Shown: piece by piece, positions 1 to 64,000 of the stretch
How the letters are laid out: every line of letters starts with the position of its first letter
Numbering within the stretch: position 1 is the stretch's first letter
From: Candidatus Pacebacteria bacterium CG_4_9_14_0_2_um_filter_40_15
GTDB taxonomy: Bacteria; Patescibacteriota; Microgenomatia; UBA1400; PJMF01
Assembly (NCBI GenBank): GCA_002788675.1
Contig: PFRS01000005.1
Location: 199,767-263,766 of the forward strand
Length of the DNA: 64,000 nt
Direction of reading: 5' to 3'
Notes under the pieces: model-generated
The model's database searches: none
What the model was told of the DNA's origin: nothing
Seen by the model: the letters and a program-made list of their open reading frames with translations, nothing else
Program-made: the position numbers and the translations under genes

Positions 1-1006
1 GCATTAACGCTGCTACTAATAAGAAAAATGTTGCTACTGTAGTACCCAACTGAGCAGAAATTATAGCTGATTCTCCATATAAGAAACTAAGTCCTGATGC
101 TACTTCAGTACCATAGACTGTGGCACGTGCTAACACCGACATAATAATTATTGTTACTAATCCTAAAACCCAAAATACCAGAAAATGCTCTATTGAGACT
201 AATCGCCACCAGGCATTCCATCTCTGAGTATTCTGAGGGGTATCACTGAAATCATGCCCATCAATAGCTACCGGCTTACTCTCATTTGAGAATAAGGTGC
301 CAACCTTAGCAGCATACTTACCCATTCCAAAGCCTTTTTCTTTAATGTAATACGATTGAGCTAAATTCAAATTCCCACCTGCACCTGCGTAAGCAAAAGC
401 CCCAAGAAAACTAGCTATAGAAACTCCAGTTGGGAAAAACCACCAACCGTCACCTTTACCAACTAACCCCAATGCCATTTCTTGCCAATGTATGCCTTGA
501 GCCATAAAAAAGGCAATACCAAACAGCAATGGCAGACCAGCTAAGATGACAATCTTTTGGAATCGTTCCATAGTTTTATACAAGGACGACCCTGTAGACA
601 AAATTATTCCAGTAAAAAGTAATAAACCTACAGCCACAATTTTTTCAGGTAGAATTGGAAAAACGGTTGTAAGCACTTCAGAAGCAGCCGATGAAAAGCC
701 TGGTATAGACCAAGGAATAAACGTTGAAAAAATATACCAAATGGTAATAAATACACTCATGCGCCGAAACCCGAGAAAAATGCTTTCTCCTTTTGCCAGC
801 GTGTAGCGCATCACTTCAGTATTTAATACATACTGCAGTGAAACACCCAAGAGTGCACCCCACAATAACCCCAGACCATAATTAGCTGCTAAATAAGGCC
901 ATAGGATAAGTTCACCACTACCCAGTGCTAATCCGAGCAATATGAACGAAGGACCAATGGTCTTGGCGAGTGAAGGAGGTTTTTCAAGAGAATATTTTTT
1001 TAACAT
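1..1006 (-). CDS. Polytopic membrane transporter, 3' end beyond the window start; tentatively NRAMP-like divalent-metal transporter
   Basis: I translated the minus strand by hand from ATG (rc of 1004-1006): MLKKYSLEKPPSLAKTIGPSFILLGLALGSGELILWPYLAANYGLGLLWGALLGVSLQYVLNTEVMRYTLAKGESIFLGFRRMSV. There are no stops down to at least nt 750 and the hydrophobic helices are continuous. It is missing from the ORF track because it runs off the window edge. The GP-x-F...GSGE block resembles the NRAMP TM1 'GPGF...DPGN' region, but the family call is weak. Confidence 0.55.
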   Translation of the reverse strand, partial: MLKKYSLEKPPSLAKTIGPSFILLGLALGSGELILWPYLAANYGLGLLWGALLGVSLQYVLNTEVMRYTLAKGESIFLGFRRMSVFITIWYIFSTFIPWSIPGFSSAASEVLTTVFPILPEKIVAVGLLLFTGIILSTGSSLYKTMERFQKIVILAGLPLLFGIAFFMAQGIHWQEMALGLVGKGDGWWFFPTGVSIASFLGAFAYAGAGGNLNLAQSYYIKEKGFGMGKYAAKVGTLFSNESKPVAIDGHDFSDTPQNTQRWNAWWRLVSIEHFLVFWVLGLVTIIIMSVLARATVYGTEVASGLSFLYGESAIISAQLGTTVATFFLLVAALM

Positions 1007-1072
1007 TATGGCAGGTTATCTAGTAATTATTCTAGACTAGAATCAGACCCTCAGCAATAAGAACAGCTTTTG

Positions 1073-1891
1073 TTATGAACCATAACCTGAAAGCGTACAC
1101 ACGTTTGAGTCGTTATACACATTCTGCCAGGCATTTGTGTTCGCAGTTGCAGATTCAGTAGACGAGTAGCTAAATCCAAGACTACCTTCTTCTTGATTTT
1201 CTGAATACGAATCCATCTCTTCTAGAAGTGATGACGTTAATTCAGTAAGTTGCTGATCACTGAAGTAGCACTCAAATTTTCCACCGTTAGGTAATGTCTC
1301 AGTATAAAAACATCCTTTATCTTTCTGACCAATAATTTCTTTTGACTGGGTTGTGCCATCAAAAAAATGCGTGAAGGAAATTTTTCTTGGTGAACAGCTC
1401 GGTAAATCTGCTGCTAATGCCTCTACCATTTTTGCGTAATCTGTACCCACAATCATGGTTTGAGCCGAATGGGTTGACTCTTCCATAAATTCTCGTCCAT
1501 CCATTGTGCCGTACATGTCCTGCTCGGATACCATTTCAGATATTGACTCAGGCATTTCTTCCATAACTGGTACTTCAGTAGATGGAGCAAGCTGTACGGA
1601 GATTGATGTTGAGTTTGAATATCGCTGGAAAGCAAAGACTCCACCTCCCACAAGCGCTAAAAGAATTAAAAAGACACCTATATAGAGTCCGATCTTTGAA
1701 GGCTGACCTGGTACAACTGTTGGACCTTTAAGTGCAGCCAAAGCATCAAGAACAGCAGTGTCTTTCCAGCCACTTTTTTTTAAAGCTGCCTTAATTTTTT
1801 CGGTTGGTACACCTGCATTTATTTGCTCTGATATATATGATGAAAGTTGTTCTGACATGGCATTAGTATGCCACAATTTGTGGGCCGTCAC
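1073..1891 (-). CDS. Hypothetical membrane-anchored protein (cytoplasmic N-terminus, one TM, Cys-containing extracytoplasmic domain)
   Basis: 272-aa ORF. TM segment LYIGVFLILLALVGGGVFAF. The C-terminal domain has several Cys. No recognisable catalytic motif. The start may be the second Met (nt 1858). Confidence 0.5.
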   Translation of the reverse strand: MTAHKLWHTNAMSEQLSSYISEQINAGVPTEKIKAALKKSGWKDTAVLDALAALKGPTVVPGQPSKIGLYIGVFLILLALVGGGVFAFQRYSNSTSISVQLAPSTEVPVMEEMPESISEMVSEQDMYGTMDGREFMEESTHSAQTMIVGTDYAKMVEALAADLPSCSPRKISFTHFFDGTTQSKEIIGQKDKGCFYTETLPNGGKFECYFSDQQLTELTSSLLEEMDSYSENQEEGSLGFSYSSTESATANTNAWQNVYNDSNVCTLSGYGS

Positions 1892-1925
1892 GATAGTTAA
1901 AATAGAGCCTAAAATATAATCTGAG

Positions 1926-2432
1926 CTACTTCAAGAATTTTTCAGCAGCTTCCAAAAACAGAGTATCTCTCGGAACAATGTATGATCCTCCTTCTTGGTT
2001 TTGTGCAACATTAGTTGAGATTAAAGAAAGTGCCTGCTCAAACGGAAGCCAAAGTAACTCAAAGCCATCATCTCTTTCTTCCTGCGTGAATTCCGCCTCT
2101 TTCTTCTCGCCTTTTACTCTAGATAAGTAACAGTATGAAATCTGTTTCATATTCCACATTTTTCTCTGTTCTATAATCATACCAATTTCATCAATCACTT
2201 CGATCTCACATCCAATCTCTTCAATACATTCTCGTTTCAAAGCCATTATCTTCGATTCTGAATCCTCAATGCCTCCACCAGGAAGTTTGTAGTAATTCTC
2301 AGTTGTAACGTGCAAAATGGCTATATTTTTTTCAACATCAAAAACGACAGTTCTGGCTGCTTCGCGTAAAATATAACTACTGATCTCCATAATTGTTGCG
2401 TGTTGGGGATTAAGGGTGGCGAGAAGTTTCAT
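1926..2432 (-). CDS. NUDIX hydrolase
   Basis: Nudix box GGGIEDSESKIMALKRECIEEIGCEI (GX5EX7REUXEEXGU). Confidence 0.8.
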   Translation of the reverse strand: MKLLATLNPQHATIMEISSYILREAARTVVFDVEKNIAILHVTTENYYKLPGGGIEDSESKIMALKRECIEEIGCEIEVIDEIGMIIEQRKMWNMKQISYCYLSRVKGEKKEAEFTQEERDDGFELLWLPFEQALSLISTNVAQNQEGGSYIVPRDTLFLEAAEKFLK

Positions 2433-2457
2433 AATTTCTTAATGTAACTAAAAAAAA

Positions 2458-2886
2458 TTATTCTGTAGTAATAGGTGGCCTCGATGAATAATTCGTATGT
2501 CTCCACCAATCAGGGATGAACTTTAAAAAAAGTGTTGTGTCACTCTCATACACTTTTGATTGAGGAAATTTTGCATAATGAAGCTCTTTAATCTTATCTC
2601 TTTCATTCTTTTTTTGCACAAGATAGAGCGTTCCACTCAATTGCAGTGTTTGCTTCAGTTCCTCAGTTGTTCCAATAACCAGCGAAGCATGACAATGTGC
2701 GGTTTCTGTAAGCTTTTCAACTTTTTTTGTACCACTTTCTGTAAAAAAATATATTTCAAGTGGATCTGGATTACAGGAATACAACATTGCAGCAGCATGG
2801 ACTTTTTCGAGAGGTAGTGCTGTAGCCAGAACACTTGCTCGTTGACCTAACAAAAAACTCAATACTTCTTTTGGCAATGTTTTCAT
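2458..2886 (-). CDS. Pyridoxamine 5'-phosphate oxidase-like FMN-binding split-barrel protein (putative)
   Basis: 142 aa. The pattern ...RASVLATA....NP.....FFT....KK... is typical of the PNPOx-like / general stress protein 26 fold. Moderate support. Confidence 0.4.
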   Translation of the reverse strand: MKTLPKEVLSFLLGQRASVLATALPLEKVHAAAMLYSCNPDPLEIYFFTESGTKKVEKLTETAHCHASLVIGTTEELKQTLQLSGTLYLVQKKNERDKIKELHYAKFPQSKVYESDTTLFLKFIPDWWRHTNYSSRPPITTE

Positions 2887-2889
2887 ATT

Positions 2890-3279
2890 TTAAATCACTT
2901 CCACAACTTTTGCATTACTCATCTTTTCATCTGCATACTCAAAGAGCACACCGTGTTTGGATGTAGAATTATTTCTTATAGCATGTGGTAAGTTTGATGG
3001 AATTTCAAAAAGTAAGACAGTATCTTTTGACTGCATGGTAACTTCATGTGTACGATCTTCTACATCTACCCAAAATAAAGACAGGTCATCCATTGTCACA
3101 AACCACTCGGTTCGAGGATGAGAATGATTGCCAGCATAACTTCCTGGGTCAAAAAGAACAATCTGTTGATCCTTTATACGTTTTTTCTCAATTGGAAGAT
3201 CATCTGTATTTAATACCCAAACCTTTGGTTCCTGTCTTTGGTATGAATAATTGATTTTTGTTATCTTTGGTTCTGTCAT
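2890..3279 (-). CDS. Cupin-domain protein
   Basis: Two cupin motifs: GNHSHPRTEWFV (G-x5-HxH-x3-E) and IPSNLPHAIRN (P-x-G/x-xx-H-xxx-N). Confidence 0.5.
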   Translation of the reverse strand: MTEPKITKINYSYQRQEPKVWVLNTDDLPIEKKRIKDQQIVLFDPGSYAGNHSHPRTEWFVTMDDLSLFWVDVEDRTHEVTMQSKDTVLLFEIPSNLPHAIRNNSTSKHGVLFEYADEKMSNAKVVEVI

Positions 3280-3387
3280 AACGCTATCATATCAGATCAT
3301 GAGTTTTTTCAGATAGTTCATTTAGCATTGGCGTAAACGTTGTACCAAATTAAAATCTATGTAACTAACTCAAGGAAATTCCTTGTA

Positions 3388-3852
3388 TTATCTACCAGTG
3401 AAAATGCGATGCATTGCAGGGCATACACTTATAATTATTCCCACTATGAAAAAAAGTATATACAGATTGAACATTAGTTTCTTTTCAAGTTTTGAATTTG
3501 AATCTAGATGTATTAATTTTGCTAATGAAATGTGAATTACAATAAGTGAAATTAATCCAATAGTTATGCCAAAAAGTGGTAATGTTGCATTAGCTACTAT
3601 TATTGAAATTGTAAGTAAGATTAAGAGCAAGATAACGGGATTGATTTTTTTGTATGGTTTAAACCAATTGGGTGTTTGATTATCTTTTTTTAGAAAAATA
3701 ACAAGTGGAAAACCAATTGATAGCTGAACAACCATTGAAACAATCCAGCCCCCAATTACTAGATTGAATAATGAATTTTCTCCAAAAAATAAATTATAAA
3801 ATCCAATTGTGATACTGAGTATTACTAATACTAAAATTTCTTTATATTTCAT
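3388..3852 (-). CDS. Hypothetical integral membrane protein (4-5 TM)
   Basis: 154 aa, hydrophobic throughout. Confidence 0.5.
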   Translation of the reverse strand: MKYKEILVLVILSITIGFYNLFFGENSLFNLVIGGWIVSMVVQLSIGFPLVIFLKKDNQTPNWFKPYKKINPVILLLILLTISIIVANATLPLFGITIGLISLIVIHISLAKLIHLDSNSKLEKKLMFNLYILFFIVGIIISVCPAMHRIFTGR

Positions 3853-3993
3853 TATAATTGTGTGACTTTTTTCATATCAAAAATAAGTATAACAAAAAAA
3901 TTAGGTTCTAGTTTCCTGAGTCCTATGTAATCAAAGCAAAGTAGTGTCGACAACACTGCACCCAAAATCTGAACCTATTTTTGCAATTGATTG

Positions 3994-5097
3994 TTATTTA
4001 ATAACAATATTTTCAGTCATAGTCAGAAAGTCTTGTAGAAACTCAGGTGCTAGTATTGAATCATCAGCCGTGAGAGTTTTAAGGGTAAACACTATTGCTT
4101 TTTTATTAGTGATGACGTAAGCAATTGCTTCTGATTTATCAGGATTTTCATACACTTTTACTTGGTATGCTTTATTGTTATCGTAATATTTTGTTGATTG
4201 TTGTGAGTATTGGTTAAGATCTATTTTCGGTAAGTCTTCAGTTCTCATCTCTTGCCAAGTAATTATCCCATCTTGATACGATAAGTTGTTATCTTGATAG
4301 TTAAAGTTCCAATTCTTTGGAATATCTAACGCGATCCAGTTAAGTTGAAGTGGATTGGCGAACTTGAAAAATGCATCCTCAAAATTTCGTTGTGTTGTGT
4401 TTTCAGGACAATTTAATATATTTGTATAATATGGACATGTAAGTATCTTTTCAGTTCCATCTAGGTCATCCACAACTCTTGCAGTATACGAGTCTTGGTT
4501 CCAAGTTACATCAGAAAATTTCATTAACCCACTTATTTTTTCTTTTTCAATGTTAATAAATTCAAGTAAACCATTTCCTTGATTAGAATTATAATGTGCA
4601 ACCAATAAATGTTCTTCTGTCTGAGGTTGTAAAATTAATGGATAGATACGACTTTCACCATCACCTTGGTAAAATAACTCCGATGTTTTTTTTGTTGCAC
4701 GATTGTATGTATATGTTGTAAGAACTTCATTCTCTCGTAAAGTATAGATAATGTATTTACTCCCTATTGCTGCAGCTTTTAGAGGACTATATGTTTCATT
4801 TGGATATTCTTTGTAAGTGCCAATTACAATTTCATTTGTTATTGGTGAAGTTGGTGTGCTTGAAATTACGCTTGGAGCTATAGTTGACATTTGACTGAGT
4901 GGAGGTACGTGTATCCATGCACATCCACCTTCCCAGCAAATACGTTCTTCTCCTGACTGAAACGTGACAAATGTTAATTTTTTATTTCTTAAGAAAGAAA
5001 AATATAGAAGAGTAGTACTTAATGAAATAGCAATTAAAGCGAACCCAAATAATTTTAGCAAGAAGAGTTTACGCTTCATTGATTTTTTTTGTTTCAT
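3994..5097 (-). CDS. Hypothetical secreted/membrane-anchored protein
   Basis: The ORF is open to 5187, but the first 30 codons are antisense to a repeat element. The likely start is M31 (MKQKKSMKRKLFLLKLFGFALIAISL, a signal/anchor). The large extracytoplasmic domain has no recognisable motifs. Confidence 0.5.
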   Translation of the reverse strand: MKQKKSMKRKLFLLKLFGFALIAISLSTTLLYFSFLRNKKLTFVTFQSGEERICWEGGCAWIHVPPLSQMSTIAPSVISSTPTSPITNEIVIGTYKEYPNETYSPLKAAAIGSKYIIYTLRENEVLTTYTYNRATKKTSELFYQGDGESRIYPLILQPQTEEHLLVAHYNSNQGNGLLEFINIEKEKISGLMKFSDVTWNQDSYTARVVDDLDGTEKILTCPYYTNILNCPENTTQRNFEDAFFKFANPLQLNWIALDIPKNWNFNYQDNNLSYQDGIITWQEMRTEDLPKIDLNQYSQQSTKYYDNNKAYQVKVYENPDKSEAIAYVITNKKAIVFTLKTLTADDSILAPEFLQDFLTMTENIVIK

Positions 5098-5185
5098 TGT
5101 ATTTAGTTTAACACTAATCTTTTTGATTTGTCGGGTGTTTGGGACGATGTTGGAACTAATTTGAAAAGAAGCTATACTTACATAC

Positions 5186-5404
5186 ATGAAAAGTAAAAAG
5201 CCAACCTCACTGTTAAAAATATTCTTATTGTTGCTTTGTTTATTCTTCTTAGTTTTTTTTATTTTTATCTTTATGCTTTATCTTGGTTATGAACCGTTCT
5301 ACAGATGCTGGGCTGTTGCAAGACCAATATATGATGGAATGACAAACCCTCCAGCAAGATGTGAATTTTATTTTGGTATTAACGGCTCTTCATTTTTTCA
5401 ATAA
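5186..5404 (+). CDS. Small hydrophobic protein (72 aa), possible; flanked by 21-nt direct repeats
   Basis: ORF with a strongly hydrophobic N-terminal half. A TATACT -10-like hexamer lies ~15 nt upstream. There is no clear SD. It is flanked by near-identical repeats at 5137-5157 and 5421-5441. Confidence 0.3.
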   Translation: MKSKKPTSLLKIFLLLLCLFFLVFFIFIFMLYLGYEPFYRCWAVARPIYDGMTNPPARCEFYFGINGSSFFQ

Positions 5405-5583
5405 AAAGTCAGTGTCAACAGTTTGGGACGATGTTGAAACTTTTTTTGTTCAAGACCAGTTAATTTAGAGTGCTGTTTCTAGTCCGCATATTTTATCTTC
5501 AAATCTGAGATACATGGATTCGATTTTGAACTGATGTTATACTTAGTTAAGTCCTAAGTATGTAAATATAAAAACAAAAAATT

Positions 5584-6492
5584 ATGACAAGTATAGATCA
5601 AAGAGATGGTAGAAATAGGGGCATGTTAGACGCATATGATTTGCCAGAAAAAGTAGCAGCTGGCAATAAAATTTCTCAACCTGAGCTTGCTGCCACAAAA
5701 TATCAACCACAAATTTTAAAGCTTGCTGAAATGGCTTTGTCAATTTCAGATTCAAAGGGTGAGCATTATATTAGTGAGGCAGGAAATAGTCGTTATGGAT
5801 TGCAAGAAATATTTGTTGTAGAGCAAACAACAGATGGGGAAAAGATCGTATTAATCGAAGGCAAACGAGTTCAAAAATCCTTCCCTACTTGGGAACTGAC
5901 AGATAGAGATCTTGTTAAATTAGGGAATTTTTTGGGATATGTTCCAGTAACCGTTTTTTTTGCCAATTGGGAACCTGGTCTCTATAATGATCGAGATTTT
6001 GTTTGGGAGTTTAGTCAAAAAGAAGCAGATGTAAAAAGAAGGCTATCTTATATTGAAGTCTTAGTCAGAGCTGTTGGGGCAACTGTTCATCCCCAAGATT
6101 TTGATCAAGCAGTATGGGCACTAACTGCCCAACCAGACAAAAGGCAGTACTTACCTGAAGATTTACTTGAATCATACACTGAAGTTTTATTGAGCAAAAT
6201 AGGATCTGATAAGGAAGATACTCATAAATTAGTAGAGAAAATAAGAGAAAGTGTAAAACGTTTAGCACTTTTTACTAAAAATGAAGAAGAGTTTATTGTT
6301 CAGTTTTATTATGTATACGCAGATCTGAAAAAGGTAGATTTTCAAGATATTGAGCAAATAGTTGATTCACTCAGATATTTCCCATTTGTTGAAACTCTTT
6401 TGAAAAAATTTCAACATCAACCAGATGCAAATTTTAGTGATAATTTGTTAGGGGCATTAAGTAGGTTCTCAATAGAATTTTACGAAAATTAG
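5584..6492 (+). CDS. Hypothetical cytoplasmic protein (302 aa), no recognisable domain
   Basis: Long clean ORF with A-rich SD-poor upstream. It is acidic and has no TM. Confidence 0.55.
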   Translation: MTSIDQRDGRNRGMLDAYDLPEKVAAGNKISQPELAATKYQPQILKLAEMALSISDSKGEHYISEAGNSRYGLQEIFVVEQTTDGEKIVLIEGKRVQKSFPTWELTDRDLVKLGNFLGYVPVTVFFANWEPGLYNDRDFVWEFSQKEADVKRRLSYIEVLVRAVGATVHPQDFDQAVWALTAQPDKRQYLPEDLLESYTEVLLSKIGSDKEDTHKLVEKIRESVKRLALFTKNEEEFIVQFYYVYADLKKVDFQDIEQIVDSLRYFPFVETLLKKFQHQPDANFSDNLLGALSRFSIEFYEN

Positions 6493-6587
6493 TTTTGGAT
6501 TTTATAAGTTTCATGCTGTTAGCAGAGAGAAGTGCAAGCAATTTACTTACAATAGTTGGTGCATTTCAGGAAAGCTGATAAAATATT

Positions 6588-6607
6588 TACATTGATATTT
6601 CAATGTA
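6588..6607 (-). terminator. Hairpin (TACATTGA-tatt-TCAATGTA) plus U-rich tract immediately 3' of tRNA-Pro
   Basis: Perfect 8-bp inverted repeat. It is followed on the minus strand by AAUAUUUUAUC. Confidence 0.5.
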
Positions 6608-6620
6608 TTTTTACTAAATG

Positions 6621-6694
6621 TCGGGTTGACTGGACTCGAACCAGCGACCTCACGCACCCCATGCGCGCACTCTAGCCATCTGAGCTACAACCCG
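6621..6694 (-). tRNA. tRNA-Pro (anticodon GGG)
   Basis: The reverse complement folds as a cloverleaf. Acceptor CGGGUUG/CAACCCG with C1:G72 and discriminator A, which are proline identity elements. D arm GCUC/GAGU. Anticodon stem CGCGC/GCGUG with loop AUGGGGU (U33, G37). T arm GCUGG-UUCGAGU-CCAGU. No encoded CCA. Confidence 0.85.
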
Positions 6695-6722
6695 TCGTAA
6701 ATGTAGGTATTCTGACGTTACT

Positions 6723-6764
6723 ACTGTCACAGATTATGTCAGAATCTGACTGTATTATACAGTT
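6723..6764 (+). promoter_or_regulatory. Two CTGT...ACAG palindromes (ACTGTCACAG; ACTGTATTATACAGT) in the tRNA-Pro / recA divergent intergenic region; candidate operator and/or -10 elements
   Basis: There is a near-perfect 15-nt palindrome ~100 nt upstream of the recA ATG. It contains TATAAT on the minus strand, which is a possible tRNA promoter -10. Confidence 0.3.
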
Positions 6765-6867
6765 ACTCAGCTAAAGAAAATATCCAATTTCTCTATAGCA
6801 AAACATTCTAAAGTATGCTTTAGTAGTACTACAAAAAGAAATAAACCCAAAACAGCAAGGAGCATGT

Positions 6868-7917
6868 ATGGCAAAGAAAAAGGCTGACACAACAAGCACT
6901 GAACTTTCAAGTGAGCAAAATGCAAAGCAACAAGCAGTAAATATTGCAATGCAACAAATTGAAAAAGAGTTCGGAAAAGGTTCCGTCATGAAAATGGGTG
7001 AATCACTCAAAAACATGGCAACTATGCCTACCATATCGACAGGATCACTTTCACTTAACTTAGCACTCGGTGTCGGCGGATTTCCAAAAGGTCGTATCAT
7101 AGAAATCTACGGTCCTGAGGCATCAGGAAAAACTACTATTTGTTTACATGCTATTGCAGCTACCCAAAAAACTGGAGGCATTGCGGCATTTATAGACGTT
7201 GAACATGCCCTGGACCCAGTAAGAGCTCAAAAAATTGGTGTCAATTTAGATGATATGCTCATTTCTCAGCCAGATTATGGTGAACAAGCACTTGAAATTG
7301 CCGAAACACTTATTCGCTCCGGTGGAGTTGACATTATTGTAATCGACTCAGTCGCTGCACTCGTGCCAAAATCTGAAATTGAGGGAGATATGGGAGACCA
7401 TCAGATGGGTACACAAGCCCGATTGATGTCACAAGCCATGAGAAAACTCACTGCTGCAATATCTAAGACTAAAACACTTGTAATCTTCACTAACCAAATT
7501 CGTCATAAAATTGGCGTTATGTTTGGTAGTCCAGAAACAACCACTGGTGGAAATGCACTCAAATTCTATGCAACCCAGCGACTTGATATTCGAAAAATTG
7601 GTAACATCCAAGAAGGTGACCAAATTGTGGGTAGCCGACATAGAGTTAAAGTCAAAAAGAATAAAGTGGCTCCACCATTCCAGATTGCAGAGTTCGACAT
7701 GGATGACAAAGGCATCTCTATGACCGGAGACGTCATTGATATTGGTGTACAAGAGGGAATCATTGAAAAAGCTGGTAGTTTCTACAAATATGATGGCACT
7801 GTGCTCGCACAAGGCCGTGAAGCAACAAAAAAACATTTTGATGAAAATCCTGACTTTATGAAAAAAATACAAAAAGAAATTTGGGCAAAAATAAAAGAAG
7901 AAATAGCTCAAAAATAG
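6868..7917 (+). CDS. recA: Recombinase RecA
   Basis: Walker [13 protein letters not shown], the motif [11 protein letters not shown], and a conserved L2 region. SD AAGGAG lies 7 nt upstream. Confidence 0.97.
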
Positions 7918-8007
7918 TACTATCATTGAAGTAAAAATATGACTGTGCGTCGCTTTTTTTAAGCGACGCACATCTGGTATGCACACATCTAAGTACAAGC
8001 ATAGGCA

Positions 8008-8036
8008 TTGACTAACATGTGTTTAAAGAGTACAAT
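8008..8036 (+). promoter_or_regulatory. Sigma70-like promoter (TTGACT-17-TACAAT), ~285 nt upstream of rny
   Basis: Hexamers with 17-nt spacing. It implies a long 5' leader. Confidence 0.4.
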
Positions 8037-8321
8037 AAAAGCAACTGATAGTGGAGAACACTAAAGAACTAACAAGATTTTATAGAAAACCAGACAATAG
8101 AGTAAACACAAACTATGAAAAGAAACAAAGGACTAGCAGATCACTCTCAACAAGCAGGTTAATTCCTCGCTTTTGATTGTAGTGCCCTAGTTCCTATTGC
8201 CAGATTTCAATCTTCAAGTTTTTTAGCAAATATCTCCTCTTCAGCGGTGCTCTGTGCACCACGTTAAGAACGTAACTAGTGTTTTAGTGTGTGTTTTCAC
8301 ACAGTAAAACAAAGGAGAATT

Positions 8322-9920
8322 ATGTCATTATTTAGCAACTTATCGACACTGTTCGGTACTGAAGTACCAAACAGAGAAACAAGAGCAAAAAATTCCAGCA
8401 ATGTATCACCTAAATCAGATGCAACAGGTAAAGAAAAAGTAAGAAACCGACCTAAACGAAGAAGACGCAAAAATCCAAATCGTAAACCAATAAGTGCTGT
8501 AGCGGTCACAAATCAAGAGGTTGTACGCGAAGCCACTGCCCGAGCTAGAGAGATTTTAGTAGAAGCAAAAGCTGAGGCACTCTCTATCCGAAGCAAAGCA
8601 GAAAAAGATGCTCAAGAAGACCTCAAAAAGGTTGAGCAGCAGCAACGTAGTTTAGATGACAAACTTAATAGAGTTGAACAAAAACTTACCATACTCGAAC
8701 AAAAAGAAGAAAATCTTTCAAACGAAAAGCAAAAACTAACTCAACGACAGCAAGACATCGAGGAACAGAAGAAAAAAGTCATTGCAGAACTTGAAGAAGT
8801 CTCAGGTCTTACCACTGAAGAAGCAAAAGATGTGCTCTTCTCACGACTAGAAGAGACTATGTCTCGTCAACTTTCTGTCTTTATACGCGAAAAAGAAGAA
8901 CAAGCTCATGCTGAAGCAGAAGAAAAAGTTCGTGACATCCTTGTAGACGCAATGAAACATGGTGCAACCGACGAGGTACCAGAATACACTGTTTCTGTTG
9001 TTGAATTACCAAATGAAGAAACAAAAGGAAAAATCATTGGTAAAGCAGGCAGAAATATTAATGCGTTTGAACGAAGAACTGGCGTTGACCTCGACTTAGA
9101 CATGTCACCAACTGAAGTTCGTTTGTCATGTTTTGACCCAGTCCGCAGAGAAGTCGCTCGCCGATCACTCGAAAAACTCATCAAAGATGGCCGAATTCAA
9201 CCAACTCGCATTGAAGAAGTCGTTGATAAAGTTGAAAAAGACCTAGATAAAGTGCTTCTCGAAGCTGGTAAAAAACTCTGTCAAGATGTTGGCGTGTATA
9301 ATCTCCCAGTAGAACTTATGAGACTCATCGGTAGATTTAAATATCGCTTCTCATACGGACAAAATTTAATTTCCCACACTTTAGAAGAGACAAAAATTGG
9401 TATTAAAATTGCTCATGAACTTGGTGTAGATGTAAACATTGTTAAAATGGGTTGTTTACTCCACGACATTGGAAAAGTTTCTGATGAAGTCGAAGGAAGT
9501 CACGTTGAACTTGGTATTACAATTGCCAAGAGATTCAACTTACCTAAACCTGTTATCGACTGTATCGCACAACACCATGAAGATGAGCCATTCTCTGGTC
9601 CAGAACAAATGGTTGTCTATATTGCTGATGCAATTTCGGGAGCTCGTCCTGGCGCACGCTACGAAAACTATGAAGGATACGTCAAACGTCTTCAACAGCT
9701 TGAAGAAATCGCTATGCAGTATCCTGAAGTACGCCAAGCATATGCTATTCAAGCTGGTCGCGAAGTACGTGTTCTGCTTGAACCTGAAAAAAGCAAAGAT
9801 AATGATGTTACCGTTTTAAGTGTCAAAATCCGCGATGAAATCAAAGAAAAAATGACGTATCCAGGAACTGTTACTGTGACTGTTATCCGCGAGCTTCGTG
9901 GGCAAAAGATAGCTAAATAA
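8322..9920 (+). CDS. rny: Ribonuclease Y (coiled-coil, KH and HD domains)
   Basis: KH signature KGKIIGKAGRNINAFERRTG. HD domain HTLEETKIGIKIAHELG...CLLHDIGK. Start chosen at ATG 8322 (SD AAAGGAGA 6 nt upstream) rather than the in-frame 8289. There is no N-terminal TM helix, unlike Firmicute RNase Y. Confidence 0.9.
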   Translation: MSLFSNLSTLFGTEVPNRETRAKNSSNVSPKSDATGKEKVRNRPKRRRRKNPNRKPISAVAVTNQEVVREATARAREILVEAKAEALSIRSKAEKDAQEDLKKVEQQQRSLDDKLNRVEQKLTILEQKEENLSNEKQKLTQRQQDIEEQKKKVIAELEEVSGLTTEEAKDVLFSRLEETMSRQLSVFIREKEEQAHAEAEEKVRDILVDAMKHGATDEVPEYTVSVVELPNEETKGKIIGKAGRNINAFERRTGVDLDLDMSPTEVRLSCFDPVRREVARRSLEKLIKDGRIQPTRIEEVVDKVEKDLDKVLLEAGKKLCQDVGVYNLPVELMRLIGRFKYRFSYGQNLISHTLEETKIGIKIAHELGVDVNIVKMGCLLHDIGKVSDEVEGSHVELGITIAKRFNLPKPVIDCIAQHHEDEPFSGPEQMVVYIADAISGARPGARYENYEGYVKRLQQLEEIAMQYPEVRQAYAIQAGREVRVLLEPEKSKDNDVTVLSVKIRDEIKEKMTYPGTVTVTVIRELRGQKIAK

Positions 9921-9944
9921 TGGTATCATTACGATAAGGAAACT

Positions 9945-10160
9945 ATGCAAACAGGACTTCTCATCTTACAAATAGTCTTTTCGATTGGTATCGTCATAGC
10001 AGTGCTCCTTCAGCCTGAAGGAACTGGTCTCGGTTCTACTTGGGGTGGCGGTGGCGATAGCTATCACACTAAACGTGGCGTCGAAAAAGTACTGTTTTAT
10101 GCAACGATACTTATGATTGTTCTGTTCACACTAACAAGCATTCTACAGTTACTGGCATAA
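9945..10160 (+). CDS. secG: Preprotein translocase subunit SecG
   Basis: 71 aa with two TM segments and the Gly-rich loop LLQPEGTGLGSTWGGGGDS that is typical of SecG. Confidence 0.7.
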   Translation: MQTGLLILQIVFSIGIVIAVLLQPEGTGLGSTWGGGGDSYHTKRGVEKVLFYATILMIVLFTLTSILQLLA

Positions 10161-10170
10161 AAACAGCACT

Positions 10171-11583
10171 ATGCGAAAGTTCTATTGGTATTTAACTGCC
10201 TATATCAGAAAACATGGCCTTGTTGTTATTGGTTCTGTTGTTGCTGCGATACTCGTCTTTTCATTCACCATTCCAACAGTCGTAACTAAACTCGAAAAAA
10301 GCTCCTACAAATACGTAGGCGTAATTGGTGAGTATTCACTTACCACCTTACCACCATCAATAACATCAAAACTGAGTGCAGGTCTGACTCAGATTTCTGA
10401 AGATGGTACCACCGAGCCCGCTCTGGCTAAACGTTGGACCGTTGAGAACGACGGAATTACCTATCGCTTTGTCATTAAAGAAGGTATCTTCTGGCAAGAT
10501 GGAAAAGAACTTACCCCCGAAGATATCACCTACAATCTCCCCAATGTTGAGACCATAGTCACCCCAAACGATATTGTTTTCAAACTACCTGACCCCTACG
10601 CTCCATTCCCAACTGTGGTAACAGCGCCTCTGTTTAAAATTGAAAATGAAAAATACCATTTTTTCTTCACACGACCAAAACTTGTTGGCATTGGAAAATA
10701 CCACGTTGCTGACTACACCACTACGGGAAATCCCACAGCCTCACTCACGGAACTCGTTATTGATAGCCCTGATGAACGATTAGTGTATAGATTCTACCCA
10801 ACTGAAGACGCAGCTATAACTGCCTTTAAACACGGTAAGATTGATAAGATTGAAGACCTAAGTAAGCCATATGATATTTTTGACTGGGACACGTTGTCAG
10901 TCGACACAAACCTTGATCAAAATAACTATCTGGCAATCTTCTTTAATATTAGGGAGCCAATTTTTGACAAAAATGTCCGCCAAGCACTTTCATATGCACT
11001 AGCAAAACCTGATCCTGCAGTCAGAGCAATTGGACCGATTAGCGCAAACTCATGGGCGCATTTTTCTGGCGGTAAAACATACGAGAAGGATATTGATCGT
11101 GCGACCGAACGACTCCTTGATGCAATCCCTCCATTTCCACTTGAAATGAACCTCACAACAACAGCCCTCTATCAAGATGAGGCTGAGCAAATTAAAAAAG
11201 AATGGGAAGAATTTGGAGCTCATGCTTATGAGTCATGCAGAGCATTAGATGCTATAACTGACAAAGCAGAATGTGAAAAAGTGAAGATAGTTGTTACCAT
11301 AACTATTACAAACTTTCCTGACCTTTCAAATTTTCAACTCCTCCTTATTGGCCAAGAAAATCCTCCTGATCCAGACCAATATGCACTTTGGCACTCAGAT
11401 GAGGATACCAACTTTACTGGATACACCAATACTCGTATCGACAGCCTCTTAGAAAAGGGTCGTCAAACATTTGATATCAAGGAACGAACTGAAATTTATC
11501 AAGAGTTTCAACAGTTCTTTATTGAAGATGCTCCGGCAATTTTTCTGCGCTACCTCACACGGTATTCAGTCACAAGAAAATAA
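10171..11583 (+). CDS. Extracellular solute-binding protein, family 5 (Opp/Dpp-like), orphan with N-terminal membrane anchor
   Basis: ALAKRWTVENDGITYRFVIKEGIFWQDGKELTPEDITYNL matches the SBP_bac_5 N-lobe signature. No cognate permease or ATPase is adjacent. Confidence 0.55.
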   Translation: MRKFYWYLTAYIRKHGLVVIGSVVAAILVFSFTIPTVVTKLEKSSYKYVGVIGEYSLTTLPPSITSKLSAGLTQISEDGTTEPALAKRWTVENDGITYRFVIKEGIFWQDGKELTPEDITYNLPNVETIVTPNDIVFKLPDPYAPFPTVVTAPLFKIENEKYHFFFTRPKLVGIGKYHVADYTTTGNPTASLTELVIDSPDERLVYRFYPTEDAAITAFKHGKIDKIEDLSKPYDIFDWDTLSVDTNLDQNNYLAIFFNIREPIFDKNVRQALSYALAKPDPAVRAIGPISANSWAHFSGGKTYEKDIDRATERLLDAIPPFPLEMNLTTTALYQDEAEQIKKEWEEFGAHAYESCRALDAITDKAECEKVKIVVTITITNFPDLSNFQLLLIGQENPPDPDQYALWHSDEDTNFTGYTNTRIDSLLEKGRQTFDIKERTEIYQEFQQFFIEDAPAIFLRYLTRYSVTRK

Positions 11584-11606
11584 ATGTATCAAGCCAGAGA
11601 CTAAAA

Positions 11607-12632
11607 CTACAGTCTTCGGTATTTTTTACGGAGTAATTCAAATAGATAGGTTGCCCAATACTTCCAAGAAAGCGGAATATCCTGAGCAACTAAATAGGGT
11701 ACTTCGTCTCCACCAAAGCCTCGCTTGAACAGTGAAACCCCTGCAAAACGGTGTTCTGTTTCCTCTTTTGGGGCAATCCCCCAGAAGTTGTAACGACTAC
11801 ATCCACGTGCCTTTGCTTCAGCAATTGCTCTCCACTGACAAGCATAACTCCCGGGTAATTTTGCATTTCCCTCAGTTGAAACACCATAGTGGTACACTGC
11901 TTCACCGTTATAAAAAATGATAAATGCAGATGCTAATAATTCGTGTTGGTCAGAATAAGAATGCACGAGGGCAACTTGATCCGCAGCAACAAATACGTCA
12001 AACTGTGCTTCTAGAAATTCGTAGGAAAAGGGAATAAAGCCTTGTCTCTCTGCAACTTTTTTCTCCTCCTCATAAAACGCAAGTATATCTTTGGAATCTG
12101 TCGAAATTGTTGTTGTGATACCAAGTTTCTCAGACTTTCTAATTGAGGAACGGGTGTTCTTACGCATAGCAGCAAGAAGTTCTTCATCGGAAAGTGACAA
12201 ATCGAGCTGTAACGTGAGATCAGCTGTTACATGCATTGGTGCAACTAATGCTTTAATCGAAGTCAGCAGTTTTGGTGAAACTTTTTCACCAATAACTTGT
12301 GGTCTAAATCTAATAAAGACACAACCTTGATTAGTCGCTGTTTTGTAGATCTCAGCAAATAGACGTTCAACGAGCGAACTACTTTTCCAATCAACCAAAG
12401 GACCACCTGCAATAGCCATGTAGGTTCCTCTCTTCGCCGTTTCTATGATCATGCTTACTTGAGCAATAACAACGTTTTGGGAAATCGCTTGAAGACGTAA
12501 AACTTTTTTACCTATCCGTTCATTAAAAACACCCCAGTTATATGACTGAAGGAAATTAGCTTCAGGAAATTGTGCGATGCCAGATTCCCATTCTGTTTGG
12601 GTCGGCGCCCAATTAAAATCTATGCTCGTCAT
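11607..12632 (-). CDS. FemAB-family aminoacyl-tRNA-dependent peptidoglycan peptide-bridge transferase (FemX-like)
   Basis: 341 aa. The N-terminus FPEANFLQSYNWGVFNERIGKKV and the overall length/composition are typical of the FemABX (GNAT-like tandem) family. Moderate support. Confidence 0.55.
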   Translation of the reverse strand: MTSIDFNWAPTQTEWESGIAQFPEANFLQSYNWGVFNERIGKKVLRLQAISQNVVIAQVSMIIETAKRGTYMAIAGGPLVDWKSSSLVERLFAEIYKTATNQGCVFIRFRPQVIGEKVSPKLLTSIKALVAPMHVTADLTLQLDLSLSDEELLAAMRKNTRSSIRKSEKLGITTTISTDSKDILAFYEEEKKVAERQGFIPFSYEFLEAQFDVFVAADQVALVHSYSDQHELLASAFIIFYNGEAVYHYGVSTEGNAKLPGSYACQWRAIAEAKARGCSRYNFWGIAPKEETEHRFAGVSLFKRGFGGDEVPYLVAQDIPLSWKYWATYLFELLRKKYRRL

Positions 12633-13882
12633 ACATGTGCTGCCTTAATACTTGCAATAATTCTCTCGGCATCTCCACTTTCGATATTTAAATGCGTTGG
12701 TAAAGTAATAATGTGCGCTGCAAGTTTTTCCGCATTTGCTGCTGAACCGTGTGTGTACATTGAATTACACTTAAGCGTGCTGCAATCAACTGCTTTTCTA
12801 TACCATCGATCTGAAATAAATATGTTTTTGCGTTTAAGCATTTTAGCAATTGTATCTGGATTACGTACGAGTATTGGATAGCGGAGTAATGATCCACTCA
12901 TTAGTTCATCTTCTGACAGAGTAGCTGCTGAGCCGCCAAAAGCTTTGTGATATATCTGAGCAATCTCTTCCCGGTGAGCTAACTGAGTATCCACATGTTC
13001 AAGTCGATATACAATTAATGGTACAAAAGAATGTGGTAAAAGTGATGCTTTTGTTGTAGCAACAAACAATGGAGACTGGATTAAGCCTATTTTTTTTCCA
13101 ACAAAAGCCAAAAATTTTCCCAGTGTTAGCACGCTAAATCCCCAACTAAATGTAGTGCGAATAATCCAAGTCAATACAGGATACAAATGCTCTCTAATAA
13201 TTGCGCTTTGTCCAGCAGAGACTTGTAACGTAGCGTACCACTGTGCAACGTGTTTTTTTTGCTCGTGCGTGTAGGTCCTAACACAACAAGCACCTCCAGT
13301 CACGGCATCGAGAATTTTATCTCTACCAAACGAAAAGATCGTTGCATCACCAATGGTACCAACGGGATCTCCTTTTTCGGTAACAGCCCCATATCCTTGA
13401 GCTAGATCTTCGATTAAAACCAGCTTTTGTTTCTTACACCATAGAGCAATTTTTTGTATGTCAGGAACTGAACCTAATGAATACTGAACGAGTACTGCTT
13501 TGACGGGAACAGCACTTGTCTTAAATGCAACTTGCACAGTTTCTAGACTAAGATTAGCAGAAGAGTCTGCAATATCTGCATACACAGGTGTAGCTCCAGT
13601 ACGCGAAATTCCTTCTTCGACAGCAAAACAACTAAATGCTTGGGTGATCACACCATCACCTCGACCAATTGAAAATGCTTTTAGCGCACACTCGATTGCA
13701 TCACGTCCTTTATAAAAAAAGTAAGTATCTCCTTTGAACGTACTGTCAAAATACACTTTTAGTTGCGAAAATTGCTGTGAGAGATAACTCTGACTCAGAC
13801 GTGCCTGAACAAGGCCTTGAAAACTAATCAGACTATCTGTAAAAGTGTAGTTTGATCCAAGACTACTAAAAATTGGCTTCAT
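12629..13882 (-). CDS. DegT/DnrJ/EryC1/StrS-family PLP-dependent aminotransferase (sugar aminotransferase-like)
   Basis: DGVITQAFSCFAVEEGISRTGATPVYADI; KAVLVQYSLGSVPDIQKIALWCKKQKLVLIEDLAQGYGA; GDATIFSFGRDKIL (lysine of the SF..K motif). Confidence 0.6.
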   Translation of the reverse strand: MKPIFSSLGSNYTFTDSLISFQGLVQARLSQSYLSQQFSQLKVYFDSTFKGDTYFFYKGRDAIECALKAFSIGRGDGVITQAFSCFAVEEGISRTGATPVYADIADSSANLSLETVQVAFKTSAVPVKAVLVQYSLGSVPDIQKIALWCKKQKLVLIEDLAQGYGAVTEKGDPVGTIGDATIFSFGRDKILDAVTGGACCVRTYTHEQKKHVAQWYATLQVSAGQSAIIREHLYPVLTWIIRTTFSWGFSVLTLGKFLAFVGKKIGLIQSPLFVATTKASLLPHSFVPLIVYRLEHVDTQLAHREEIAQIYHKAFGGSAATLSEDELMSGSLLRYPILVRNPDTIAKMLKRKNIFISDRWYRKAVDCSTLKCNSMYTHGSAANAEKLAAHIITLPTHLNIESGDAERIIASIKAAHV

Positions 13883-13912
13883 ATTGATTTCATGTTTCAG
13901 TGATGTACTACG

Positions 13913-15385
13913 TTATTCTTTTGTTTCTTGCAAAGAATTTTGTATCCACGCTGGCATACGACCCTCTACAAGAACTATACCACTCTGGTTTTTGCTCTGC
14001 AGGAGTGAAAGTATCTCAGCTTGATCTGTCTTCATTTTAGTTCCAAGAATTGATTGCATAGTTGTTTTACCAGTTTCACCTACATACCACACCTGATCCG
14101 CTACTGTATTTAGGCGTTCTGCCAAACGTTGATGTATTTCATCTGAAGAAGTTCCTAAATCCACAATTCCTGGTGTAATAACGACCTTTTGTTTTGCAGG
14201 TAGTGTTGCCAAAAGTTCAAGCGCTTCTGTAAATCCTTTTGGATTACTACTTCCTCCATCATCAAAAATAATTCTACCAGAGCTATGTGCGTTGGAGGTA
14301 ATAAAGCTTTCAGTGGGTTGAAATGATCTAACTGCCTGTACAAGCTCGCTTTCATCAAGATACAGAGCAGCCACAGTCCAAGCCAAAGCAATATTTTGTA
14401 TGTATTGTTTACCAATAATGCGCGTGTTGATGACTTGTGTTTTATACTTAAATGACAAGTGCCCAGCTTCTGTGATATGCACATCTGAAAAAAGATCATG
14501 CCAGTTGATGACAGTATGCATAACACTTTGTGAGCTCTGTCCCCTACGAGCAATTTCTTGTGTTTCTTCACTTGAACCATTACTAAAAACTTTTTCTCCA
14601 GGTTGCAGAGCTGCTACCAATTCTGCTTTTGCAGAAATAATGTTATCTTCAGATCCAAAGAGACCTAAATGTTGTGGTGCAAACCCAGTAATTATCGCCA
14701 AGTTAGGGTGAATATATTTTGTTATCCGAGCAATTTCTCCAGGTACATAGGCAGCATACTCTATAACGGCAAATTTTTGGTTTGTGTACCCTCTTAAAAT
14801 ACTTTTTACAATTGAAAATAGAGTGTTGTATGATTTTGGCGTAGCAAATACCGTACTGTTTTGTGAAAGTAGATGACTTAATAGTGCCTTAGTACTGGAT
14901 TTCCCATAACTGCCAGTGATCCCAATCACAATAGGTTTGTGTAACATCATAAGTCGTTGTGCTTTTAGAGCCGTAATTCTAACTACGATACTTGAAATTA
15001 CTGACGTTGGTGCTGAAGCGATCAGGATAATTGCTGGAGCGCCAATGTACAAGATGAGTATCGCACTCAAAACAGCAGAAATACTTGCTGGATTTTGAAA
15101 ATCTACAATCCTTAGAGCACCTAGTAAAATTGAGAGAATTAGTAAAAAAGCTAATACCATAACCACGATTATTCGACTGGTAAGTTTAGGCCGCTTACAC
15201 CCTGCTCGAGTTAGATCGGATCGTTGTGGGATCAATCGCAAAAGTTCTTGTCTTCCTTCTGAAGAGCGTAGAAAGAGGTGCAACCGATCTAATCGGTATT
15301 CTTTCTGTTGTAAAAAAGCAAACCAACGAAGATACCGCACACAAATCCCACTTGTTAACAGTATGAGTAAGAGAAGTGTCTTCAT
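13913..15385 (-). CDS. Mur ligase family protein (MurF-like) with atypical N-terminal ~150-aa multi-TM region
   Basis: P-loop IVIGITGSYGKSSTKALLSHLL. C-terminal IFDDGGSSNP resembles the MurF DDSYNANP motif. The N-terminus carries 3-4 hydrophobic helices instead of the usual soluble domain 1. Confidence 0.6.
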   Translation of the reverse strand: MKTLLLLILLTSGICVRYLRWFAFLQQKEYRLDRLHLFLRSSEGRQELLRLIPQRSDLTRAGCKRPKLTSRIIVVMVLAFLLILSILLGALRIVDFQNPASISAVLSAILILYIGAPAIILIASAPTSVISSIVVRITALKAQRLMMLHKPIVIGITGSYGKSSTKALLSHLLSQNSTVFATPKSYNTLFSIVKSILRGYTNQKFAVIEYAAYVPGEIARITKYIHPNLAIITGFAPQHLGLFGSEDNIISAKAELVAALQPGEKVFSNGSSEETQEIARRGQSSQSVMHTVINWHDLFSDVHITEAGHLSFKYKTQVINTRIIGKQYIQNIALAWTVAALYLDESELVQAVRSFQPTESFITSNAHSSGRIIFDDGGSSNPKGFTEALELLATLPAKQKVVITPGIVDLGTSSDEIHQRLAERLNTVADQVWYVGETGKTTMQSILGTKMKTDQAEILSLLQSKNQSGIVLVEGRMPAWIQNSLQETKE

Positions 15386-15394
15386 GAAAGATGG

Positions 15395-16102
15395 TTACTT
15401 TCCAGTAATAAATTCTGCAACACAATCTGCCGTTTGTTCCGGATGAGTAAACTGTGGAGCATGTCGAGCCGAGTTGATAGTACACACCTCTGCTGTTGGT
15501 AGCGCTGCTAAAAATACCTCTACATTTGCATATGGCGTGCTTGTATCAAGCACTCCCCAAACCAACTGCACCGGACAGGTAATGTTTGAAATATCATCTC
15601 TAATTTCATCTGCAGTTATTAACTGCATCGTTTTCTTCATAACTGGACTTGCTTGTTCATAGTCATGTTCTCGAGCAATCTTATATAAAAATGTGCGCAT
15701 TGCAGGTTGTGTAGAAAGTCGCTTACCAACTTTTGCTAGTACGAAGAATACATTTCGCTTTAGTGCAGCTTTAAATGAATGATCGCGTATCCCAGCACTG
15801 GCAATAAGCACCAATTTCGCAATTTTTTGTGGATGAAGCGCCGAGTACCTAACTGCTAATTGTCCACCAAATGAATGTCCAATAAGGATGCATGACTTCT
15901 TTTGGGATAACTCTTGGTCAAGCCATGTAACATAGTCAGAAAGTGACCAAGGCTTAGTAAGCTCAGAATCCATACCAGGAATAGATAAAAATGTAGATGA
16001 AATCCCCATATTTGCTAATAAGTCCATAAAAGGTTGCCATTTAGCCTTATTTTGCCCACTTATTGCCCAGCCATGCAATATAACTACTTCGAGTTTCTTC
16101 AT
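15395..16102 (-). CDS. Alpha/beta-hydrolase fold protein
   Basis: Nucleophile elbow GHSFGG and the HGW N-terminal strand. The start is probably MKKLEVVILHGW. Confidence 0.6.
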   Translation of the reverse strand: MKKLEVVILHGWAISGQNKAKWQPFMDLLANMGISSTFLSIPGMDSELTKPWSLSDYVTWLDQELSQKKSCILIGHSFGGQLAVRYSALHPQKIAKLVLIASAGIRDHSFKAALKRNVFFVLAKVGKRLSTQPAMRTFLYKIAREHDYEQASPVMKKTMQLITADEIRDDISNITCPVQLVWGVLDTSTPYANVEVFLAALPTAEVCTINSARHAPQFTHPEQTADCVAEFITGK

Positions 16103-16243
16103 ATATAGTGTATTGTAACAGGTGCTAATTAAAGATTGCCAATTCAAACTAGATCATTATACTAAGGAGAAGGCTTCTGTTGTGCCAGCGTTCATTTGCA
16201 AAACAACGATATACACTTTATTTGATTACACAGAAAGTACTGT

Positions 16244-16978
16244 ATGAACTCAAAAACACTCGCTCTACTAGGATTAGTAATTGCTACTGTTGGACTTGTT
16301 GGTTGCACGGGACCAGCTCCGAAAGATAGCGAGGTCCTTCAATTAGAAAAAAAATCAGCTGAAACCACTACACAAGATGAAATGAACGGTGTAGAGACAA
16401 CTCTTTCAGATATTGAAGTTAATCTAGATGGTAAACCATCTGATAGTACAAATAAACAAACAACAGGAGAATCACCTATGATGGGCGAAACTGAAAAAAC
16501 ATTGGCCGATTTTAAAAAAATTGAAGCCAAGCAAGTAACAATACATACTTCAAAGGGTGATATCACTTTCGATATCTTTACCGACAAGGTCCCACTCACT
16601 GCACAAAACTTCTTAAACCTTGCTACCGATGGTTTCTATGATGGCATGGTCTTCCACCGAGTCATTGAAAATTTCATGGCCCAGGTTGGTGATCCGCTTA
16701 GTAAGGATCCAAGTAAAAAAGCCATGTGGGGAACAGGTGGTCCAGGATACGTTATTGCTGACGAATTTGTTCCAGAGCTAAAACATGATACTGCCGGCAC
16801 TGTTTCAATGGCAAATAAAGGAACACCTACCACAGGTGGCAGTCAATTCTTTATTACCTTTGAACCAACTCCTTGGCTTGACGGTCAACATACAGTGTTT
16901 GGTAAAGTCACAGAAGGACTTGATGTCCTCATGACTATCACACAAGGAGATACCATCTCCTCCGTTTCAATGAAGTAA
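16244..16978 (+). CDS. Cyclophilin-type peptidyl-prolyl cis-trans isomerase, lipoprotein
   Basis: Lipobox LVGC. Cyclophilin core [15 protein letters not shown]...GTGGPGY...GTVSMAN..GSQFFIT. Confidence 0.85.
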
Positions 16979-17021
16979 GAACGATAGTTCACATCTGAAT
17001 CATACTTTAGTAGAAAGTAAC

Positions 17022-18728
17022 ATGAAGAAAAAACGAGGATCGCATTCCAAACTTATTTTGGGAATTGTGTTAGTCCTTGTCTGCACCTTTGCTTGGATAC
17101 TTTTTAGTGCTTACTCAGCAAAACAGCTTATTGCTGCACTACGTGCACAAGATAGTGCGGCTGTGGCAAGCCACAGCCGCACCCTCAAACTTTCATCACA
17201 CACTCTTTCCATTCTGTCATTTCACAAACTCCCAACAATAGAAACTATTGATGGCATTTTGAGTATTGCCTCTAAAGCTCAACAAGCCACAGATGCAATC
17301 AAAGCAGTACAACAGTCTGCCAGTACCGAGTCGATTGACCTTACTGAGCTGTTATCGCTTGCTGTTTCTGTAGAAGACGACAGTATTCAAATTGAAAAAA
17401 ACCTACCAAACTGTAAGCTCTGTGCTCGAATTATTCCAGAAAATACTCAGAATGATGTCACGAGAGTTCTGCATACTACGCAACTCGCAGGAAATGTTGC
17501 GTCAAGTTTACAACATGGCACACATCGTTTTCTCATTCTCTTTCAAAATTCTGACGAACTACGAGCAACAGGGGGGTTCACCGGTTCTTATGCGGTCATT
17601 ACACTCATAGATGGTGTGATCCAACCTATTTCAATTGCAGATATTTATGATGCAGACGGTCAGTTTACGGGTGAGATTCCAGCCCCAAGCGGAGTGAAAG
17701 AATACTTAAGTTCAGACAGGGGACTGAGACTACCTGATGCTAACTGGGCCCCTAACTTCCCTACCAGCGCCAAACAAATCTTACAGTTTTTTGCATTAGG
17801 TGATCAAAATACATTTGATGGTGTGGTGGCAATAACAGATAGTTACTTTGAAGACCTATTAACTGTACTTGGACCAATTTGGCTACCTGATTATCAACTT
17901 ACCGTAACACCTGAAAACTTAACCTCGGTCCTAAGAAGTAATCGAGAAGACTTTTTTGCTGGTAGCATTCAGAAAAAACATCTCTTGGGACAGTTTCAGA
18001 ACCAAGTGCTCATAGCTGCTACCGATCCAGATGTTGATCCAACTGCAATACTCGCTTTGACGATCCAAAATATGCAAGCTAAAAATATTCAAGCATACTC
18101 ATCACTGGAACCACTCCAAGAGATTTTTTCAGCATTAGAGATCGATGGAAAAATGTTTACTCAGGAAGCAACCTCTTCGCTTGCCTTTGTTGAGTCCAAT
18201 GTCGGCATAAATAAAGCAAATAAACATATTGCTCGAGCCATTTCTTTGCAGAACTCAGGATCAACACTGACAGCACGTTACTTTATCGAGAACACAAACG
18301 AACCTCCGGGCAAAACACAACTACAAAACTTAGTTGATATGCCAGAAAAAGTCAGAACTGCCAGCGATGAAGCACAGCATCTTGCCTATGTTAACTACCA
18401 GCGTGTGGTATATCCAAGTTCATGGAAAATATCAAACATCGATATTCCAGGATCTGGCACACCCCAGCTACACTCAAACAATCAGTCACTTTCACCTAGT
18501 ATTGAAGTAACAGAAACTGGATTTCTTGTAGTCGTTCCAGAAAAAAACTCAACTATTGTCACCATTACATTTGATACCCGTACACCTCTCACAAACAGTA
18601 CACTTGAACTCTATAAACAGCCAGGAACAGAGCCTGTCCCTGTATGGATTGAACCACTCGGGACGACCCCCTTCAGCACCAAACCGACTCTGATACTCGA
18701 GAAAAATCATGTTACAATCATGCCATGA
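17022..18728 (+). CDS. Hypothetical protein with N-terminal TM anchor and large extracytoplasmic domain
   Basis: 568 aa with a single N-terminal helix. It resembles the anchored secreted proteins common in Patescibacteria. No catalytic motif was recognised. Confidence 0.55.
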
Positions 18729-19819
18729 AGCAAGAAACACGCGACACCATTGCCACGCTCATCGAAAAGTGGAATTCACTAAAACAAAATGTCGATGTCC
18801 TTGCACTTACTCAGCAACATTTAGATATTGAGGCCCAGACTTTTTCTGCTGATTTCTGGAACCGCAGCGATGCCCAAGCTGTGATGCGAGCCGCTTCAGT
18901 ACTTAAAGAACAGATCGAGGCCTACACGATCCTAGATACTCAGGCAGAAGAAATTACTACCTATCAGGACCTTGTCTCTGAAGATCCAGACTCTTACGAA
19001 TCAGTTGCAAAGGATCTTGATCGAGTGCTTGGAATCTTTGAAAAAAACCTTAAAAAGTTTGAACTTGCTCAATATCTTCAGGGTAAATATGATGCCAATG
19101 GCGCCATAGTTTCAATTCATTCTGGCCAAGGTGGCACCGAAGCAATGGACTGGGCAGACATGCTTAGGCGCATGTATCAGCGATACTTTGAAAAAAAAGG
19201 CTGGACTGCTCGCCTCATTTCAGAATCTCGTGGTGATGAAGCAGGTATAAAATCTGCGGAGTTCGAAGTTACTGCCAACTATGCCTATGGCTATCTAAAA
19301 GGTGAACATGGCACCCATCGATTAGTGCGTCAAAGTCCCTTCAATGCGGATAACCTCAGGCAAACCTCTTTTGCTTTGGTTGAAGTCCTCCCCATTGTTG
19401 ACGAAACCGATACTTCAATTGAATTACAAGATAGTGATCTTGAATGGAATTTTACCCGAGCTGGTGGAGCTGGTGGTCAAAATGTAAATAAAGTAAACAC
19501 TGCCGTTGAACTCACACACACACCAACAGGAATTGTAGTGAAATGCAGAGAAGAGCGATCACAAGTTCAAAATAAAGAACGAGCCCTACAAAAACTTCGC
19601 TCACAGCTAGCCTTAATTGAAGAAGAAAAACAACGCGCTGAAATCTCTAAAGAAAAAGGTGTGCATACAAATGCCAGCTGGGGCAGTCAAATTCGCAACT
19701 ATGTTCTCCATCCTTACCACTTAGTTAAAGATACACGCACCAAAGTTGAGACGAGTGATACTACGGCTGTTCTTGACGGTGATATTGACGAATTTATTCA
19801 AGCTGAAATTCAACTGTAA
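18725..19819 (+). CDS. prfB: Peptide chain release factor 2
   Basis: SPF tripeptide ([10 protein letters not shown]) and GGQ motif ([15 protein letters not shown]). It is a full-length single ORF with no +1 frameshift site. The ATGA start overlaps the stop of the upstream gene. Confidence 0.9.
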
Positions 19820-19842
19820 TCTAGTTTATACTTACAAGTACT

Positions 19843-22800
19843 GTGACCGAACGTACTACCGATACCACTGTTCAGACACCTGTTCAACTCTCAGAAACAT
19901 TTGAATCTGCAGAATCTCTTTCGCCGCTTGAATTGTATGAACAAAAACGCTTTGCTGACTTGTTTTCTGTGTTCCCAACACTTCCAGAGGCTGCAAAACA
20001 AACCACATTACAACTACTTGCTCAAAAAGAGACTGTTCGACTGCTTGCCACCTACTTTGACCTCCTTGAACTCGATGCTGCAAATCTGGAATATTTGTTT
20101 GGGAACTGTGTAACTTTTGAAACCTGTACGTATTTTTTTGAAAATCTTACCCAAACCACCTTCACCTATGATGAAATCATTGCAACGCTCTTAAAAGTTA
20201 ATACTCAATTAGTAATTCTTGCTTTTCATAACCCTACTGCATTAAGTGCAAAAACCATTGAACTTCTCTCACAAGAAGGACATGACTACTCACATACTTT
20301 TGATCGCCTCATTGATTCCTGTACTAATGATGGAAAAATCGCAATACTTACACATTGGTTAGCTACGTACGAGTACGATACATTAGAGTCATGTATTGAG
20401 AAAACAGTGCACATTCCTCGCCCCTTAGTTGACAAACTGCAATCAATTCTACCCATAGAAGATTTTTTGTTTCATGTTAGTCGTTACGAAAGTTTTGACC
20501 ATGCGTCAGTTTTTGCAAAACTTTCTAAAGCTAATAAACTCTATGAACTGTATTCGTGTGCTCGCTATTTCCCAGAATGTAGCGAGACATTTTATTCTGA
20601 ACAACTGACTGAACACCCTGAGCATGAGATACTTTTAGTTACAAACTTTTCAAATTTCAGACATGATTCAGTCTTAGCTGATATTGAGCAAAGTATCTCA
20701 GCAAACAATTCTAAACATTTTGATGCAGATCGAAAATTAAGAATTCTATTGAATGATCAAATCCCACCTTTTACTTCTGTTACAGATCAGGAAGAGCTCT
20801 TTACCCTTTTAGCAACCCCAAAAACTGTGAGTAGGTGCCTAGCAATTGCCCTATCTACAAAACATTTTAATCTGATTCCACAAAGTGAACTTTTGGTAAG
20901 AATTGCAGGAATTCAAAATGGATACAGTGCACTCTACGATCATATAACAAATCCTTCATATGAATCAGGTATTCATTCAATACCTAATTCACTCTTTCAG
21001 AAATTGTTACTATTCGGTGGCCAAGACAGCTATACTCTCTTTAACAAAACAATTTTAAGTAAAATCGATAATTGGGATCAAAAAATGACTGCACAATTTT
21101 TTGAAGCTCAAAATCTAACTGAATATATATCTTACAAGATGTACTATTTTACAGAGGTAGAGAGCGATTTCTTTATTCGTAATTTTCCAGAAACTGAATT
21201 AGCTTCTGCAGTATATCGACATATACTTTGGGCAAAAAAAGTCTTCACAAAGGACGAGGTCTTCTTTTATCTAAAAAAACACGAAGATTACTCATTTCAT
21301 CAAATGTTGACCTTTGGAAATGAATCCCTCAAAACGTACATAGGAGAGACTGCAACCGATACAGAGTTGAGAGATGCTTTTGATGTAACCACAAAAGAAG
21401 GAGAACACGCTTTTCTCTACTTCAAAAGTAAGTATGTAGTACAGTCAGAACAACTGACTGTTAGTGATCGCATTGAAATTATTTTGGCAGAAGTTCAAAA
21501 CAAAGGCACCCTGCTTTTTGAAATACTCTATAATCAACCAGATCAACTAACCTATACAGACTTACAAGATGTTCTTAAAGTTTATCCAAACCTGTTTACA
21601 TTCAACCAATTTAGTAGATTTATTCATTGCCTTAAATGGGAAACATTCCCAACATCTTTTTTTCAAAAGGTACTAGCTCAAGCAAGTAGTGATAAAAAAT
21701 TTGAAGAAATCATTAGTTGTTTGCCCTGGATTCTCACCCATCTTTCTCCAGTTGTTCGAGAGTCTTTAACAACTGAAATATCAGAAAGCATTGCTGCATG
21801 CGAGCAAAAAGATATTTTTAATATGGTGGAATACTATCTCTCAATATCACGAATTGATGTGGCAGTTTTTATTGTTTCAGAGTTTGCGAAAATACAAGAG
21901 AGCCAAGATTTTTTTCAGCTACTCAGACTCCAAGTGGGAACTGAAAAAATTTCTAAAATAATGCAAAAGCTACTTGAAGAAGAAAATTTTGAGCAAGCAC
22001 ATATACTGCAAAAAAAGAGTAATATCTTCACTCTTGATGATTCGCATCTTTCACTCCCTTCAGAAACCCCTACTGAAAATTCAAAAGATACACTTTCCAC
22101 AATTAAGCGAGATGTAGAAACTATCGATCTTTTTAAAGATTTTGGCCTCTTTTATGCACATAAGTTTTTAGAGTATGAATTAGCACAATTGCATAACCAA
22201 CTTACTTTTCCAAGAACAATTGATCATAATTTTTTGGTTACTCAGCCACAAGAATACAGCTCAACAATACATAGGGCGAGTCTCGATCATATCGAAAAAT
22301 TTTTGGAAAATCAGGCAGAAGCACATACTCAAAAAGTATTACATACCCTGACACAACAACTTGTTGTAGCAACTGATTTTCATACATTCTCACAAGATAA
22401 CTTGCGCAATACAAAAGATGCCTACCTCATGGTGCCTCAACTACCCCAACTCTTACATACTAAATCTGATCTAGTACTAGCATTACAAAAACACATTAAA
22501 GTCTATGAAAAAATTGACAGAAAAGATTGGATGATGATTGCGATGGCTGCATATAGACTCGTCCTCCCAAATGCAAAAGAAAATGCTTCATTTTTACTTG
22601 ACCTTATTACAGATCTTGAACATGGGTCTGGATTTATTTTTTCTAGAGGGTACTACGAAAAATTCACTCTCAGTGACAACGAATACTCTCATAACCAATA
22701 TCGTGCCTTTCTGAGCTTCAAATCATCATGTACTTCCTTTACTGATTGGATTTCACACCTAAGATCTCACAACTATGTCCCGGAACCCCAACTAAAAGAC

Positions 22801-22869
22801 CTAGAAAGTATTTATAAAGCAATCCAACATCTTAAAACCGCCCCAACGCGCGCAAAAGGCTATGAATAA
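19843..22869 (+). CDS. Large hypothetical cytoplasmic protein (1008 aa), no recognisable domains
   Basis: Uninterrupted 3-kb ORF, aromatic/Leu-rich, with no TM. The only N-terminal start is GTG at 19843, with no SD and TATACT 11 nt upstream. The start is uncertain. Confidence 0.55.
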   Translation: MTERTTDTTVQTPVQLSETFESAESLSPLELYEQKRFADLFSVFPTLPEAAKQTTLQLLAQKETVRLLATYFDLLELDAANLEYLFGNCVTFETCTYFFENLTQTTFTYDEIIATLLKVNTQLVILAFHNPTALSAKTIELLSQEGHDYSHTFDRLIDSCTNDGKIAILTHWLATYEYDTLESCIEKTVHIPRPLVDKLQSILPIEDFLFHVSRYESFDHASVFAKLSKANKLYELYSCARYFPECSETFYSEQLTEHPEHEILLVTNFSNFRHDSVLADIEQSISANNSKHFDADRKLRILLNDQIPPFTSVTDQEELFTLLATPKTVSRCLAIALSTKHFNLIPQSELLVRIAGIQNGYSALYDHITNPSYESGIHSIPNSLFQKLLLFGGQDSYTLFNKTILSKIDNWDQKMTAQFFEAQNLTEYISYKMYYFTEVESDFFIRNFPETELASAVYRHILWAKKVFTKDEVFFYLKKHEDYSFHQMLTFGNESLKTYIGETATDTELRDAFDVTTKEGEHAFLYFKSKYVVQSEQLTVSDRIEIILAEVQNKGTLLFEILYNQPDQLTYTDLQDVLKVYPNLFTFNQFSRFIHCLKWETFPTSFFQKVLAQASSDKKFEEIISCLPWILTHLSPVVRESLTTEISESIAACEQKDIFNMVEYYLSISRIDVAVFIVSEFAKIQESQDFFQLLRLQVGTEKISKIMQKLLEEENFEQAHILQKKSNIFTLDDSHLSLPSETPTENSKDTLSTIKRDVETIDLFKDFGLFYAHKFLEYELAQLHNQLTFPRTIDHNFLVTQPQEYSSTIHRASLDHIEKFLENQAEAHTQKVLHTLTQQLVVATDFHTFSQDNLRNTKDAYLMVPQLPQLLHTKSDLVLALQKHIKVYEKIDRKDWMMIAMAAYRLVLPNAKENASFLLDLITDLEHGSGFIFSRGYYEKFTLSDNEYSHNQYRAFLSFKSSCTSFTDWISHLRSHNYVPEPQLKDLESIYKAIQHLKTAPTRAKGYE

Positions 22870-22929
22870 CTAGCTCACTCCTAAATCCAACTGTACACAA
22901 AACCTGTTCTTTTCTGGTATACTGGACGT

Positions 22930-23520
22930 ATGCAAAAACTAAATCTCTCTGGGACCGATACACTCGAGAAAGAAACGTCGGTTGACTCTGCTGTAATTGT
23001 GGCTGATAATAGTGAATCGGAAAGCGATGGCAGTGATTATGCAGTAGAAATACCTTCTCTACGGAAAAAAGAAGCACCCATGAAAAAATCTCAAAAAACA
23101 TTCCTAACTTTTGCCTTTGTAGCAGTTCTCCTTGGTGTTGTAACTGGATTCAGTGGGTATCGTCTTTATGCAAAATCCGGAGCAATGAGTGGCAGCAAAG
23201 AAGATCTTACAATGGTTGTTGATGGCGCAATCAAAAAAGGTGCTACTTTTGGTAGTAATGACGAATCATTTAAAGATACCGCGAAGGGATATCTCGAAAT
23301 TGGAGGATTTGAAGGTGAAGGTTCACATAAACTCCTTCGTCCGGGCGGAGATAACCAAACAGTCTACCTAACCTCTTCAGTCACTGATCTCAGTGAGTTT
23401 GAAGGTATGGAAATTGAAGTTTGGGGTGAAACATTCCAAGGACAATCAGTTGGTTGGCTTATGGATGTAGGTCGAGTAAAAGTACTTGAAACCAAAGCAC
23501 AACCACCTTCAGAAGAGTAA
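22930..23520 (+). CDS. Hypothetical membrane-anchored protein (acidic N-terminus, one TM, extracytoplasmic domain)
   Basis: 196 aa. TATACT ends 7 nt before the ATG, so it is probably leaderless. Confidence 0.5.
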   Translation: MQKLNLSGTDTLEKETSVDSAVIVADNSESESDGSDYAVEIPSLRKKEAPMKKSQKTFLTFAFVAVLLGVVTGFSGYRLYAKSGAMSGSKEDLTMVVDGAIKKGATFGSNDESFKDTAKGYLEIGGFEGEGSHKLLRPGGDNQTVYLTSSVTDLSEFEGMEIEVWGETFQGQSVGWLMDVGRVKVLETKAQPPSEE

Positions 23521-23599
23521 CCTTTTTCACTCCTTTTTTATACTTTTGAAATGCACTGTATATTGTGTATTCACCTCGAGAATGTACTAGATCTTAGTA

Positions 23600-23628
23600 T
23601 TGATTGCCGACACAGAACACGCTATAGT
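23600..23628 (+). promoter_or_regulatory. Sigma70-like promoter TTGATT-17-TATAGT for ftsEX-M23
   Basis: Hexamers with exact 17-nt spacing, 12 nt upstream of the ftsE ATG. Confidence 0.45.
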
Positions 23629-23639
23629 GAGGATGTTCT

Positions 23640-24809
23640 ATGATAGTTTTTAATTCTGTATACCGCACCTTCGATCCAGATGACTCTGGTTTAAAGGATA
23701 TTTCATTTACCATTGACCCTGGTGAACTTGTTATGATCACAGGCCACTCTGGTAGTGGAAAAACTACCATCATGCGCCTGCTTACTAAAGAGTACACTCC
23801 AAATAAAGGTGAGATTAGTTTTGATGAACAAAATCTTTCCAAGATTAAAAAAAGCAAACTCCATGAACACAGACGAAAAATTGGCGTCGTCTTCCAGGAT
23901 TATCGCCTAATTCCAGAAATGAATGTCTGGGAAAATATTGCACTGCCTTTAGCCATTACCGGTAAAAAAGATACTGAAATTGCCGAGCGCGTAACAGATT
24001 TACTTAATCTGATTCAACTTCCGGAGAAAGCTCATCTCTTCCCAAGTCAGCTTTCAGGTGGAGAAGCACAACGTATTAGTATCGCTCGAGCACTTGCAAA
24101 TGCTCCTAGAGTTATTTTTGCTGATGAACCAACGGGAAATCTCGATCAAGATACCTCACAATCCATTGCTCATTTACTCAAGCAAATAAATGAATTGGGA
24201 ACAACATTGATATTTGCTACCCATGACCCCAAAGTTCTCTCGATATTTTCTGATAAACGTCATATTAACTTAAAAAATGGCACCGTCGAGTTTGATACCG
24301 GTGAAAAGAAACCAAATTCAGCTAAAAAAGACTCAAAAAATGAAGATAAAGATACTGATAAGAAAGCTTCAGAAAAAGAAGGATCCACTAATAAAAAATC
24401 AGCAAATATCACAAAAAGCTCATCTAAAGAAAGTTCTGTGAAGAGTGAAACTACTACTGGCACTTCAGAACCTGAATCAAAGGATACATCAGAAAAAGAT
24501 ACAAAAGAAGAAAAATCAGAGAAACCAGCAAAAAAATCTGGTGGCTTGTTATCTCGCTGGTTTGGCTCAAAAGAATCAAAAACTGCAACTGAAAAAACTA
24601 ATGCAGATGGAAATGATCTCGATATCGAGATGAGATTAGTCGAGACAGATTCAAAAACTGAAGACACTAAAAATGATGACAAGACATCTGTCACAATGAA
24701 GGATGAGAAAACTTCCAAAAAGATAAATACTGCAAATAAATCTGATATTGATGCAGAAAAATCTTCAAATGATACATCAAAACACAAATCATCCAAGAGC
24801 AAAAAGTAA
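23640..24809 (+). CDS. ftsE: Cell-division ABC ATPase FtsE with ~165-aa low-complexity C-terminal extension
   Basis: Walker A GHSGSGKTT, signature LSGGEAQRISIARAL and Walker B IFADEPTGNLD lie within the first ~220 aa. The remainder is a K/S/E/D/T-rich disordered tail. Confidence 0.85.
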   Translation: MIVFNSVYRTFDPDDSGLKDISFTIDPGELVMITGHSGSGKTTIMRLLTKEYTPNKGEISFDEQNLSKIKKSKLHEHRRKIGVVFQDYRLIPEMNVWENIALPLAITGKKDTEIAERVTDLLNLIQLPEKAHLFPSQLSGGEAQRISIARALANAPRVIFADEPTGNLDQDTSQSIAHLLKQINELGTTLIFATHDPKVLSIFSDKRHINLKNGTVEFDTGEKKPNSAKKDSKNEDKDTDKKASEKEGSTNKKSANITKSSSKESSVKSETTTGTSEPESKDTSEKDTKEEKSEKPAKKSGGLLSRWFGSKESKTATEKTNADGNDLDIEMRLVETDSKTEDTKNDDKTSVTMKDEKTSKKINTANKSDIDAEKSSNDTSKHKSSKSKK

Positions 24810-24812
24810 CCT

Positions 24813-25682
24813 ATGAACTCACTCACCGCCGCCCTCACCACAATCCGCAGATCTCCCTACCAGGCTTTGGTCTCGATTCTTATGGTCAGTGTTACCTTTT
24901 TTGTTGCTTATATCTTTAGTTTTTTCATTGCTGGCGCTAACGAAGTACTGAGTTACTTCGAGACGCAGCCACAAATTATTGCCTTTTTCGAACTTGAAAC
25001 CCCGAGTAGCAGCATTGATTCGCTCAAAAAAAAGATGGAGAGTCAGTGGTATGTCGATTCAGTCAAAATTGTTACCCAAGATGAAGCTCTGAAAATTTAT
25101 CAAGAAGACAATAAAACTGATCCACTCCTTCTGGAGTTAGTCACAGCTGACATTCTGCCAGCTAGTATCGAAGTAGCAGCTAAAGATCTGAATTCCCTTG
25201 TTCTTGTAAAAGATGAACTCGAAAAAGCTCCAGATATTGAAGATGTCGTTTATCAAGAAGATATTGTAAAAACACTTGGTTCTTGGACACAATCTGTCCG
25301 TATGATTGGCGCTGGTGCCATTCTCACGTTAGCAACCATTTCATTCTTAATAATCATGATTGTGGTTGCCATGAAGGCAGCACATAAACGAGGTACCATT
25401 AAAATAATGCGCTATATAGGCGCAACGTCTTGGTATATTAAGCTTCCATTTCTCCTTGAAGGCGTGCTCTATGGCATGATTGGTTCACTTCTTGGTTTTG
25501 GCGCCACTATGGCCGCTCTTATGTATGCTTCCCCTTGGGTTTCTGAATTTTTAGGTGAAGTTCACATATTCCCTATACCGCCCGAATTCTTAGCTGCCCA
25601 AGTAGGAGCTGGCACAGTAGCTGGAATGCTTCTTGGCGGCTTTGCTGGTCTCTTGGCAGTACAAAGATTAATAAAGCAGTAG
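24813..25682 (+). CDS. ftsX: Cell-division permease FtsX
   Basis: 4-TM FtsX topology with a periplasmic loop. It follows ftsE by 3 nt. Confidence 0.8.
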   Translation: MNSLTAALTTIRRSPYQALVSILMVSVTFFVAYIFSFFIAGANEVLSYFETQPQIIAFFELETPSSSIDSLKKKMESQWYVDSVKIVTQDEALKIYQEDNKTDPLLLELVTADILPASIEVAAKDLNSLVLVKDELEKAPDIEDVVYQEDIVKTLGSWTQSVRMIGAGAILTLATISFLIIMIVVAMKAAHKRGTIKIMRYIGATSWYIKLPFLLEGVLYGMIGSLLGFGATMAALMYASPWVSEFLGEVHIFPIPPEFLAAQVGAGTVAGMLLGGFAGLLAVQRLIKQ

Positions 25683-25684
25683 CT

Positions 25685-26971
25685 ATGCGAACTCACTCCA
25701 CTGGCTTTTTCCACACTTGGCCGTCACTTTTGCGGAAGTTTTCTATTGGAATTTTTGCGGCACTCTGTATTTTTTCCACACTGAGTATTACTCCAACTTC
25801 TGTTTCTGCAGAGGCATGTGACGAAAACTGTAACAAAGATGCAGATGATAGCGAATACCTCCAATGTATTTCTCGTAAGAAGGAATGTCTAGAAAAAGAA
25901 CTTTCAGTCATTTCAGATCAAAAGAACACCCTCAACAACACTATTAGCCTGATTAGTGGCAACATTAGAGTTCAAGAGATACAAATTTCTCAGACAACGG
26001 CAGAAATCCGTGCACTCGAAAAAGAAATCACCGAACTCGACCAACGCATCGGTGGCCTCAACATTTCCCTTGATCGCCTCACCTCACTGTTAGTCAATAG
26101 AATTCGCAGCCAATATAAGCGCAATCGCGTCTCACCACTAGCACTCTTTACCAAGGCAGATACTTTCAACTCATTCCTTACACAGTATAAATACATTGGT
26201 CATGCTGGTGAACAAACCGCCAAGGCCATGAGCCTCGCCGAGTCCCAACGACTACTCTATGACGATCAAAAAACACTCAAAGAGGAAAAACAAACCGAGT
26301 TCCAGGCAAAAACTAACCAATTGCAAAGTCAGAAAACCGAACTCGACCGACAAAAATCAGAACAGACCGCTATCTTGGGAGTTACCAAAAATAATGAGGC
26401 AAAGTATCAAGAACTCCTGGCTGAGGCCCAAAAAGAACTCCAACAAATTGCCGACGCTGCCAACGTAGTTATCCGTGAAGGCAATGGAGTGCCCGTTAAA
26501 AAGGGTGAAACCATTGGTACTATGGGAAATTCAGGATTCTCGACCGGAGCCCACCTGCACTTTGGCGTGTATCGTTACAGTGCAGATCAGTTTGGTCAAA
26601 CCTCAAGTTGGGGGTGGTACTATAGTAACTACGTAAATCCAATTGAAAAACTCGGACCTACATCTGTTACTTGGGATACAGGCTGTGGCCATGATCCCAG
26701 TGGCAATCAGACATCAGGAAACGGCAGCTGGCAGTGGCCAATGACATCATCACGCATTACCCAAAACTATGGTTCAAATACCTGTTACAACTGGATGTAC
26801 GGCAATAAGCCACATCCTGCAATCGATATTGTTGGCATGGGTTCTAAATCTGTCACCGCCGTTGAGGATGGCGAAGCCTACTTCTGCAGGAACTGCCTCA
26901 ATGATGGAGGTAATGGTGTTTTCGTTTTTCATAGTGACAACTACATGACTTTGTACTGGCATCTTCAGTAA
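25685..26971 (+). CDS. Peptidase M23 family murein hydrolase/activator (EnvC-like) with coiled coil and Cys-rich C-terminal domain
   Basis: Signal peptide and a long coiled coil. M23 motif GTMGNSGFSTGAHLHFGVY (HxH). There is an extra ~130-aa C-terminal domain with 6 Cys. Confidence 0.8.
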   Translation: MRTHSTGFFHTWPSLLRKFSIGIFAALCIFSTLSITPTSVSAEACDENCNKDADDSEYLQCISRKKECLEKELSVISDQKNTLNNTISLISGNIRVQEIQISQTTAEIRALEKEITELDQRIGGLNISLDRLTSLLVNRIRSQYKRNRVSPLALFTKADTFNSFLTQYKYIGHAGEQTAKAMSLAESQRLLYDDQKTLKEEKQTEFQAKTNQLQSQKTELDRQKSEQTAILGVTKNNEAKYQELLAEAQKELQQIADAANVVIREGNGVPVKKGETIGTMGNSGFSTGAHLHFGVYRYSADQFGQTSSWGWYYSNYVNPIEKLGPTSVTWDTGCGHDPSGNQTSGNGSWQWPMTSSRITQNYGSNTCYNWMYGNKPHPAIDIVGMGSKSVTAVEDGEAYFCRNCLNDGGNGVFVFHSDNYMTLYWHLQ

Positions 26972-27059
26972 CTACTTGATCAATTCAACTCCCGATTCCC
27001 CATTGATATCTTTATATTTTTTACTATCTTCACTCAGAAATAGTGCAATCCTATAACTA

Positions 27060-27088
27060 TTGACAAAGCGACTTAGTGGTGATATAGT
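27060..27088 (+). promoter_or_regulatory. Sigma70 promoter TTGACA-17-TATAGT preceded by conserved AATCCTATAAC element
   Basis: Hexamers plus an upstream element shared with three other promoters in this region. Confidence 0.5.
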
Positions 27089-27169
27089 ATGCAATAGTAA
27101 TAACAGCAGACAAGCTGATTGGAGCCTACAACCACTCCAACTAGTAGATTCTGCACAAAAGGGAAACAT

Positions 27170-27505
27170 ATGAAAGCATTAAAACTCACCTTAGCTGGTG
27201 TTCTTGCTACAGCAACAATGCTCAGCTTCTCAACTGTGGTTTCTGCAGATACAGCTGAACAGTCACAATCTGCTGACCAAAAAGTAACAGTTAAATGTAC
27301 AACTGGTTCTTATGGACAAGACTCAACTTGTGAAGCTTCTGGAGAGCAATCTCTCGAGCAATCACAAAAGATTGTCTATACCAACGTTCTTGGTAAAACC
27401 CATGAGCCTGTTGATACAGCTCTCGACTTTGGTACTGCATCTGCAGCTGCCATGAGTTTAGTAACTGGTGCTGGTGCACTCGTACTTAAACGTAAGATTG
27501 CTTAA
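27170..27505 (+). CDS. Small secreted protein with C-terminal hydrophobic segment + KRK (sorting-signal-like)
   Basis: Signal peptide MKALKLTLAGVLATATMLSFSTVVSA. C-terminus ...GTASAAAMSLVTGAGALVLKRKIA. The start is set at the second Met; the ORF track starts at 27119. Confidence 0.55.
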   Translation: MKALKLTLAGVLATATMLSFSTVVSADTAEQSQSADQKVTVKCTTGSYGQDSTCEASGEQSLEQSQKIVYTNVLGKTHEPVDTALDFGTASAAAMSLVTGAGALVLKRKIA

Positions 27506-27529
27506 TTTCAACATTTGAAGCTAATTAGA

Positions 27530-27555
27530 AAGACCCCTTAACAGGGGTCTTTTTA
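27530..27555 (+). terminator. Rho-independent terminator (AGACCCC-ttaaca-GGGGTCT + T5)
   Basis: 7-bp GC-rich stem with a U-run. Confidence 0.75.
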
Positions 27556-27601
27556 GTTGTAGATGCTATGAGCAGTTTACTCAAGAATTAGTCCCATAGT
27601 A

Positions 27602-27630
27602 TTGACATATGTTAATGATCGTGTTATAAT
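27602..27630 (+). promoter_or_regulatory. Consensus sigma70 promoter TTGACA-17-TATAAT (with upstream CCCATAGTA element)
   Basis: Both hexamers are perfect and the spacing is 17. Confidence 0.6.
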
Positions 27631-27636
27631 ACTCTT

Positions 27637-27991
27637 ATTAGTGATGCACAAGCGTCACTCGCATACAACCAACATTAAACATTTCACTCTTGGTTGTAGA
27701 ACCGCTCATACATAAAATAGACACCTGTTGACAGCTGTCAGGCATTTACGAATGCTCTTCACCTGTCAACATACCGCATCTTGGCATTAGTGCCAAATCC
27801 TGCGGGCGAGACAGAAGCTGTTTTCAGATTTATCTGGAAACTGCACCTTAACAGGTATACAGAAAAAAGAAATTTCATTTCCTCTTGTAATTGGGAAAGA
27901 CAGAATTTGGTCGTTGTGCAACCCACAATGGGCGCGTTTATTGGTTGTAGCGTGCTCATTGTGGGTTGCAGACCCAGATTTTTGTTTTTTT
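27637..27991 (+). ncRNA. Candidate ~350-nt structured non-coding RNA or regulatory 5' leader of the 28072 gene
   Basis: It is bounded by a consensus promoter and a 14-bp hairpin plus U-run. It contains multiple internal inverted repeats: CAACCAA/TTGGTTG, TGTTGACAG/CTGTCAACA, TTGGCA/TGCCAA. The only ORFs are two short overlapping ones on opposite strands with no SD. Confidence 0.3.
27917..27991 (+). terminator. Long hairpin (TGCAACCCACAATG...CATTGTGGGTTGCA, 14 bp) + U-rich tract
   Basis: Perfect 14-bp inverted repeat with a 26-nt loop, followed by GACCCAGATTTTTGTTTTTTT. Confidence 0.55.
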
Positions 27992-28071
27992 AAATTTAAG
28001 GCGGGGTCTTCCCGCCGACCTGGATCTGCATCCCGCGGACCAGGAAATATACCCTATTTACGGAGGCTCAA

Positions 28072-29223
28072 ATGAAGAAAGTACTATCTTTCATGTTCTT
28101 AGCAGTTTTATTGTCCGCGTGCCGGATCCCCGGCACTGATTTCGTTATTTTCGAAAGCATTGCTGAAGAAAGTAGCGTAATTGTAGTTGTCGAACCCACC
28201 CCAACCCCTAGCCCAACTCCTGTTGTGGCTATTGAAGACGCTGCTTTTCAATGGGTTCCCGGCGTAGATGCTCGTATTGACAATCTGTTCACTGATCCCA
28301 ACCATGCTTATGGTACCGATACCAATGTTGCATGTGGGACCCCCAACAATGCTGATGGGGTTATTATTCCAGGAGATGCTGTGTATTCAGCCGAAGATCT
28401 CCGCTACATGGAAGAAGGTGATCATGATTATCCCAATGATATCTATGTCGATTGCAAAAATTTTATCGGATGGCAACTACGCATTCTTGATCCCGAAATG
28501 CCCAAAAGCGAAACTGCCGAAGCAACTGCAACCCCGGCCGCTGAAGTTGAAAACACCGATCCAATTGGTGAAGAAGTTTTAACCGCTGATGGTACCTGGC
28601 GCGTCAAGCTGTGGCAAGATTTGTCATATGGCCCTGAACTGGGTCACAGCCGTCCTGGCTTCGGAACTTCAATTAATGAGATTGGCATCGCCGTTGGCGT
28701 TGACCTGTCCGTTATCATTGATGGTAAAGAAGTAATGCTCGGTGGTGGATGTAACCAAATCGCCGTTATGCCAGAAAGTTACGCCCGCGACGCGGGTGGG
28801 AACGACTGGGGCTACCGCTCATACCAGTTCAATCCTGAGGTCACGCAGGCCTTGGATGAACTCGTGGTGCTGAACCACGAATGGGCACGTGCGCAGATTA
28901 ACGACGAAGATTGTCCCGAACTGTCCGACGAAGAACTGCTGATTCACACCTTTGTGTTTTGGCAAGATTCTGAAGGCGTAGATCACCTCCAACCATGGCA
29001 AGAGTTCCGTCGGGCAACCGGCGAGGACAATGTCATCATGGTTCACCCGTCTGACGGGGCCATGATCGGTTGGCATTGTGGCGAAGGCGACAGCCAAGAC
29101 AACCTGGCCGACAACGGCCAGTGTTTTGTCGAGGATGTTAACTTCTGGGGTTACCTTGGTGGTGGCGTTGTCCACCCCTGGGAAGGTGAAGTCCCGGCTA
29201 ATACCGTAGACGTCACCAAATAA
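28072..29223 (+). CDS. Lipoprotein of unknown function, markedly GC-rich (putative horizontally acquired)
   Basis: Lipobox LLSAC and SD GGAGG. Codon usage is rich in GCC/GGC/CCC, with local GC visibly ~50-55% against ~38% around it. It has a Pro/Thr linker and an acidic domain. Confidence 0.65.
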   Translation: MKKVLSFMFLAVLLSACRIPGTDFVIFESIAEESSVIVVVEPTPTPSPTPVVAIEDAAFQWVPGVDARIDNLFTDPNHAYGTDTNVACGTPNNADGVIIPGDAVYSAEDLRYMEEGDHDYPNDIYVDCKNFIGWQLRILDPEMPKSETAEATATPAAEVENTDPIGEEVLTADGTWRVKLWQDLSYGPELGHSRPGFGTSINEIGIAVGVDLSVIIDGKEVMLGGGCNQIAVMPESYARDAGGNDWGYRSYQFNPEVTQALDELVVLNHEWARAQINDEDCPELSDEELLIHTFVFWQDSEGVDHLQPWQEFRRATGEDNVIMVHPSDGAMIGWHCGEGDSQDNLADNGQCFVEDVNFWGYLGGGVVHPWEGEVPANTVDVTK

Positions 29224-29370
29224 CCCTTTTCAATTCTGTATACCTATCGCCGCCAGACCACAAGTCTGGCGGCATAGCCAAAGTCAATAATTTTCACAAA
29301 GAATTGTTGCTTTTGACTATGCTCGTACAAATAAATAGTAAAAATTAAGCGCTTTGCGCGGAAAAGTACT

Positions 29371-29598
29371 ATGACAAAAATTTTAACAACACTGTTACTT
29401 TTTCTTTCACTCGTTTCGATGTCAGCATTTGGATACTTCTTTATGCTTACAAAACAAGCTGAAGTAAGAAACCAAGCTATTGCCGATTGTGCAGCAGCAT
29501 ATCGCTACAGCTTTAGTGAAAGTTCAGGAGCTACCATAACTGTTCCTGTTAGTGACAAATTTGATGAATGTTTACAACTTAAACACATCGAAAAATAA
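29371..29598 (+). CDS. Small secreted protein (75 aa)
   Basis: Signal peptide and 2 Cys, with a terminator downstream. Confidence 0.4.
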   Translation: MTKILTTLLLFLSLVSMSAFGYFFMLTKQAEVRNQAIADCAAAYRYSFSESSGATITVPVSDKFDECLQLKHIEK

Positions 29599-29614
29599 AC
29601 ATTAAAAATAAGTT

Positions 29615-29640
29615 AAAAGCCGGGTAAAACCGGCTTTTTT
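29615..29640. terminator. Bidirectional rho-independent terminator (AAAAGCCGG-gtaaaa-CCGGCTTTTTT) between convergent genes
   Basis: A GC stem flanked by an A-run and a T-run. Confidence 0.7.
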
Positions 29641-29667
29641 CGTGTTTTAAACACATTTTCATGGGGA

Positions 29668-31530
29668 TTATTCCCTTACTACCCAATTGTCTTGATTTAT
29701 GACCCATCCAGGAGCTTCTAGCTGTATATCTGGGTTCTCCCAAAAGATCTTAAAACTTACCCAATCAGAAACATCTATTGGGCCTGCTACAAAGCCACGT
29801 TCTGCACCAATACTCTTCCATTCAGGTGAAAATAAAACTGAAGAATCCATCCCAGGAATGCCCCCGACTTCAAGTTGTGTGTCCTTTTCTAGATTCCAGA
29901 GTTCTAACCAGAGCGTATTTTCGGTTCCTTTTATAACAAATTCGGGTTCAATTACTCTGAAAACCGTAAAGATGTCGCCTTCATAGACTACAGGATACCT
30001 TGACCAGAAGTGATCTATGTATGGATCTATATCACACATACGTCCCGGATAGTTTCTGCTATCGACTAAGATGTAGTCTTTAGGCTCAAATTTTTGATAA
30101 TCAGAAATTCTGAGACTAAATGATTGCCAAGATGGACAACTTTCAAAAAAGCGAAACCCCAATACATTTCCATCTCTTTCTAGAGTATTTAGGACAAAGG
30201 GTGAATACTCTTCAAGAATGGTCAGTACTTTAGCATCCTTCTCAATCATTGATTGAATACCGGTATACTCAGATTGCATGGACTCGTTCCAAAGTTCATA
30301 TGAACCAAACGAAGCATAGGCTTGAATGTACTTCCACCAACTTATCGGACCAAACCAAGTTCCCATAAGTATATCTAGAACTAACAGCAACATACCAAAA
30401 AATTGAGCAACACCGCTCTGTTTATATAACGTTCTAACCAAATCAAAGAAACTAGATGCGCCCACACCAAATAATAAAGCAGCTGGTAAAACCCAGGGTA
30501 ATGCATAGTAATCGTGCGTTCGTGTTCCCCAAGAAAGCAACGCTGTCAACAAAATACAGCTTAATACCCATGTTACTAAGACTGTTGAAGAAAATCGTGA
30601 GTTTTTTTTAACTGAAACAAACAGACCCACCGATGCAAAGAAACCGCCAAGTGGAGTGAGTAACTCACCAAATAATCTTTCAGTTCCAAAGGTAATTGGC
30701 CACTGTGTCTCCTTCCAAAATGGAAAATACCCCTTATGACCATGCATAAGCGTAAGAAAATCGGGATCTGAGCGAACCGAATCTGGAAAGGTGGCTATCC
30801 ACAGACGCCAGAGCAATAACAAAAGTAAAGGTATACCCAGTGCAAGTACTGCTTGAACCAAGAATGTAGCGACTTGTTTGTTTTTTCTGGTCCCAATAAG
30901 TACTTTTACTAACTGTTGCAGATGTTCTCCAAAAAGAGCTACAAATAAAAGTAGTCCAAAAAGTACGTAACTTGGTTTTGAAAGTATTGCCAACCCAAAT
31001 CCAAGACTCATCACGAGTAACCACTTACTATTAGTTTTAGCCTTCACCGCAGCATAGACAGATAAGGAAAATCCAAAAAGTGACAGAATATCAGGAGTAA
31101 CCGCTCTTCCCCAGAATGAAAACCCCGGAAAAAACTGCATAGCAACTGCACCAACTGCACCAGGCAAATCTGACTTAAATAACAGTCTGCCAGTTAAAAA
31201 AACAATAACTCCAATGCCACATGCAAGCAAAATGTTTACAAATCTGACTGCAACTAGACCAGTAGACACAGTCGAGACAAAACCAATGATAGCTTCATAA
31301 AAAGGCACTTCTGCTAAAAAATATCTCCCAGTGTTGGCTGGATCTGGGGCATGATAAAAGGTTGGAGCAAAAAAACTAGCTTCACCAGAGGCCAACTTTT
31401 GGCTAATTACCCAAGTATCTGTCTGCCTGAAATTGTGCCTGTCAACAAGTGGTCGCTCTATATTGTAGAGGCGCGAGAGAATACCAGCTACAAAAATACA
31501 CAAAAATACCACCCAGAATCTCTTTTTCAT
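29668..31530 (-). CDS. GT-C fold membrane glycosyltransferase, GT39/GT83 (PMT/ArnT)-like, with C-terminal soluble domain
   Basis: ~11 TM helices over 430 aa. The N-terminal region RLYNIERPLVDRHNFRQTDTW...FYHAPDP resembles the first loop of PMT_2/ArnT-like enzymes. There is a ~200-aa C-terminal extracytoplasmic domain. The start is probably MKKRFWVV. Confidence 0.45.
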   Translation of the reverse strand: MKKRFWVVFLCIFVAGILSRLYNIERPLVDRHNFRQTDTWVISQKLASGEASFFAPTFYHAPDPANTGRYFLAEVPFYEAIIGFVSTVSTGLVAVRFVNILLACGIGVIVFLTGRLLFKSDLPGAVGAVAMQFFPGFSFWGRAVTPDILSLFGFSLSVYAAVKAKTNSKWLLVMSLGFGLAILSKPSYVLFGLLLFVALFGEHLQQLVKVLIGTRKNKQVATFLVQAVLALGIPLLLLLLWRLWIATFPDSVRSDPDFLTLMHGHKGYFPFWKETQWPITFGTERLFGELLTPLGGFFASVGLFVSVKKNSRFSSTVLVTWVLSCILLTALLSWGTRTHDYYALPWVLPAALLFGVGASSFFDLVRTLYKQSGVAQFFGMLLLVLDILMGTWFGPISWWKYIQAYASFGSYELWNESMQSEYTGIQSMIEKDAKVLTILEEYSPFVLNTLERDGNVLGFRFFESCPSWQSFSLRISDYQKFEPKDYILVDSRNYPGRMCDIDPYIDHFWSRYPVVYEGDIFTVFRVIEPEFVIKGTENTLWLELWNLEKDTQLEVGGIPGMDSSVLFSPEWKSIGAERGFVAGPIDVSDWVSFKIFWENPDIQLEAPGWVINQDNWVVRE

Positions 31531-31588
31531 ATATCTATAATAGCAGTTTTTAGCCAAGTTGTCTCATATTTAATATAATCCTATAATA

Positions 31589-31617
31589 TTGACGTATTAC
31601 TGTTTCCGTGTTATAAT
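31589..31617 (+). promoter_or_regulatory. Sigma70 promoter TTGACG-17-TATAAT preceded by ATAATCCTATAATA element
   Basis: The 19-nt block ATAATCCTATAATATTGAC is identical to the one at 32468-32487. Confidence 0.55.
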
Positions 31618-31722
31618 TACCTCAAGTTAAGTAATTTTGCTTGACTGTATATCCTGAAATACTAGCGCATGCAGACGCTGCGTAATGTATTTTAGGACTG
31701 CACATTCACATAGGAGAAAAAA

Positions 31723-32412
31723 GTGAAAAGAATCTTATTGATCCTAGGGACATTCGTTCCTACAATTCTTATTCTGTTCGTCTCATCTGTGGTTTTTGCT
31801 AAACCAGCAGATCTGACAGCCACTGTGTTTGGTAGCGGTGAAACCTTTACCATTACGGTAGAAGGCGGCACAGGCCTCGAGCAAATCGAAGCCTATACAC
31901 CAAACCAATTGGTCTTTACACCGGAATGGACTTTGATCACCACTAATACATACCAGGCCGTGATCACAAGCACTACTGGCTGGGACAGCTTCACGCTGTT
32001 CTGGAAAGACCAAACCTGGGTAGATCAACATGACACCTGGGAAAATAACGGTGACGGTTTTATGGTCCGCGCTCAAACACCGCCGGCACCACAACCAAAT
32101 CCAATTACTGCAACCGTTACTGGTCAAGGTGAAAGCTTTACCATAACGGTAGAAGGCGGGACAGGAACCGAGCAATTAGAAGTGTACCGACCTGATCAGT
32201 ATGTCTTTACGCCGGATTGGACGCTAGTTACAACTGGCACCTATCAGGCGATCATAACAGACACAACGGGTTGGGACAGCTTCACGCTGTTCTGGTTAGA
32301 TCAAACCTGGGTTGATCAACATTCTACCTGGGAAGATAACGGTGACGGCTTTATGATTCGTTCACCTAAACAGGTATTTTGGTCCTTCCTTCCGTTCATT
32401 CGGAAGGACTAG
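31723..32412 (+). CDS. Secreted protein built from two tandem ~84-aa repeat domains; GC-elevated
   Basis: GTG start with SD AGGAG and a signal peptide. Repeat units share TITVEGGTG.EQ.E.Y.P.Q.VFTP.WTL.TT.TYQA.IT.TTGWDSFTLFW.DQTWVDQH.TWE.NGDGFM.R. Confidence 0.7.
   Translation: MKRILLILGTFVPTILILFVSSVVFAKPADLTATVFGSGETFTITVEGGTGLEQIEAYTPNQLVFTPEWTLITTNTYQAVITSTTGWDSFTLFWKDQTWVDQHDTWENNGDGFMVRAQTPPAPQPNPITATVTGQGESFTITVEGGTGTEQLEVYRPDQYVFTPDWTLVTTGTYQAIITDTTGWDSFTLFWLDQTWVDQHSTWEDNGDGFMIRSPKQVFWSFLPFIRKD
31819..32361 (+). repeat. Tandem direct coding repeat, 2 x ~252 nt (~80% nt identity) separated by a 39-nt Pro-rich linker
   Basis: Repeats 31819-32070 and 32110-32361 share an identical 25-mer CTGGGACAGCTTCACGCTGTTCTGG. 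Confidence 0.8.
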
Positions 32413-32426
32413 TTCTCCTCTGTGTT

Positions 32427-32468
32427 AGCCCCCGGCCTCTGAAAAGAGATCCCGGGGGCTTTCTATTT
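32427..32468 (+). terminator. Rho-independent terminator (AGCCCCCGG...CCGGGGGCT + TTTCTATTT)
   Basis: 9-bp GC-rich stem. Confidence 0.65.
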
Positions 32469-32482
32469 ATAATCCTATAATA

Positions 32483-32511
32483 TTGACAAATCACCATTTA
32501 AATGCTATACT
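32483..32511 (+). promoter_or_regulatory. Sigma70 promoter TTGACA-17-TATACT preceded by ATAATCCTATAATA element; near-leaderless transcript for GT2 gene
   Basis: The -10 ends 10 nt before ATG 32522. The track ORF start at 32483 is the TTG of the -35 itself. Confidence 0.55.
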
Positions 32512-32521
32512 TGTATCTAGT

Positions 32522-33382
32522 ATGAAACAAAAAGACACACATACACCAATAATCAGTGTCGTTATGCCTGTGCACAATGCAGCGGCGTACGTTTCCCAAG
32601 CAATTGAGAGTATTCTCAATCAAACTTTCACTGATTTTGAGTTTATTATTCTCGATGACTATTCTACCGACGATTCTCTTACGATTATTAAAAAATGGTC
32701 TAAAACAGATTCTCGCATTAAAGTCATCTCTAACACCAAAAAACCTGGTGTAAGTTCTGCGGCCAATCAGCTACATGCTGCGGCACAAGGAATGTATATA
32801 GCCCGTATGGATGCTGATGACATTTCAGAACCTACTCGACTAGAAGTGCAGCTTTTAGTTTTCAAAAAGTATCCTAAAACAGTTGCCGTTGGTAGCCAGT
32901 GTACCGTTATTGATGAAAATAACGCTACTATTGGTGAAAAAACTTTTCCTACAAAGCCTTCAGACATTAAAAAGATGTCTGGATATCTCTATCCTGTGCA
33001 ACAGCCTTCTGTGATGTTTGCTACCAAACGTATTCCATCAGATTTTGTCTGGTATGACGAATCACTTTCATCTGCTGAAGAACATGAACTCCTCTTTAAG
33101 CTTATGCAGTTTGGTGACATTCGAAACACAAAAGAATCACTTTTACAGTATCGATTACATGCAACTAATACTTCAAAAGTACATCCTAAAAAGGATTACT
33201 CAGCCATCCTGAGAGCCCGAATCACTGGATTCACTACCTATGGCGTACCACTTACAGCTAAAGCTGTAGTACTTAACATTGTTCAATTCATCTTTGTAAG
33301 CCTCTTACCTGAGAAGGCACTCTTTAGCATATTCAGCCTCCTTAGAGGCATGAACAGAAAGGAGACCGCATATGAAAAATAA
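32522..33382 (+). CDS. Family 2 glycosyltransferase
   Basis: N-terminus ISVVMPVHNAAAYVSQAIESILNQTFTDFEFIILDDYSTDDS (GT-A fold, DxD region). Confidence 0.8.
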   Translation: MKQKDTHTPIISVVMPVHNAAAYVSQAIESILNQTFTDFEFIILDDYSTDDSLTIIKKWSKTDSRIKVISNTKKPGVSSAANQLHAAAQGMYIARMDADDISEPTRLEVQLLVFKKYPKTVAVGSQCTVIDENNATIGEKTFPTKPSDIKKMSGYLYPVQQPSVMFATKRIPSDFVWYDESLSSAEEHELLFKLMQFGDIRNTKESLLQYRLHATNTSKVHPKKDYSAILRARITGFTTYGVPLTAKAVVLNIVQFIFVSLLPEKALFSIFSLLRGMNRKETAYEK

Positions 33383-34127
33383 ACAACTATTACCATCACT
33401 CTCTCTCTTTTATCCTGCATATAATGAGGCAGGAAATATTGAGGAAGCAGTAAAACAAGCACTCCAAGTGCTTCCAACTGTTGCTAAAAAATTTGAGATC
33501 ATTGTTATTAATGATGGAAGTAAAGATGCAACCTTAACTATTTCGAAGCGTTTAGCTAAGCGATATGCACCGGTTCGTGTAATTACACAAAAGAACCGAG
33601 GATATGGTGGTGCACTTAAACGTGGCTTTAAAACTGCCAAGTATGAGTGGATCTTCTTTACAGACTCAGACTTACAGTTTGACTTATCTGAACTCCAACG
33701 GTTCATACCACATACTAGAAATAATAAAATTGTCATTGGCTACCGTAAGCAGCGTGCAGAAGGTAAAAATCGACAGATGCTTGCTACTATGTTAAAAATC
33801 TGGAGTAAAGTTATCCTGGGATTCCCTTCAGGTGTAAAAGATATTGACTGTGCTTTTAAGTTAATTCATAAGTCTGTGCTCAACACAGTCGGTGAATTAA
33901 AATCAGATGGTGCTATGGTATCTACTGAGTTCTTACTAAAAACACATTTAGCAGGGTTTACCATTAAACAGCTTGGTGTAACTCATCAGCTCAGAATGCA
34001 TGGTACTCAAACGGGTAATAATCCTATGGTTATCGCTAAAGCCATTAAAGACACATTCGTACTTAAACAATCACTTGTTCAAGAGTATGTCATGCAAAAG
34101 CAAGCACAGCTTGCATCACTAGCATAA
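33372..34127 (+). CDS. Polyprenyl-phosphate glycosyltransferase (GtrB/DPM1/ArnC-like GT2)
   Basis: LSLFYPAYNEAGNIEEAV...FEIIVINDGSKDAT...QKNRGYGGALKRGF...FFTDSDLQFD matches the DPM1/GtrB polyprenol-P-sugar synthase pattern. It overlaps the upstream GT2 by 11 nt. Confidence 0.7.
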   Translation: MKNKQLLPSLSLFYPAYNEAGNIEEAVKQALQVLPTVAKKFEIIVINDGSKDATLTISKRLAKRYAPVRVITQKNRGYGGALKRGFKTAKYEWIFFTDSDLQFDLSELQRFIPHTRNNKIVIGYRKQRAEGKNRQMLATMLKIWSKVILGFPSGVKDIDCAFKLIHKSVLNTVGELKSDGAMVSTEFLLKTHLAGFTIKQLGVTHQLRMHGTQTGNNPMVIAKAIKDTFVLKQSLVQEYVMQKQAQLASLA

Positions 34128-34149
34128 TCCAGACTACAATGGGTGTGCA

Positions 34150-37100
34150 ATGATACAGCGTATTACCCAACACTTTCGACGTTTTTTTACACCTCATATT
34201 ATGCTGTTAGCCTTGTGCTGGCTTGCTATTGTGTTTACGAATTTCAATCCGGGCACTTGGCTCATTGGTTGGGATAATCTCATTCCTGAAGTAAATATTT
34301 TCCTAAACCTGTACAAAACAATCTTTTCTGCTTGGCAAAGTTGGCAAGGTCTGGGTATAGTTGGTGGCATTGCTCATGCTTCAGAACTGAGCCGAGAACT
34401 CATACTTCTCCCCTTTGCACTTATTCTTCCTGGTGAACTCATTAGATACATCTGGACTTTTGCAATGCTGTTAGTTGGAATGCTTGGTACCTACCACTTA
34501 GCACTTTGGCTACTAAAAGAGTCTAAGCATTCAACATGGATAGCCTTAGTAGTAGCTGTAGCCTATACTTTTAATTTAGCAACTATTCAAAACTTTTTTG
34601 TACCATTAGAAGCCTTCTCAACTTTTTGGGGCTTTTTTCCTCTATTTTTATTGACTGCTTTTAAGCTGGTCAAAAATCCTAGCAAAAAAAGTATCTTTTT
34701 CTTTGCGCTGATACAGTTTCTTGGAGCTTCTGCCTTTCACGTCCAAACTATGTTTATCGTGTATTCACTTGTGTTAGGTATTTTCACGCTAGCAAGTCTA
34801 ATCAGCTCTCGTGGACAAAACATTAAGGCACTTTGTGTACTTTGGATAACACTCATTCTTGTGCATTTTTATTGGCTCGCACCAGTTGGCTACTTTACCC
34901 TTACAAATGCACAGCAAACTGTGGATTCGAAACAAAATAGTATTTCCACACAAGAAGTTTTTGAATCTAATAAAGCCGCAGGATCACTTACCAATATACT
35001 CAGACTAAAGGGATATTGGTTTAACTATACAGATAGCAACCCAAATGGGACCCAGTATCTTATGGATGCATGGGAAAAACATACCAACTCACTGCCGGTT
35101 GCTGTGGGAAGTATCTTGATAAGTCTTGTTGGTATTGGGGGATATATTCTCTATCTTAGATCCTTGGATGCAGATACACATGTTCGCACAGAATATATCG
35201 TGTTCTTCCTCACAGCAACACTGCTAGCAATTTCAATGCTCACAACAGGTAAAGGCATAGTTGGGCTAGGCTATACAGTCATTACAAAATTACCGCTCCT
35301 TGGACAAGTCTTTAGAGTTCCATTCACCAAGTGGTCTGTGGTACTTTCACTCTTCATTTCAATTGGAATTGGCTATTTTCTCAGCTATGTTACTGCACAA
35401 AAAAAACTATTGGTTATGGGTGCGACAGCACTCTTTATTGCATTGGCTAGCATTTTTAGCGCAGCGCCTCTCTTTAGTGGCGGACTCTTTTATAGTAACG
35501 TACAACTTTCACTGCCCAGTGCCTATTCTCACTTATTCGAAGAACTCTCAACACAACCAACCACTAATCGGATTCTCTACCTTCCTTTTGATGACTTTTG
35601 GGGATGGATGAATCATGATTGGGGCTACCGAGGAAGTGGTTTTATTTGGTACGGAATAAAGCAACCAATCATTGACAGAAATTTTGATGTGTGGAGTGTA
35701 AGAAATGAGACACTCTACACACAACTTCAACAAACACTCCAAACCAAAAACACAGCCGAGACAGAGATTTTACTTGATAAATATGACATTTCTCTACTTT
35801 TAATCGACACCAGCATACAAGCCAATCAAAAAAGAAAACAAGAAACTGCCGATACTATTCAAGCATTAGAAAAAACTGGGTACATATCTAAAATTTGGGA
35901 AGACGACTTTCTCAGTCTCTATAAAACAACAATTGAATCAGGTGAATTACAGGTAACTCATTCAGAAGGTATCCAACCACTTGAAAAAAGACTCATTACT
36001 GATACTGTGGCATATGCTGGTAGCTACTACTTTGACTCAAATAGTCAGCTGCATCTGCCCCTACAGAATCTACTCACTGAATCAATTTCAAGTCAGCGAA
36101 TGCAAGTTCAAAATGATCAGATTGTAGTACCACTTCTGAACCAAGCATCAAAAATCACCATCCCCTCATTAGAAGGAATGAAACAAATGTATGGTATTCA
36201 GCTGATTGGAAATAAGCTCACTATTGAACCAATCGCACCTCTTCACTTGCTAGATACAAAAACAAATACAACCCGAGACATCTACTCTTTGACAAAAATG
36301 GAGTACACTTTCGATACCTTAGGAAAGAAAATTTATCTAGATATCAACGACACTCTTTTCACATTGAATGAAACTGAGTATCGACAAATTATTCTTCCAG
36401 AAATAATTTCTCAACCAGTTACCATGAAAATATCTAGTGCTGAAGATATTTCCACAGTTGATGAAAATACGTTACAAAGCACTCGATACCAAGAATTACA
36501 TGTCCCCTCAACGCTTTGGCAGGACTTGCTGAGCGAGAAAATACTTGAATCCGGACCAGATGAGCAATTGTTACTAGCAACTCTGAGTGAGCTCTTACCC
36601 TTTGACGCATCAGATACTGTTGCAAATAATTGTGATGCACTTTCTCGGGGAACTACAGCTAAACAAATAACTGACCAACATACCAGTGTGTATACTTCTA
36701 ATGATTTTGGCATCTTCTGTGATGGAAGTTCTACTCAAAAAATGCAAGCAAACCAAGACCATTTCCTAAAGATAACCGCCACTAATACAACTGGCTTGCC
36801 ACTCAGATTTTATATTAAAAATAATGCTACAGAAACTATTTTGCTAGAACAGGTACTCACTGATTCAGCTAACTACTTCTTCGTTCCTCAAGACATTTCT
36901 AACGGTAACCTATCAGTGAATATCCAAAATAAATCCACCGGAACTCTGAGTAAAAATACTCTTATAGACGTCAGTCTCCATGAACTCCCTATTCATTTAG
37001 CACTACTGGGGAAAATTAAAGTCAGTCCAGTCTCTTCAAATGCTGTTGAGACACAGTCAACAGAAGAATCGCCATCAGATCTTTCAGTATCAAAATTTAG

Positions 37101-37482
37101 TACATTCAAAATCGGTAATTTTTTATACTTCATTTCATTCGCATCTCAATCTGAACAAGAAAAAGACGCAACCCTATTGACTGTATCTCAGAGCTATGAC
37201 GCCGGATGGATCGCATTCTCTTATTCAGCATTCCCAACCCCGCTACGACATGTGGAAGTAGATGGTTGGAAAAATGGATGGGAGATTCAAAATGGAAAAA
37301 ATGCACTCTTCATACTCTATTGGCCACAATTAGGTGTCTTTTTGGGATACATTTTGCTATTTATAGTGTTAAAACACGTTTACTTAGGTGTGAAATTAGA
37401 AAAAAGTGAAAATACTCAAAAAAAACGACGGGCACGACAACTGTACCGGGTGCCTAAAAAAATTCTGGGTGGCAAAAAATAA
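34150..37482 (+). CDS. 1110-aa polytopic membrane protein: N-terminal ~13-TM domain + ~650-aa extracytoplasmic domain + C-terminal TM; putative GT-C type (YfhO/ArnT-like) glycosyltransferase
   Basis: The topology is inferred from hydrophobic helices in aa 1-440 and one near the C-terminus. It is adjacent to the GtrB-like gene. Motif-level identity is not established. Confidence 0.4.
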   Translation: MIQRITQHFRRFFTPHIMLLALCWLAIVFTNFNPGTWLIGWDNLIPEVNIFLNLYKTIFSAWQSWQGLGIVGGIAHASELSRELILLPFALILPGELIRYIWTFAMLLVGMLGTYHLALWLLKESKHSTWIALVVAVAYTFNLATIQNFFVPLEAFSTFWGFFPLFLLTAFKLVKNPSKKSIFFFALIQFLGASAFHVQTMFIVYSLVLGIFTLASLISSRGQNIKALCVLWITLILVHFYWLAPVGYFTLTNAQQTVDSKQNSISTQEVFESNKAAGSLTNILRLKGYWFNYTDSNPNGTQYLMDAWEKHTNSLPVAVGSILISLVGIGGYILYLRSLDADTHVRTEYIVFFLTATLLAISMLTTGKGIVGLGYTVITKLPLLGQVFRVPFTKWSVVLSLFISIGIGYFLSYVTAQKKLLVMGATALFIALASIFSAAPLFSGGLFYSNVQLSLPSAYSHLFEELSTQPTTNRILYLPFDDFWGWMNHDWGYRGSGFIWYGIKQPIIDRNFDVWSVRNETLYTQLQQTLQTKNTAETEILLDKYDISLLLIDTSIQANQKRKQETADTIQALEKTGYISKIWEDDFLSLYKTTIESGELQVTHSEGIQPLEKRLITDTVAYAGSYYFDSNSQLHLPLQNLLTESISSQRMQVQNDQIVVPLLNQASKITIPSLEGMKQMYGIQLIGNKLTIEPIAPLHLLDTKTNTTRDIYSLTKMEYTFDTLGKKIYLDINDTLFTLNETEYRQIILPEIISQPVTMKISSAEDISTVDENTLQSTRYQELHVPSTLWQDLLSEKILESGPDEQLLLATLSELLPFDASDTVANNCDALSRGTTAKQITDQHTSVYTSNDFGIFCDGSSTQKMQANQDHFLKITATNTTGLPLRFYIKNNATETILLEQVLTDSANYFFVPQDISNGNLSVNIQNKSTGTLSKNTLIDVSLHELPIHLALLGKIKVSPVSSNAVETQSTEESPSDLSVSKFSTFKIGNFLYFISFASQSEQEKDATLLTVSQSYDAGWIAFSYSAFPTPLRHVEVDGWKNGWEIQNGKNALFILYWPQLGVFLGYILLFIVLKHVYLGVKLEKSENTQKKRRARQLYRVPKKILGGKK

Positions 37483-37544
37483 AACAACGGGCTAGTCCAT
37501 TTCACGCTACACTTCCTGTCACTTTCACCCCCTAAACTATACAT

Positions 37545-38411
37545 ATGTTCACACAGCTTAGGGAATCCTTTGCACACCTCATGAACCGCATGGGCTCAGG
37601 CGCCGCACTCTCGCTTATTTTTTTGTTCAGCGCTCCACTGTGGGTTCAGTCAACAGCCCGGGCTGAAGTGATCGTTACGGAGATAATGTCCAATCCATCA
37701 ACGGGCACTGAATGGATTGAGCTAACTACGAAAGGAGAAGAAACAGCTGATATTAGCAACTTTAAACTGTACGATGCTGTTTCTTCTCCTTCGCTCCTAG
37801 TTACGTTTCCAGAAAATACTATTCTGCACTCAAACACTGCCTCAGTAATTGAAATTGACTCAGCCAAACTCAACAATTCTGGTGATGCCGTGGTTCTCTA
37901 TACCCCAGAGGGTACCGAAGTATTCAACATTATCTTTGAAGCCAGTGAAAAAGGCCTGAGTTGGCAAAGAACCTTAAATGTACCTGCATACTTTCAAACA
38001 GAACCAAATCCTGGCGAATTTTCTGCTGAAATTGTATCTGCTGTTCCATCACCTTCAGCAGGACCATCTCCTGTACCTTCACAACAACCTGTCTCAGAGA
38101 ATCTGCCCCAAGAAGAAAACTCCAGTTCACAAACAACTCACGAGTTGACGGAAGAACTTATAGCTCAACAAACTGCTCTAGAATCAACACTCACCACGCT
38201 CCTAGGAAGAGACACATCATTTACTTATGAGCCTTTAGAAACTAAGCAGGACGTACAATCCAACAACGCAGAACCTCAGACGTTTACTCGTAAACAACTG
38301 TTTGAACCGCCAAGATCTAGTGCTGTTTCACTTATAGGAGGTGGTATACTTATCTCAAGTGTAAGTTATATAGTCCTGTATGTTTTGGAACAAAAAGAAA
38401 TCTTTCCTTAG
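37545..38411 (+). CDS. Lamin-tail-domain (LTD) containing secreted protein with Pro/Ser linker and C-terminal TM anchor
   Basis: AEVIVTEIMSNPSTGTEWIELTTKGEETADISNFKLYD...NSGDAVVLYTPEGTEV fits the LTD pattern (I.E..NP..GD.EWIEL.N......L.G..L.D). There is a signal peptide and a C-terminal helix ISSVSYIVLYVL. Confidence 0.5.
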   Translation: MFTQLRESFAHLMNRMGSGAALSLIFLFSAPLWVQSTARAEVIVTEIMSNPSTGTEWIELTTKGEETADISNFKLYDAVSSPSLLVTFPENTILHSNTASVIEIDSAKLNNSGDAVVLYTPEGTEVFNIIFEASEKGLSWQRTLNVPAYFQTEPNPGEFSAEIVSAVPSPSAGPSPVPSQQPVSENLPQEENSSSQTTHELTEELIAQQTALESTLTTLLGRDTSFTYEPLETKQDVQSNNAEPQTFTRKQLFEPPRSSAVSLIGGGILISSVSYIVLYVLEQKEIFP

Positions 38412-38802
38412 CTCAATAAAAATTGCTGGTAAGCCGCTGTCTGTCTGGATTAATGCATTCCTACCACCTCTCCTTTGGGCAGGTGTTATTTTCTTTTTCT
38501 CATCAAGAAGTGAGCTGCCTTCAGCGTCATACTCATCCTTAGACTTTATCTTTAAAAAAATGGCTCACATCACTGTTTTTTCGGTATTGTTCATCTTTAT
38601 GGACAGAGGATTCAGAGTATATTCAAGAAATTATTCACTCAGAAAACATTGGTATTTACCGGTATTCATTTGTTTTGCCTATGCAATGAGTGATGAAATG
38701 CACCAATACTTCGTACCAAATCGGCACCAAACATTCAGAGATGTGGGGTATGATATGCTGGGTGTATTCACCATGTACCTCTATAAAACTGACCGCATCT
38801 AA
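38380..38802 (+). CDS. VanZ-like family membrane protein
   Basis: 4 TM. The conserved block AMSDEMHQYFVPNRHQTFRDVGYDMLG resembles the VanZ DE.HQ.F.P.R....D...D..G signature. Confidence 0.55.
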   Translation: MFWNKKKSFLSSIKIAGKPLSVWINAFLPPLLWAGVIFFFSSRSELPSASYSSLDFIFKKMAHITVFSVLFIFMDRGFRVYSRNYSLRKHWYLPVFICFAYAMSDEMHQYFVPNRHQTFRDVGYDMLGVFTMYLYKTDRI

Positions 38803-38910
38803 TGTTGATAAAACATGAACAACAAACACTTCCTAGACAATACTAATTCAAATAGACTACAATAGAAATACTTATATTGTCTATAATTTGCCCGTAGATC
38901 CAAGTAAAAT

Positions 38911-38959
38911 AGAGACTGAATCTTGACAACTATTTTTAGTAGATTACACTACAGTCTCT
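38911..38959 (+). promoter_or_regulatory. hup promoter (TTGACA-16-TACACT) embedded in an 8-bp inverted repeat AGAGACTG...CAGTCTCT
   Basis: The inverted-repeat arms bracket the -35/-10 region. It is a possible operator. Confidence 0.4.
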
Positions 38960-39010
38960 AACTTAAGTTTTTGAAACAAAAATAAATATAAATGGTTTAG
39001 AAAGGTCTTT

Positions 39011-39286
39011 ATGACTAAATCACAATTGGTAGACGTTATCGCAAAAAAAGCGCATCTTACAAAAAAAGCTTCCACTGAGGCAATCGAGGCTCTCTTTGAA
39101 GAGGTTACTCGTTCACTTGCAAAAGGTGACAAAGTTGTTATTTCAGGATTTGGAACTTTTTACGTGAGCCAAGTTCGCGATAAACAAGTTGTTCCATTCG
39201 GTGATGAATCAAAAAGACAAACAATCCGAGGTCACAGAGTTATTAACTTCCGTGTAGGAAAACCTCTTAAAAAAGCTGTGTGGTAA
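39011..39286 (+). CDS. hup: DNA-binding protein HU
   Basis: MTKSQLVDVIAKKAHLTKKASTEAIEALFEEVTRSLAKGDKVVISGFGTF...; matches the HU/IHF fold. Confidence 0.85.
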   Translation: MTKSQLVDVIAKKAHLTKKASTEAIEALFEEVTRSLAKGDKVVISGFGTFYVSQVRDKQVVPFGDESKRQTIRGHRVINFRVGKPLKKAVW

Positions 39287-39310
39287 ACGCTACGTTACTT
39301 TAAAAATGTA

Positions 39311-39340
39311 AGAGCCCTTCCACACGAAGGGCTCTTTTTG
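39311..39340 (+). terminator. Rho-independent terminator (AGAGCCCTTC-cacac-GAAGGGCTCT + T5)
   Basis: 10-bp stem with a U-run. Confidence 0.8.
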
Positions 39341-39394
39341 TGATCAAGATTGCTCTGAGTTAGTGCTACACTACTTGATGTATATAAAAAAAAT

Positions 39395-40195
39395 GTGTTA
39401 AAAAAATACCTTGCAATCTATCGCTACATGTTTATTCGCTCACTCCAATTTAGAACTGAGTTAGTCATTTACGTGCTCCTCGATATTCTGCCATTTTTTG
39501 TGCTCTTCTTTGTGTGGCAGGCAGCATTTTCTGGTAAAACTGAGATTAATTCATTTACGCTTCCCCAAATCACACAGTACTACTTCTTAGTAATGATTAT
39601 TGAGCGCGTCACTTCTACCTACTTTGAGAACTGGCGTGCAACAGAAATTAGAGAAGGAAAAATTGATTACTTTCTTACTCGTCCATTCTCCTACATCAAC
39701 GACGTCTTTTCAAAAGATGTAGGTGGCAAACTGGTTAGTCTTGCTATTAGTTTGCCTGGTCTGGCCGTTGCGTTTTTTTTAATTAGTTTGGTGCTCCCTG
39801 TGGCGCCACTTTCAGTGGCGCCACACCAAATCTTTATCTTCATTTTCTTTATGATTACGGGATACCTCATCCAGTTCATGATTGCGTTGTGGATTGTATT
39901 GCTTACTTTTTGGTTTGAAGGCTCATCCGGGCTTGAGCATTTTAAATGGATTTCAGTTTCACTTTTCAGTGGAGCTATGATTCCCACAACATTCATGCCA
40001 ACTTGGATTCAATCGGTGTACCAATTTTTACCACTCAAATATATTTTTGCTGTTCCGATTACCTATCTTCAAGGGACGCTTTCACTTACTCCAGGTATGT
40101 TCCTTGAATTAGCAATAGCACTACTCTGTATGTTTGGTATAACCAGAGTGTTCTGGCACTACGCGCTCTATCAATATAGTTCTGCAGGTGGATGA
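39395..40195 (+). CDS. ABC-2 type transporter permease, paralog 1 (COG4587/COG3694-like)
   Basis: 6 TM. The C-terminal YQYSSAGG motif is shared with the other paralogs. Confidence 0.6.
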   Translation: MLKKYLAIYRYMFIRSLQFRTELVIYVLLDILPFFVLFFVWQAAFSGKTEINSFTLPQITQYYFLVMIIERVTSTYFENWRATEIREGKIDYFLTRPFSYINDVFSKDVGGKLVSLAISLPGLAVAFFLISLVLPVAPLSVAPHQIFIFIFFMITGYLIQFMIALWIVLLTFWFEGSSGLEHFKWISVSLFSGAMIPTTFMPTWIQSVYQFLPLKYIFAVPITYLQGTLSLTPGMFLELAIALLCMFGITRVFWHYALYQYSSAGG

Positions 40196-40995
40196 GGTTT
40201 ACTATGAAAAAATACTGGCACCTTTTTTGGCATTTTAGAAAAGTCGACTTCATGCGCATGATGGAGTATCGAACAGACTTCGTCTTTTGGCTCATTGTCT
40301 CACTTATGTGGACTGCATTTAACTACTTCTTCTTCTTTCTTATTTTTGGAACAACTGAAAGTGTGGCTGGATGGTCACACCAGGAATTAGTAATTGTACT
40401 TTCGTTCTTTACCATGATAGACGCACTAACCTGGTCCGTGTTTTACGCCAACATGACACAATACACTCAATCTGTTTTTTCTGGTGAACTCAGCAAATAC
40501 TTACTTCAACCGGTAAGTACAATTTTTCTACTCACAACACAACGAATGAGTTACAACAACATTCCACGATTCCTCATTGGACTCATTGTATTAGTCATTA
40601 CGGCTGTAAAGATGGATATTTCCGTCTCTATGATGGAACTAGCGCTCATTGTAGTTCTTTTTATATGCGGGGCGGTTTTCATCTATTCTGGTTGGTTCAT
40701 TCTTGCCACACTCTCGCTTTGGGTAGACAAGCTGCAAAATATCAATGATATTATGCCCGGCTTCCGTCGTGTATACCAAATCCCTAGACAAGTATTCACT
40801 GGGGTAACTGCTCTCACCTTCACCTTTATTTTCCCCTTAGGCCTGATTACATCACTTCCAAGCGAAATACTCACTGGTAAAAATCCACCAGTGTTGCTTA
40901 TTCTTTATTTTATCGTAGCTACAACTTGTCTGGCTTTAACAGCACGTGCATTTTTTAAGTATTCAATTAAACAGTATTCAAGTGTCGGCGGATAA
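40192..40995 (+). CDS. ABC-2 type transporter permease, paralog 2
   Basis: 6 TM with N-terminal KKYWHLF and C-terminal KQYSSVGG. It overlaps the upstream gene by 4 nt. Confidence 0.6.
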   Translation: MRFTMKKYWHLFWHFRKVDFMRMMEYRTDFVFWLIVSLMWTAFNYFFFFLIFGTTESVAGWSHQELVIVLSFFTMIDALTWSVFYANMTQYTQSVFSGELSKYLLQPVSTIFLLTTQRMSYNNIPRFLIGLIVLVITAVKMDISVSMMELALIVVLFICGAVFIYSGWFILATLSLWVDKLQNINDIMPGFRRVYQIPRQVFTGVTALTFTFIFPLGLITSLPSEILTGKNPPVLLILYFIVATTCLALTARAFFKYSIKQYSSVGG

Positions 40996-41025
40996 CCGCT
41001 ATACTACTAAGGTAACAAAGGATCA

Positions 41026-42027
41026 ATGTCAAAACCACCAATAATCTCTATCACAAACTTAAAGAAACATTTTAAGGTCTATAAAAAGAAACCCGGACTT
41101 TGGGGTTCTATTCAATCGCTCTGGCATCGCGAGTACGAAGTTGTTAAAGCTGTTGACGGCATTTCTTTTGATATTGCTGAAGGTGAGATTGTTGGCTTTA
41201 TTGGTATGAACGGAGCTGGTAAAACTACAACGCTTAAAATGCTATCTGGGCTCTTATACCCAACCGAGGGTCAACCAAGTGTGCTAGGCTACAACCCTTG
41301 GGAACGAAAAGCATCGTTCCAAAAACAATTTGCACTGGTCATGGGACAAAAAAATCAGTTGTGGTGGGATCTTCCAGCAGTTGAAACATTTTATCTTAAT
41401 AAAGCCATCTATGAAATTCCCGACGAACAGTTCGAAAAGACACTCAAAAAATTGGTAAAACTTTTGGATGTGGAAGATATTATTCGCATTCAAGTCCGTA
41501 AACTTTCACTTGGTCAACGTATGAAGTGTGAGCTCATTGCAGCACTCCTTCACAATCCAAAGGTCCTCTTCCTAGATGAGCCAACCATAGGGCTCGATGT
41601 GGTCATGCAAAAAACACTTCGAGACTTTATTAAAGCTTACAACAAAGAATTTGGCGCAACAATTATCTTAACCAGTCACTACATGGATGATGTCAAAGAA
41701 CTCTGTGAACGTGCAATCATTATTGATCATGGTAAAAAGATCTTCGACGGAAAACTGCAAGATATTATTGATAAGTATGCTCGGAATAAAAAACTCTCAC
41801 TCGTCTTCTCAGAACCTGTTACCAAAAAAGACCTGCAAGCATTTGGTGATCTTAAAGAGTTTAGTGACGACGGTTCTCACTACACAGCTACCCTACTGGT
41901 GGCAAGAAAAAAGGCTACAGCAGTCGCAGCACAAGTCCTTTCTAAATTTCCTGTCGTAGACGTCACAATCGAAGAACCACCAATTGAGGCAATTATTAGA
42001 GAAGTTTTTTCAAAAGAAGGTTCATGA
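41026..42027 (+). CDS. ABC transporter ATP-binding protein (uncharacterised exporter family, COG4586-like)
   Basis: Walker A GMNGAGKTTTLKM, signature LSLGQRMKCELIAAL and Walker B LFLDEPTIGLD, with a C-terminal extension domain. Confidence 0.85.
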   Translation: MSKPPIISITNLKKHFKVYKKKPGLWGSIQSLWHREYEVVKAVDGISFDIAEGEIVGFIGMNGAGKTTTLKMLSGLLYPTEGQPSVLGYNPWERKASFQKQFALVMGQKNQLWWDLPAVETFYLNKAIYEIPDEQFEKTLKKLVKLLDVEDIIRIQVRKLSLGQRMKCELIAALLHNPKVLFLDEPTIGLDVVMQKTLRDFIKAYNKEFGATIILTSHYMDDVKELCERAIIIDHGKKIFDGKLQDIIDKYARNKKLSLVFSEPVTKKDLQAFGDLKEFSDDGSHYTATLLVARKKATAVAAQVLSKFPVVDVTIEEPPIEAIIREVFSKEGS

Positions 42028-42839
42028 AAACCACAACAATTAAGAAGTACTGGGCACTCCTCACAATCTCCTGGGAAAATGGGTTGGTGTATCGCATGTC
42101 AGTTTTTATGTGGCGCCTGCGGCGCTTCTTGGCCGCTGTTATGGCATTAACTATTTGGTCGACAATCTATACCAGTGCTGCTCCCGAAGCCACCACCTTT
42201 GGGTATGCCCAGTCAGACATGATCAGCTATATTTTTCTTATTTCAATTCTCCAAAGTTTGGTACTGGCAACGGCACTCAATGGCCTGGCCCAGGATGTGT
42301 ATAGCGGTGCAATCAGCAACCAACTTCTTAAACCACTAAGCCTTACAGTTTACTTAATCATGCAAGACCTTGCAGATAAACTTAAAAATGCGTCAGCGTT
42401 GCTCTTTGAAATTATTGCATTATTTCTCATCTTTAAGCCTGTAGTTCACTTGCCAGATCTTCCCACTCTTGGTATTTTTATTGTTTGGACACTGGCAGCA
42501 ATTGTCCTTAATTTCTGTATTTCACTACTCTTTGGAAGTCTTGGCTTCTGGAGTCCTGAAACTTGGGCTCCACGATTTTTGTTTTATACGTTACTCCAAT
42601 TTACTGCTGGGCAGCTTTTTCCACTTGATGTTTTACCCACAATTTTTCAAAAAGTTATGTACGCAACACCATTTCCTTATCTATCGTTTGTACAAACACA
42701 ATTATTTTTACAAAAACTCACACTATCAGAAATTCAACTTCATTCGATGGTACTCCTCGGCTGGGTTGCAGTATTAGCCTTTCTTGCACAAGGTATTTGG
42801 AAAAGGGGACTGCGTGACTATGACGCAGCAGGCAGATAA
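42024..42839 (+). CDS. ABC-2 type transporter permease, paralog 3
   Basis: KKYWALL N-terminus, 6 TM and C-terminal RDYDAAGR. Confidence 0.6.
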   Translation: MKTTTIKKYWALLTISWENGLVYRMSVFMWRLRRFLAAVMALTIWSTIYTSAAPEATTFGYAQSDMISYIFLISILQSLVLATALNGLAQDVYSGAISNQLLKPLSLTVYLIMQDLADKLKNASALLFEIIALFLIFKPVVHLPDLPTLGIFIVWTLAAIVLNFCISLLFGSLGFWSPETWAPRFLFYTLLQFTAGQLFPLDVLPTIFQKVMYATPFPYLSFVQTQLFLQKLTLSEIQLHSMVLLGWVAVLAFLAQGIWKRGLRDYDAAGR

Positions 42840-43633
42840 TGCACAGCTACACAAAATATTGGCATGTATGGAAAACTATTGCCATTAATGCACTGCAAAC
42901 AACTTTTGTAAATCGAGGATCAAACGTATTCTTTTTTATTGGGAAGGCACTACGACTTGCTTTCATGCTTCTCTTTCTTTGGATGCTTAGAAACACTGTC
43001 AAAACAATTGGCGGCTATACCAGCGATGAAATGGTTGTATTTTTTTTGGTTTATCAATTTATTGATACCGTCCCACAAATACTCTATCGTGGTGTCTACC
43101 TCTTTAGTAACCTGGTACGCACCGGTGAATTTGACTTTATGCTCCTACGACCAATCAATCCCTTATTTGGGGCTTTAACAGGCAAACCAGACATCAATGA
43201 TGCACTCTTTCTCATTCCCTCCACTGCCTTAAGCTTATGGATCATCTCACAATTATCACTAACCATAACAACTGCATCGGTAGCGCTCTTTTCGATATTG
43301 ATGCTTAATAGTATTATTCTTGCCACAGCGCTCCATATTTTAGTCCTAGTTGTCGGCATTTTAACCACTGAGGTTGATGGCGTTATATGGATGTATCGAG
43401 ATGTATCTCGAATGGCACAATTCCCTGTTTCAATCTACTTCGAGCCGCTGAGATCCCTACTCTACTTTATCGTCCCAGTAGGAATTATGGTAACTATCCC
43501 TGCTGAAGTACTTTTGGGTAAACACTCTCTGTATGTGGTTCTGTTTAGTTGTCTATTTAGTGGTGGATTCATGTTCCTTTCACTTAAACTATGGAATTGG
43601 AGTTTAACCAAGTATCAGAGTGCGAGTAGTTAA
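42839..43633 (+). CDS. ABC-2 type transporter permease, paralog 4
   Basis: TKYWHVW N-terminus, 6 TM and C-terminal TKYQSASS. Confidence 0.6.
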   Translation: MHSYTKYWHVWKTIAINALQTTFVNRGSNVFFFIGKALRLAFMLLFLWMLRNTVKTIGGYTSDEMVVFFLVYQFIDTVPQILYRGVYLFSNLVRTGEFDFMLLRPINPLFGALTGKPDINDALFLIPSTALSLWIISQLSLTITTASVALFSILMLNSIILATALHILVLVVGILTTEVDGVIWMYRDVSRMAQFPVSIYFEPLRSLLYFIVPVGIMVTIPAEVLLGKHSLYVVLFSCLFSGGFMFLSLKLWNWSLTKYQSASS

Positions 43634-43676
43634 TCACAGTGAGGCATTTGCCAATTTTTTGAATGATATAACAAAA

Positions 43677-43704
43677 CAGGCCCCGAGTTTTCTCGAGGCC
43701 TGTT
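43677..43704. terminator. Hairpin CAGGCCCCGAG-tttt-CTCGAGGCCTG between convergent ABC locus and rpsI
   Basis: 10/11-bp inverted repeat with TTTT in the loop. There is no trailing U-run. Confidence 0.4.
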
Positions 43705-43738
43705 CCAATATGCTTTGAATTGAAAATCCAAGACGCTG

Positions 43739-44263
43739 TTAACGCTTTGGAGATTGTCGTTTGCTACGAGCACTACCACCCATACCAATTTTTCGAGTTT
43801 CTTTCATTCTGTCATCTCTAGTGAGAAGTCCAGAAGGTTTCAAAAGGTTCTTGAATGTAGGATCGTATGCTACTAATGCGCGAGCAATTCCATGAATCAT
43901 TGCACCCATTTGTGCAGATGGACCAGAACCACTTACTAATACACTTACTCCAAACTTACCTTTAGTACCAGTAAGTTCAAATGGAACGTTGTATTTGCTA
44001 TGTGCATTAACAATAGTAATAAAGTATTTACCAACGACTTTACCGTTAACAACAAAATCACCACCGTCTTCGTAGATACGAACACGGGCAGTTGCTACTT
44101 TCCGACGACCAACTGCTTCAATGTACTTACCTGTAGGTAATGTAACTGATGGATCAACGGTCATTGATGTACTACTCACTACTCGAGCACGAGTAGATTT
44201 CTTACGTTTAGACTTAACGATTTTTTGTACTTTGTTGTTCTTTTTGCTTAACTTAAGTGCCAT
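43739..44263 (-). CDS. rpsI: 30S ribosomal protein S9 with ~40-aa Lys-rich N-terminal extension
   Basis: GRRKVATARVRI...; C-terminal ...RSKRQSPKR. Confidence 0.9.
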   Translation of the reverse strand: MALKLSKKNNKVQKIVKSKRKKSTRARVVSSTSMTVDPSVTLPTGKYIEAVGRRKVATARVRIYEDGGDFVVNGKVVGKYFITIVNAHSKYNVPFELTGTKGKFGVSVLVSGSGPSAQMGAMIHGIARALVAYDPTFKNLLKPSGLLTRDDRMKETRKIGMGGSARSKRQSPKR

Positions 44264-44275
44264 AGTGTTTCTCTC

Positions 44276-44695
44276 TTACTTTTTAAAGTGAGTTGCGTGT
44301 GGGTGTTCAGCTCCTGCAAAAACTTTCATACGAGTCATACGTGGACTCTGTAATTTGTTTTTAGGAAGCATGTTCTTCACAGCTTTTTCAATAATTCTCT
44401 CTGGGAAAGTTTCTCTCAGTTCACCTAAAGTGCGAACTTTCAAGCCACCAGGAAATCCAGAGTGTCTGTAGTACTTTTTATCATCCTCTTTATTGCCAGT
44501 TACAGCTATTTCAGCAGCATTGATAACTACTACGAAGTCACCTGCATCAATATGAGGAGTGTAGTCTTTTTTTTGTTTTCCGATTAATAACTCAGCAATT
44601 TCTGAAGCAAGTCGACCTAAAACTTTGTCCTTGGCATCGATAAGATGCCATTCTCGCTTCACATCACTGGTTTTTTGCATGAATGTCTTTTGCAT
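44276..44695 (-). CDS. rplM: 50S ribosomal protein L13
   Basis: WHLIDAKDKVLGRLASEIA. Confidence 0.9.
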   Translation of the reverse strand: MQKTFMQKTSDVKREWHLIDAKDKVLGRLASEIAELLIGKQKKDYTPHIDAGDFVVVINAAEIAVTGNKEDDKKYYRHSGFPGGLKVRTLGELRETFPERIIEKAVKNMLPKNKLQSPRMTRMKVFAGAEHPHATHFKK

Positions 44696-44706
44696 GATGT
44701 GTTTCT

Positions 44707-45222
44707 TTATTTAGATTCTTTCTTACTTGTCTTCTTTGCTGCAGTTGTTGCTTTTGCCTTTGCTGGCTTTTTCTCAACTACTTTTTTAGCTGGAGCTTTT
44801 TTCTCAGCAACTGCTGATGAAGCCTCAACTGTCTTGGTTGTGTTCTTAAGTGTTCCAAGAACTTCTGGCTTCTCAACGAGTGAGAGAGTCATAAGTTTGG
44901 TGTTGTCACCTCTGCGAGTACCACTTGCTTTTAATGTTGTGAAACCTGAGATTCTTTCTTTAAACACTGGAGCGATTCTATCAACGAGTGTATTTACAAC
45001 GTCACGCTTACCAAAAAAGGTGTGTAAAAGTCTTCGGTTTGCATTTGATTCAACACGAGCCTTACCAATTAATTTATCAGCAATCCGTTTCGTTTCTTTA
45101 GCTTTAGCTTCAGTTGTTGTTATTTCGCCAACTTCAATTAAAGAACGCACTAAGTTACGAAGTAACATTTTACGGTGATTAGTATCACGATTTAAGTGTT
45201 TGCCTTTTACTCTATGTCTCAT
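44707..45222 (-). CDS. rplQ: 50S ribosomal protein L17 with Lys/Ala-rich C-terminal tail
   Basis: MRHRVKGKHLNRDTNHRKMLLRNLV. Confidence 0.9.
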   Translation of the reverse strand: MRHRVKGKHLNRDTNHRKMLLRNLVRSLIEVGEITTTEAKAKETKRIADKLIGKARVESNANRRLLHTFFGKRDVVNTLVDRIAPVFKERISGFTTLKASGTRRGDNTKLMTLSLVEKPEVLGTLKNTTKTVEASSAVAEKKAPAKKVVEKKPAKAKATTAAKKTSKKESK

Positions 45223-45264
45223 AATTTCCTAGTCAGTCAGATATTCTATCAACCATTGGATAGA

Positions 45265-46209
45265 TTACTCTCCTAAACTGACTCCCTTCTTTTGCAATGC
45301 TTCATTAATCACACCAACACTCTTGCCACCGAGGTTTTTAACCTTTGAAATGGTAATTTGAGGGACACCAACGAGATCGCCCACTGTTTCAAATCCACCT
45401 TTTCTAAGCGCATTAGCAATGCGAGTTGGTAAATCGAGCTCTTCAACAGTAAGTCTTAAGACTTCTTTTTCTTCTGGTGAAAGAGCTTCAACTGGTGCTT
45501 CCACTTTAACAACCACTGGTTCGAAAACTTGTGTGAATTGTTGAGCTAAAATACGAGCAGATTGCTGCAACGCATCTAGTGGAGAAAGTGTACCATCAGT
45601 TTCAATATCTAAAACGAGTTTATCAAAGTCAGTACGTCGACCAACACGAGTTTGTTCAACCTTGTAAGATACTTTGATTACAGGACTATAAAGAGCATCA
45701 AGCATAATATCACCAATAGCTTCAGCTTTCTTTTCATCAGCAACAACGTACCCCATGCCTGTTTCAACAGTCATTTCGATTTCAAGAGTATGTTTATCTG
45801 CAACTGTAGCAATAACTTGATCAGTATTAATAACTTCAAGTCCTGCCTCAGCTTGAATATCAGCTGCCGTTACAGTAGCTGGTCCAGCAACAGAAAGACG
45901 CATTTTTGTTGCACCCTCTACACTTGAATGAACTCTAATTTGTTTAACGTTTAATGAAATTTGTAGTACATCTTCAGAAACGCCTTCAACAGTACTGTAG
46001 AGATGCTCTGCACCTTCTACACGCATACTTGAAATTGCTGAACCAGGAAGAGATGTTAAGAGTACTCTGCGAAGAGCATTTCCTAAGGTATGTCCGTATC
46101 CTTGTTCAAGTGGATTCAAGGTGATAACAGCGTGTGTATTTGATGATTCACTTTCAGAAATCTGAAAAGTAGGGCTCATAGCTGGATTTGCTTGTAAATC
46201 TGTGCTCAT
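45265..46209 (-). CDS. rpoA: DNA-directed RNA polymerase subunit alpha
   Basis: N-terminal dimerisation and C-terminal (aCTD) domains; it sits in the conserved position. Confidence 0.9.
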   Translation of the reverse strand: MSTDLQANPAMSPTFQISESESSNTHAVITLNPLEQGYGHTLGNALRRVLLTSLPGSAISSMRVEGAEHLYSTVEGVSEDVLQISLNVKQIRVHSSVEGATKMRLSVAGPATVTAADIQAEAGLEVINTDQVIATVADKHTLEIEMTVETGMGYVVADEKKAEAIGDIMLDALYSPVIKVSYKVEQTRVGRRTDFDKLVLDIETDGTLSPLDALQQSARILAQQFTQVFEPVVVKVEAPVEALSPEEKEVLRLTVEELDLPTRIANALRKGGFETVGDLVGVPQITISKVKNLGGKSVGVINEALQKKGVSLGE

Positions 46210-46296
46210 AGTTTTTTTCCTTTGTTTCTCCTCCCTCGTTTGAGGAATCTGTATACTAGGTTTATATTACTTTATATTACGTATATTTTTATTTCT

Positions 46297-46905
46297 TTAT
46301 CTTGAGTAGTACTCAACAATTAATTGTTCTTGAATTGTTTCAGCAACGTCTGATCGTTCTGGTAAACGAGCAATTTTTGCAACACCACTCTTATTTGATA
46401 ACCAATTTGGTGAAGTAACTGCCTCTGATTTAATAGCTTCAGAAACTGCTGGTATCTTCATACCTTTATTAGTTAGCGAGATAACATCGTGCACTTGCAC
46501 TCGGTATGATGGAATGTCCATTTTCTTACCGTTAACTTGAATGTGTGCATGAGAAACAATTTGACGTGCAGCAGCTCGGGTGTTAGCCCAGCCAAGTCGG
46601 TATACTACATTATCTAGTCTTCTTTCAAGTAAACTAAGCAATGCAGCACCTGTTGCTGTTGGGTTCTTAGAAGCATCTGTGTATAACTTACGAAGTTGCT
46701 TTTCAAGAATTCCATAAATGAATTTAAGTTTTTGTTTTTCTTGTAACTGAGTACCAAAATCAGATGTTTTTCGTCGAGATTTAGCTCCATGCTGTCCTGG
46801 TCGGATAGTGAGTCTTCGAGCTACTTTAAGTGGATTAGACTTCAATCCGAGGTCTTCACCAATTTTTCGAGCAAGTTTGTTACGTGGTCCTGTATATCGT
46901 GCCAT
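46297..46905 (-). CDS. rpsD: 30S ribosomal protein S4
   Basis: MARYTGPRNKLARKIGEDL. Confidence 0.95.
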   Translation of the reverse strand: MARYTGPRNKLARKIGEDLGLKSNPLKVARRLTIRPGQHGAKSRRKTSDFGTQLQEKQKLKFIYGILEKQLRKLYTDASKNPTATGAALLSLLERRLDNVVYRLGWANTRAAARQIVSHAHIQVNGKKMDIPSYRVQVHDVISLTNKGMKIPAVSEAIKSEAVTSPNWLSNKSGVAKIARLPERSDVAETIQEQLIVEYYSR

Positions 46906-46916
46906 AATGTGTATTC

Positions 46917-47321
46917 CTATTTATTGTGCTTAGCCTTACGTGGACGAGTACCATTGTGTGGATCAGGAGTCATGTCGACAATCATTCCCACACGCATACC
47001 CTGAGCCTTGAGCACTCTGAGTGCCACATCTCTTCCTGGGCCAGGTCCTTTAATGAAAACATCCATATTGCTCATGTTAAATCCACGAGCTTTATTGATC
47101 GCATTTTCAACAGTGATGGTTGCTGCGTAAGGAGTAGATTTTCTTGAACCAGAAAATCCTGCTTCTCCAGCAGTTGACCAACAAAGTACGTTACCCTGTT
47201 CGTCAGTAACACTTACTAATGTAGTGTTAAAGGTTGCAGTTACGTATAATCGTCCCTTTTGAACAGAACGAATGTTCTTCTTTACTACTTTTTTATTTTT
47301 TGTAATTCTTGTTTTAGGCAT
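46917..47321 (-). CDS. rpsK: 30S ribosomal protein S11
   Basis: Conserved S11 core and position. Confidence 0.9.
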   Translation of the reverse strand: MPKTRITKNKKVVKKNIRSVQKGRLYVTATFNTTLVSVTDEQGNVLCWSTAGEAGFSGSRKSTPYAATITVENAINKARGFNMSNMDVFIKGPGPGRDVALRVLKAQGMRVGMIVDMTPDPHNGTRPRKAKHNK

Positions 47322-47328
47322 GGGTTAT

Positions 47329-47736
47329 TTACTTCTTCTTTGCTGCTTCTAACTTAGCTGCCATTTCTTTACTCATAGAACCGACAGTGCGTCTCTTAGA
47401 ACCACCACGTGCATTACGTGAATTTGTACGTGTTCTCTGACCACGTGCTGGTAACTTCATAATATGACGTAAACCACGATAACAGCGGATACGCTTTAAA
47501 CGGTCAACGTTATCATTTACATCACGACGAAGATCACCTTCAAGCATGCGACCATCAAGAGCTCTCTGAATACGGTTAACCTCATCAGCGGTAAGATCTC
47601 TAGCTCGCTTATCTGGATCTATGTTAGCAAGTTCCAAAATGTCTGAAGCTGCCTTTTGACCTACTCCATATACAGATTGTAATGAGTAGAAAATCTTTTT
47701 ATGTTCTGGTATATCAACACCAACAATACGTGGCAT
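47329..47736 (-). CDS. rpsM: 30S ribosomal protein S13
   Basis: MPRIVGVDIPEHKKI. Confidence 0.95.
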   Translation of the reverse strand: MPRIVGVDIPEHKKIFYSLQSVYGVGQKAASDILELANIDPDKRARDLTADEVNRIQRALDGRMLEGDLRRDVNDNVDRLKRIRCYRGLRHIMKLPARGQRTRTNSRNARGGSKRRTVGSMSKEMAAKLEAAKKK

Positions 47737-47753
47737 AACGAAAATCCTTTTAA

Positions 47754-47867
47754 TTAACCTTGTCTTACTTTGTGATTTGGATCACTGCATATTACTCGCA
47801 CAACTCCCTTGCGCTTAATAATTTTGCAATGCAAACAGCGTTTCTTGACTGATGATTTAACTTTCAT
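47754..47867 (-). CDS. rpmJ: 50S ribosomal protein L36 (37 aa; below the ORF-track cutoff)
   Basis: Hand translation of the minus strand gives [37 protein letters not shown], with the C-x2-C-x12-C-x4-H zinc ribbon. Confidence 0.9.
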
Positions 47868-47931
47868 ACTAGTTTCTCTCTTTTTTTTGCCAGGCTTGAA
47901 TTCTACCTCAAATACCCGTTTTCTAAAAGTA

Positions 47932-48297
47932 CTAATTTGACTGCGAAGGCTTTTTTACCGATCTATAGGTGATTTTACACTTTTTGAGGTCATATTTTGA
48001 CACATAACCCTTGATATAATCACCAGGTAAAACCCTGATTCTAAACAATCGCATCTTTCCAACTAATGTTCCGAGCAAAGTTAACCCAATCATAGGGGTA
48101 ACTTCTGACTCAGTCACCTTCACTCTAAACATTGTATTTGGCAAACATTCTTCGACAACTCCCTCAACTTCAAATCTATCTCGATCTGCTGATTTAGTTG
48201 TTGTGGTATCTACCTGACGTTTAGCCTTTGCTGAACGCTTATGGTCTTGTACTTTTCCCATAGTTTTTTTATTTCCTTTGTCTTGGTTTGAGTCCAA
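47932..48297 (-). CDS. infA: Translation initiation factor IF-1 with basic N-terminal extension and internal insertion
   Basis: [11 protein letters not shown]...[16 protein letters not shown]...[11 protein letters not shown] matches the IF-1 S1 fold, with an extra ~10-aa hydrophobic insert ([13 protein letters not shown]) and ~45 extra N-terminal aa. Confidence 0.75.
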
Positions 48298-48384
48298 ACC
48301 GTATTCTACCTCGACTTACCATGCAAAATCAATCCACACATGCGGGGGAGGTATGTATTATAGCAAATTTTATTAAAAAAGTCA

Positions 48385-49128
48385 TTATGCTGATTGAGTC
48401 AGCACTTCAGGTCCGTTTTTTGTGATTAAAACCGTCTCTTCAAACATTCCAGAAAGAGAACCATCATCTGTTTTATATGTCCAACCATCGGAATCTTCAA
48501 CTACGTAGGCAGAACCTTCCGCATACATAACTTCAATCGCCACAGTTTGACCAACAGATAATTTCTTTTTTTTATCAGCTCGATAAGCTACACAAGGAAT
48601 TGCTGGATCCATGTGCAGTTCTTTACCAATACCATGGCCAGTTAATTGCGTAACCGCACCATAATTGTACTTTTTTAGACCTTTTTCCATCGCATAACTT
48701 ATGTCATATACTGAATTTCCAGGCTTTGCTTTTGCAATAGCAGCATCGACTATCTCACGACCTCGCTCTAAAAAAAGAGTCACTTCTTCTCGAACTGCCC
48801 CTACTGCAAAGGTTATTGTGGTATCTAGATGATAGCCATGACTAATCAGACCAACATCAATAGTAATAACATCACCGTCATCAACATACTTATGTTTAGG
48901 AATACCATGACAAAGCTCATCATTTTTCATAACACAGGTTGCCCAATCGTACCCAGGAACTGTTGAAAAACTTGGTGTATATCCGGCTGCACGGATAAGT
49001 CTTTGAGCTTCTGCTTCAATCTCTTCAAACGAAGTTCCCACTTTAGTGAAATCTTTTAAAGCAGTTTTAACTTTTCCTAGTGCTTTTCCACCAGCTCTCA
49101 TTGCTTCAATTTTTTTTGTGTCAGTCAT
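48385..49128 (-). CDS. map: Methionine aminopeptidase type I
   Basis: Conserved metal ligands are present in context (D..D..H..E..E pattern). Start taken at MTDTKKIEAMRAGG. Confidence 0.85.
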   Translation of the reverse strand: MTDTKKIEAMRAGGKALGKVKTALKDFTKVGTSFEEIEAEAQRLIRAAGYTPSFSTVPGYDWATCVMKNDELCHGIPKHKYVDDGDVITIDVGLISHGYHLDTTITFAVGAVREEVTLFLERGREIVDAAIAKAKPGNSVYDISYAMEKGLKKYNYGAVTQLTGHGIGKELHMDPAIPCVAYRADKKKKLSVGQTVAIEVMYAEGSAYVVEDSDGWTYKTDDGSLSGMFEETVLITKNGPEVLTQSA

Positions 49129-49197
49129 GTGTACTTTCAAAAACAGGCCTAGAAAACACACTGTGTTCTTCTAAGCCTGTTGCTGTAGCAGTTTAGA

Positions 49198-49743
49198 TTA
49201 TTTTGTGTTTTTCTCTATTCCAGCAACAATATCCTTAAATACTTGATCAATATCATTTTCACCATTAATTGAAACCAATTTTTTCTGTTGTCGATAAAAT
49301 TCTATCACAGGTTCAGTCATTTCATGGAATAGCTCAATACGTTTGCGGATTGCATGTACTGTTTCATCATCTCTATCACCAACTCGTCCAGCAATTCTCC
49401 ATAATGCTTCTTTATCTGATACATCAAGGAACACAACTTGGTCAACTCCACCGTTAAAGGCCTCTGCTTGCACCTCAGTTCTTGGAAAACCGTCTAGGAT
49501 GTAGCCACTGGCATATTCTGGCTTCTCAAGATAAGTGAGCATGATTTCGAGCGTCTTTTCGTCTGGAACAAGTGCTCCTGAATTGATAGTTTCTTTTAAC
49601 CATCTACCTAATGTTGACTTCTCCTTAGCCATTGATCGAAAAATGTGCCCAGATGACAAATAGGGAATATTATATTTTTCTGATAAAAAATTACCTTGTG
49701 TAGATTTTCCAGCACCCTGGATTCCGATAAGAACGATTTTCAT
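49198..49743 (-). CDS. adk: Adenylate kinase (short form)
   Basis: P-loop MKIVLIGIQGAGKSTQG. Start taken at MKIVLIG. Confidence 0.85.
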   Translation of the reverse strand: MKIVLIGIQGAGKSTQGNFLSEKYNIPYLSSGHIFRSMAKEKSTLGRWLKETINSGALVPDEKTLEIMLTYLEKPEYASGYILDGFPRTEVQAEAFNGGVDQVVFLDVSDKEALWRIAGRVGDRDDETVHAIRKRIELFHEMTEPVIEFYRQQKKLVSINGENDIDQVFKDIVAGIEKNTK

Positions 49744-49794
49744 ATGTTTCCCCACTATTATAATTCTGGACCCCACTCCAGAATTGCTGTTTAT

Positions 49795-51078
49795 TTATAG
49801 GTACTTGTCGTAGTTTTGTTCAACAAGCATACTTTCTGCCTGTTTGGACGTCTCTAAAATAACAGAGACTACGATGAGTAAACTCGTACCACTCACTGCT
49901 AAAGAACCCACATCTGTAAAGATCTGAGCAACAATCGGCAGTATTGCAATACCGCTTAAGAAGACGGCACCAATAAAAGTAATACGAATAACTACATATT
50001 CAAGGAATTTTTTGGTGGCAGCACCAGGTCGAATTCCGGCCACAAAAGCACCTGATTTTTTGAGTTCATCGGAAATATCTTCAGCGTTAAAGAACAAGAG
50101 TGCAGAGACAAATGAAAAGATAAAGACAATAGCAAAATAGGTAACAATATACAATGGAGCAGTTTGAGTGAACTGAATAGCCAAAAATTGTCCAATTGAT
50201 ACTAATTGTTGATTAGTTGATGCTAAGAAAAGTCGAGATAAGAAGGATGGAACTAACATTATGGATACAGCAAAAATAATTGGCATAACACCAGCAACGT
50301 TTACTCTAATAGGCAAATGACTTTTTTGTCCACCATATACTTTGCTTCCACGAACACGCTTTGCATACTGTATTGGAACTTTTCGAACTGCTTCGTTCAT
50401 AAACACAGTTAATGCAATCACTGCAATAAATACCGTAGCAAACGAAATAAGGGTAAAAAATTGTGACCCACCTCCACCATAGGCAATTTGTGCAAAACTT
50501 TGAGGCACTTGGCTTAAAATGCCACCCAAGAGAATCATTGAAATACCGTTACCAATACCATACACAGAAATGAGCTCGCCCAACCAGGTAATGATCATGG
50601 CACCTGCAACCAGGGTAAGTATCATGGCAACAATTGATAAAGGATCGGCGGTTTCGAGTAGCCCTTGTGATCTAAGAAGTGCAAGCACAGATAAGCCTTG
50701 AGCAACAGCCAATGGGACTGACAGAAATCGGGTATACTGATTGAGTTTTTCTCTTCCGGCCTCACCATCCTTTTGAAGCTCTTTAATTTGAGGAACAACC
50801 ATACCAGCAAGCTGCATAATAATAGATGCAGTAATATAGGGACTAATTCCCACGGCCATAACTGAAAAGTTAGATAGTGTTCCACCTGAAAAAATGTTTA
50901 GTAAACTTAAAAATTGATTTGTAGCAAATAGAGAAGTTAATTTAGCCACATCAACACCAGGAACTGGAACATGTGCTAACAATCTAAAAACGAAGAAAAT
51001 GCTTGCAGTAAAGAAGAGTTTCCTTTTCAACTCTGGATTTTTGATTATTTTGCCCAAAAAAGTTGTTATTTTGTTCAT
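49795..51078 (-). CDS. secY: Preprotein translocase SecY
   Basis: 10 TM with conserved SecY blocks. It sits between rplO and adk. Confidence 0.95.
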   Translation of the reverse strand: MNKITTFLGKIIKNPELKRKLFFTASIFFVFRLLAHVPVPGVDVAKLTSLFATNQFLSLLNIFSGGTLSNFSVMAVGISPYITASIIMQLAGMVVPQIKELQKDGEAGREKLNQYTRFLSVPLAVAQGLSVLALLRSQGLLETADPLSIVAMILTLVAGAMIITWLGELISVYGIGNGISMILLGGILSQVPQSFAQIAYGGGGSQFFTLISFATVFIAVIALTVFMNEAVRKVPIQYAKRVRGSKVYGGQKSHLPIRVNVAGVMPIIFAVSIMLVPSFLSRLFLASTNQQLVSIGQFLAIQFTQTAPLYIVTYFAIVFIFSFVSALLFFNAEDISDELKKSGAFVAGIRPGAATKKFLEYVVIRITFIGAVFLSGIAILPIVAQIFTDVGSLAVSGTSLLIVVSVILETSKQAESMLVEQNYDKYL

Positions 51079-51137
51079 TTATTACAGAACTCTCTTTAAT
51101 TGCCTTGATTGCCAGAGCACTACTGTACTATAAAAGC

Positions 51138-51575
51138 TTAAGCAATACTACCGTCGTTTTTTTCGATTATACTCTTCGCAGCTTTAGAAACAGGTACACC
51201 TTGTACAGTAACTTTTCTTGTTAACTCACCTGAAGCAATAATCTTTGCTTTTTTAAATCGTGAATCGATAACTTTTTCAAGTTTAAGAGCATCAAGAGTA
51301 ATAACATCAGCTGTCATGTTTTGAATTGCTGAAAGGGTGACTTCTGCAGTTGGGCGAACAACATTAAGTTTACCTTTACCACGAAGCATTGGTAATCTCT
51401 TAATAAGAGGTAACTGTCCACCTTCAAACCAGAGTGGCACTTTACTTCCCTGACGAGATTTATATCCCTTTGTACCTCGAGTAGAGTTATGACCACCTTT
51501 TCCAGAGCCATAGCCACGACCGATGCGCTTTTGAGATTTTGTTGTTGTTTTGTTTAGTGTTCCAAGTAATGACAT
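51138..51575 (-). CDS. rplO: 50S ribosomal protein L15
   Basis: KRIGRGYGSGKGGHNSTRGTKG. Confidence 0.9.
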   Translation of the reverse strand: MSLLGTLNKTTTKSQKRIGRGYGSGKGGHNSTRGTKGYKSRQGSKVPLWFEGGQLPLIKRLPMLRGKGKLNVVRPTAEVTLSAIQNMTADVITLDALKLEKVIDSRFKKAKIIASGELTRKVTVQGVPVSKAAKSIIEKNDGSIA

Positions 51576-51587
51576 GCTATCAAACCT

Positions 51588-52295
51588 TTATTTTTTTTCT
51601 TCAGCTACTTTTTTTTCAGCCTTTTGTGCAACTTTTGGTTTTGCTACAGTCTTTGCTTCTGCTTTTGCAGCTGCTTTTTTAACAGGCTTCTTAGCCACTT
51701 TATTAGCTGGTGATTTCTTATCTGAACTTTCTTCAGATGATTCAGCACGCTTCGCATGCTTTTCTTGTAATTCTTTTTGCTTAGATGCTTCTTCAGCTTC
51801 AACGTCTGCAATTGATTTAAGCTTAATACCCTTTAATTCAACAATTTTTTGAATTTGAGTAAGAGCTTCAAAAGTTGCATATACGCTAGATGCTTGATTT
51901 TCAGATCCTAAAATTTTGCTTGAGATATCTCGAACGCCGGCTGCTTCAACAACTGCGCGAACTGGACCACCTGCAATAACACCTGAACCCTGAGGAGCAG
52001 GCTTGAGCATAACTCGACCAGCACCTTTTTTCACCGTGATAGCAAAAGGAATAGTTGTACCATTTAAAGGAACAGTAATTAACTTCTTTTTAGCCTTTTT
52101 TATGCCTTTGCGAATTGCAGAGACAACGTCTTTAGCTTTTCCAAGTCCTACTCCAACGCGACCTTTTCTGTCGCCAACAACCATCAATACAGAAAATCCA
52201 ACATTATTTCCACCCTTTGTCTTTTTTGAGACGCGTGAAATCTGGATTACTTTCTCTTCAAATTCTTTTGGTTCTTGCTGTTTATTAGTTCTCAT
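51588..52295 (-). CDS. rpsE: 30S ribosomal protein S5 with ~70-aa Lys/Ala/Glu-rich C-terminal extension; no rpmD (L30) between it and rplO
   Basis: S5 core VIQISRVSKKTKGGNNVGFSVLMVVGD. The tail is ...KKSPANKVAKKPVKKAAAKAEAKTVAKPK... Confidence 0.9.
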   Translation of the reverse strand: MRTNKQQEPKEFEEKVIQISRVSKKTKGGNNVGFSVLMVVGDRKGRVGVGLGKAKDVVSAIRKGIKKAKKKLITVPLNGTTIPFAITVKKGAGRVMLKPAPQGSGVIAGGPVRAVVEAAGVRDISSKILGSENQASSVYATFEALTQIQKIVELKGIKLKSIADVEAEEASKQKELQEKHAKRAESSEESSDKKSPANKVAKKPVKKAAAKAEAKTVAKPKVAQKAEKKVAEEKK

Positions 52296-52298
52296 TGG

Positions 52299-52664
52299 TT
52301 ATACCTCAATACCTTTTTCTCGTAGAATTTCTGCAACTTTACTTACTCGACCGTGGTATTTATATTGTCCTCGATCAAATACGACTGTAGAAATTTTTTG
52401 TTTCTTTAATGCTGCAGCAAGTTCTGAAGCAGCGATTGCTGCTGTCTCAGTCTTTGTACCAGCATCTTTTCCACTCTTACGAAGTGCTGCATCACTTGCA
52501 GAAGCAAGAGTGAGTCCAGCATCGTCGTTTATTGCTTGGATGTAAATGTATTTGTTAGTTCTTTCAACACTAACTCGAGGTCTTGCTGCTGTACCATGCA
52601 ATTTTGTACGGACGCGCATCTTTCTCTTTTGTTGTGTTGATTTGTTATGTTTAATTGTTGGCAT
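52299..52664 (-). CDS. rplR: 50S ribosomal protein L18
   Basis: Conserved position and composition. Confidence 0.85.
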   Translation of the reverse strand: MPTIKHNKSTQQKRKMRVRTKLHGTAARPRVSVERTNKYIYIQAINDDAGLTLASASDAALRKSGKDAGTKTETAAIAASELAAALKKQKISTVVFDRGQYKYHGRVSKVAEILREKGIEV

Positions 52665-52685
52665 ATCTTATTTCCTCAGTCGATC

Positions 52686-53222
52686 TTACGCTGCTGCTTT
52701 ACCTTGTTTTCTTCGAACAACCTCATCTTCGTAGCGAATTCCTTTACCTTTGTAAGGTTCTGGAGGTCGAACTTTACGAATAATAGCTGCAACTTGACCT
52801 ACTTTTTGCTTATCAAATCCCATGATATGCACAGTGTCTTGACCCTCAACTTTAATTTCCACTCCATCAATTGGAGTGATAACTACTGGATGTGAGTAGC
52901 CCACTGAAAGTTCAACTGCTTTACCTTGTGCTTTAGCGCGATACCCAGTACCGACAAGCTTAAGCGTCTTCTTAAACCCTTCAGCAACACCAGTAATACT
53001 GTTATTTATCAAGCTTCGAACTAAACCATGAAGTGATTTAGTATGCTTTTCTTCATTTTTGCGAGTTACTTGCACGCTGTCACCTTCAACAGAAACTGCG
53101 ATCTTAGCTGGAATTTCGACGATCAATTCGCCTTTCGTTCCTTTAACCACGACAGACTTACCAGTAACAGTTACTGTAACTCCTTGTGGGATTGTGATTG
53201 GTGTTCTTCCGATTCTTGACAT
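52686..53222 (-). CDS. rplF: 50S ribosomal protein L6
   Basis: MSRIGRTPITIPQGVTVTV. Confidence 0.9.
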   Translation of the reverse strand: MSRIGRTPITIPQGVTVTVTGKSVVVKGTKGELIVEIPAKIAVSVEGDSVQVTRKNEEKHTKSLHGLVRSLINNSITGVAEGFKKTLKLVGTGYRAKAQGKAVELSVGYSHPVVITPIDGVEIKVEGQDTVHIMGFDKQKVGQVAAIIRKVRPPEPYKGKGIRYEDEVVRRKQGKAAA

Positions 53223-53243
53223 ACGTATTATTTTCTTTTGCTT

Positions 53244-53633
53244 TTACCAGATCTGACAGAGTAGTTCGCCGCCTACGTTGGCTTTGCGAGCTGCTACATC
53301 AGTCATAACGCCTTTACTTGTTGAAACAATGGTAATTCCATATCCACCCAAAGCTTTAGGGACTGCATCAGAAGGTGAGTACACCCTTCGTCCTGGCTTT
53401 GAAAGACGTTTCACGTCATTGATAGCAGGTTGTCTACCAATATATTTAAGCGTTACTACTAACATACTAAATGGCTTTTCTTCACGTACTTCTACGGAAG
53501 AGAGATAGCCCTCATTTACTAAAATATCAGCGATAGATTTTTTAACCTTTGAGAACGGTGCTTCAACGACAGTTTTACGTGCCATGTGAGCGTTCTTGAT
53601 TCGGATGATGAAATCTGCAATTGGATCAGTCAT
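53244..53633 (-). CDS. rpsH: 30S ribosomal protein S8
   Basis: MTDPIADFIIRIKNA. Confidence 0.9.
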   Translation of the reverse strand: MTDPIADFIIRIKNAHMARKTVVEAPFSKVKKSIADILVNEGYLSSVEVREEKPFSMLVVTLKYIGRQPAINDVKRLSKPGRRVYSPSDAVPKALGGYGITIVSTSKGVMTDVAARKANVGGELLCQIW

Positions 53634-53641
53634 AACTCACT

Positions 53642-53872
53642 TTACTTACTGGATTTTACTACTCCAGGTAATTCCCCTTTTAATGCTAATTCTCGGAAAG
53701 TGAGACGGCTTAGACCAAAGAATCGCATGTATCCTCTTGGACGTCCGGTCACTTTGCAACGGTTCACACCACGTGTTGAGAATTTATTCTCTTTCTTAAC
53801 ACCTGCTGCTTCGTAAGCGTTGCGTTTTGCTAGTAATTTCTTAGATTTTGCAATCTTAGACTTTTTTGCCAT
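53642..53872 (-). CDS. rpsN: 30S ribosomal protein S14 (short, non-zinc form)
   Basis: C-terminal [16 protein letters not shown]. Confidence 0.85.
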
Positions 53873-53884
53873 GTAGCAATTCCT

Positions 53885-54445
53885 TTATTTACTTTCTTCT
53901 TTTTCAAACGGCATTCCTAATAACTCTAGGAGTCTGAATGCCTGCTCGTCAGTTTCTGCTGTAGTCACAAAATTAATTTGTAAACTTCTGACGTTTTCGA
54001 TACTATCATAATTGATTTCTGGGAAAATTATCTGTTCTTCGATACCCAGACTGTAGTTGCCTTGTCCATCAAATGCAACTCTTGAAACTCCGCGGAAGTC
54101 TTTTACACGTGGAAGTGCGATTGAAATCAACTTAGTAACAAAATCCCACATTCTTTGACCTCTAAGAGTAACCATAACACCCATTGGATCACCTTCACGA
54201 AGTTTAAATCCTGCGATTGACTTCTTTGCCAGCGTAATCTGAGGCTTTTGACCAGTGATTGTCTCGAACTGTGTAACAATATTTTCCAATATTGGTTTGC
54301 GAGCACGTGGATCAACTGGGTTAGTAACTCCAATATTGAGTACTACCTTTTGTAGATGTGGCACTGCAAAAACATTGTCTATACCGAACTCTTTTTCAAG
54401 TTGTGGTACTAATTCTTGCTGGTAGGTTGTTTTCAAATCTGACAT
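53885..54445 (-). CDS. rplE: 50S ribosomal protein L5
   Basis: Conserved L5 blocks and position. Confidence 0.9.
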   Translation of the reverse strand: MSDLKTTYQQELVPQLEKEFGIDNVFAVPHLQKVVLNIGVTNPVDPRARKPILENIVTQFETITGQKPQITLAKKSIAGFKLREGDPMGVMVTLRGQRMWDFVTKLISIALPRVKDFRGVSRVAFDGQGNYSLGIEEQIIFPEINYDSIENVRSLQINFVTTAETDEQAFRLLELLGMPFEKEESK

Positions 54446-54456
54446 ATCGAGTATCT

Positions 54457-54786
54457 TTATTTCTTAGCTTCTGTTTTTGGCTCTGGTACAGCTGCACCAG
54501 TTTTCTTAAAGACACGAGTCTTTGAACCATCTTTAGCTACTTTGTAACCAATTCTGTCTACTTCACCTTTATCGTTAACAAGTGCAATCTTTGCAGTTGA
54601 TAATGCTCTTTCGACTGAAAGCTTATCACCACTTCGACCACCCATAGGCTTAACATGTTTAACATACATGTTTGCACCTTCAACAACCACGGTATTCTTC
54701 TTAGGAATAACTTTAACAATACTGCTAAGTTTACCCTTATCTTTACCGCTCGTTACTTTAACTTTGTCTCCGACTTTAAATTTCAT
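54457..54786 (-). CDS. rplX: 50S ribosomal protein L24
   Basis: MKFKVGDKVKVTSGKDKGK (KOW). Confidence 0.9.
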   Translation of the reverse strand: MKFKVGDKVKVTSGKDKGKLSSIVKVIPKKNTVVVEGANMYVKHVKPMGGRSGDKLSVERALSTAKIALVNDKGEVDRIGYKVAKDGSKTRVFKKTGAAVPEPKTEAKK

Positions 54787-54800
54787 ATATTAGTTTCCGT

Positions 54801-55175
54801 TTATAGAACTTCAGGTGCTAAACTAGCAATCTTACTATATCCTTTGTCCTTAACTTCTCGAGCAATTGGACCAAAGACACGAGTTCCTATTGGAGCATTG
54901 TTCTTTCGAGATTCAATAATAACTGCTGCGTTATCATCAAAACGTACATACTCTCCATTTGCACGGCGAGTTTCTTTGCGTGTACGAACAATTACTGCTT
55001 TAACTTTTTCACCTTTTTTAATCGTTCCATTTGCATCAGCTTGAATAACTGAAGCAGCGACGATGTCACCTACATACCCGAATCGTCTTTTTGATCCACC
55101 GTGTACTTGAATGACGCGAATTTTCTTGGCACCACTATTATCAGCAATTTGTAATACAGATCTTAATTGAATCAT
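54801..55175 (-). CDS. rplN: 50S ribosomal protein L14
   Basis: [17 protein letters not shown]. Confidence 0.95.
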
Positions 55176-55184
55176 GATGGCCTC

Positions 55185-55418
55185 TTATTTCTCAACCTTG
55201 TTAACAACTCTAAATCGCTTGGTTTTACTCACTGGAGCGCAACCTACGATGGCAACAATATCGCCTTCTTTAAGTTCCATGCCTTCGTAGTGACAAGCAT
55301 ATCCCTTGTTTCGTTTAACAGACTTACCGTAGAGTGGGTGTGCCCACATACGTTCAACACTCACCTTAGCGGTGTTGGCTGTCTTAAGCGATGTGACTAT
55401 TCCTTGTATACTTTTCAT
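55185..55418 (-). CDS. rpsQ: 30S ribosomal protein S17
   Basis: OB-fold S17 and position. Confidence 0.85.
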   Translation of the reverse strand: MKSIQGIVTSLKTANTAKVSVERMWAHPLYGKSVKRNKGYACHYEGMELKEGDIVAIVGCAPVSKTKRFRVVNKVEK

Positions 55419-55437
55419 GCATCAACCTCTCTTACGC

Positions 55438-55641
55438 TTACGCGGTTTCGAGTTCCTTTTTTCTAATAACAGTTTTCACTCGAGCTACATCATCTGCAAT
55501 CATAGCAATATGAGTGTTCTGACGACGACCAGCTTTCATTTCAAGACGTGCGCGGGCGAGTTCTTTTGATAACTCTGCGACCTGAGCTTGAAGTTCTGCT
55601 ACTGTCTTTTCTTGTAGTGCTCGAATATCATTTTGTTTCAT
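55438..55641 (-). CDS. rpmC: 50S ribosomal protein L29
   Basis: Coiled 67-aa protein in position. Confidence 0.8.
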   Translation of the reverse strand: MKQNDIRALQEKTVAELQAQVAELSKELARARLEMKAGRRQNTHIAMIADDVARVKTVIRKKELETA

Positions 55642-55644
55642 ACG

Positions 55645-56049
55645 TTATTTCTTCACAATCGTTGTTTGTACAGAAAGCTTGTGTGCTGCTTTTCTGAATG
55701 CTTCTTTTGCAATTTCTTCTGTAACACCAGCGAGTTCAAACATTACCATGCCTGGTCTCACAACTGCAACGTGTGTATCAATAGCACCTTTTCCAGATCC
55801 CATTTTTACACCAACTGGTTTACTCGTAATTGGCTTATGTGGAAACACTCTAATCCAATACTTACCAGCTCTTTTAGTCATAAAAGTAATTTTTTTACGA
55901 GCTGCTTCAATCTGACGAGAATTAACCCATCCTGAAGTGGTAGCTTGTAATCCGTAGTCACCAAAAGCTACTGTTGTACCTCTTGCGGCAACACCACGGC
56001 GTTTACCTCTAAACTCTTTTCTAAATTTGCTTTTCTTAGGCTGTAACAT
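55645..56049 (-). CDS. rplP: 50S ribosomal protein L16
   Basis: [19 protein letters not shown]. Confidence 0.95.
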
Positions 56050-56076
56050 ATCTTCGTTTCCGTGTCGGTAAAATCG

Positions 56077-56727
56077 TTAAACGATTTCTCCCTTGTTAAT
56101 CCATACCTTGATGCCTACATATCCAGAGCGAGTTGCTGCTGGAACTTGGAAGTAGTCGATGTTTGCTCGAATAGTTTGAGTAGGGACACTACCTTCAAAA
56201 TATTTTTCAGTTCGACCAATTTCTGCTCCGCCAATTCTTCCTGACAAAGCAATCTTTACTCCCTTTGCACCTGCTTGCATTACCTTTTCGAGTGCTTGAT
56301 TAATAGCACGGCGATGTGGATAACGCTTTATAAGCTGATTTTGAATGCGTTCTGCAACTAACTTTGCACTAAGGTCAGGTTTTTTGACTTCTTCAACACG
56401 CAAATCTATTTTAACTTTATCTTTTTTCACTTTTGAAACATTAAGAATTCTTTCGATTTCTTTCTTAACGAGTTCAAGATTTGATCCACCTTTTCCGATC
56501 ACAACACCTGGGCGTGAAACGTAAAGAATAACCTTGATAGCTGTGAGTGATCGTTCAATATCAACTTGTACTAAACCAGCGCTCTCAAGTTTGTTATTAA
56601 GGTATTTTCTCAGTTTGTGGTCTTCAATGACTCTATCTGAATAGTCAGCTTGGCCTGCAAACCAACGAGATTTCCAGGTAAAGGTGCTGCCCAATCTAAA
56701 GCCGGTTGGATTTACTTTTTGTCCCAT
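56077..56727 (-). CDS. rpsC: 30S ribosomal protein S3
   Basis: MGQKVNPTGFRLG and a KH domain. Confidence 0.95.
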   Translation of the reverse strand: MGQKVNPTGFRLGSTFTWKSRWFAGQADYSDRVIEDHKLRKYLNNKLESAGLVQVDIERSLTAIKVILYVSRPGVVIGKGGSNLELVKKEIERILNVSKVKKDKVKIDLRVEEVKKPDLSAKLVAERIQNQLIKRYPHRRAINQALEKVMQAGAKGVKIALSGRIGGAEIGRTEKYFEGSVPTQTIRANIDYFQVPAATRSGYVGIKVWINKGEIV

Positions 56728-56804
56728 ATCTGATTTCTTCTTCCGTTCTTTTTACTTCGGAAACTTGTATTTTACTACATGTTGCCGCTTTTTGCCTGTG
56801 CAAT

Positions 56805-57278
56805 TTATTTTTTCTTACTTACTTTTTTTGTAGCGACAGGTTTCTTTGCTGTCTTTGTTGCTACTTTCTTTTCTTCGACTGTTTCAGTCTTTTCAACTTT
56901 TGCAGCATTCTTAGCCTTCTTAACAGGTGCTGCTTCTTTTGGAACAACTCCTGATTCGAGCTCTACTGATACATGGCAAGTTCGTTTGATAATGCTATGT
57001 GCACGACCTCGACTTACAGCACGAAAACGCTTGTAACTTGGACCACCAGTAACTACTATATTTTTTAAGGTTAGATCATCAAATGTTAATCCATGATTGT
57101 TCATGGCATTTGCAATTGCCTGACGAATAACTTTCAAGACAACTATTGATGACTTGCGTTCAATAACACCAAGTTGCTTAATTGCATCTTCAAGCTTCAT
57201 GCCTTTAACAGCATTAGCAACTAAACGCACTTTAAGTGCTGTTTGTCTAGTATTTTTCTGTGTTGCTTTAATAATCAT
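56805..57278 (-). CDS. rplV: 50S ribosomal protein L22 with Lys-rich C-terminal tail
   Basis: L22 core; tail ...KKAKNAAKVEKTETVEEKKVATKTAKKPVATKKVSKKK. Confidence 0.85.
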   Translation of the reverse strand: MIIKATQKNTRQTALKVRLVANAVKGMKLEDAIKQLGVIERKSSIVVLKVIRQAIANAMNNHGLTFDDLTLKNIVVTGGPSYKRFRAVSRGRAHSIIKRTCHVSVELESGVVPKEAAPVKKAKNAAKVEKTETVEEKKVATKTAKKPVATKKVSKKK

Positions 57279-57308
57279 ACTCTGTACCTCTTATTATCCA
57301 TTCATTCT

Positions 57309-57593
57309 TTACGTCTTTGTCAGGACACGTTTCACAATCTTACCATGACCTCTGAAGTTACGTGTTGGTGCAAACTCACCGAGCTTGTGGCCAACCATGG
57401 CTTCTGAGACAAATACTTCAACAAATATTTTTCCTTGATGAACCATAAATGTATGGCCCACAAAGTCAGGAGAAATTGTACACTCACGACTCCATGTTTT
57501 AATTGCAGTCTTATCGCCAGATGCCTTCTGAAGCATAACCTTCTTCAGCATTTTTGGATCGATAAATGGTCCTTTTTTACTTGATCTTGACAT
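57309..57593 (-). CDS. rpsS: 30S ribosomal protein S19
   Basis: [19 protein letters not shown]. Confidence 0.95.
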
Positions 57594-57646
57594 ATTTTTC
57601 TCTTGTTGATTCTATCGAAGAATCGATATATTTTAACAACCTTTTT

Positions 57647-58480
57647 TTACTTAACTCTTCTATCTCTGACAATAAACTTATCAGTTCTGTGATTCTTCTT
57701 ACGTGTTTTCTTACCAAGTGCGTGCTTACCCCATGGTGTCTTAGGATACTTCATACCAACACCTGAGCGACCTTCACCACCACCATGTGGATGAGATCCT
57801 GGATGTTGAGCTGTACCTCTTACTGCAGGTCTGATACCCATAAGGCGTTTGCGACCAGCTTTTCCAATTTTTCTATTTTTCCATTCAGCGTTACCAACTT
57901 CACCAATAGTAGCTAAACAATCTGCATTTACAAGACGCATCTCTTTTGAAGGAAGTTGCAACGTTACGAACTTACCTTCTTTTGAAGCAACAACTGCTGA
58001 AGTACCTGCTCCACGAACAATCTGAGCACCTTTTCCAGGGCGTAGTTCAACATTATGCACGAACATACCAACTGGAATGTTCTTGAGTGGTAATGCGTTA
58101 CCTACTTTAGCATCAGCTGTTTCGCCAGATGTAAGTACATCTCCAACAGCTACTCCCTTAGGAGCAATAATGTAAGCCTTTTCACCGTCTGCATAATACA
58201 TTAATGCTAGGTGAGCACTTCTCATTGGATCGTATTCAAGACGCTGTACAGTAGCTGGAACACCAAATTTATTTCGTTTCCAATTAATGATACGCATTTT
58301 CTTCTTAACACCACCGCCACGATGTCGAACAGTGATTCTTCCTTGGAATCCTCGTCCTTGTCGTTTCTTGTGTCCTGAAGCTAACAGTGATTTTTCTGGA
58401 GCACCTGAATGAAGTTCAGCTCTGTCGATGACAACTTGATGTCTTCTTCCGGCGCTTGTTGGTTTTCGTGTAATTAACAT
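57647..58480 (-). CDS. rplB: 50S ribosomal protein L2
   Basis: ...[10 protein letters not shown]... Confidence 0.95.
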
Positions 58481-58493
58481 GTCTCTTCAATCC

Positions 58494-58799
58494 TTACTCT
58501 CGGATACTTTCTGAAATATCAAATAAGTTGATTTCATCACCAGCTTTGAGAGTGACGAGAGCCTTCTTTACTTTTCCGCCTGTAACTTGCATACGACGTT
58601 TACCTGTACGTTTAACAACTGGTTGATTAGTAACTGTGCGAACATTCACCACTTTAACAGGAAAAAGTTCTTCAATAGCCTCACTAATTTGATGCTTATT
58701 AGCACTTCGACTTACCTGAAAAGTATAGGTGTTCTTTTCGTTTGCCAAAGTAAGTGCTTTTTCTGTAATGATCGGTTTAACAATTGTATATGCGTTCAT
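58494..58799 (-). CDS. rplW: 50S ribosomal protein L23
   Basis: Position and size. Confidence 0.85.
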   Translation of the reverse strand: MNAYTIVKPIITEKALTLANEKNTYTFQVSRSANKHQISEAIEELFPVKVVNVRTVTNQPVVKRTGKRRMQVTGGKVKKALVTLKAGDEINLFDISESIRE

Positions 58800-58802
58800 A
58801 TC

Positions 58803-59570
58803 TTACTCGCTTTTCTTTACTGATTTTGTTTTCTTAGGGGCAGCTTTTTTTGCAACTGTTTTCTCTGGAGTTGCTTTTTTCTCAGCTGCTTTCTTTGGTG
58901 CTGCCTTTACAACAGGAGCGACCTTATCTGATTTTGAAACCATTTTTTCTTCTCTAGTAAGACGAGTTTCAAGTGCTGTAATCGCATCTGTTGTCATCAC
59001 AATTTTATTTGCTGCTGCAATATCAAATGCATTGACCAATGATGCTGTTAGTGTTGTTACGTTTGGAATATTTGAAATGGCTCTTTCAGTAACAGGGTTA
59101 CGTTTTGCTAACACAATGAGTACTCTTTTAGCTGAAGAAATAACTGGTGCCAGAAGCTCTGAAACTTCTTTGGTTTTCCCAGAAAGTTCTGTAATACCGT
59201 TAGCAACTACAATGTTTTCTGATTGTGCACTCAAAGCTGAGATAAGAGCTTTAGCTTTCATCTTTCGTGAAAGATTTAAACTCCAGTTCTCAAGTCCAGT
59301 AGGACCATGAGCTACACCTCCACCAACAAAAATTGGAGCACTTTTTGCAGCATGACGTGCATTACCAGTGCCTTTTTGTTTGTAGACTTTACGCTTTGTT
59401 AAATTAACTTCAGATCTATTTAAAACTTTACTGGTGCCCTGTCGCAGATTAGCTCTGTACACACGAATAGCTTGAGCCAAAAGTGTTGCGTTCACCTTTG
59501 CGCCAAAGATACTGTCAGATGCTGTTACTGATCCAGTTTTTCCAGTAGAGGTCAGACTAACTAATTTCAT
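58803..59570 (-). CDS. rplD: 50S ribosomal protein L4 with Lys/Ala-rich C-terminal tail
   Basis: L4 core; tail KVAPVVKAAPKKAAEKKATPEKTVAKKAAPKKTKSVKK. Confidence 0.9.
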   Translation of the reverse strand: MKLVSLTSTGKTGSVTASDSIFGAKVNATLLAQAIRVYRANLRQGTSKVLNRSEVNLTKRKVYKQKGTGNARHAAKSAPIFVGGGVAHGPTGLENWSLNLSRKMKAKALISALSAQSENIVVANGITELSGKTKEVSELLAPVISSAKRVLIVLAKRNPVTERAISNIPNVTTLTASLVNAFDIAAANKIVMTTDAITALETRLTREEKMVSKSDKVAPVVKAAPKKAAEKKATPEKTVAKKAAPKKTKSVKKSE

Positions 59571-59572
59571 AC

Positions 59573-60334
59573 TTAGGCTTCGCTTTCTGTGTTTTCAGTT
59601 GCGACTTCTTCTGCTACTTCAACTTTAGGAAGTGAAGATGCAACTCTATCAATTTCAATAGCTTTGTTTCGGCCAGTCTTACTAATCTTAAGATCAGTCA
59701 TGATAGAACCAGGAACTGGTCCACTAAGCCAAACTTCACCAGAATCTGCATCAATGTGAATGACAACGAGACCTGTGACAGTTTTAGCAACGTTACCATA
59801 GTGACCAGGCATCTTCTTTCCAGACCAAACACGACCTGGAGTTGTACCTGCACCAATTGAACCAACAGCACGATGTCTGTCAGATTGACCATGAGTCTTA
59901 GGACCGCCATGGAATCCCCAGCGTTTAACACCACCAGCAAATCCACGACCTTTTGTAATACCTTGAACTTTAACTACATCACCAATTTCGAGAACTTTAT
60001 CAACAGTAATAGTGTCACCAATAGTGACATCAGCAGCACCTTCGTACATACGAACACCACGAATTTTAGCTACACCATTAGAAAAGCCACTCTTTTCTAA
60101 TCTAGTTCTAAGTGGCTTAGTCATATTCTTCAATTTTTTTGTACCATATCCTACTTCGAGGATTGTACATGGAAGAGTATCGCGCTTTGTTGAATTCTTA
60201 TCGAGTACTGAAATTTCAGTTTTTGAAATAACATTATTATGCCCAACCTTGACTCGAGTTACAGCTAATCGCTTGCCGCTCTTGGTCCAGGCTTGAGTCA
60301 TTCCGAGTTTTGTCACAAAAATATCTGTTAGCAT
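59573..60334 (-). CDS. rplC: 50S ribosomal protein L3
   Basis: KLGMTQAW....VTRVKV. Confidence 0.9.
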   Translation of the reverse strand: MLTDIFVTKLGMTQAWTKSGKRLAVTRVKVGHNNVISKTEISVLDKNSTKRDTLPCTILEVGYGTKKLKNMTKPLRTRLEKSGFSNGVAKIRGVRMYEGAADVTIGDTITVDKVLEIGDVVKVQGITKGRGFAGGVKRWGFHGGPKTHGQSDRHRAVGSIGAGTTPGRVWSGKKMPGHYGNVAKTVTGLVVIHIDADSGEVWLSGPVPGSIMTDLKISKTGRNKAIEIDRVASSLPKVEVAEEVATENTESEA

Positions 60335-60452
60335 AGCAATAATTTTCTAATAATGTCTTTATTCTTTTGGTGTTACAGCTCTCTAGTTGATTAAACAGAG
60401 CGGTCCTTTTTCTTGTTCTCGTTACCTACGAAAACGATTTTTCCTACCCACA

Positions 60453-60779
60453 CTACATCTTGATCTGGATTGAAACTCCAGCTGGTAATTCAAGATGCAT
60501 AAGCGAATCGATTGTTTTACTTGTTGGGTTAACAATATCGATCAAGCGCTTGTGTGTTTTAATATGATAGTGTTCTTGAGCATTCTTATCAGTATGTGGT
60601 GAAACCAATATCGTAAAATCACGTTTGTGAGTTGGAAGTGGCACTGGGCCAACAACTTTTGCACCAGTTGAAAGAGCTGTTTCTAAAATCTTTCTACTTG
60701 CGGTGTCAATAACTCGATGGTCGTAAGACTTGAGTCTAACTCTAATTTTGTACGTGGTTTGTGCGGTTGTTTTTACCAT
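60453..60779 (-). CDS. rpsJ: 30S ribosomal protein S10
   Basis: [39 protein letters not shown]. Confidence 0.95.
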
Positions 60780-60870
60780 ACTGTTAAAGAATTTTTCTAC
60801 CTACTATTTTCTGTGTTTTCATGGCTTTTAACCATAGGGCGAAATTATACAATACTCTCCCCTAGAAGTA

Positions 60871-60931
60871 AACCCCGCTTTTTGAACCAAAAAGCGGGGT
60901 TTACCCTCCATCTTCGGTTCCGAAGATGGAG
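60871..60931 (-). terminator. Two adjacent perfect palindromic hairpins (AACCCCGCTTTTT-gaacc-AAAAAGCGGGGTT; CTCCATCTTCGG-tt-CCGAAGATGGAG) in the tuf-rpsJ intergenic region
   Basis: 13-bp and 12-bp perfect inverted repeats. They are likely the tuf terminator and/or an attenuator, and they are symmetrical. Confidence 0.55.
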
Positions 60932-60944
60932 AGATTACCATTCT

Positions 60945-62141
60945 CTATTTTATAACTTTACTGATTGCACCTGCACCGATGGTGTGACCACCTTCTCGGA
61001 TAGCAAAACGGAGACCCTCATGGAGAGCAACCGGTACAATAAGTTTTACACTCATCTCAGCGTTGTCGCCTGGCATAACCATTTCGACACCATCCTCGAG
61101 TTGAATTTCACCAGTTACGTCGGTAGTACCGATGTAAAATTGTGGGCGATATCCAGGGAAAAATGGCTTGTGACGACCACCTTCTTCTTTTGTAAGGATA
61201 TACACTTTAGCTGAAAACTCTGTGTGTGGAGTAGCTGAACCTGGCTTAGCCAAAACTTGACCGCGCTCAACATCATCTTTTCCAACACCGCGAAGAAGAA
61301 TACCAACGTTGTCTCCTGCTTCACCTTGGTCAAGCATTTTTCGGAACATCTCAACACCAGTAACTGTTGTCTTTGATGTTGGACGAATTCCAACTATTTC
61401 TACTTCTTCACCAACTTTTACAACACCTTGTGTAATACGACCAGTAACAACTGTTCCACGACCCTTAATTGAGAAAACGTCCTCAATTGGCATCATGAAT
61501 GGTTTGTCGAGTTCTCGAACTGGATCTGGAATGTAAGCATCTACAGTGTTCATGAGTTCCATGACTTGAGCTTGAGCATCCTTATCACCTTCAAGTGCTT
61601 TAAGTGCACTCACACGGATAACAGGTGTTGCATCACCATCAAAACCGTATTTACTGAGAAGTTCACGGACTTCCATCTCAACGAGGTCGAGAAGTTCATC
61701 GTCATCAACCATGTCACATTTGTTCAGTGCAACAACTAATTGTGGAACGTTAACCTGTTTAGCCAAGAGAATATGTTCTCGAGTCTGTGGCATTGGACCA
61801 TCAGTAGCTGCTACAACTAAGATTGCACCATCCATTTGAGCTGCACCAGTGATCATGTTTTTGATGTAGTCAGCATGACCTGGAGCGTCGATGTGAGCGT
61901 AATGTCTTTTTTCTGTCTCATACTCTAAGTGTGAGATATTAATGGTCACACCACGTGCTGCTTCTTCTGGAGCATTATCAATATCACCGTAACCCATAGC
62001 TTTGTTAATGTCTGATTTAACATTAGCTGCGAGAGTGGTGGTAATAGCTGCAGAAAGAGTTGTCTTTCCGTGGTCAACGTGACCAATGGTTCCGATGTTA
62101 ACGTGCTGCTTATTGCGCACGAATTTTTTTGCATCTGCCAT
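60945..62141 (-). CDS. tuf: Elongation factor Tu
   Basis: [18 protein letters not shown] and NKCDMVDD GTPase motifs. Confidence 0.98.
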
Positions 62142-62221
62142 ATGTTCCTCCTATAATTTGTTTTGTAACTCTTACTAACGAGTTATTATTCTACTACTTT
62201 TTACTAATAACTTCCACTGGA

Positions 62222-64000
62222 CTATGCTGATTTCTGGTCTGAAATGATCTTTTCAGTGATATTTGAAGGCACTGGTTCGTAGTGACTTGGCAACATGACT
62301 GAAGATGCACGACCTTTGGTCATACTTCGAAGTATTGTTACATACCCTTGCATCTCTGCAAGTGGAGCTAAAGCTTTAATGATAACTACATTATTACGTG
62401 TAGTTGATCCTTGAATTTGAGCACGTCGTGAACCTAAGTCACCAATAACGTCTCCCATATATTCTTCTGGTGTAGTTACTTCCATCTGCATCACTGGTTC
62501 AAGAAGGATCATACCTGCCTTTGCAGTTGCATCTTTCATACCAAGGGAACCAGCCATCTTAAAGGCGAGCTCATTTGAGTCAACTTCGTGGTATGAACCA
62601 TCATACAGAGTAACTTTAACGTCTACCATTGGGTATCCAGCTAAGAAACCGCGTTCAAGTGCTTCTTTTACACCTTGATCTGTTGGTTTAATATATTCGC
62701 GAGGAACTGAACCACCTGTGATAGCATTCTCAAACTCATATCCAACGCCTCTCTCTTGAGGTTCGATTTTGAGTAAGACGTGACCATACTGTCCACGACC
62801 ACCACTTTGTTTGATGTATTTACCTTCACCATCTGCAGCTTTTGTGATTGTTTCACGATAAGCAACTTGTGGAGCACCAACATTGGCTTCAACTCTAAAT
62901 TCACGCTTCATACGATCAATAAGAATTTCAAGATGCAACTCACCCATTCCACCAATAATGGTTTGACCAGTATCAGGATTAGATTTGATGCTATACGTTG
63001 GATCTTCATCTAAGAACTTTGCAAGCGCCATACCCATTTTTTCTTGGTCTGACTTTGTCTTAGGTTCAATAGCTAAAGAAATAACTGGATCTGCAAAAGT
63101 AATACCTTCAAGCATGATTGGATTGTCTTGATCACAGAGTGTTTGACCAGTCTTAGTTGCTTTGAGTCCAACTAAGGCAACGATCTCACCTGCACGTGCT
63201 TCAGAGATTTCTTCGCGCTCGTTAGCATGCATAAGAAGAATACGACCAACACGTTCTTTTTCACCACTGATAGAGTTATAAATATAACTTCCAGCCTTGA
63301 TGATACCTGAATAAACACGAGTGTAGGTTAATTTACCAACATGTGGGTCAGTTTGAATTTTAAATGCTAAAGCACTCATCTTTTCTGAAGGAACTAATTG
63401 GCGAGTTTCTTCTTCATGTGTTTTTGGGTTTTCACCAGTAATGTGATCAACGTCTACAGGAGAAGGTAAATACTCAACCACGGCATCCAACATTGGCTGA
63501 ACACCAGTGTTTTTGAGTGAAGAACCAGCAAACATTGGAACTAACTTGTAACCAATAACTGCTTTTCGGAGTGCAACTTTTAATGCATTTAACTCTAACT
63601 CTTCTGCATTGAAGAATTTTTCAAGTAATGCGTCATCAGTTTCAGCAATCGCTTCAACTAATTCTGCACGTAATTCTTCTGCACGAGCTTTGTATTCTTC
63701 TGGAATTGCACGAACTTCTGGTTCTGTGTCTGCTGCATTATCTTTCCAATAGAGTGCTTTTCTCTCGAGAAGTTGAATAACTCCACGGAAATCATTTTCA
63801 GCACCCATTGGCAAAACCATAACTGCAGGTTTTACACCGAATTTATCAATAACATCTTGAACAACTGCAAAGAAATCTGCACCCAATTTGTCCATTTTGT
63901 TAACAAAAACGATACGAGGAACATTATATTTATCAGCTTGACGCCAGACAGTTTCAGATTGTGACTGAACACCTTCTGAAGCATCAAGAACAGTTACACC
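62222..64000 (-). CDS. fusA: Elongation factor G, N-terminal ~100 aa beyond the window end
   Basis: The ORF continues in frame to the window edge: ...GVTVLDASEGVQSQSETVWRQADKYNVPRIVFVNKMDKLGADF... The track lists it only from an internal Met. Confidence 0.95.
   Translation of the reverse strand, partial: GVTVLDASEGVQSQSETVWRQADKYNVPRIVFVNKMDKLGADFFAVVQDVIDKFGVKPAVMVLPMGAENDFRGVIQLLERKALYWKDNAADTEPEVRAIPEEYKARAEELRAELVEAIAETDDALLEKFFNAEELELNALKVALRKAVIGYKLVPMFAGSSLKNTGVQPMLDAVVEYLPSPVDVDHITGENPKTHEEETRQLVPSEKMSALAFKIQTDPHVGKLTYTRVYSGIIKAGSYIYNSISGEKERVGRILLMHANEREEISEARAGEIVALVGLKATKTGQTLCDQDNPIMLEGITFADPVISLAIEPKTKSDQEKMGMALAKFLDEDPTYSIKSNPDTGQTIIGGMGELHLEILIDRMKREFRVEANVGAPQVAYRETITKAADGEGKYIKQSGGRGQYGHVLLKIEPQERGVGYEFENAITGGSVPREYIKPTDQGVKEALERGFLAGYPMVDVKVTLYDGSYHEVDSNELAFKMAGSLGMKDATAKAGMILLEPVMQMEVTTPEEYMGDVIGDLGSRRAQIQGSTTRNNVVIIKALAPLAEMQGYVTILRSMTKGRASSVMLPSHYEPVPSNITEKIISDQKSA

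What the first reader, a model, noticed from the sequence alone, without database searches (positions are those of the whole stretch)
11607..16102. Peptidoglycan-precursor tailoring cluster with a membrane-anchored Mur-ligase
On the minus strand, FemAB-like transferase, DegT-like aminotransferase, Mur-ligase and alpha/beta hydrolase are packed with 4-nt overlaps or tiny gaps, which is operon-like. The Mur-ligase (13913-15385) has a canonical GITGSYGKSSTK P-loop and a MurF-like DDGGSSNP C-terminal motif. Its first ~150 aa are 3-4 hydrophobic helices rather than the soluble N-domain. A membrane-tethered MurF/MurE-family ligase is unusual. It suggests ligation on a lipid-linked or membrane-proximal substrate (compare the MurT/CapB-like variants). 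With a DegT aminotransferase (amino-sugar synthesis) and FemX (tRNA-dependent amino acid addition), the cluster could build a non-canonical stem peptide or modified sugar.
Basis: partly seen in the sequence, partly recalled or inferred. Interest (0 to 1): 0.6.

Follow-up and report, generated by a model that had tools for sequence, protein, structure and literature searches.

The report
Membrane-anchored MurF cell-wall operon
The flagged ligase is most likely this tiny bacterium's ordinary cell-wall enzyme MurF, but in a widespread form I found described nowhere: it is anchored in the membrane, always paired with a serine hydrolase, and in these bacteria followed by two unusual enzymes where the D-Ala-D-Ala ligase gene normally sits.

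Summary
Four tightly packed minus-strand genes encode an alpha/beta hydrolase, a Mur ligase with three N-terminal membrane helices, a DegT-like PLP enzyme and a FemX-like transferase.

The 'tailoring ligase' reading is only partly right. The ligase is MurF-like by profile, sequence and predicted fold. Relatives sit in the murF slot of complete cell-division/wall (dcw) clusters, with no other murF-like gene there. It is therefore most likely the housekeeping MurF.

Its membrane N-terminal domain is not an annotation artefact. It carries invariant cytoplasmic motifs (QQKEYRxDR, KRPxxTxR). It is homologous (HHalign 93.8%) to the N-terminus of 520-560 aa MurFs in MAGs labelled Clostridia, Chloroflexota, Bdellovibrionota, Melainabacteria and Poribacteria.

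In both samples a hydrolase with an invariant Ser-Asp-His triad lies immediately upstream (65/72 and 65/66 loci).

Downstream lies either ddl (51/71 genome loci; non-CPR lineages and Saccharibacteria) or the DegT-like plus FemX-like pair (10/71; 54/54 in the window's lineage), never both. No ddl appears in 922 kb around 80 such loci.

My literature searches found no description of this MurF form. The roles of the hydrolase and the DegT-like enzyme remain unknown.

The parts
15395..16102 (-). Alpha/beta-fold serine hydrolase, first gene of the operon. The ORF extends to a TTG at 16147, but homologs start at MKKLEVV, the ATG at 16102. Catalytic triad: Ser77 (15872-15874), Asp186 (15545-15547), His214 (15461-15463).
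   Evidence: Pfam Abhydrolase_1 E 7.6e-17. The HGW motif, GHSxGG, Asp186 and His214 are invariant in 62 homologs that sit upstream of membrane MurFs. It lies upstream of the ligase in 65/72 genome loci and 65/66 metagenome loci.
13913..15385 (-). Membrane-anchored MurF-type ligase (490 aa).
   Evidence: TIGR01143 murF E 3.9e-49, 167.7 bits (cutoff 288.6), matching profile positions 70-405 only. The top PDB sequence hits are all MurF. Foldseek top hits are MurF 4qf5, 4cvm and 3zl8. There are 408 full-length homologs.
15002..15385 (-). N-terminal membrane module of the ligase (aa 1-128). TM1 is 15311-15382, TM2 15110-15178 and TM3 15011-15091. The cytoplasmic motif QQKEYRLDR is at 15284-15310 and KRPKLTSR at 15173-15196.
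   Evidence: Hydropathy. AlphaFold2 helices. Invariant residues R17, R20, W21, Q26-R34, K64-P66, T69 and R71. A profile of the module hits only 188 of 1.84e9 representative proteins, always at the N-terminus; all 10 distant hits checked are Mur ligases. HHalign to non-CPR N-termini: 93.8% probability, E 1.8e-7.
14888..14923 (-). ATP-binding P-loop GITGSYGKSSTK.
   Evidence: Translation. G158, S159, G161 and K162 are invariant.
14240..14263 (-). C-domain motif DDGGSSNP, at the position of the canonical MurF motif DDxYNANP.
   Evidence: Translation. This subfamily shows DDGG(T/S)SNP or NDGKT(T/S)NP, whereas other membrane MurFs keep DD(A/S)(Y/F)N(A/S)NP.
12629..13882 (-). DegT/DnrJ/EryC1-family PLP enzyme (417 aa). 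The PLP lysine is K189 (13316-13318).
   Evidence: Pfam PF01041 E 1.2e-39. It is below every NCBIfam equivalog cutoff (best PseC, 86.8 vs 423.5 bits). E158, D159, S184 and K189 are invariant and F185 and G186 are conserved in at least 90% of CPR copies. It sits immediately downstream of the ligase in 54/54 loci.
11607..12632 (-). FemX-like (FemAB family) aminoacyl-tRNA-dependent transferase (341 aa), last gene of the operon.
   Evidence: Pfam FemAB E 1.1e-32. Best NCBIfam hit is FemX (UDP-MurNAc-pentapeptide-lysine N6-alanyltransferase), E 1e-15 but 57.9 bits against a cutoff of 500. PDB hits are FemA 1lrz and FemX 3gkr, 4ii9 and 1ne9. It follows DegT in 39/44 loci.

Best explanation
The four genes are a relocated piece of the cell-division/cell-wall (dcw) cluster.

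The 490-aa ligase is the organism's housekeeping MurF, the enzyme that adds the terminal dipeptide (normally D-Ala-D-Ala) to UDP-MurNAc-tripeptide. It belongs to a broad clade in which the canonical soluble N-terminal, UDP-binding domain has been replaced by a polytopic membrane domain. That domain has 3 helices here and 4-5 predicted hydrophobic segments in most other phyla.

The positive-inside rule predicts an N-out, C-in topology. Two conserved basic motifs (QxxxYxxxR and K-K/R-P/L-x-x-T-x-R) and the ATP-dependent catalytic domains then all face the cytoplasm.

Inferred: the motifs take over part of the substrate-holding role of the lost domain, and the anchor places the last soluble step next to MraY.

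A Ser-Asp-His alpha/beta hydrolase is an obligatory co-transcribed partner of this MurF form. Its reaction is unknown.

The FemX-like enzyme most likely adds a branch amino acid from aminoacyl-tRNA to the MurF product, as Weissella FemX does. The DegT-like PLP enzyme is an integral but unassigned step. Together these two occupy the position that ddl occupies next to membrane MurF in other lineages.

Shown: the architecture, its homology across lineages and the gene order. Inferred: the activity, the topology and the roles of the partner genes.
For: MurF identity:
- TIGR01143 scores E 3.9e-49, against MurD 1e-14 and MurE/MurC about 1e-9.
- The PDB sequence search returns seven MurF sequences first.
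- The AlphaFold2 model (pLDDT 88.6, pTM 0.82) matches MurF structures best.
- The P-loop and the EYAAY, QHLGLFGS and AKAEL motifs are conserved.

Housekeeping role, from relatives in complete dcw clusters:
- L035/L053 (Poribacteria): mraW-ftsL-ftsI-murE-hydrolase-membrane murF-ddl-mraY-murD-ftsW-murG.
- L048 (Paceibacterota): mraZ...murE-murC-murA-hydrolase-murF-degT-femX-mraY-murD-ftsW-murG-ftsQ-ftsA.
- L159, carrying the window's QQKEYRxDR motif (the pattern used to find it): murA-murE-murC-murB-murD-murI-hydrolase-murF-degT-femX-mraY-ftsW-murG-ftsA-ftsZ.
- None of these clusters holds another murF-like gene.

The N-terminal domain is real and ancient.

Hydrolase coupling and its invariant triad.

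ddl and DegT+FemX alternate at the same position: 51 versus 10 of 71 loci, never both.
Against: No genome could be scanned whole, so a second, canonical murF elsewhere in the window's genome is not excluded. The 64-kb window has none.

The protein fails the curated MurF cutoff (167.7 vs 288.6 bits) and lacks domain 1.

In the window's subfamily the C-domain motif that lines the incoming-substrate site in other Mur ligases is altered (DDGGSSNP instead of DDxYNANP). The added substrate may therefore differ.

No ddl was found near any DegT-type locus, so the source of D-Ala-D-Ala is unexplained.

The membrane topology is predicted, not measured.
Confidence: 0.75

Rival explanations
1. The membrane domain is a substrate-recognition device. 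On this view the ligase adds the dipeptide to a lipid-linked intermediate (undecaprenyl-PP-MurNAc-tripeptide, lipid I or II) rather than to the UDP-linked precursor.
For: The UDP-binding domain 1 is missing; the profile match starts at MurF position 70. The invariant arginine/lysine-rich juxtamembrane motifs could bind a pyrophosphate. The gene lies just upstream of mraY in several clusters, separated from it only by ddl or by degT-femX.
Against: Gene order keeps murF before mraY, as in the canonical pathway. At least one relative (L016) keeps the motifs but has no segment that passes the hydropathy threshold used here. This suggests the motifs matter more than lipid embedding. No lipid-binding fold was identified, and the AlphaFold model coordinates could not be inspected.
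Confidence: 0.1
2. The ligase is an accessory paralog, a tailoring enzyme, working beside a normal soluble MurF encoded elsewhere. With the DegT-like and FemX-like enzymes it would build a non-canonical peptide or a modified sugar on a wall polymer.
For: It falls below the MurF curated cutoff. Its C-domain motif is altered to DDGGSSNP. Its operon partners are unusual.
Against: Complete dcw clusters in relatives contain this gene as the only murF-like gene, in the murF slot. Membrane MurFs of other lineages keep the canonical DDxYNxNP motif and are followed by ddl. CPR (Candidate Phyla Radiation) genomes of about 1 Mb rarely keep redundant paralogs; this last point is my inference.
Confidence: 0.08
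3. In most CPR classes the DegT-like PLP enzyme and the FemX-like transferase together replace alanine racemase and Ddl. They would supply MurF's incoming dipeptide, or a different C-terminal unit, by a PLP- plus aminoacyl-tRNA-dependent route. This rival concerns the two partner genes only and is compatible with the best explanation for the ligase.
For: ddl or DegT+FemX occupy the same position after membrane murF and are mutually exclusive. No ddl was found in 922 kb around 80 loci of the window's type, nor in the 64-kb window. L159 encodes every cytoplasmic step except Ddl and Alr, with exactly these two genes between murF and mraY. Fusions of MurF with alanine racemase, and of MurC with Ddl, exist as curated NCBIfam families (PRK11930 and PRK14573). 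FemAB-fold 'aminoacyl-tRNA-dependent peptide synthases' have solved structures (9wqw).
Against: tRNA carries L-amino acids, whereas DD-transpeptidases need D-Ala at position 4; the clusters do encode an FtsI-type PBP. DegT-family enzymes act on keto-sugars or cyclitols in all the solved cases matched. ddl could simply be encoded elsewhere. The default FemX role, adding a branch amino acid to the MurF product, explains the adjacency equally well.
Confidence: 0.15

Closest known systems
Canonical MurF (UDP-MurNAc-tripeptide:D-Ala-D-Ala ligase; TIGR01143; structures 1GG4, 4CVK, 4QF5, 3ZL8, 2AM1)
   Same: The central ATPase domain and the C-terminal domain. The P-loop, the Mg-binding Glu (EYAAY), the His (QHLGLFGS) and the Lys of AKAEL. 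MurF gives the best profile, sequence and fold matches. Relatives hold the murE-murF-mraY position.
   Different: Domain 1 (about 60-70 aa, UDP-binding) is replaced by a 3-5-helix membrane domain with its own conserved motifs. The protein scores below the curated cutoff. There is an obligatory hydrolase neighbour. In the window's subfamily DDxYNANP has become DDGGSSNP.
   Same: They belong to the Mur ligase superfamily. MurT acts on a lipid-linked substrate.
   Different: MurT is only a distant match (E 1e-7 in NCBIfam, 3e-8 in PDB). There is no DUF1727 domain and no GatD partner. CapB did not appear among the hits.
VanT serine racemase
   Same: It is a cytoplasmic-type enzyme of peptidoglycan precursor supply that carries an N-terminal membrane domain (PMC4542195 abstract).
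   Different: It has an unrelated catalytic fold (PLP racemase). I made no sequence comparison with its membrane domain. It is a resistance enzyme, not a housekeeping one.
FemX of Weissella viridescens (1NE9, 4II9; NF047883)
   Same: It has a similar length (335-343 aa against 341 aa here). The alignment spans residues 14-293, and FemX is the best NCBIfam hit. FemX uses the soluble MurF product UDP-MurNAc-pentapeptide, which fits the murF-adjacent position.
   Different: It scores only 57.9 bits against a cutoff of 500. The amino acid it transfers is unknown. Seryl-tRNA synthetase lies just upstream of the operon in three CPR loci, a hint towards serine.
DegT/DnrJ/EryC1 sugar aminotransferases (e.g. 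ArnB-like 4LC3, PseC)
   Same: The fold-type I PLP domain, with the PLP lysine and the Asp of the ED(x)A motif conserved.
   Different: It falls far below every equivalog cutoff. It has an extra, moderately hydrophobic insert of about 40 aa with an invariant GK. Its genomic context is peptidoglycan precursor genes, not a sugar-nucleotide pathway.

Membership tests
MurF (TIGR01143) | Mur ligase central domain with a GxxGK(T/S) P-loop | tested here: met
   PF08245 E 1.7e-23; GITGSYGKSSTK at aa 155-166.
MurF (TIGR01143) | MurF scores better than all other Mur ligase families | tested here: met
   murF E 3.9e-49, against murD 1.3e-14, murE 2.6e-9 and murC 4.6e-9. The seven best PDB sequences are MurF. 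The Foldseek top 10 are MurF.
MurF (TIGR01143) | Whole-protein score reaches the curated cutoff | tested here: not met
   167.7 bits against 288.6. Membrane MurFs of other lineages score 208-254 bits.
MurF (TIGR01143) | Canonical N-terminal domain 1 (UDP-binding) | tested here: not met
   The profile match starts at model position 70. Residues 1-128 are three membrane helices plus a helical loop.
MurF (TIGR01143) | C-terminal Mur_ligase_C domain | tested here: inconclusive
   PF02875 scores 24.8 bits, below its gathering score of 28.4. The MurF profile and the structural alignments nevertheless run through the C-domain.
MurF (TIGR01143) | C-domain motif DDxYNANP | tested here: not met
   DDGGSSNP in the window. 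The motif is kept as DD(A/S)(Y/F)N(A/S)NP in most other membrane MurFs.
MurF (TIGR01143) | Position between murE and mraY in the dcw cluster, as the only murF there | tested here: met
   Met in relatives L035, L053, L048, L013 and L159. In the window itself the operon sits apart from dcw genes.
MurF (TIGR01143) | ATP-dependent ligation of D-Ala-D-Ala to UDP-MurNAc-tripeptide | not testable with these tools
   This needs an enzyme assay or complementation.
MurT/GatD | MurT-type C-terminal DUF1727 domain and a GatD glutaminase partner | tested here: not met
   MurT families score only E 1.2e-7 and 9.6e-4 over aa 153-255. No GatD-like gene lies in the operon.
FemABX (PF02388) | FemAB-fold domain above the Pfam threshold | tested here: met
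   113.8 bits against a cutoff of 24.
FemX (NF047883 equivalog) | Equivalog-level score | tested here: not met
   57.9 bits against 500.
DegT/DnrJ/EryC1 (PF01041) | Family domain and a conserved PLP lysine | tested here: met
   137 bits against 19.8. K189 aligns to the PLP-lysine position of the FSFHANK motif of 4LC3 and is invariant.
Alpha/beta hydrolase (PF00561) | Nucleophile elbow GxSxG plus the acid and His of the triad | tested here: met
   GHSFGG (Ser77), Asp186 and His214 are invariant in 62 sequences.

The most novel reading that the evidence does not exclude
Two linked claims.

(1) In many bacterial lineages the last 'soluble' step of peptidoglycan precursor synthesis is carried out at the membrane. 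It would be done by a MurF that has swapped its UDP-binding domain for a conserved polytopic domain and that works with an obligatory serine hydrolase partner of unknown chemistry.

(2) In most CPR classes the ATP-grasp ligase Ddl has been displaced in situ by a PLP enzyme plus a tRNA-dependent Fem transferase. These organisms would then make the C-terminal part of the stem peptide by a route not known in any bacterium.

The probability given is for claim (2), the more radical one. The gene-level facts behind claim (1) are already shown; its biochemical reading is not.
Probability: 0.15. Interest if true: 0.85.

Novelty: new variant of a known kind. Interest (0 to 1): 0.6.

Why it matters
MurF is a textbook soluble enzyme and an antibiotic target. 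Here a form of it lacks the UDP-binding domain, sits in the membrane and never travels without a serine hydrolase. This form appears to be the only MurF in the complete dcw clusters examined, from MAGs labelled Poribacteria and Patescibacteria. It is also abundant in gut Clostridia, Chloroflexota, Bdellovibrionota and Melainabacteria.

If this is correct, three things follow:
- Models of substrate recognition would need revision.
- Hand-over of the precursor to MraY would need to be reconsidered.
- Curated annotation rules would need changing, because the TIGR01143 cutoff misses all seven examples scored here.

The replacement of ddl by DegT+FemX in CPR bacteria gives a concrete, testable entry point into how these ultra-small symbionts build their walls. 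It also raises the question of whether D-cycloserine- or vancomycin-type chemistry applies to them.

Tried and rejected
1. Start-codon artefact. Rejected: the N-terminus is conserved at protein level with invariant motifs and is homologous across lineages.

2. A second Mur ligase in the window. None was found by phmmer or by Pfam on 37 ORFs.

3. A whole-genome check for a canonical murF or ddl in the same genomes. This is not possible with the tools, which give only +/-10 kb around a hit.

4. The ligase-FemAB 'fusion' P0204 as Rosetta-stone evidence. Discounted: it lies on a single 2.9-kb contig, with the FemAB C-terminal part as a separate ORF, so it is probably a frameshift.

5. DegT-like protein as a membrane protein. 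Rejected: the highest 19-residue hydropathy is 1.38.

6. Promoter and terminator scan of the operon. Nothing exceeded the shuffled expectation.

7. AFDB fold search to find cultivated carriers. The library was unavailable.

8. Metagenome scan with the DegT alignment.

9. Literature. Eight full-text searches, plus term searches within two retrieved papers, found no description of a membrane-anchored MurF or of its hydrolase partner.

10. Apparent truncation of EF-G at the window end. It is only the window edge.
Full report
**1. What is in the window**

Between 11607 and 16147 four co-directional minus-strand ORFs are packed with a 9-nt gap, a 30-nt gap and a 4-nt overlap. In order of transcription they are:
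- An alpha/beta hydrolase (15395-16102 if the ATG that matches homolog N-termini is used). Pfam Abhydrolase_1, E 7.6e-17.
- A 490-aa Mur ligase (13913-15385). Mur_ligase_M scores E 1.7e-23. Mur_ligase_C scores 24.8 bits, just under its threshold.
- A DegT/DnrJ/EryC1-family PLP enzyme (12629-13882), E 1.2e-39.
- A FemAB-family protein (11607-12632), E 1.1e-32.

The ligase N-terminus has three hydrophobic segments, at about aa 1-25, 70-92 and 100-125.

The surrounding 64 kb is an ordinary small-genome chromosome stretch of about 40% GC. It holds recA, RNase Y, a family-5 solute-binding protein, a PPIase, a DUF4012 protein, prfB, ftsEX, an M23 peptidase, glycosyltransferases, ABC-2 transporters, the ribosomal protein operon, tuf and fusA. 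It contains no other Mur ligase.

**2. The ligase is MurF-like but lacks MurF's first domain**

NCBIfam ranks murF first: TIGR01143, E 3.9e-49, 167.7 bits. This is far ahead of murD (1e-14) and of murE, murC and MurT (1e-7 to 1e-9). The match covers only model positions 70-405, and the score is below the curated cutoff of 288.6.

A profile of 17 homologs finds seven MurF sequences first in the PDB (3zl8 at 7e-39, then 4cvk, 4ziy, 4qdi, 1gg4, 2am1 and 3zm5). MurD comes next at 1e-14 and MurT at 3e-8.

An AlphaFold2 model is confident, with mean pLDDT 88.6 and pTM 0.82. Its helices are at 2-27, 32-40, 42-49, 55-58, 70-92 and 99-149, followed by the two Mur ligase domains. By Foldseek it matches MurF structures best, with a TM-score of about 0.63-0.71 over about 366 columns.

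**3. The N-terminal module is a real, conserved domain**

The database holds 408 homologs. The best 120 are 457-518 aa long and cover 94-100% of the query. Where a source names the organism they come from Patescibacteria (Microgenomates, Pacebacteria, Woesebacteria); two carry a 'Pseudomonadales' label that is probably a mis-assignment. Sources call them MurF, 'Mur ligase family protein' or 'hypothetical protein'.

At 37-62% overall identity the N-terminus keeps invariant R17, R20, W21, Q26-Q27-K28-E29-Y30-R31-x-D33-R34, G44, K64-R65-P66, T69 and R71.

A profile of the module alone, run against 1.84 billion representative proteins, finds only 188 hits. Every listed match lies at the protein's N-terminus, mostly in proteins of about 470-550 aa. 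All ten distant hits checked are Mur ligases with the variant motif LWQxKEYRxDR, and several keep a near-canonical C-domain motif such as DDSYN(A/S)(N/T)P.

The loop between TM1 and TM2 carries 12 Lys/Arg, while the TM2-TM3 loop carries none. This is read from the sequence printed. The positive-inside rule therefore gives an N-out, C-in topology, with both motifs and the catalytic domains in the cytoplasm. This topology is an inference.

**4. The architecture is not confined to CPR bacteria**

A scan of one genome per GTDB species used only the P-loop pattern [IV]G[IV]TGS[YF]GK. It returned 80 loci.

Nearly all of them encode 520-560 aa ligases whose P-loop lies at about aa 180-200. The P-loop is preceded by 4-5 hydrophobic segments, and most have a canonical DD(A/S)(Y/F)N(A/S)NP motif. 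By record title they include:
- Clostridia (Acutalibacteraceae, Oscillospiraceae, Ruminococcaceae)
- Chloroflexota and Anaerolineae
- Bdellovibrionota
- Melainabacteria and Obscuribacterales
- Poribacteria
- Saccharibacteria and others

Their N-termini carry recognisable variants of both motifs, for example FYQIEEYxxRRF, LQQNSYFPSRY, FQQEEYxxxRF and LQLDGYKTGRY, followed by KKPLxxTxRxKR.

A profile-profile comparison of the CPR and non-CPR N-terminal alignments gives 93.8% probability and E 1.8e-7 over 145 columns. The non-CPR proteins have two extra helices inserted between the motifs, which preserves the topology.

One Clostridial member alone has 7687 relatives at E <= 1e-20 among the 8000 candidates scored.

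All six members from other lineages that I tested also fall below the TIGR01143 cutoff, at 208-254 bits.

**5. It is most likely the housekeeping MurF**

In two Poribacteria genomes the gene lies in a complete dcw cluster: mraW-ftsL-ftsI-murE-hydrolase-membrane murF-ddl-mraY-murD-ftsW-murG. Ten genes of L035, mraW through ftsW, were confirmed with Pfam; murG was assigned by sequence clustering.

In a Paceibacterota genome the order is mraZ-mraW-ftsL-ftsI-murE-murC-x-murA-hydrolase-murF-degT-femX-dgk-mraY-murD-ftsW-murG-ftsQ-ftsA.

A 215-kb metagenome contig carries the window's exact motif (L159). Its order is murA-murE-murC-murB-murD-murI-hydrolase-murF-degT-femX-mraY-ftsW-murG-(ftsQ)-ftsA-ftsZ.

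A Woesebacteria genome (L013) has hydrolase-murF-degT-femX-mraY-ftsW-murG-ftsQ-ftsA-ftsZ.

In each case this is the only murF-like gene in the cluster, and it sits where murF belongs. I could not scan whole genomes, so a second murF elsewhere is not formally excluded.

**6. An obligatory hydrolase partner**

A homolog of the window's hydrolase lies immediately upstream on the same strand. This holds in 65 of 72 genome loci with room for it and in 65 of 66 metagenome loci.

Across 62 sequences the HGW oxyanion motif, GHSxGG (Ser77), Asp186 and His214 are invariant. It is therefore very probably an active serine hydrolase or acyltransferase.

No curated family claims it. The best matches are generic (BioH, EstV, PcaD-like) and all fall below their cutoffs. 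Its reaction is unexplained. I regard this as the most interesting open point of the conserved two-gene module.

**7. ddl versus DegT+FemX**

Immediately downstream of membrane murF the genome sample has ddl in 51 of 71 loci with room. These are non-CPR lineages and Saccharibacteria. It has the DegT-like plus FemX-like pair in 10 of 71, all CPR by their N-terminal motif and/or record title. It never has both.

In 80 metagenome loci found by the QQKEYRxDR motif (922 kb in total):
- DegT follows the ligase in 54/54 loci with room.
- FemX follows DegT in 39/44.
- A Ddl HMM built from the ddl copies found next to membrane murF (57 or fewer sequences) finds nothing.
- The same HMM also finds nothing in the 64-kb window.

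The DegT-like enzymes keep the PLP lysine (K189) and the Asp of the ED(x)A motif. They have a conserved insert with an invariant GK that is not hydrophobic enough to span a membrane.

The FemX-like protein is the short, Weissella-FemX-like form. Seryl-tRNA synthetase lies just upstream of the operon in three CPR loci.

The simplest reading is that FemX adds a branch residue to the MurF product and that the DegT-like enzyme performs an unassigned precursor step. A more radical reading is not excluded: the PLP enzyme and the tRNA-dependent transferase may together replace Alr and Ddl. Curated families of MurF fused to alanine racemase, and of MurC fused to Ddl, show that MurF is habitually linked to the suppliers of its substrate.

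Two points count against the radical reading. tRNAs carry L-amino acids, whereas the FtsI-type PBPs in these clusters need D-Ala-D-X donors. And ddl may simply lie elsewhere in the genome.

**8. Subfamily peculiarity**

In the window's lineage the C-domain motif is DDGG(T/S)SNP or NDGKT(T/S)NP rather than DDxYNxNP. From my own knowledge, the equivalent motif in MurD (NDSKATN, Thr321) contacts the incoming amino acid. If so, the specificity for the added unit may have shifted here. This is an inference.

**9. Literature**

Eight full-text searches and term searches within two retrieved papers found no description of a membrane-anchored MurF, of its N-terminal domain or of the hydrolase partner. 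The terms combined MurF or Mur ligase with transmembrane, membrane-anchored, Patescibacteria, CPR and dcw. A paper on a complete Microgenomates genome states only that peptidoglycan synthesis is 'essentially complete' (PMC7143001). VanT is a precedent for a membrane N-domain on a precursor-supply enzyme (PMC4542195). The library is incomplete, so absence of a description is not proof of novelty.

**10. Verdict**

The gene is most likely the ordinary MurF of this organism. It belongs to a widespread variant of MurF that I could not find described, and it is missed by curated thresholds. That variant has:
- a conserved membrane domain,
- an obligatory serine hydrolase partner,
- in most CPR classes, a PLP-enzyme/Fem-transferase pair in the place of ddl.

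I rate it a new variant of a known kind, of moderate to high interest.

Noticed in passing
window 10171-11583 (+): A family-5 solute-binding protein (SBP_bac_5, di/oligopeptide-binding type) with an N-terminal hydrophobic anchor lies convergent to the FemX-like gene. The adjacency is kept in L001, L003, L005 and L006. It is absent in relatives whose operon sits in the dcw cluster. From my own knowledge, E. coli DdpA (D-Ala-D-Ala) and MppA (murein tripeptide) are family-5 binding proteins, so this may be a lead on scavenging.
   Followed up: partly
window 19843-22869 (+) and 34150-37482 (+): Two very large ORFs (1008 and 1110 aa) have no Pfam match at all.
   Followed up: no
window 17022-18728 (+): A DUF4012 protein is conserved next to prfB in all five Microgenomates-type loci examined, with a cyclophilin PPIase on its other side in four of them.
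   Followed up: no
window 23640-26971 (+): ftsE, ftsX and an M23 peptidase lie in a row, which looks like an FtsEX-controlled wall hydrolase module.
   Followed up: no
window 29668-34127: A PMT_2-type (dolichyl-phosphate-mannose-like) glycosyltransferase sits next to two GT2 genes. A 229-aa ORF (31723-32412) has only a weak FAD_binding_4 hit (E 3.5e-4).
   Followed up: no
window 39395-43633 (+): Four paralogous ABC2_membrane_6 genes surround a single ABC ATPase.
   Followed up: no
L013:7952-9238 (+): In a Woesebacteria genome a divergent ATP-grasp protein (429 aa) lies directly upstream of hydrolase-murF. It has weak Dala_Dala_lig_C (E 0.016) and ATP-grasp_3 hits. It could be a Ddl-like ligase in that lineage. 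There is no homolog in the window.
   Followed up: partly
L159:2456-4714 (+): MurE is fused to a C-terminal NTP_transferase (sugar nucleotidyltransferase) domain, giving 753 aa, in a CPR dcw cluster.
   Followed up: no
L026:7999-9234, L077:6443-7744, L086:7550-8773: Seryl-tRNA synthetase lies just upstream of the hydrolase-murF-degT-femX operon in three CPR genomes. This hints that the Fem transferase uses Ser-tRNA.
   Followed up: partly
L016:9959-11329: One Patescibacteria MurF (457 aa) keeps the QQEEYxxDRF and K-x-V-W-T-P-K motifs but has no segment passing the hydropathy threshold. This suggests the motifs, not the anchor, are the constrained part.
   Followed up: no
L090 (P0204): An apparent membrane-MurF/FemAB fusion (649 aa) lies on a 2.9-kb contig, with the rest of FemAB as a separate ORF. 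It is probably a frameshift artefact. There is no DegT gene between the two there.
   Followed up: yes

What the first reader, a model, noticed from the sequence alone, without database searches (positions are those of the whole stretch)
19843..22869. 1008-aa conserved-looking protein of completely unknown function between prfB and ftsE
It is a single uninterrupted 3-kb ORF in a housekeeping neighbourhood (prfB upstream, divisome genes downstream). It has no TM segments, nucleotide-binding motifs or recognisable repeats. It is rich in Phe/Tyr/Leu/Glu and probably all-alpha. The only available start is GTG with no SD. Large domain-less proteins kept in minimal genomes are candidates for lineage-specific essential functions.
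Basis: seen in the sequence. Interest (0 to 1): 0.5.

Follow-up and report, generated by a model that had tools for sequence, protein, structure and literature searches.

The report
Orphan 1008-aa all-helical cytoplasmic protein
This is a real gene for a large, all-helical cytoplasmic protein in a Pacebacteria (Patescibacteria) genome; it matches no known family, has only three distant relatives in public data, and keeps no conserved neighbours, so it is an ordinary narrow-lineage "hypothetical" and not a widely kept essential gene.

The parts
19843..22869 (+). Complete ORF, 1008 aa plus stop, GTG start: an orphan all-alpha protein.
   Evidence: The ORF is virtually identical (99-100%) in the 11-member cluster from Candidatus Pacebacteria MAGs (e.g. 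PIZ78186.1). Collinear relatives P0012 and P0013 have E about 1e-100.
19820..19842 (+). 23-nt spacer between the prfB stop codon and the GTG. It has no SD. It contains a TATACT -10-like hexamer (19827-19832) and 'caagtact' directly before the start.
   Evidence: The related motif AAGTA is enriched upstream of genes in this window (9 of 62, expected 2.7), whereas AGGAG occurs in only 5 of 62.
19843..19905 (+). Residues 1-21: a polar, poorly conserved N-terminal tail predicted to be disordered.
   Evidence: pLDDT is below 50. Three-sequence identity is 0.03. P0013 lacks the first ~70-95 residues and has in-frame stops upstream of its start.
19924..22026 (+). Residues ~28-728: an irregular alpha-solenoid-like array of about 49 short helices (about 10 residues each). 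It is acidic (pI 4.7-5.6) and weakly conserved.
22057..22113 (+). Residues 739-757: a disordered Ser/Thr/Pro/Glu-rich linker between the solenoid and the C-terminal domain.
   Evidence: pLDDT is below 50. The region is flagged as polar and low-complexity. It contains indels in the alignment.
22120..22866 (+). Residues 760-1008: the conserved C-terminal helical-bundle domain. It has two long helices, a variable loop (848-872), a six-helix bundle, and a C-terminal 'APTRxKGYE' tail that pairs as a short strand.
22600..22647 (+). Residues 920-935: the invariant motif D-x3-D-L-x-H-x2-G-x2-F-x-R ('DLITDLEHGSGFIFSR'). This is a candidate ligand, metal or partner-binding site.
   Evidence: These are invariant columns in all four lineages, together with Y888 R893 D895 W896 Y948 K960 S961 T1002 G1006. 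The function is inferred, not shown.
22665..22732 (+). A cluster of 6 SNPs (4 synonymous; N951D and T964A). These are the only differences from a second assembly of the same population across 23 kb.
18725..19819 (+). Upstream neighbour prfB (RF2), a single ORF without the +1 frameshift. It overlaps the DUF4012 gene by 4 nt.
22930..23520 (+). Downstream neighbour: a 196-aa bitopic membrane protein with an acidic N-terminus, one TM segment and a C-terminal domain. It has no family assignment.
23640..26971 (+). ftsE (389 aa, with a ~175-aa C-terminal extension), ftsX and an M23 peptidase gene.

Best explanation
This is a genuine, intact, chromosomal protein-coding gene. It is very probably co-transcribed with prfB. 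It encodes a soluble, acidic, all-alpha cytoplasmic protein that founds a tiny orphan family: four known lineages and no relation to any described family.

The architecture is an N-terminal irregular alpha-solenoid (~700 aa, fast-evolving), a flexible linker, and a conserved ~250-aa C-terminal helical bundle with an invariant D/D/H/G/F/R cluster and a conserved C-terminal tail.

The most likely way it works is inferred, not shown. I think it is a non-enzymatic scaffold or adaptor. The solenoid would offer a large, adaptable protein-binding surface. The conserved C-terminal bundle would be the constant 'head' that docks onto a conserved partner or ligand. It is an accessory protein of a narrow Pacebacteria-type clade, not a core housekeeping factor.
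For: It is a real gene. The ORF has 1008 stop-free codons, a coding-type GC1>GC2>GC3 pattern, and collinear homologues at 28% identity over the full length (E 2.8e-101 and 4e-100).

It is an orphan. Pfam, NCBIfam and PDB sequence searches returned nothing, and PHROGs and PADLOC only sub-threshold hits (E 0.014-0.13). HMMER found only 4 hits among 1.84 billion representatives.

The architecture comes from two AlphaFold models. The full-length model has pLDDT 69.5 and is all helices. The C-domain model has pLDDT 76 and pTM 0.73.

It shows no P-loop, Rossmann, HExxH or Cys motifs and has 1.8% Gly.

The conservation gradient runs from a variable N-terminus to a conserved C-terminus.

It is cytoplasmic: there is no signal peptide or TM segment.

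It is native, not foreign. GC3 is 0.27, within the local range of 0.25-0.43. There is no match in phages, plasmids or viral contigs, and no mobile-element genes flank it.

The operon reading rests on the 23-nt gap after prfB, the shared strand, and the absence of a terminator-like site in the gap.
Confidence: 0.4

Rival explanations
1. It is a novel enzyme or metal-binding protein. In this reading the C-terminal helical bundle is a new catalytic or metal-binding domain. D920, D924 and H927 lie at i, i+4 and i+7, at the end of one helix and just beyond it. R935, D895, R893, Y948 and K960 would complete a pocket. The solenoid would recruit the substrate.
Confidence: 0.2
2. It is a divisome or envelope-linked adaptor. 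In this reading the protein works with the downstream membrane protein and FtsEX/M23, for example as a cytoplasmic regulator analogous to EzrA-like helical division regulators. This would explain its position in the prfB-ftsEX gene string.
Against: The ftsEX linkage is absent from the two relatives whose same-strand downstream genes can be read. The three downstream membrane proteins are not homologous to each other (they have different Pfam content). The EzrA hit is a generic helical match, and EzrA's defining N-terminal TM anchor is absent. Membrane proteins are common, so 3 of 3 is weak evidence.
Confidence: 0.12
3. This is the first reader's reading: a lineage-specific essential housekeeping factor, retained in a reduced genome because it replaces a missing core function such as translation termination or division.
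For: The gene is embedded in a housekeeping string and is probably co-transcribed with prfB. It is intact and virtually invariant (99-100% protein identity) in all assemblies of this population. A 3-kb gene is costly in a genome of roughly 1.2 Mb (longest contig 1,189,027 bp).
Against: The gene is found in only four lineages out of about 15 billion proteins and 185,579 species genomes. Synteny is not conserved. The N-terminal two thirds evolve fast. Patescibacteria carry tens of thousands of species- or genus-restricted unknown gene clusters, so such genes are the norm (PMC9132574).
Confidence: 0.1
4. It is a host-interaction or conflict protein, meaning an effector, an immunity protein or a defence component of an episymbiotic bacterium. 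This would explain the patchy distribution and the fast evolution.
For: The distribution is very narrow and patchy, and the N-terminus diverges rapidly. The only polymorphisms in 23 kb cluster inside this gene. Several assemblies break inside the gene.
Against: There is no secretion signal and no toxin, nuclease or NTPase domain. PADLOC gives no significant hit. There are no neighbouring defence or mobile genes. GC3 is native. Four of the 6 SNPs are synonymous, so there is no sign of diversifying selection.
Confidence: 0.08
5. It is not a gene: a chance ORF or a decayed pseudogene.
For: There is a GTG start without an SD and no family hit.
Against: Chance is excluded: the probability is about 1e-29, and there are full-length homologues at E 1e-100 with conserved motifs. 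Lack of an SD is typical of this genome.
Confidence: 0.01

Closest known systems
Alpha-solenoid (HEAT/ARM/TPR-like) scaffold proteins, e.g. MMS19, karyopherin Kap114, SKI3, the FANCE C-terminal helical repeats, Enp1
PF05635, the 23S rRNA-intervening-sequence protein / 'S23 ribosomal protein' four-helix-bundle family (PDB 2rld). From my own knowledge, the Avd proteins of diversity-generating retroelements belong to this family.
   Different: The score of 14.8 bits is far below the gathering cut-off of 33.8. The other three members give no hit. Structural identity is 2-3%. The family consists of ~110-aa stand-alone proteins, whereas this is a 1008-aa protein. There is no reverse transcriptase and no DGR nearby. 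The resemblance amounts to 'a four-helix bundle'.
EzrA, a spectrin-like helical division regulator of Firmicutes
   Different: The N-terminal TM anchor is absent. There is no Pfam EzrA hit. The match is a generic helical one. The division-gene linkage is not conserved in relatives.
[quoted passage not shown]
   Same: It is a taxonomically restricted, unannotated gene cluster in a CPR genome. That study counts 54,343 such clusters, most of them at species or genus level.
   Different: At 1008 aa it is unusually long for such a gene. It also has a well-defined conserved domain shared across lineages that are only 28% identical.

Membership tests
HEAT / ARM / TPR / PPR helical-repeat families | Sequence match to a repeat profile (Pfam) above the gathering threshold | tested here: not met
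   The target has no Pfam family at E<=0.01, and the four family members have none of these families at E<=1.
HEAT / ARM / TPR / PPR helical-repeat families | Regular tandem repeat unit of ~34-47 aa | tested here: not met
   Self-BLAST finds nothing. Segment-against-segment hhalign gives a best probability of 32%. Lag autocorrelation gives z<=3 with no lag shared among members.
HEAT / ARM / TPR / PPR helical-repeat families | Alpha-alpha superhelix fold | tested here: inconclusive
PF05635 23S_rRNA_IVP / Avd-like four-helix bundle | Pfam score at or above the 33.8-bit gathering threshold | tested here: not met
   The best score is 14.8 bits (E 0.034), in P0015 only. The window protein gives no hit.
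PF05635 23S_rRNA_IVP / Avd-like four-helix bundle | Four-helix-bundle fold superposable on 2rld | tested here: inconclusive
EzrA-type division regulator | N-terminal membrane anchor plus spectrin-like repeats, with an EzrA Pfam match | tested here: not met
P-loop / ABC / AAA+ NTPases (large bacterial ATPases) | Walker A and Walker B motifs | tested here: not met
   The regex search found none. Gly is 1.8%.
Known anti-phage defence or phage proteins | Match to PADLOC or PHROG models, or to phage or plasmid DNA | tested here: not met
   The best PADLOC hit has E 0.014 and the best PHROG hit E 0.052, neither significant. tblastn against phages and plasmids gives no match.
Core (phylum-wide) Patescibacteria protein family | Presence across many Patescibacteria genomes, with conserved synteny | tested here: not met
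   Four lineages were found in 1.84 billion representatives. One locus was found in 185,579 species genomes, using a motif-dependent scan. The gene neighbourhood differs in every lineage.

The most novel reading that the evidence does not exclude
The conserved ~250-aa C-terminal helical bundle is a previously undescribed functional domain, either catalytic or metal/ligand-binding through the invariant D-x3-D-L-x-H-x2-G-x2-F-x-R cluster. It is tethered to a fast-evolving solenoid that targets it to lineage-specific partners, possibly envelope or division proteins encoded downstream. This would define a new protein family specific to a small clade of episymbiotic Pacebacteria.
Probability: 0.15. 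Interest if true: 0.5.

Novelty: new member of a known kind. Interest (0 to 1): 0.25.

Why it matters
If the C-terminal bundle proved to be a new catalytic or docking domain, it would add one family to the large catalogue of Patescibacteria-specific proteins. It could also hint at how one small clade organises its envelope or division machinery. As it stands, the result is mainly a calibration point. A large, domain-less ORF inside a housekeeping gene string of a reduced genome is not in itself evidence of a conserved or essential function. This one is restricted to four known lineages, and its neighbourhood is not conserved.

Tried and rejected
1. Single-sequence and profile searches of Pfam, NCBIfam, PHROGs, PADLOC and PDB sequences gave nothing significant.

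2. Word-indexed homologue searches with the protein, with the family alignment and with P0013 returned only the query's own clusters.

3. I ran two metagenome-contig scans using motifs from two different regions, one viral-contig scan, and tblastn against phages and plasmids. None found a relative.

5. The internal-repeat hypothesis (ARM- or mTERF-like units of ~30-42 aa) is rejected.

6. A HEPN-type Rx4-6H motif (R811-H816) is not conserved in P0012 and is rejected. Fic-like and terpene-synthase-like readings of the DLEH...R motif do not fit those consensus patterns. That comparison is from memory only and was not tested further.

7. Horizontal acquisition suggested by the low GC (0.356) is rejected. 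GC3 (0.27) is within the local range, and the low GC comes from codon positions 1 and 2, that is, from amino-acid composition.

8. A DGR or hypervariable explanation for the SNP cluster is rejected. The changes are not adenine-specific and 4 of 6 are synonymous.

9. I tested for homology between the downstream membrane proteins of the window and of L002. It was not significant.

10. I tried to verify the taxonomy of the L002 carrier through cluster names. No names were available.

Full report
**1. Observation**

The window holds a single ORF at 19843-22869 on the + strand, 1008 aa, beginning with GTG. The frame opens at a TAG at 19822-19824. No other ATG, GTG or TTG precedes the first conserved block ('SPxELYEQ', residues 27-34), so GTG 19843 is the only usable start. 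The relative P0012 starts 'MSEQ' at the aligned position, which supports this start.

The ORF is far longer than chance allows, about 1e-29 from base composition. It has the same GC1>GC2>GC3 pattern as its neighbours.

Upstream lie a cyclophilin gene, a DUF4012 gene and prfB (18725-19819; TIGR00020, 423 bits; a single frame without the usual +1 frameshift). Downstream lie a 196-aa bitopic membrane-protein ORF (22930-23520), ftsE (TIGR02673, 250.9 bits over residues 1-214, plus a ~175-aa extension), ftsX and an M23 peptidase gene. All are on the + strand.

The compositional claims also hold:
- L 12.2, T 8.6, E 8.0, S 7.8, F 7.2 and Y 4.5%, with Gly only 1.8%.
- pI 5.2, computed on the near-identical cluster representative P0001.
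- No TM segment.
- No Walker, GxGxxG, HExxH or CxxC motifs.
- No repeats by self-BLAST, by TRF on the DNA, by segment-against-segment hhalign or by lag autocorrelation.

The missing Shine-Dalgarno sequence is not a mark against the gene. Only 5 of 62 long ORFs in the window have AGGAG upstream, whereas an AAGTA-type motif is enriched (9 of 62, expected 2.7). The target has 'caagtact' directly before its GTG.

**2. Is it a gene, and how widely is it kept?**

The protein belongs to a 90%-identity cluster of 11 sequences, all 99-100% identical. They come from Candidatus Pacebacteria/Paceibacterota MAGs (e.g. PIZ78186.1, PJA69158.1) and from JGI, ENA and Logan assemblies. Two other assemblies of the locus are 99.96-99.97% identical in DNA, so this cluster is one population.

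An exhaustive HMMER scan of 1.84 billion representative proteins gave only four hits:
- P0012, 990 aa, 28% identity, E 2.8e-101.
- P0013, 925 aa, 28% identity, E 4e-100.
- A fragment of the query's own cluster.
- P0015, 122 aa, E 5e-5. This is the C-terminal end of a longer ORF cut off by a contig end.

The alignment is collinear from end to end. This proves a protein-coding gene under purifying selection.

The same result shows that the family is tiny. A motif scan of one genome from each of 185,579 species found a single locus (L002 = P0012). Two metagenome-contig scans, a viral-contig scan and tblastn against phage and plasmid collections found nothing.

**3. Context in relatives**

- L002 is a 155-kb MAG contig from a wastewater/river data set (PMC9405806). 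Its record title says Pseudomonadales, which I could not verify. The homologue there follows a tRNA-Thr gene and an HD-domain gene. It precedes a bitopic Ig-like membrane protein. Polysaccharide-synthesis genes, signal peptidase, parB, ftsW and ileS lie nearby.
- In L003 the homologue precedes a 4-TM PF04020 protein and a 7TM protein.
- In L004 the homologue faces a convergent unknown gene.

None of the relatives is next to prfB or ftsEX. The only recurring feature is a membrane-protein gene immediately downstream on the same strand (3 of 3). Those proteins are not homologous to each other.

**4. Structure**

AlphaFold2 with the four-sequence alignment gives an all-helical model: mean pLDDT 69.5, pTM 0.34, about 60 helices. 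Disordered segments lie at residues 1-21 and 739-757, among others.

Residues ~28-728 form about 49 short helices of about 10 residues each, arranged like an irregular solenoid.

The C-terminal 253 residues were modelled separately (pLDDT 76, pTM 0.73). They form two long helices, a variable loop, a six-helix bundle, and a small sheet that includes the conserved C-terminal tail.

Conservation rises from near zero at the N-terminus to 33-40% three-way identity in residues 881-960. The residues invariant in all four lineages are Y888, R893, D895, W896, I899, L918, D920, D924, L925, H927, G930, F933, R935, Y948, L957, K960, S961, L997, A1000, T1002 and G1006.

**5. Fold comparison**

- Foldseek against the PDB gave no hit with E<=1e-3. 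The list consists of eukaryotic HEAT/TPR scaffolds at TM about 0.1.

The weak Pfam hit of P0015 to PF05635 (E 0.034, 14.8 bits against a cut-off of 33.8) coincides with the 2rld match. It says no more than 'a four-helix bundle'.

The AFDB library was not available.

**6. Interpretation**

Shown:
- It is a real, intact, native gene. Its GC3 is typical of the locus, and there are no mobile or defence signatures.
- It encodes a soluble, acidic, all-alpha protein of an undescribed family with four known lineages.
- It has a variable N-terminal helical array and a conserved C-terminal bundle.

Inferred:
- It is co-transcribed with prfB, given the 23-nt gap and the absence of a terminator-like site in that gap.
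- It acts as a scaffold or adaptor whose C-terminal bundle binds a conserved partner or ligand.

Rival readings, in decreasing order of likelihood, are a novel enzyme or metal-binding domain, a divisome or envelope adaptor, an essential lineage-specific housekeeping factor, and a host-interaction or conflict protein. None can be excluded. A non-coding artefact is excluded.

**7. Comparison with what is known, and novelty**

The protein fails every family membership test I could run: helical-repeat families, PF05635, EzrA, NTPases, and defence or phage families. It resembles known alpha-solenoid scaffolds only in fold class.

Patescibacteria are known to carry tens of thousands of species- to family-restricted unknown gene clusters (54,343 clusters; PMC9132574). 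A narrow orphan is therefore ordinary for this phylum. This one is notable only for its length and for having a clearly delimited conserved domain. I rate it as a new member of a known kind, namely a lineage-restricted all-helical hypothetical protein, with low to moderate interest.

Noticed in passing
window 22665-22732: The only 6 differences between the window and a second assembly of the same population (L001) over 23 kb all fall within 68 bp of the target's C-terminal domain. Four are synonymous; the other two are N951D and T964A. Two alleles (N951/T964 and D951/A964) recur among the cluster members. This looks like a short recombination or strain-variant patch.
   Followed up: partly
window 18725-19819: prfB (RF2) is a single uninterrupted ORF without the programmed +1 frameshift common in bacteria. 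Its ATG overlaps the stop of the upstream DUF4012 gene by 4 nt.
   Followed up: partly
window 23640-24809: FtsE is 389 aa. The FtsE model (TIGR02673) covers only residues 1-214, leaving a ~175-aa C-terminal extension with no family match.
   Followed up: no
window 22930-23520: This is a 196-aa ORF with no family assignment. It has an acidic N-terminal ~50 aa, one TM helix (about residues 57-79) and a ~115-aa C-terminal domain. A TGgTATACT extended -10-like box lies 8 nt before its ATG, so the mRNA may have a short leader or none.
   Followed up: partly
window 34150-37482: This is a second ORF of more than 1000 aa (1110 aa) with no Pfam hit at 1e-4. Unlike the target, it is a polytopic membrane protein with at least 11 hydrophobic segments.
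   Followed up: partly
window-wide (62 long ORFs): A canonical Shine-Dalgarno sequence is rare (AGGAG upstream of 5 of 62 ORFs). An 'AAGTA(A/C)' motif just upstream of start codons is enriched (9 of 62 against 2.7 expected), for example 'gaaagtaacATG' before the DUF4012, Mur ligase and ftsX genes. It may be a non-SD initiation signal.
   Followed up: partly
window 28072-29223, 5584-6492, 3994-5187 (-), 27119-27505: These are further ORFs of 128-397 aa with no Pfam match at 1e-4. Unannotatable genes are frequent in this window.
   Followed up: no
L002 9836-9909 and record title: In L002 a tRNA-Thr(CGU) gene lies directly upstream of the homologue. The record is titled 'uncultured Pseudomonadales bacterium', but ftsW there sits between ileS and a methyltransferase gene, not in a dcw cluster. 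The taxonomic label may be wrong.
   Followed up: partly
cluster members P0003/P0006, P0005/P0007, P0004, P0009: In several independent assemblies the contig or scaffold breaks inside this gene, at different positions (about residues 254-270, 322-361, 820 and 893). This suggests local assembly difficulty or strain heterogeneity in the gene.
   Followed up: no

What the first reader, a model, noticed from the sequence alone, without database searches (positions are those of the whole stretch)
23640..26971. FtsEX-EnvC-like divisome module with atypical extensions
FtsE (Walker A, signature and Walker B all present) carries a ~165-aa low-complexity C-terminal tail, K/S/E/D/T-rich and probably disordered, which canonical FtsE lacks. 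The M23 peptidase (EnvC-like coiled coil, HxH motif present, so potentially catalytically competent rather than a mere activator) has an extra Cys-rich ~130-aa C-terminal domain. Tails like these could mediate protein or nucleic-acid interactions. An active M23 coupled directly to FtsEX would be a streamlined septal hydrolase system in a genome that likely lacks amidase activators.
Basis: partly seen in the sequence, partly recalled or inferred. Interest (0 to 1): 0.5.

Follow-up and report, generated by a model that had tools for sequence, protein, structure and literature searches.

The report
FtsEX operon with circularly permuted M23 peptidase
A cell-division operon in an uncultured Pacebacteria bacterium pairs the FtsEX motor with a cell-wall-cutting enzyme whose catalytic domain has its two halves in swapped order but all catalytic residues intact, and its FtsE carries a floppy tail with a small MinD-like motif that may bind membrane.

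Summary
The three genes exist as described: ftsE (389 aa), ftsX (289 aa) and a coiled-coil M23 protein (428 aa), in a tight operon in a Candidatus Pacebacteria genome.

The FtsE tail (175 aa) is real, found in many independent assemblies, and confined to one clade. It is disordered by composition but holds two conserved islands. One is GΦΦx[RK]ΦFGKK, which resembles the E. coli MinD membrane-targeting sequence.

Best reading: an FtsEX-controlled, probably active, septal endopeptidase. It is a new structural variant of a known kind of system.

The parts
23640..24281 (+). ftsE, ABC ATPase core (aa 1-214)
   Evidence: TIGR02673 FtsE 1-214 vs profile 1-213/214, E 1e-74, 250.9 bits (cutoff 264.85). 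PF00005 E 1e-37. Walker A, signature, Walker B and H-loop read in the translation.
24282..24809 (+). ftsE C-terminal tail (aa 215-389 plus stop), disordered by composition and specific to one clade
   Evidence: Composition and charge-hydropathy calculation. No Pfam hit. No DNA tandem repeats of note. Tails of 35-175 aa occur only where the FtsE core is at least ~56% identical to this one. WWE3 and Microgenomates relatives have FtsE of ~225-230 aa.
24534..24572 (+). Tail island 1, KSGGLLSRWFGSK (aa 299-311): amphipathic motif resembling the MinD membrane-targeting sequence
   Evidence: 77 of 119 homologous tails have an island with at least 4 of 7 FWLIM residues, against 4% of shuffled tails. 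Consensus [KP]-G-F-F-x-[RK]-L-F-G-K-K. The E. coli MinD MTS is KGFLKRLFGG (PMC5471200).
24615..24650 (+). Tail island 2, DLDIEMRLVETD (aa 326-337): alternating hydrophobic/acidic motif
   Evidence: Phi-x-Phi-x-Phi-E-[ST]-Phi-D-type motif in 31 of 119 tails, against ~2 in shuffles. The window copy was matched by eye to FEIEIEMVETED and FEVEIELIETD of close relatives.
24813..25682 (+). ftsX (289 aa)
   Evidence: PF18075 FtsX_ECD E 6e-14 and PF02687 FtsX E 1e-10. Full-length alignment to the TIGR00439 and NF038347 FtsX models, below their cutoffs.
25685..25810 (+). M23 protein, N-terminal signal peptide or membrane anchor (aa 1-42; cleavage after VSA is inferred)
   Evidence: Hydrophobic helix at aa 14-33 in the AF2 model. 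Sequence read directly. The cleavage site is an inference only.
25847..26479 (+). M23 protein, EnvC/PcsB/RipC-like coiled coil (aa 55-265). The last helix (aa 234-265) is the most conserved part.
   Evidence: AF2 helices 55-77, 83-147, 161-234 and 238-265, model pLDDT 85. Foldseek top hit 8tzl_E EnvC (E 6.6e-4), with 8idc_E RipC, 6tpi_A EnvC and 4cgk PcsB also listed. Weak PF24568 CC_PcsB hits in homologues. Conservation 3.2 bits for aa 234-265 against 2.3 bits for the rest of the coiled coil.
26480..26578 (+). Permuted M23 domain, canonical C-terminal half placed first (aa 266-298; HxH = H290, H292)
   Evidence: Pfam PF01551 profile positions 59-90 of 96 match aa 267-298. Aligns to the HxH end of Csd3, TagE and DipM. 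H290 and H292 invariant in 114 sequences.
26579..26710 (+). Conserved connector joining the canonical C-terminus to the canonical N-terminus (aa 299-342; W311, Y312, P319, W330, C334 invariant)
   Evidence: Alignments A1 and A2. 2.9 bits per column. Beta-strands at aa 326-330 and 340-344 in the model.
26711..26971 (+). Permuted M23 domain, canonical N-terminal half placed last (aa 343-428 plus stop; Y372, H377xxxD381, C367, C401xxC404, H426; the protein ends YWHLQ)
   Evidence: Aligns to DipM residues 16-93 and Csd3 residues 191-266. The re-joined sequence gives one Pfam stretch, profile 2-90 of 96, 70 bits, and contiguous alignments to solved M23 structures, best E 1.8e-10. H377, D381 and H426 invariant, Y372 at least 90% conserved.
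22930..23520 (+). Possible fourth member: small single-pass membrane protein always found just upstream of ftsE
   Evidence: Same position in all six loci examined. Alignment A4 gives 45-48% identity to near relatives and only 20-26% to distant ones. No Pfam family. Homology across the clade and function are both unproven.

Best explanation
This is the FtsEX cell-division module of a Candidatus Pacebacteria (Patescibacteria/CPR) bacterium, encoded together with its extracytoplasmic partner. The partner is a secreted or anchored protein with an EnvC/PcsB/RipC-type coiled coil, which presumably docks on the FtsX extracellular domain. It ends in an M23 (LytM-type) zinc-endopeptidase domain that is circularly permuted: the strand-loop carrying HxH comes first, a conserved 44-residue connector follows, and the half carrying the oxyanion Tyr, HxxxD and the third catalytic His comes last. 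The protein therefore ends two residues after a catalytic histidine, and the last, highly conserved coiled-coil helix runs straight into the strand that leads to HxH. Because every catalytic residue is conserved, the protein most likely cuts peptidoglycan cross-links itself, like PcsB, CwlO and RipC, rather than activating an amidase as EnvC does. The FtsE ATPase cycle would switch it on through FtsX and the coiled coil. In this clade FtsE has also gained a disordered C-terminal tail with two conserved short motifs. The first (G-Phi-Phi-x-[RK]-Phi-F-G-K-K) looks like the MinD amphipathic membrane-targeting helix and most likely binds the inner face of the membrane. Shown: gene order, domain order, residue conservation, phyletic spread and synteny. 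Inferred: FtsX-coiled-coil docking, catalytic activity, ATP-driven activation and membrane binding by the tail motif.
Confidence: 0.72

Rival explanations
1. The M23 protein is a non-catalytic regulator (a LytM factor like EnvC, NlpD or DipM) that activates another hydrolase, despite retaining the catalytic residues.
For: The closest solved architecture is EnvC. The NCBIfam models that match the N-terminal half best are amidase activators (ActS, NlpD, DipM), all far below their cutoffs. In this protein a catalytic His sits two residues from the free C-terminus, which might perturb the active site.
Against: EnvC-type factors are defined by loss of catalytic residues and/or zinc (PMC9662197). 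Here Y372, H377, D381, H426, H290 and H292 are invariant or nearly so across 114 sequences, and the motifs are kept in 67 of 69 divergent clusters. That conservation is hard to explain without catalysis or metal binding. No amidase gene was seen among the neighbours I annotated, but only part of the window was scanned.
Confidence: 0.15
2. The FtsE-tail island 1 is a docking motif for a divisome protein (for example FtsZ, FtsA or SepF) or an autoregulatory element for the FtsE dimer, not a membrane anchor.
For: It is a short conserved motif inside a disordered region, it is internal rather than C-terminal, and FtsE is already membrane-associated through FtsX. In E. coli FtsEX is reported to localise to the Z ring and to interact with FtsA (title of Du et al. 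2019, as listed). A second conserved motif of a different type, alternating hydrophobic/acidic, lies downstream and suggests protein-protein contacts.
Against: The hydrophobic pattern at i, i+1, i+4 and i+5 with flanking Lys/Arg is very close to the MinD MTS: PGFFKRLFGRK in P0169 against KGFLKRLFGG. No partner is identified.
Confidence: 0.35
3. One reading: a canonical EnvC-like M23 domain followed by an additional Cys-rich interaction domain.
For: Residues 299-428 contain four conserved cysteines (C334, C367, C401, C404). Pfam's best stretch covers only aa 267-298.
Against: There is no HxxxD and no N-terminal half of M23 upstream of HxH: the coiled-coil helix ends at aa 265. Residues 343-428 align to the N-terminal half of solved M23 domains and contain HxxxD. 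Re-joining restores a single full-length M23 match. Only two of the cysteines are widespread in the permuted family.
Confidence: 0.03
4. The tail and/or the odd M23 end are assembly or frameshift artefacts.
For: The AG-rich low-complexity DNA carries a long antisense shadow ORF (24260-24841).
Against: Identical proteins occur on 31-34 contigs from independent assemblies, including four NCBI protein accessions. Homologous tails share conserved motifs in 119 clusters. The stop directly after YxH[LVM]x is conserved in at least 69 clusters.
Confidence: 0.02

Closest known systems
FtsEX-EnvC (E. coli, V. cholerae, P. aeruginosa; PDB 8tzl, 6tpi, 8hd0)
   Different: The EnvC LytM domain has the canonical order and is degenerate, with no complete catalytic set; it activates the amidases AmiA and AmiB (PMC9662197). 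Here the domain is permuted and keeps every catalytic residue. The EnvC NCBIfam model scores 16 bits against a cutoff of 270.
FtsEX-PcsB (S. pneumoniae, 4cgk), FtsEX-RipC (M. tuberculosis, 8idc/8jia) and FtsEX-CwlO (B. subtilis)
   Same: FtsEX coupled through a coiled coil to a hydrolase that is itself catalytic. PcsB and RipC coiled coils appear among the Foldseek hits, weak PF24568 CC_PcsB hits occur in homologues, and JGI names some relatives 'CwlO-like'. This is the closest functional analogy.
   Different: Their catalytic domains are CHAP or NlpC/P60 cysteine peptidases, not M23 metallopeptidases (from my own knowledge of these systems).
Active M23 endopeptidases (LytM, lysostaphin, Csd3, ShyA)
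   Same: The same catalytic residues: H(x)3D, HxH, a third His and an oxyanion Tyr. After re-joining, the sequence aligns contiguously to all of them.
   Different: In all of them the order is Tyr, HxxxD, His, HxH within one contiguous segment. Here it is HxH, a 44-aa connector, then Tyr, HxxxD, His, and the end of the protein.
Circularly permuted NlpC/P60 domains (YaeF/poxvirus G6R and LRAT families; Anantharaman and Aravind 2003, as summarised in PMC6403190)
   Same: A precedent for a cell-wall peptidase fold whose catalytic residues are swapped in sequence order by circular permutation.
   Different: A different, unrelated fold and catalytic type. No equivalent was found for M23 in five literature searches or in the 2022 M23 review.
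MinD C-terminal membrane-targeting sequence (E. coli KGFLKRLFGG)
   Same: Almost the same short amphipathic pattern with flanking basic residues.
   Different: In MinD it is the extreme C-terminus of a folded ATPase. Here it is embedded about 80 residues from the end of a 175-aa disordered tail on an ATPase that is already bound to a membrane protein.

Membership tests
Peptidase M23 (MEROPS M23 / Pfam PF01551) | H(x)nD zinc-binding motif | tested here: met
   H377-P-A-I-D381, invariant in 114 sequences; aligns to the PHYGVD motif of Csd3; motif definition from PMC9662197.
Peptidase M23 (MEROPS M23 / Pfam PF01551) | HxH motif | tested here: met
   H290-L-H292, invariant; aligns to GPHLHFGVY of Csd3.
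Peptidase M23 (MEROPS M23 / Pfam PF01551) | Third catalytic His about 30 residues before HxH (His260 of LytM), and an oxyanion Tyr (Tyr204 of LytM) | tested here: inconclusive
   The residues are present and conserved (H426 invariant; Y372 at least 90%). However, H426 lies 134 residues after HxH, at the C-terminus, not about 30 residues before it. The Y372 = Tyr204 equivalence comes from my own reading of the spacing, not from a computed alignment.
Peptidase M23 (MEROPS M23 / Pfam PF01551) | One contiguous domain running from Hx3D to HxH (InterPro delimitation) | tested here: not met
   Two stretches in reverse order in the native sequence, and one stretch only after in-silico re-joining. This makes it a permuted variant of the family, not a canonical member.
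Peptidase M23 (MEROPS M23 / Pfam PF01551) | Score above the Pfam gathering threshold | tested here: met
   56.2 bits against a cutoff of 28.7.
Peptidase M23 (MEROPS M23 / Pfam PF01551) | M23 beta-sheet fold with a substrate groove | tested here: inconclusive
Peptidase M23 (MEROPS M23 / Pfam PF01551) | Zinc binding and peptidoglycan endopeptidase activity | not testable with these tools
   Requires biochemistry.
FtsE (TIGR02673) | Equivalog score cutoff | tested here: not met
   250.9 bits against a cutoff of 264.85, although it is the best-scoring model and aligns over 1-213 of 214 positions. NCBI names the protein only 'ATP-binding cassette domain-containing protein'.
FtsE (TIGR02673) | Complete ABC ATPase motifs, and the gene adjacent to ftsX | tested here: met
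   Motifs read in the translation; ftsX starts 3 nt downstream; this arrangement is conserved in all loci.
FtsX | FtsX extracellular domain plus FtsX-type permease C-terminal domain | tested here: met
   PF18075 at 52.9 bits and PF02687 at 42.2 bits, both above their cutoffs. The NCBIfam equivalog cutoffs are not reached (153 against 255).
EnvC-type LytM factor | Degenerate M23 groove lacking catalytic residues or zinc, and activation of an amidase | tested here: not met
   The full catalytic set is conserved. Amidase activation is not testable here.
EnvC-type LytM factor | N-terminal coiled coil that binds the FtsX extracellular domain | tested here: inconclusive
   A coiled coil is present and its best solved match is EnvC. 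Binding to FtsX is inferred from synteny only.
MinD-type amphipathic membrane-targeting sequence | Short amphipathic helix with a hydrophobic face at i, i+1, i+4, i+5 and flanking basic residues | tested here: met
   The pattern is present and conserved in 77 of 119 tails; it was compared with KGFLKRLFGG. The hydrophobic moment is similar to that of MinD but does not discriminate.
MinD-type amphipathic membrane-targeting sequence | Located at the extreme C-terminus, and binds membrane | tested here: not met
   The position is internal, aa 299-311 of 389. Membrane binding is not testable here.

The most novel reading that the evidence does not exclude
The permutation is not neutral rewiring. 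By moving the chain termini to the loop right after the catalytic His, it attaches the last coiled-coil helix directly to the active-site sheet. The FtsEX ATPase stroke would then gate catalysis mechanically at the active site, which differs from EnvC's release of a restraining arm. In addition, the Pacebacteria-clade FtsE tail would be a new cytoplasmic targeting or regulatory device, combining a MinD-like membrane-binding helix with a second docking motif, that positions or times the hydrolase in these ultrasmall bacteria.
Probability: 0.25. Interest if true: 0.75.

Novelty: new variant of a known kind. Interest (0 to 1): 0.58.

Why it matters
FtsEX-hydrolase modules are the model for how a cytoplasmic ATPase controls cell-wall cleavage across the membrane. 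How force or conformation passes from the coiled coil to the catalytic domain is still being worked out from a few structures (EnvC, RipC, PcsB).

A large natural family in which the same coiled coil is wired to a different point of the M23 fold, next to the active site and with catalysis apparently retained, offers a natural experiment on that coupling. It also shows that standard domain and fold searches see only a fragment of M23 in these proteins, so M23 surveys that require the canonical motif order would miss or mis-delimit them.

The FtsE tail motifs give a testable handle on how division proteins are positioned in CPR bacteria, whose cell biology is almost unexplored. If the enzyme is active, it is also a candidate peptidoglycan endopeptidase from a lineage with no characterised autolysins that I know of.

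Tried and rejected
- **Foldseek, domain-only model vs PDB:** no significant hit and no M23 domain among the 50 hits listed. I report this as a limitation and do not count it against the fold, because the aligner is sequential.
- **AFDB search:** the library was not available.
- **First regular expression for the tail motif:** too strict (27 of 120). Replaced by a composition-based island test with shuffles.
- **Hydrophobic-moment calculation:** values were similar for the FtsE islands and for the MinD sequences and did not discriminate. Not used as evidence.
- **Tandem-repeat scan of the tail DNA:** only one 31-nt imperfect repeat, so the tail is not a simple repeat expansion.
- **Promoter and terminator scan:** not above the shuffled expectation, so uninformative.
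- **Context of distant permuted members:** both contigs were under 2 kb. One still showed FtsX upstream. The other fragment was too short to call.
- **Literature:** five searches for a permuted M23/LytM domain or for CPR FtsEX partners found nothing relevant. Searches on FtsEX in Patescibacteria and on FtsE with an amphipathic helix also found nothing relevant. Du et al. 2019 (PMC6831102) is not held.
considered and set aside. Nothing supports it beyond the lysine-rich composition.
- **Pseudogene or remnant of a tandem duplication:** rejected because of conservation across at least 69 clusters.
Full report
**1. The observation**

All are on the + strand, separated by 3 and 2 nt.

The first protein matches the FtsE equivalog model end to end over aa 1-214 (E 1e-74, 250.9 bits, just under the curated cutoff of 264.85). 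It has intact Walker A, signature, Walker B and H-loop motifs, which I read in the translation. The second has the FtsX extracellular domain and the FtsX permease domain. The third has an M23 hit above the Pfam threshold, but split into two stretches.

The organism is a Candidatus Pacebacteria/Paceibacterota bacterium. Identical proteins are deposited under four NCBI accessions. They occur on 31-34 contigs from NCBI, JGI, ENA and Logan assemblies, the longest of 1.19 Mb. That excludes misassembly or a frameshift. The surrounding genes are core chromosome: recA, RNase Y, secY, rpoA and EF-G.

**2. What the "extra Cys-rich domain" really is**

Pfam places aa 267-298 on profile positions 59-90 of 96, which is the C-terminal, HxH end of M23. 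Against solved structures, aa 343-427 align to DipM residues 16-93, while aa 270-298 align to DipM residues 103-130. The same inversion appears with Csd3. The two halves of the domain are therefore in swapped order.

I tested this directly by re-joining aa 340-428 to aa 258-339 in silico:
- The native order gives two Pfam stretches and 59 bits. The re-joined order gives one stretch covering profile positions 2-90 of 96, at 70 bits.
- The re-joined sequence aligns without a break across the junction (...YWHLQ|AANVVIREG...) to Csd3, DipM, TagE, ShyA, lysostaphin and LytM. The best E-value improves from 9e-6 to 1.8e-10.

That half carries H377xxxD381 and ends two residues after H426.

**3. Conservation and catalytic competence**

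In 114 full-length homologues, down to about 43% identity, the order is the same and every protein ends YWHL-x. H290, H292, H377, D381 and H426 are invariant, and Y372 is at least 90% conserved.

The M23 review defines the family by H(x)nD and HxH, plus a third His about 30 residues before HxH (His260 in LytM) and an oxyanion Tyr (Tyr204). It states that EnvC and NlpD lack a complete catalytic set (PMC9662197). By those criteria this protein has everything an active enzyme needs, only in permuted order. Activity itself is an inference.

Four cysteines (C334, C367, C401, C404) are conserved in this subfamily. Across the wider permuted family only two are common (47 of 69 representatives have exactly two), apparently the C334 and C367 equivalents. 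I read them as a disulfide stapling the connector to the domain, with the CRNC pair as a second, subfamily-specific disulfide or metal site. I could not check this because I have no coordinates.

**4. Structure**

The full-length AF2 model (pLDDT 85) shows a signal or anchor helix, long helices spanning aa 55-265, and a beta-rich domain. Its best solved match is EnvC in the V. cholerae FtsE/FtsX/EnvC complex (E 6.6e-4). RipC in the M. tuberculosis FtsEX complex, E. coli EnvC bound to FtsX, and PcsB are also listed.

That is what sequential aligners should give on a permuted domain, since only one segment can be superposed at a time. It also means the structural evidence is weak, and the case rests mainly on sequence. 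A permutation-aware superposition is the missing computation.

**5. How widespread it is, and its link to FtsEX**

- **Genome scan.** A scan of one genome per GTDB species found 68 loci. The informative record titles are all Patescibacteria: Pacebacteria, WWE3, and Roizman-, Gottesman- and Daviesbacteria. Other MAG records are titled "uncultured Pseudomonadales", "Gammaproteobacteria" or "Saccharibacteria", and I could not verify those labels. The search patterns were family-specific, so this is a lower bound.
- **Synteny.** In every locus with enough upstream sequence, ftsE and ftsX directly precede the gene. A release-factor gene and a small membrane protein usually lie upstream.
- **Profile search.** A search of 1.84 billion representatives gave 25 clusters at E ≤ 1e-30 and 223 at E ≤ 1e-10. 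Of the 150 listed, 69 full-length clusters and 4 fragments are permuted and end within 3 residues of YxH[LVM]. Another 43 are canonical and 13 are tandem N-C-N-C. 67 of the 69 keep all three motifs.
- **Divergent member.** A very divergent permuted member (P0304) also has FtsX immediately upstream (blastp E 6e-40).

The tandem forms are the kind of intermediate from which a permutation can arise by duplication and end-trimming. I did not test that evolutionary route.

**6. The FtsE tail**

The tail is aa 215-389 (175 aa). It has 38 K, 29 S, 22 T, 20 E and 18 D, is 45% charged, and falls on the disordered side of the charge-hydropathy boundary. It has no Pfam family and no simple DNA repeats.

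It is confined to one clade. FtsE proteins whose core is at least ~56% identical to this one carry tails of 35-175 aa, while WWE3 and Microgenomates relatives with the same permuted M23 partner have canonical FtsE of 225-230 aa. The permutation is therefore older than the tail.

The tail is not featureless:
- **Island 1.** 77 of 119 homologous tails have one hydrophobic island, against 4% of shuffled tails. The consensus is [KP]-G-F-F-x-[RK]-L-F-G-K-K, and this window has KSGGLLSRWFGSK at aa 299-311. The hydrophobic residues at i, i+1, i+4 and i+5, with flanking basic residues, closely resemble the E. coli MinD membrane-targeting sequence KGFLKRLFGG (PMC5471200).
- **Island 2.** An alternating hydrophobic/acidic motif (VTVKVESLD, FEIEIEMVETED; here DLDIEMRLVETD at aa 326-337, matched by eye) occurs in 31 of 119 tails, against about 2 in shuffles.

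I favour membrane binding for island 1 (about 0.45) over a protein-docking role (about 0.35). Island 2 is unexplained.

**7. Mechanism proposed**

Shown: operon structure, domain order, residue conservation and synteny.

Inferred from the EnvC, PcsB and RipC systems: the coiled coil docks on the FtsX extracellular domain, ATP binding and hydrolysis by FtsE changes the coiled-coil conformation, and this switches the C-terminal domain on.

Specific to this family: the last coiled-coil helix (aa 234-265) is the best-conserved part of the coiled coil (3.2 against 2.3 bits per column). It runs, with a 3-residue turn, into the strand that leads to HxH, and the chain ends next to catalytic H426. The regulatory element is therefore attached at the active-site sheet rather than at the far N-terminal edge of the domain. 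This suggests, but does not show, direct gating of the active site, or a role for helix 234-265 like that of EnvC's restraining arm.

A FemAB-family gene and a Mur ligase lie about 10 kb upstream. They hint at a peptidoglycan with interpeptide bridges, the classical substrate of active M23 enzymes. This is only a lead.

**8. Comparison and novelty**

As a system it works like FtsEX-PcsB, -RipC or -CwlO (an FtsEX-controlled active hydrolase) and looks like FtsEX-EnvC (coiled coil plus M23).

It is a member of the M23 family by its motifs and Pfam score. It fails the defining criterion of one contiguous domain running from Hx3D to HxH, so I file it as a permuted variant. It is not an EnvC-type LytM factor by the degenerate-site criterion.

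Circular permutation is documented for the NlpC/P60 wall hydrolases (PMC6403190). I found no description of it for M23 in five searches or in the dedicated 2022 review. Databases name these proteins generically: "peptidoglycan DD-metalloendopeptidase family protein", "CwlO-like" or "EnvC". The search library is incomplete, so prior description cannot be excluded.

**9. Verdict**

The module is an ordinary kind of system with two unusual features: a conserved circular permutation of the catalytic domain, and a motif-bearing disordered FtsE tail. Novelty: new variant of a known kind. Interest: 0.58.

Noticed in passing
window 11607-15385 (- strand): A cluster of a FemAB-family transferase (PF02388, E 1e-32), a DegT/DnrJ aminotransferase and a Mur ligase, about 10 kb upstream of ftsEX. 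FemAB enzymes build peptidoglycan interpeptide bridges, the classical substrate of active M23 endopeptidases.
   Followed up: no
window 22930-23520 (+): A small single-pass membrane protein with a beta-rich C-terminal part lies just upstream of ftsE in all six loci examined. Identity is 45-48% to near relatives and only 20-26% to distant ones. It has no Pfam family and may be a fourth component of the module.
   Followed up: partly
window 19843-22869 (+): A 1008-aa protein with no Pfam family sits between the release-factor gene and the small membrane protein. It is absent at this position in relatives L004 and L005, where the release-factor gene is followed directly by the small protein.
   Followed up: no
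window 25817-25888 (M23 protein aa 45-68): An extra four-cysteine cluster (C45, C49, C61, C68; AEACDENCNKDADDSEYLQCISRKKECLE) lies at the base of the coiled coil in this clade. It is absent from WWE3-type relatives (alignment A1).
   Followed up: no
L006 3626-4120: In one relative, a 164-aa ORF consisting only of an FtsX extracellular domain lies between ftsE and a complete ftsX. It may be a duplicated or split ftsX.
   Followed up: no
proteins P0277, P0280, P0283, P0285, P0296, P0308 and others; P0275: Thirteen representative clusters have tandem canonical M23 domains (N-C-N-C), which are possible intermediates for permutation by duplication. P0275 is an 1118-aa protein with a permuted M23 domain at its C-terminus, so the permuted domain is not restricted to the ~400-aa architecture.
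   Followed up: no
window 24615-24650 and homologous FtsE tails: A second conserved tail motif, alternating hydrophobic/acidic (VTVKVESLD-like), often lies at the extreme C-terminus in relatives. It occurs in 31 of 119 tails against about 2 in shuffles. Its function is unknown.
   Followed up: partly
window 27119-27505 (+): A 128-aa protein with an N-terminal signal peptide and a C-terminal hydrophobic stretch followed by KRKIA. This resembles a cell-surface sorting signal, but there is no LPXTG.
   Followed up: no
window 24260-24841 (-): A 193-aa antisense ORF overlaps the FtsE tail. It is a shadow ORF of the AG-rich low-complexity coding sequence, not a gene.
   Followed up: partly
window 39395-43633 (+): Four consecutive ABC-2 family permease genes (PF06182) surround a single ABC ATPase gene.
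   Followed up: no
loci L010-L016, L035-L042 and others: Many MAG records carrying this gene, which is otherwise seen in Patescibacteria, are titled 'uncultured Pseudomonadales', 'Gammaproteobacteria' or 'Saccharibacteria'. These look like mislabelled submissions, but I could not verify that here.
   Followed up: no
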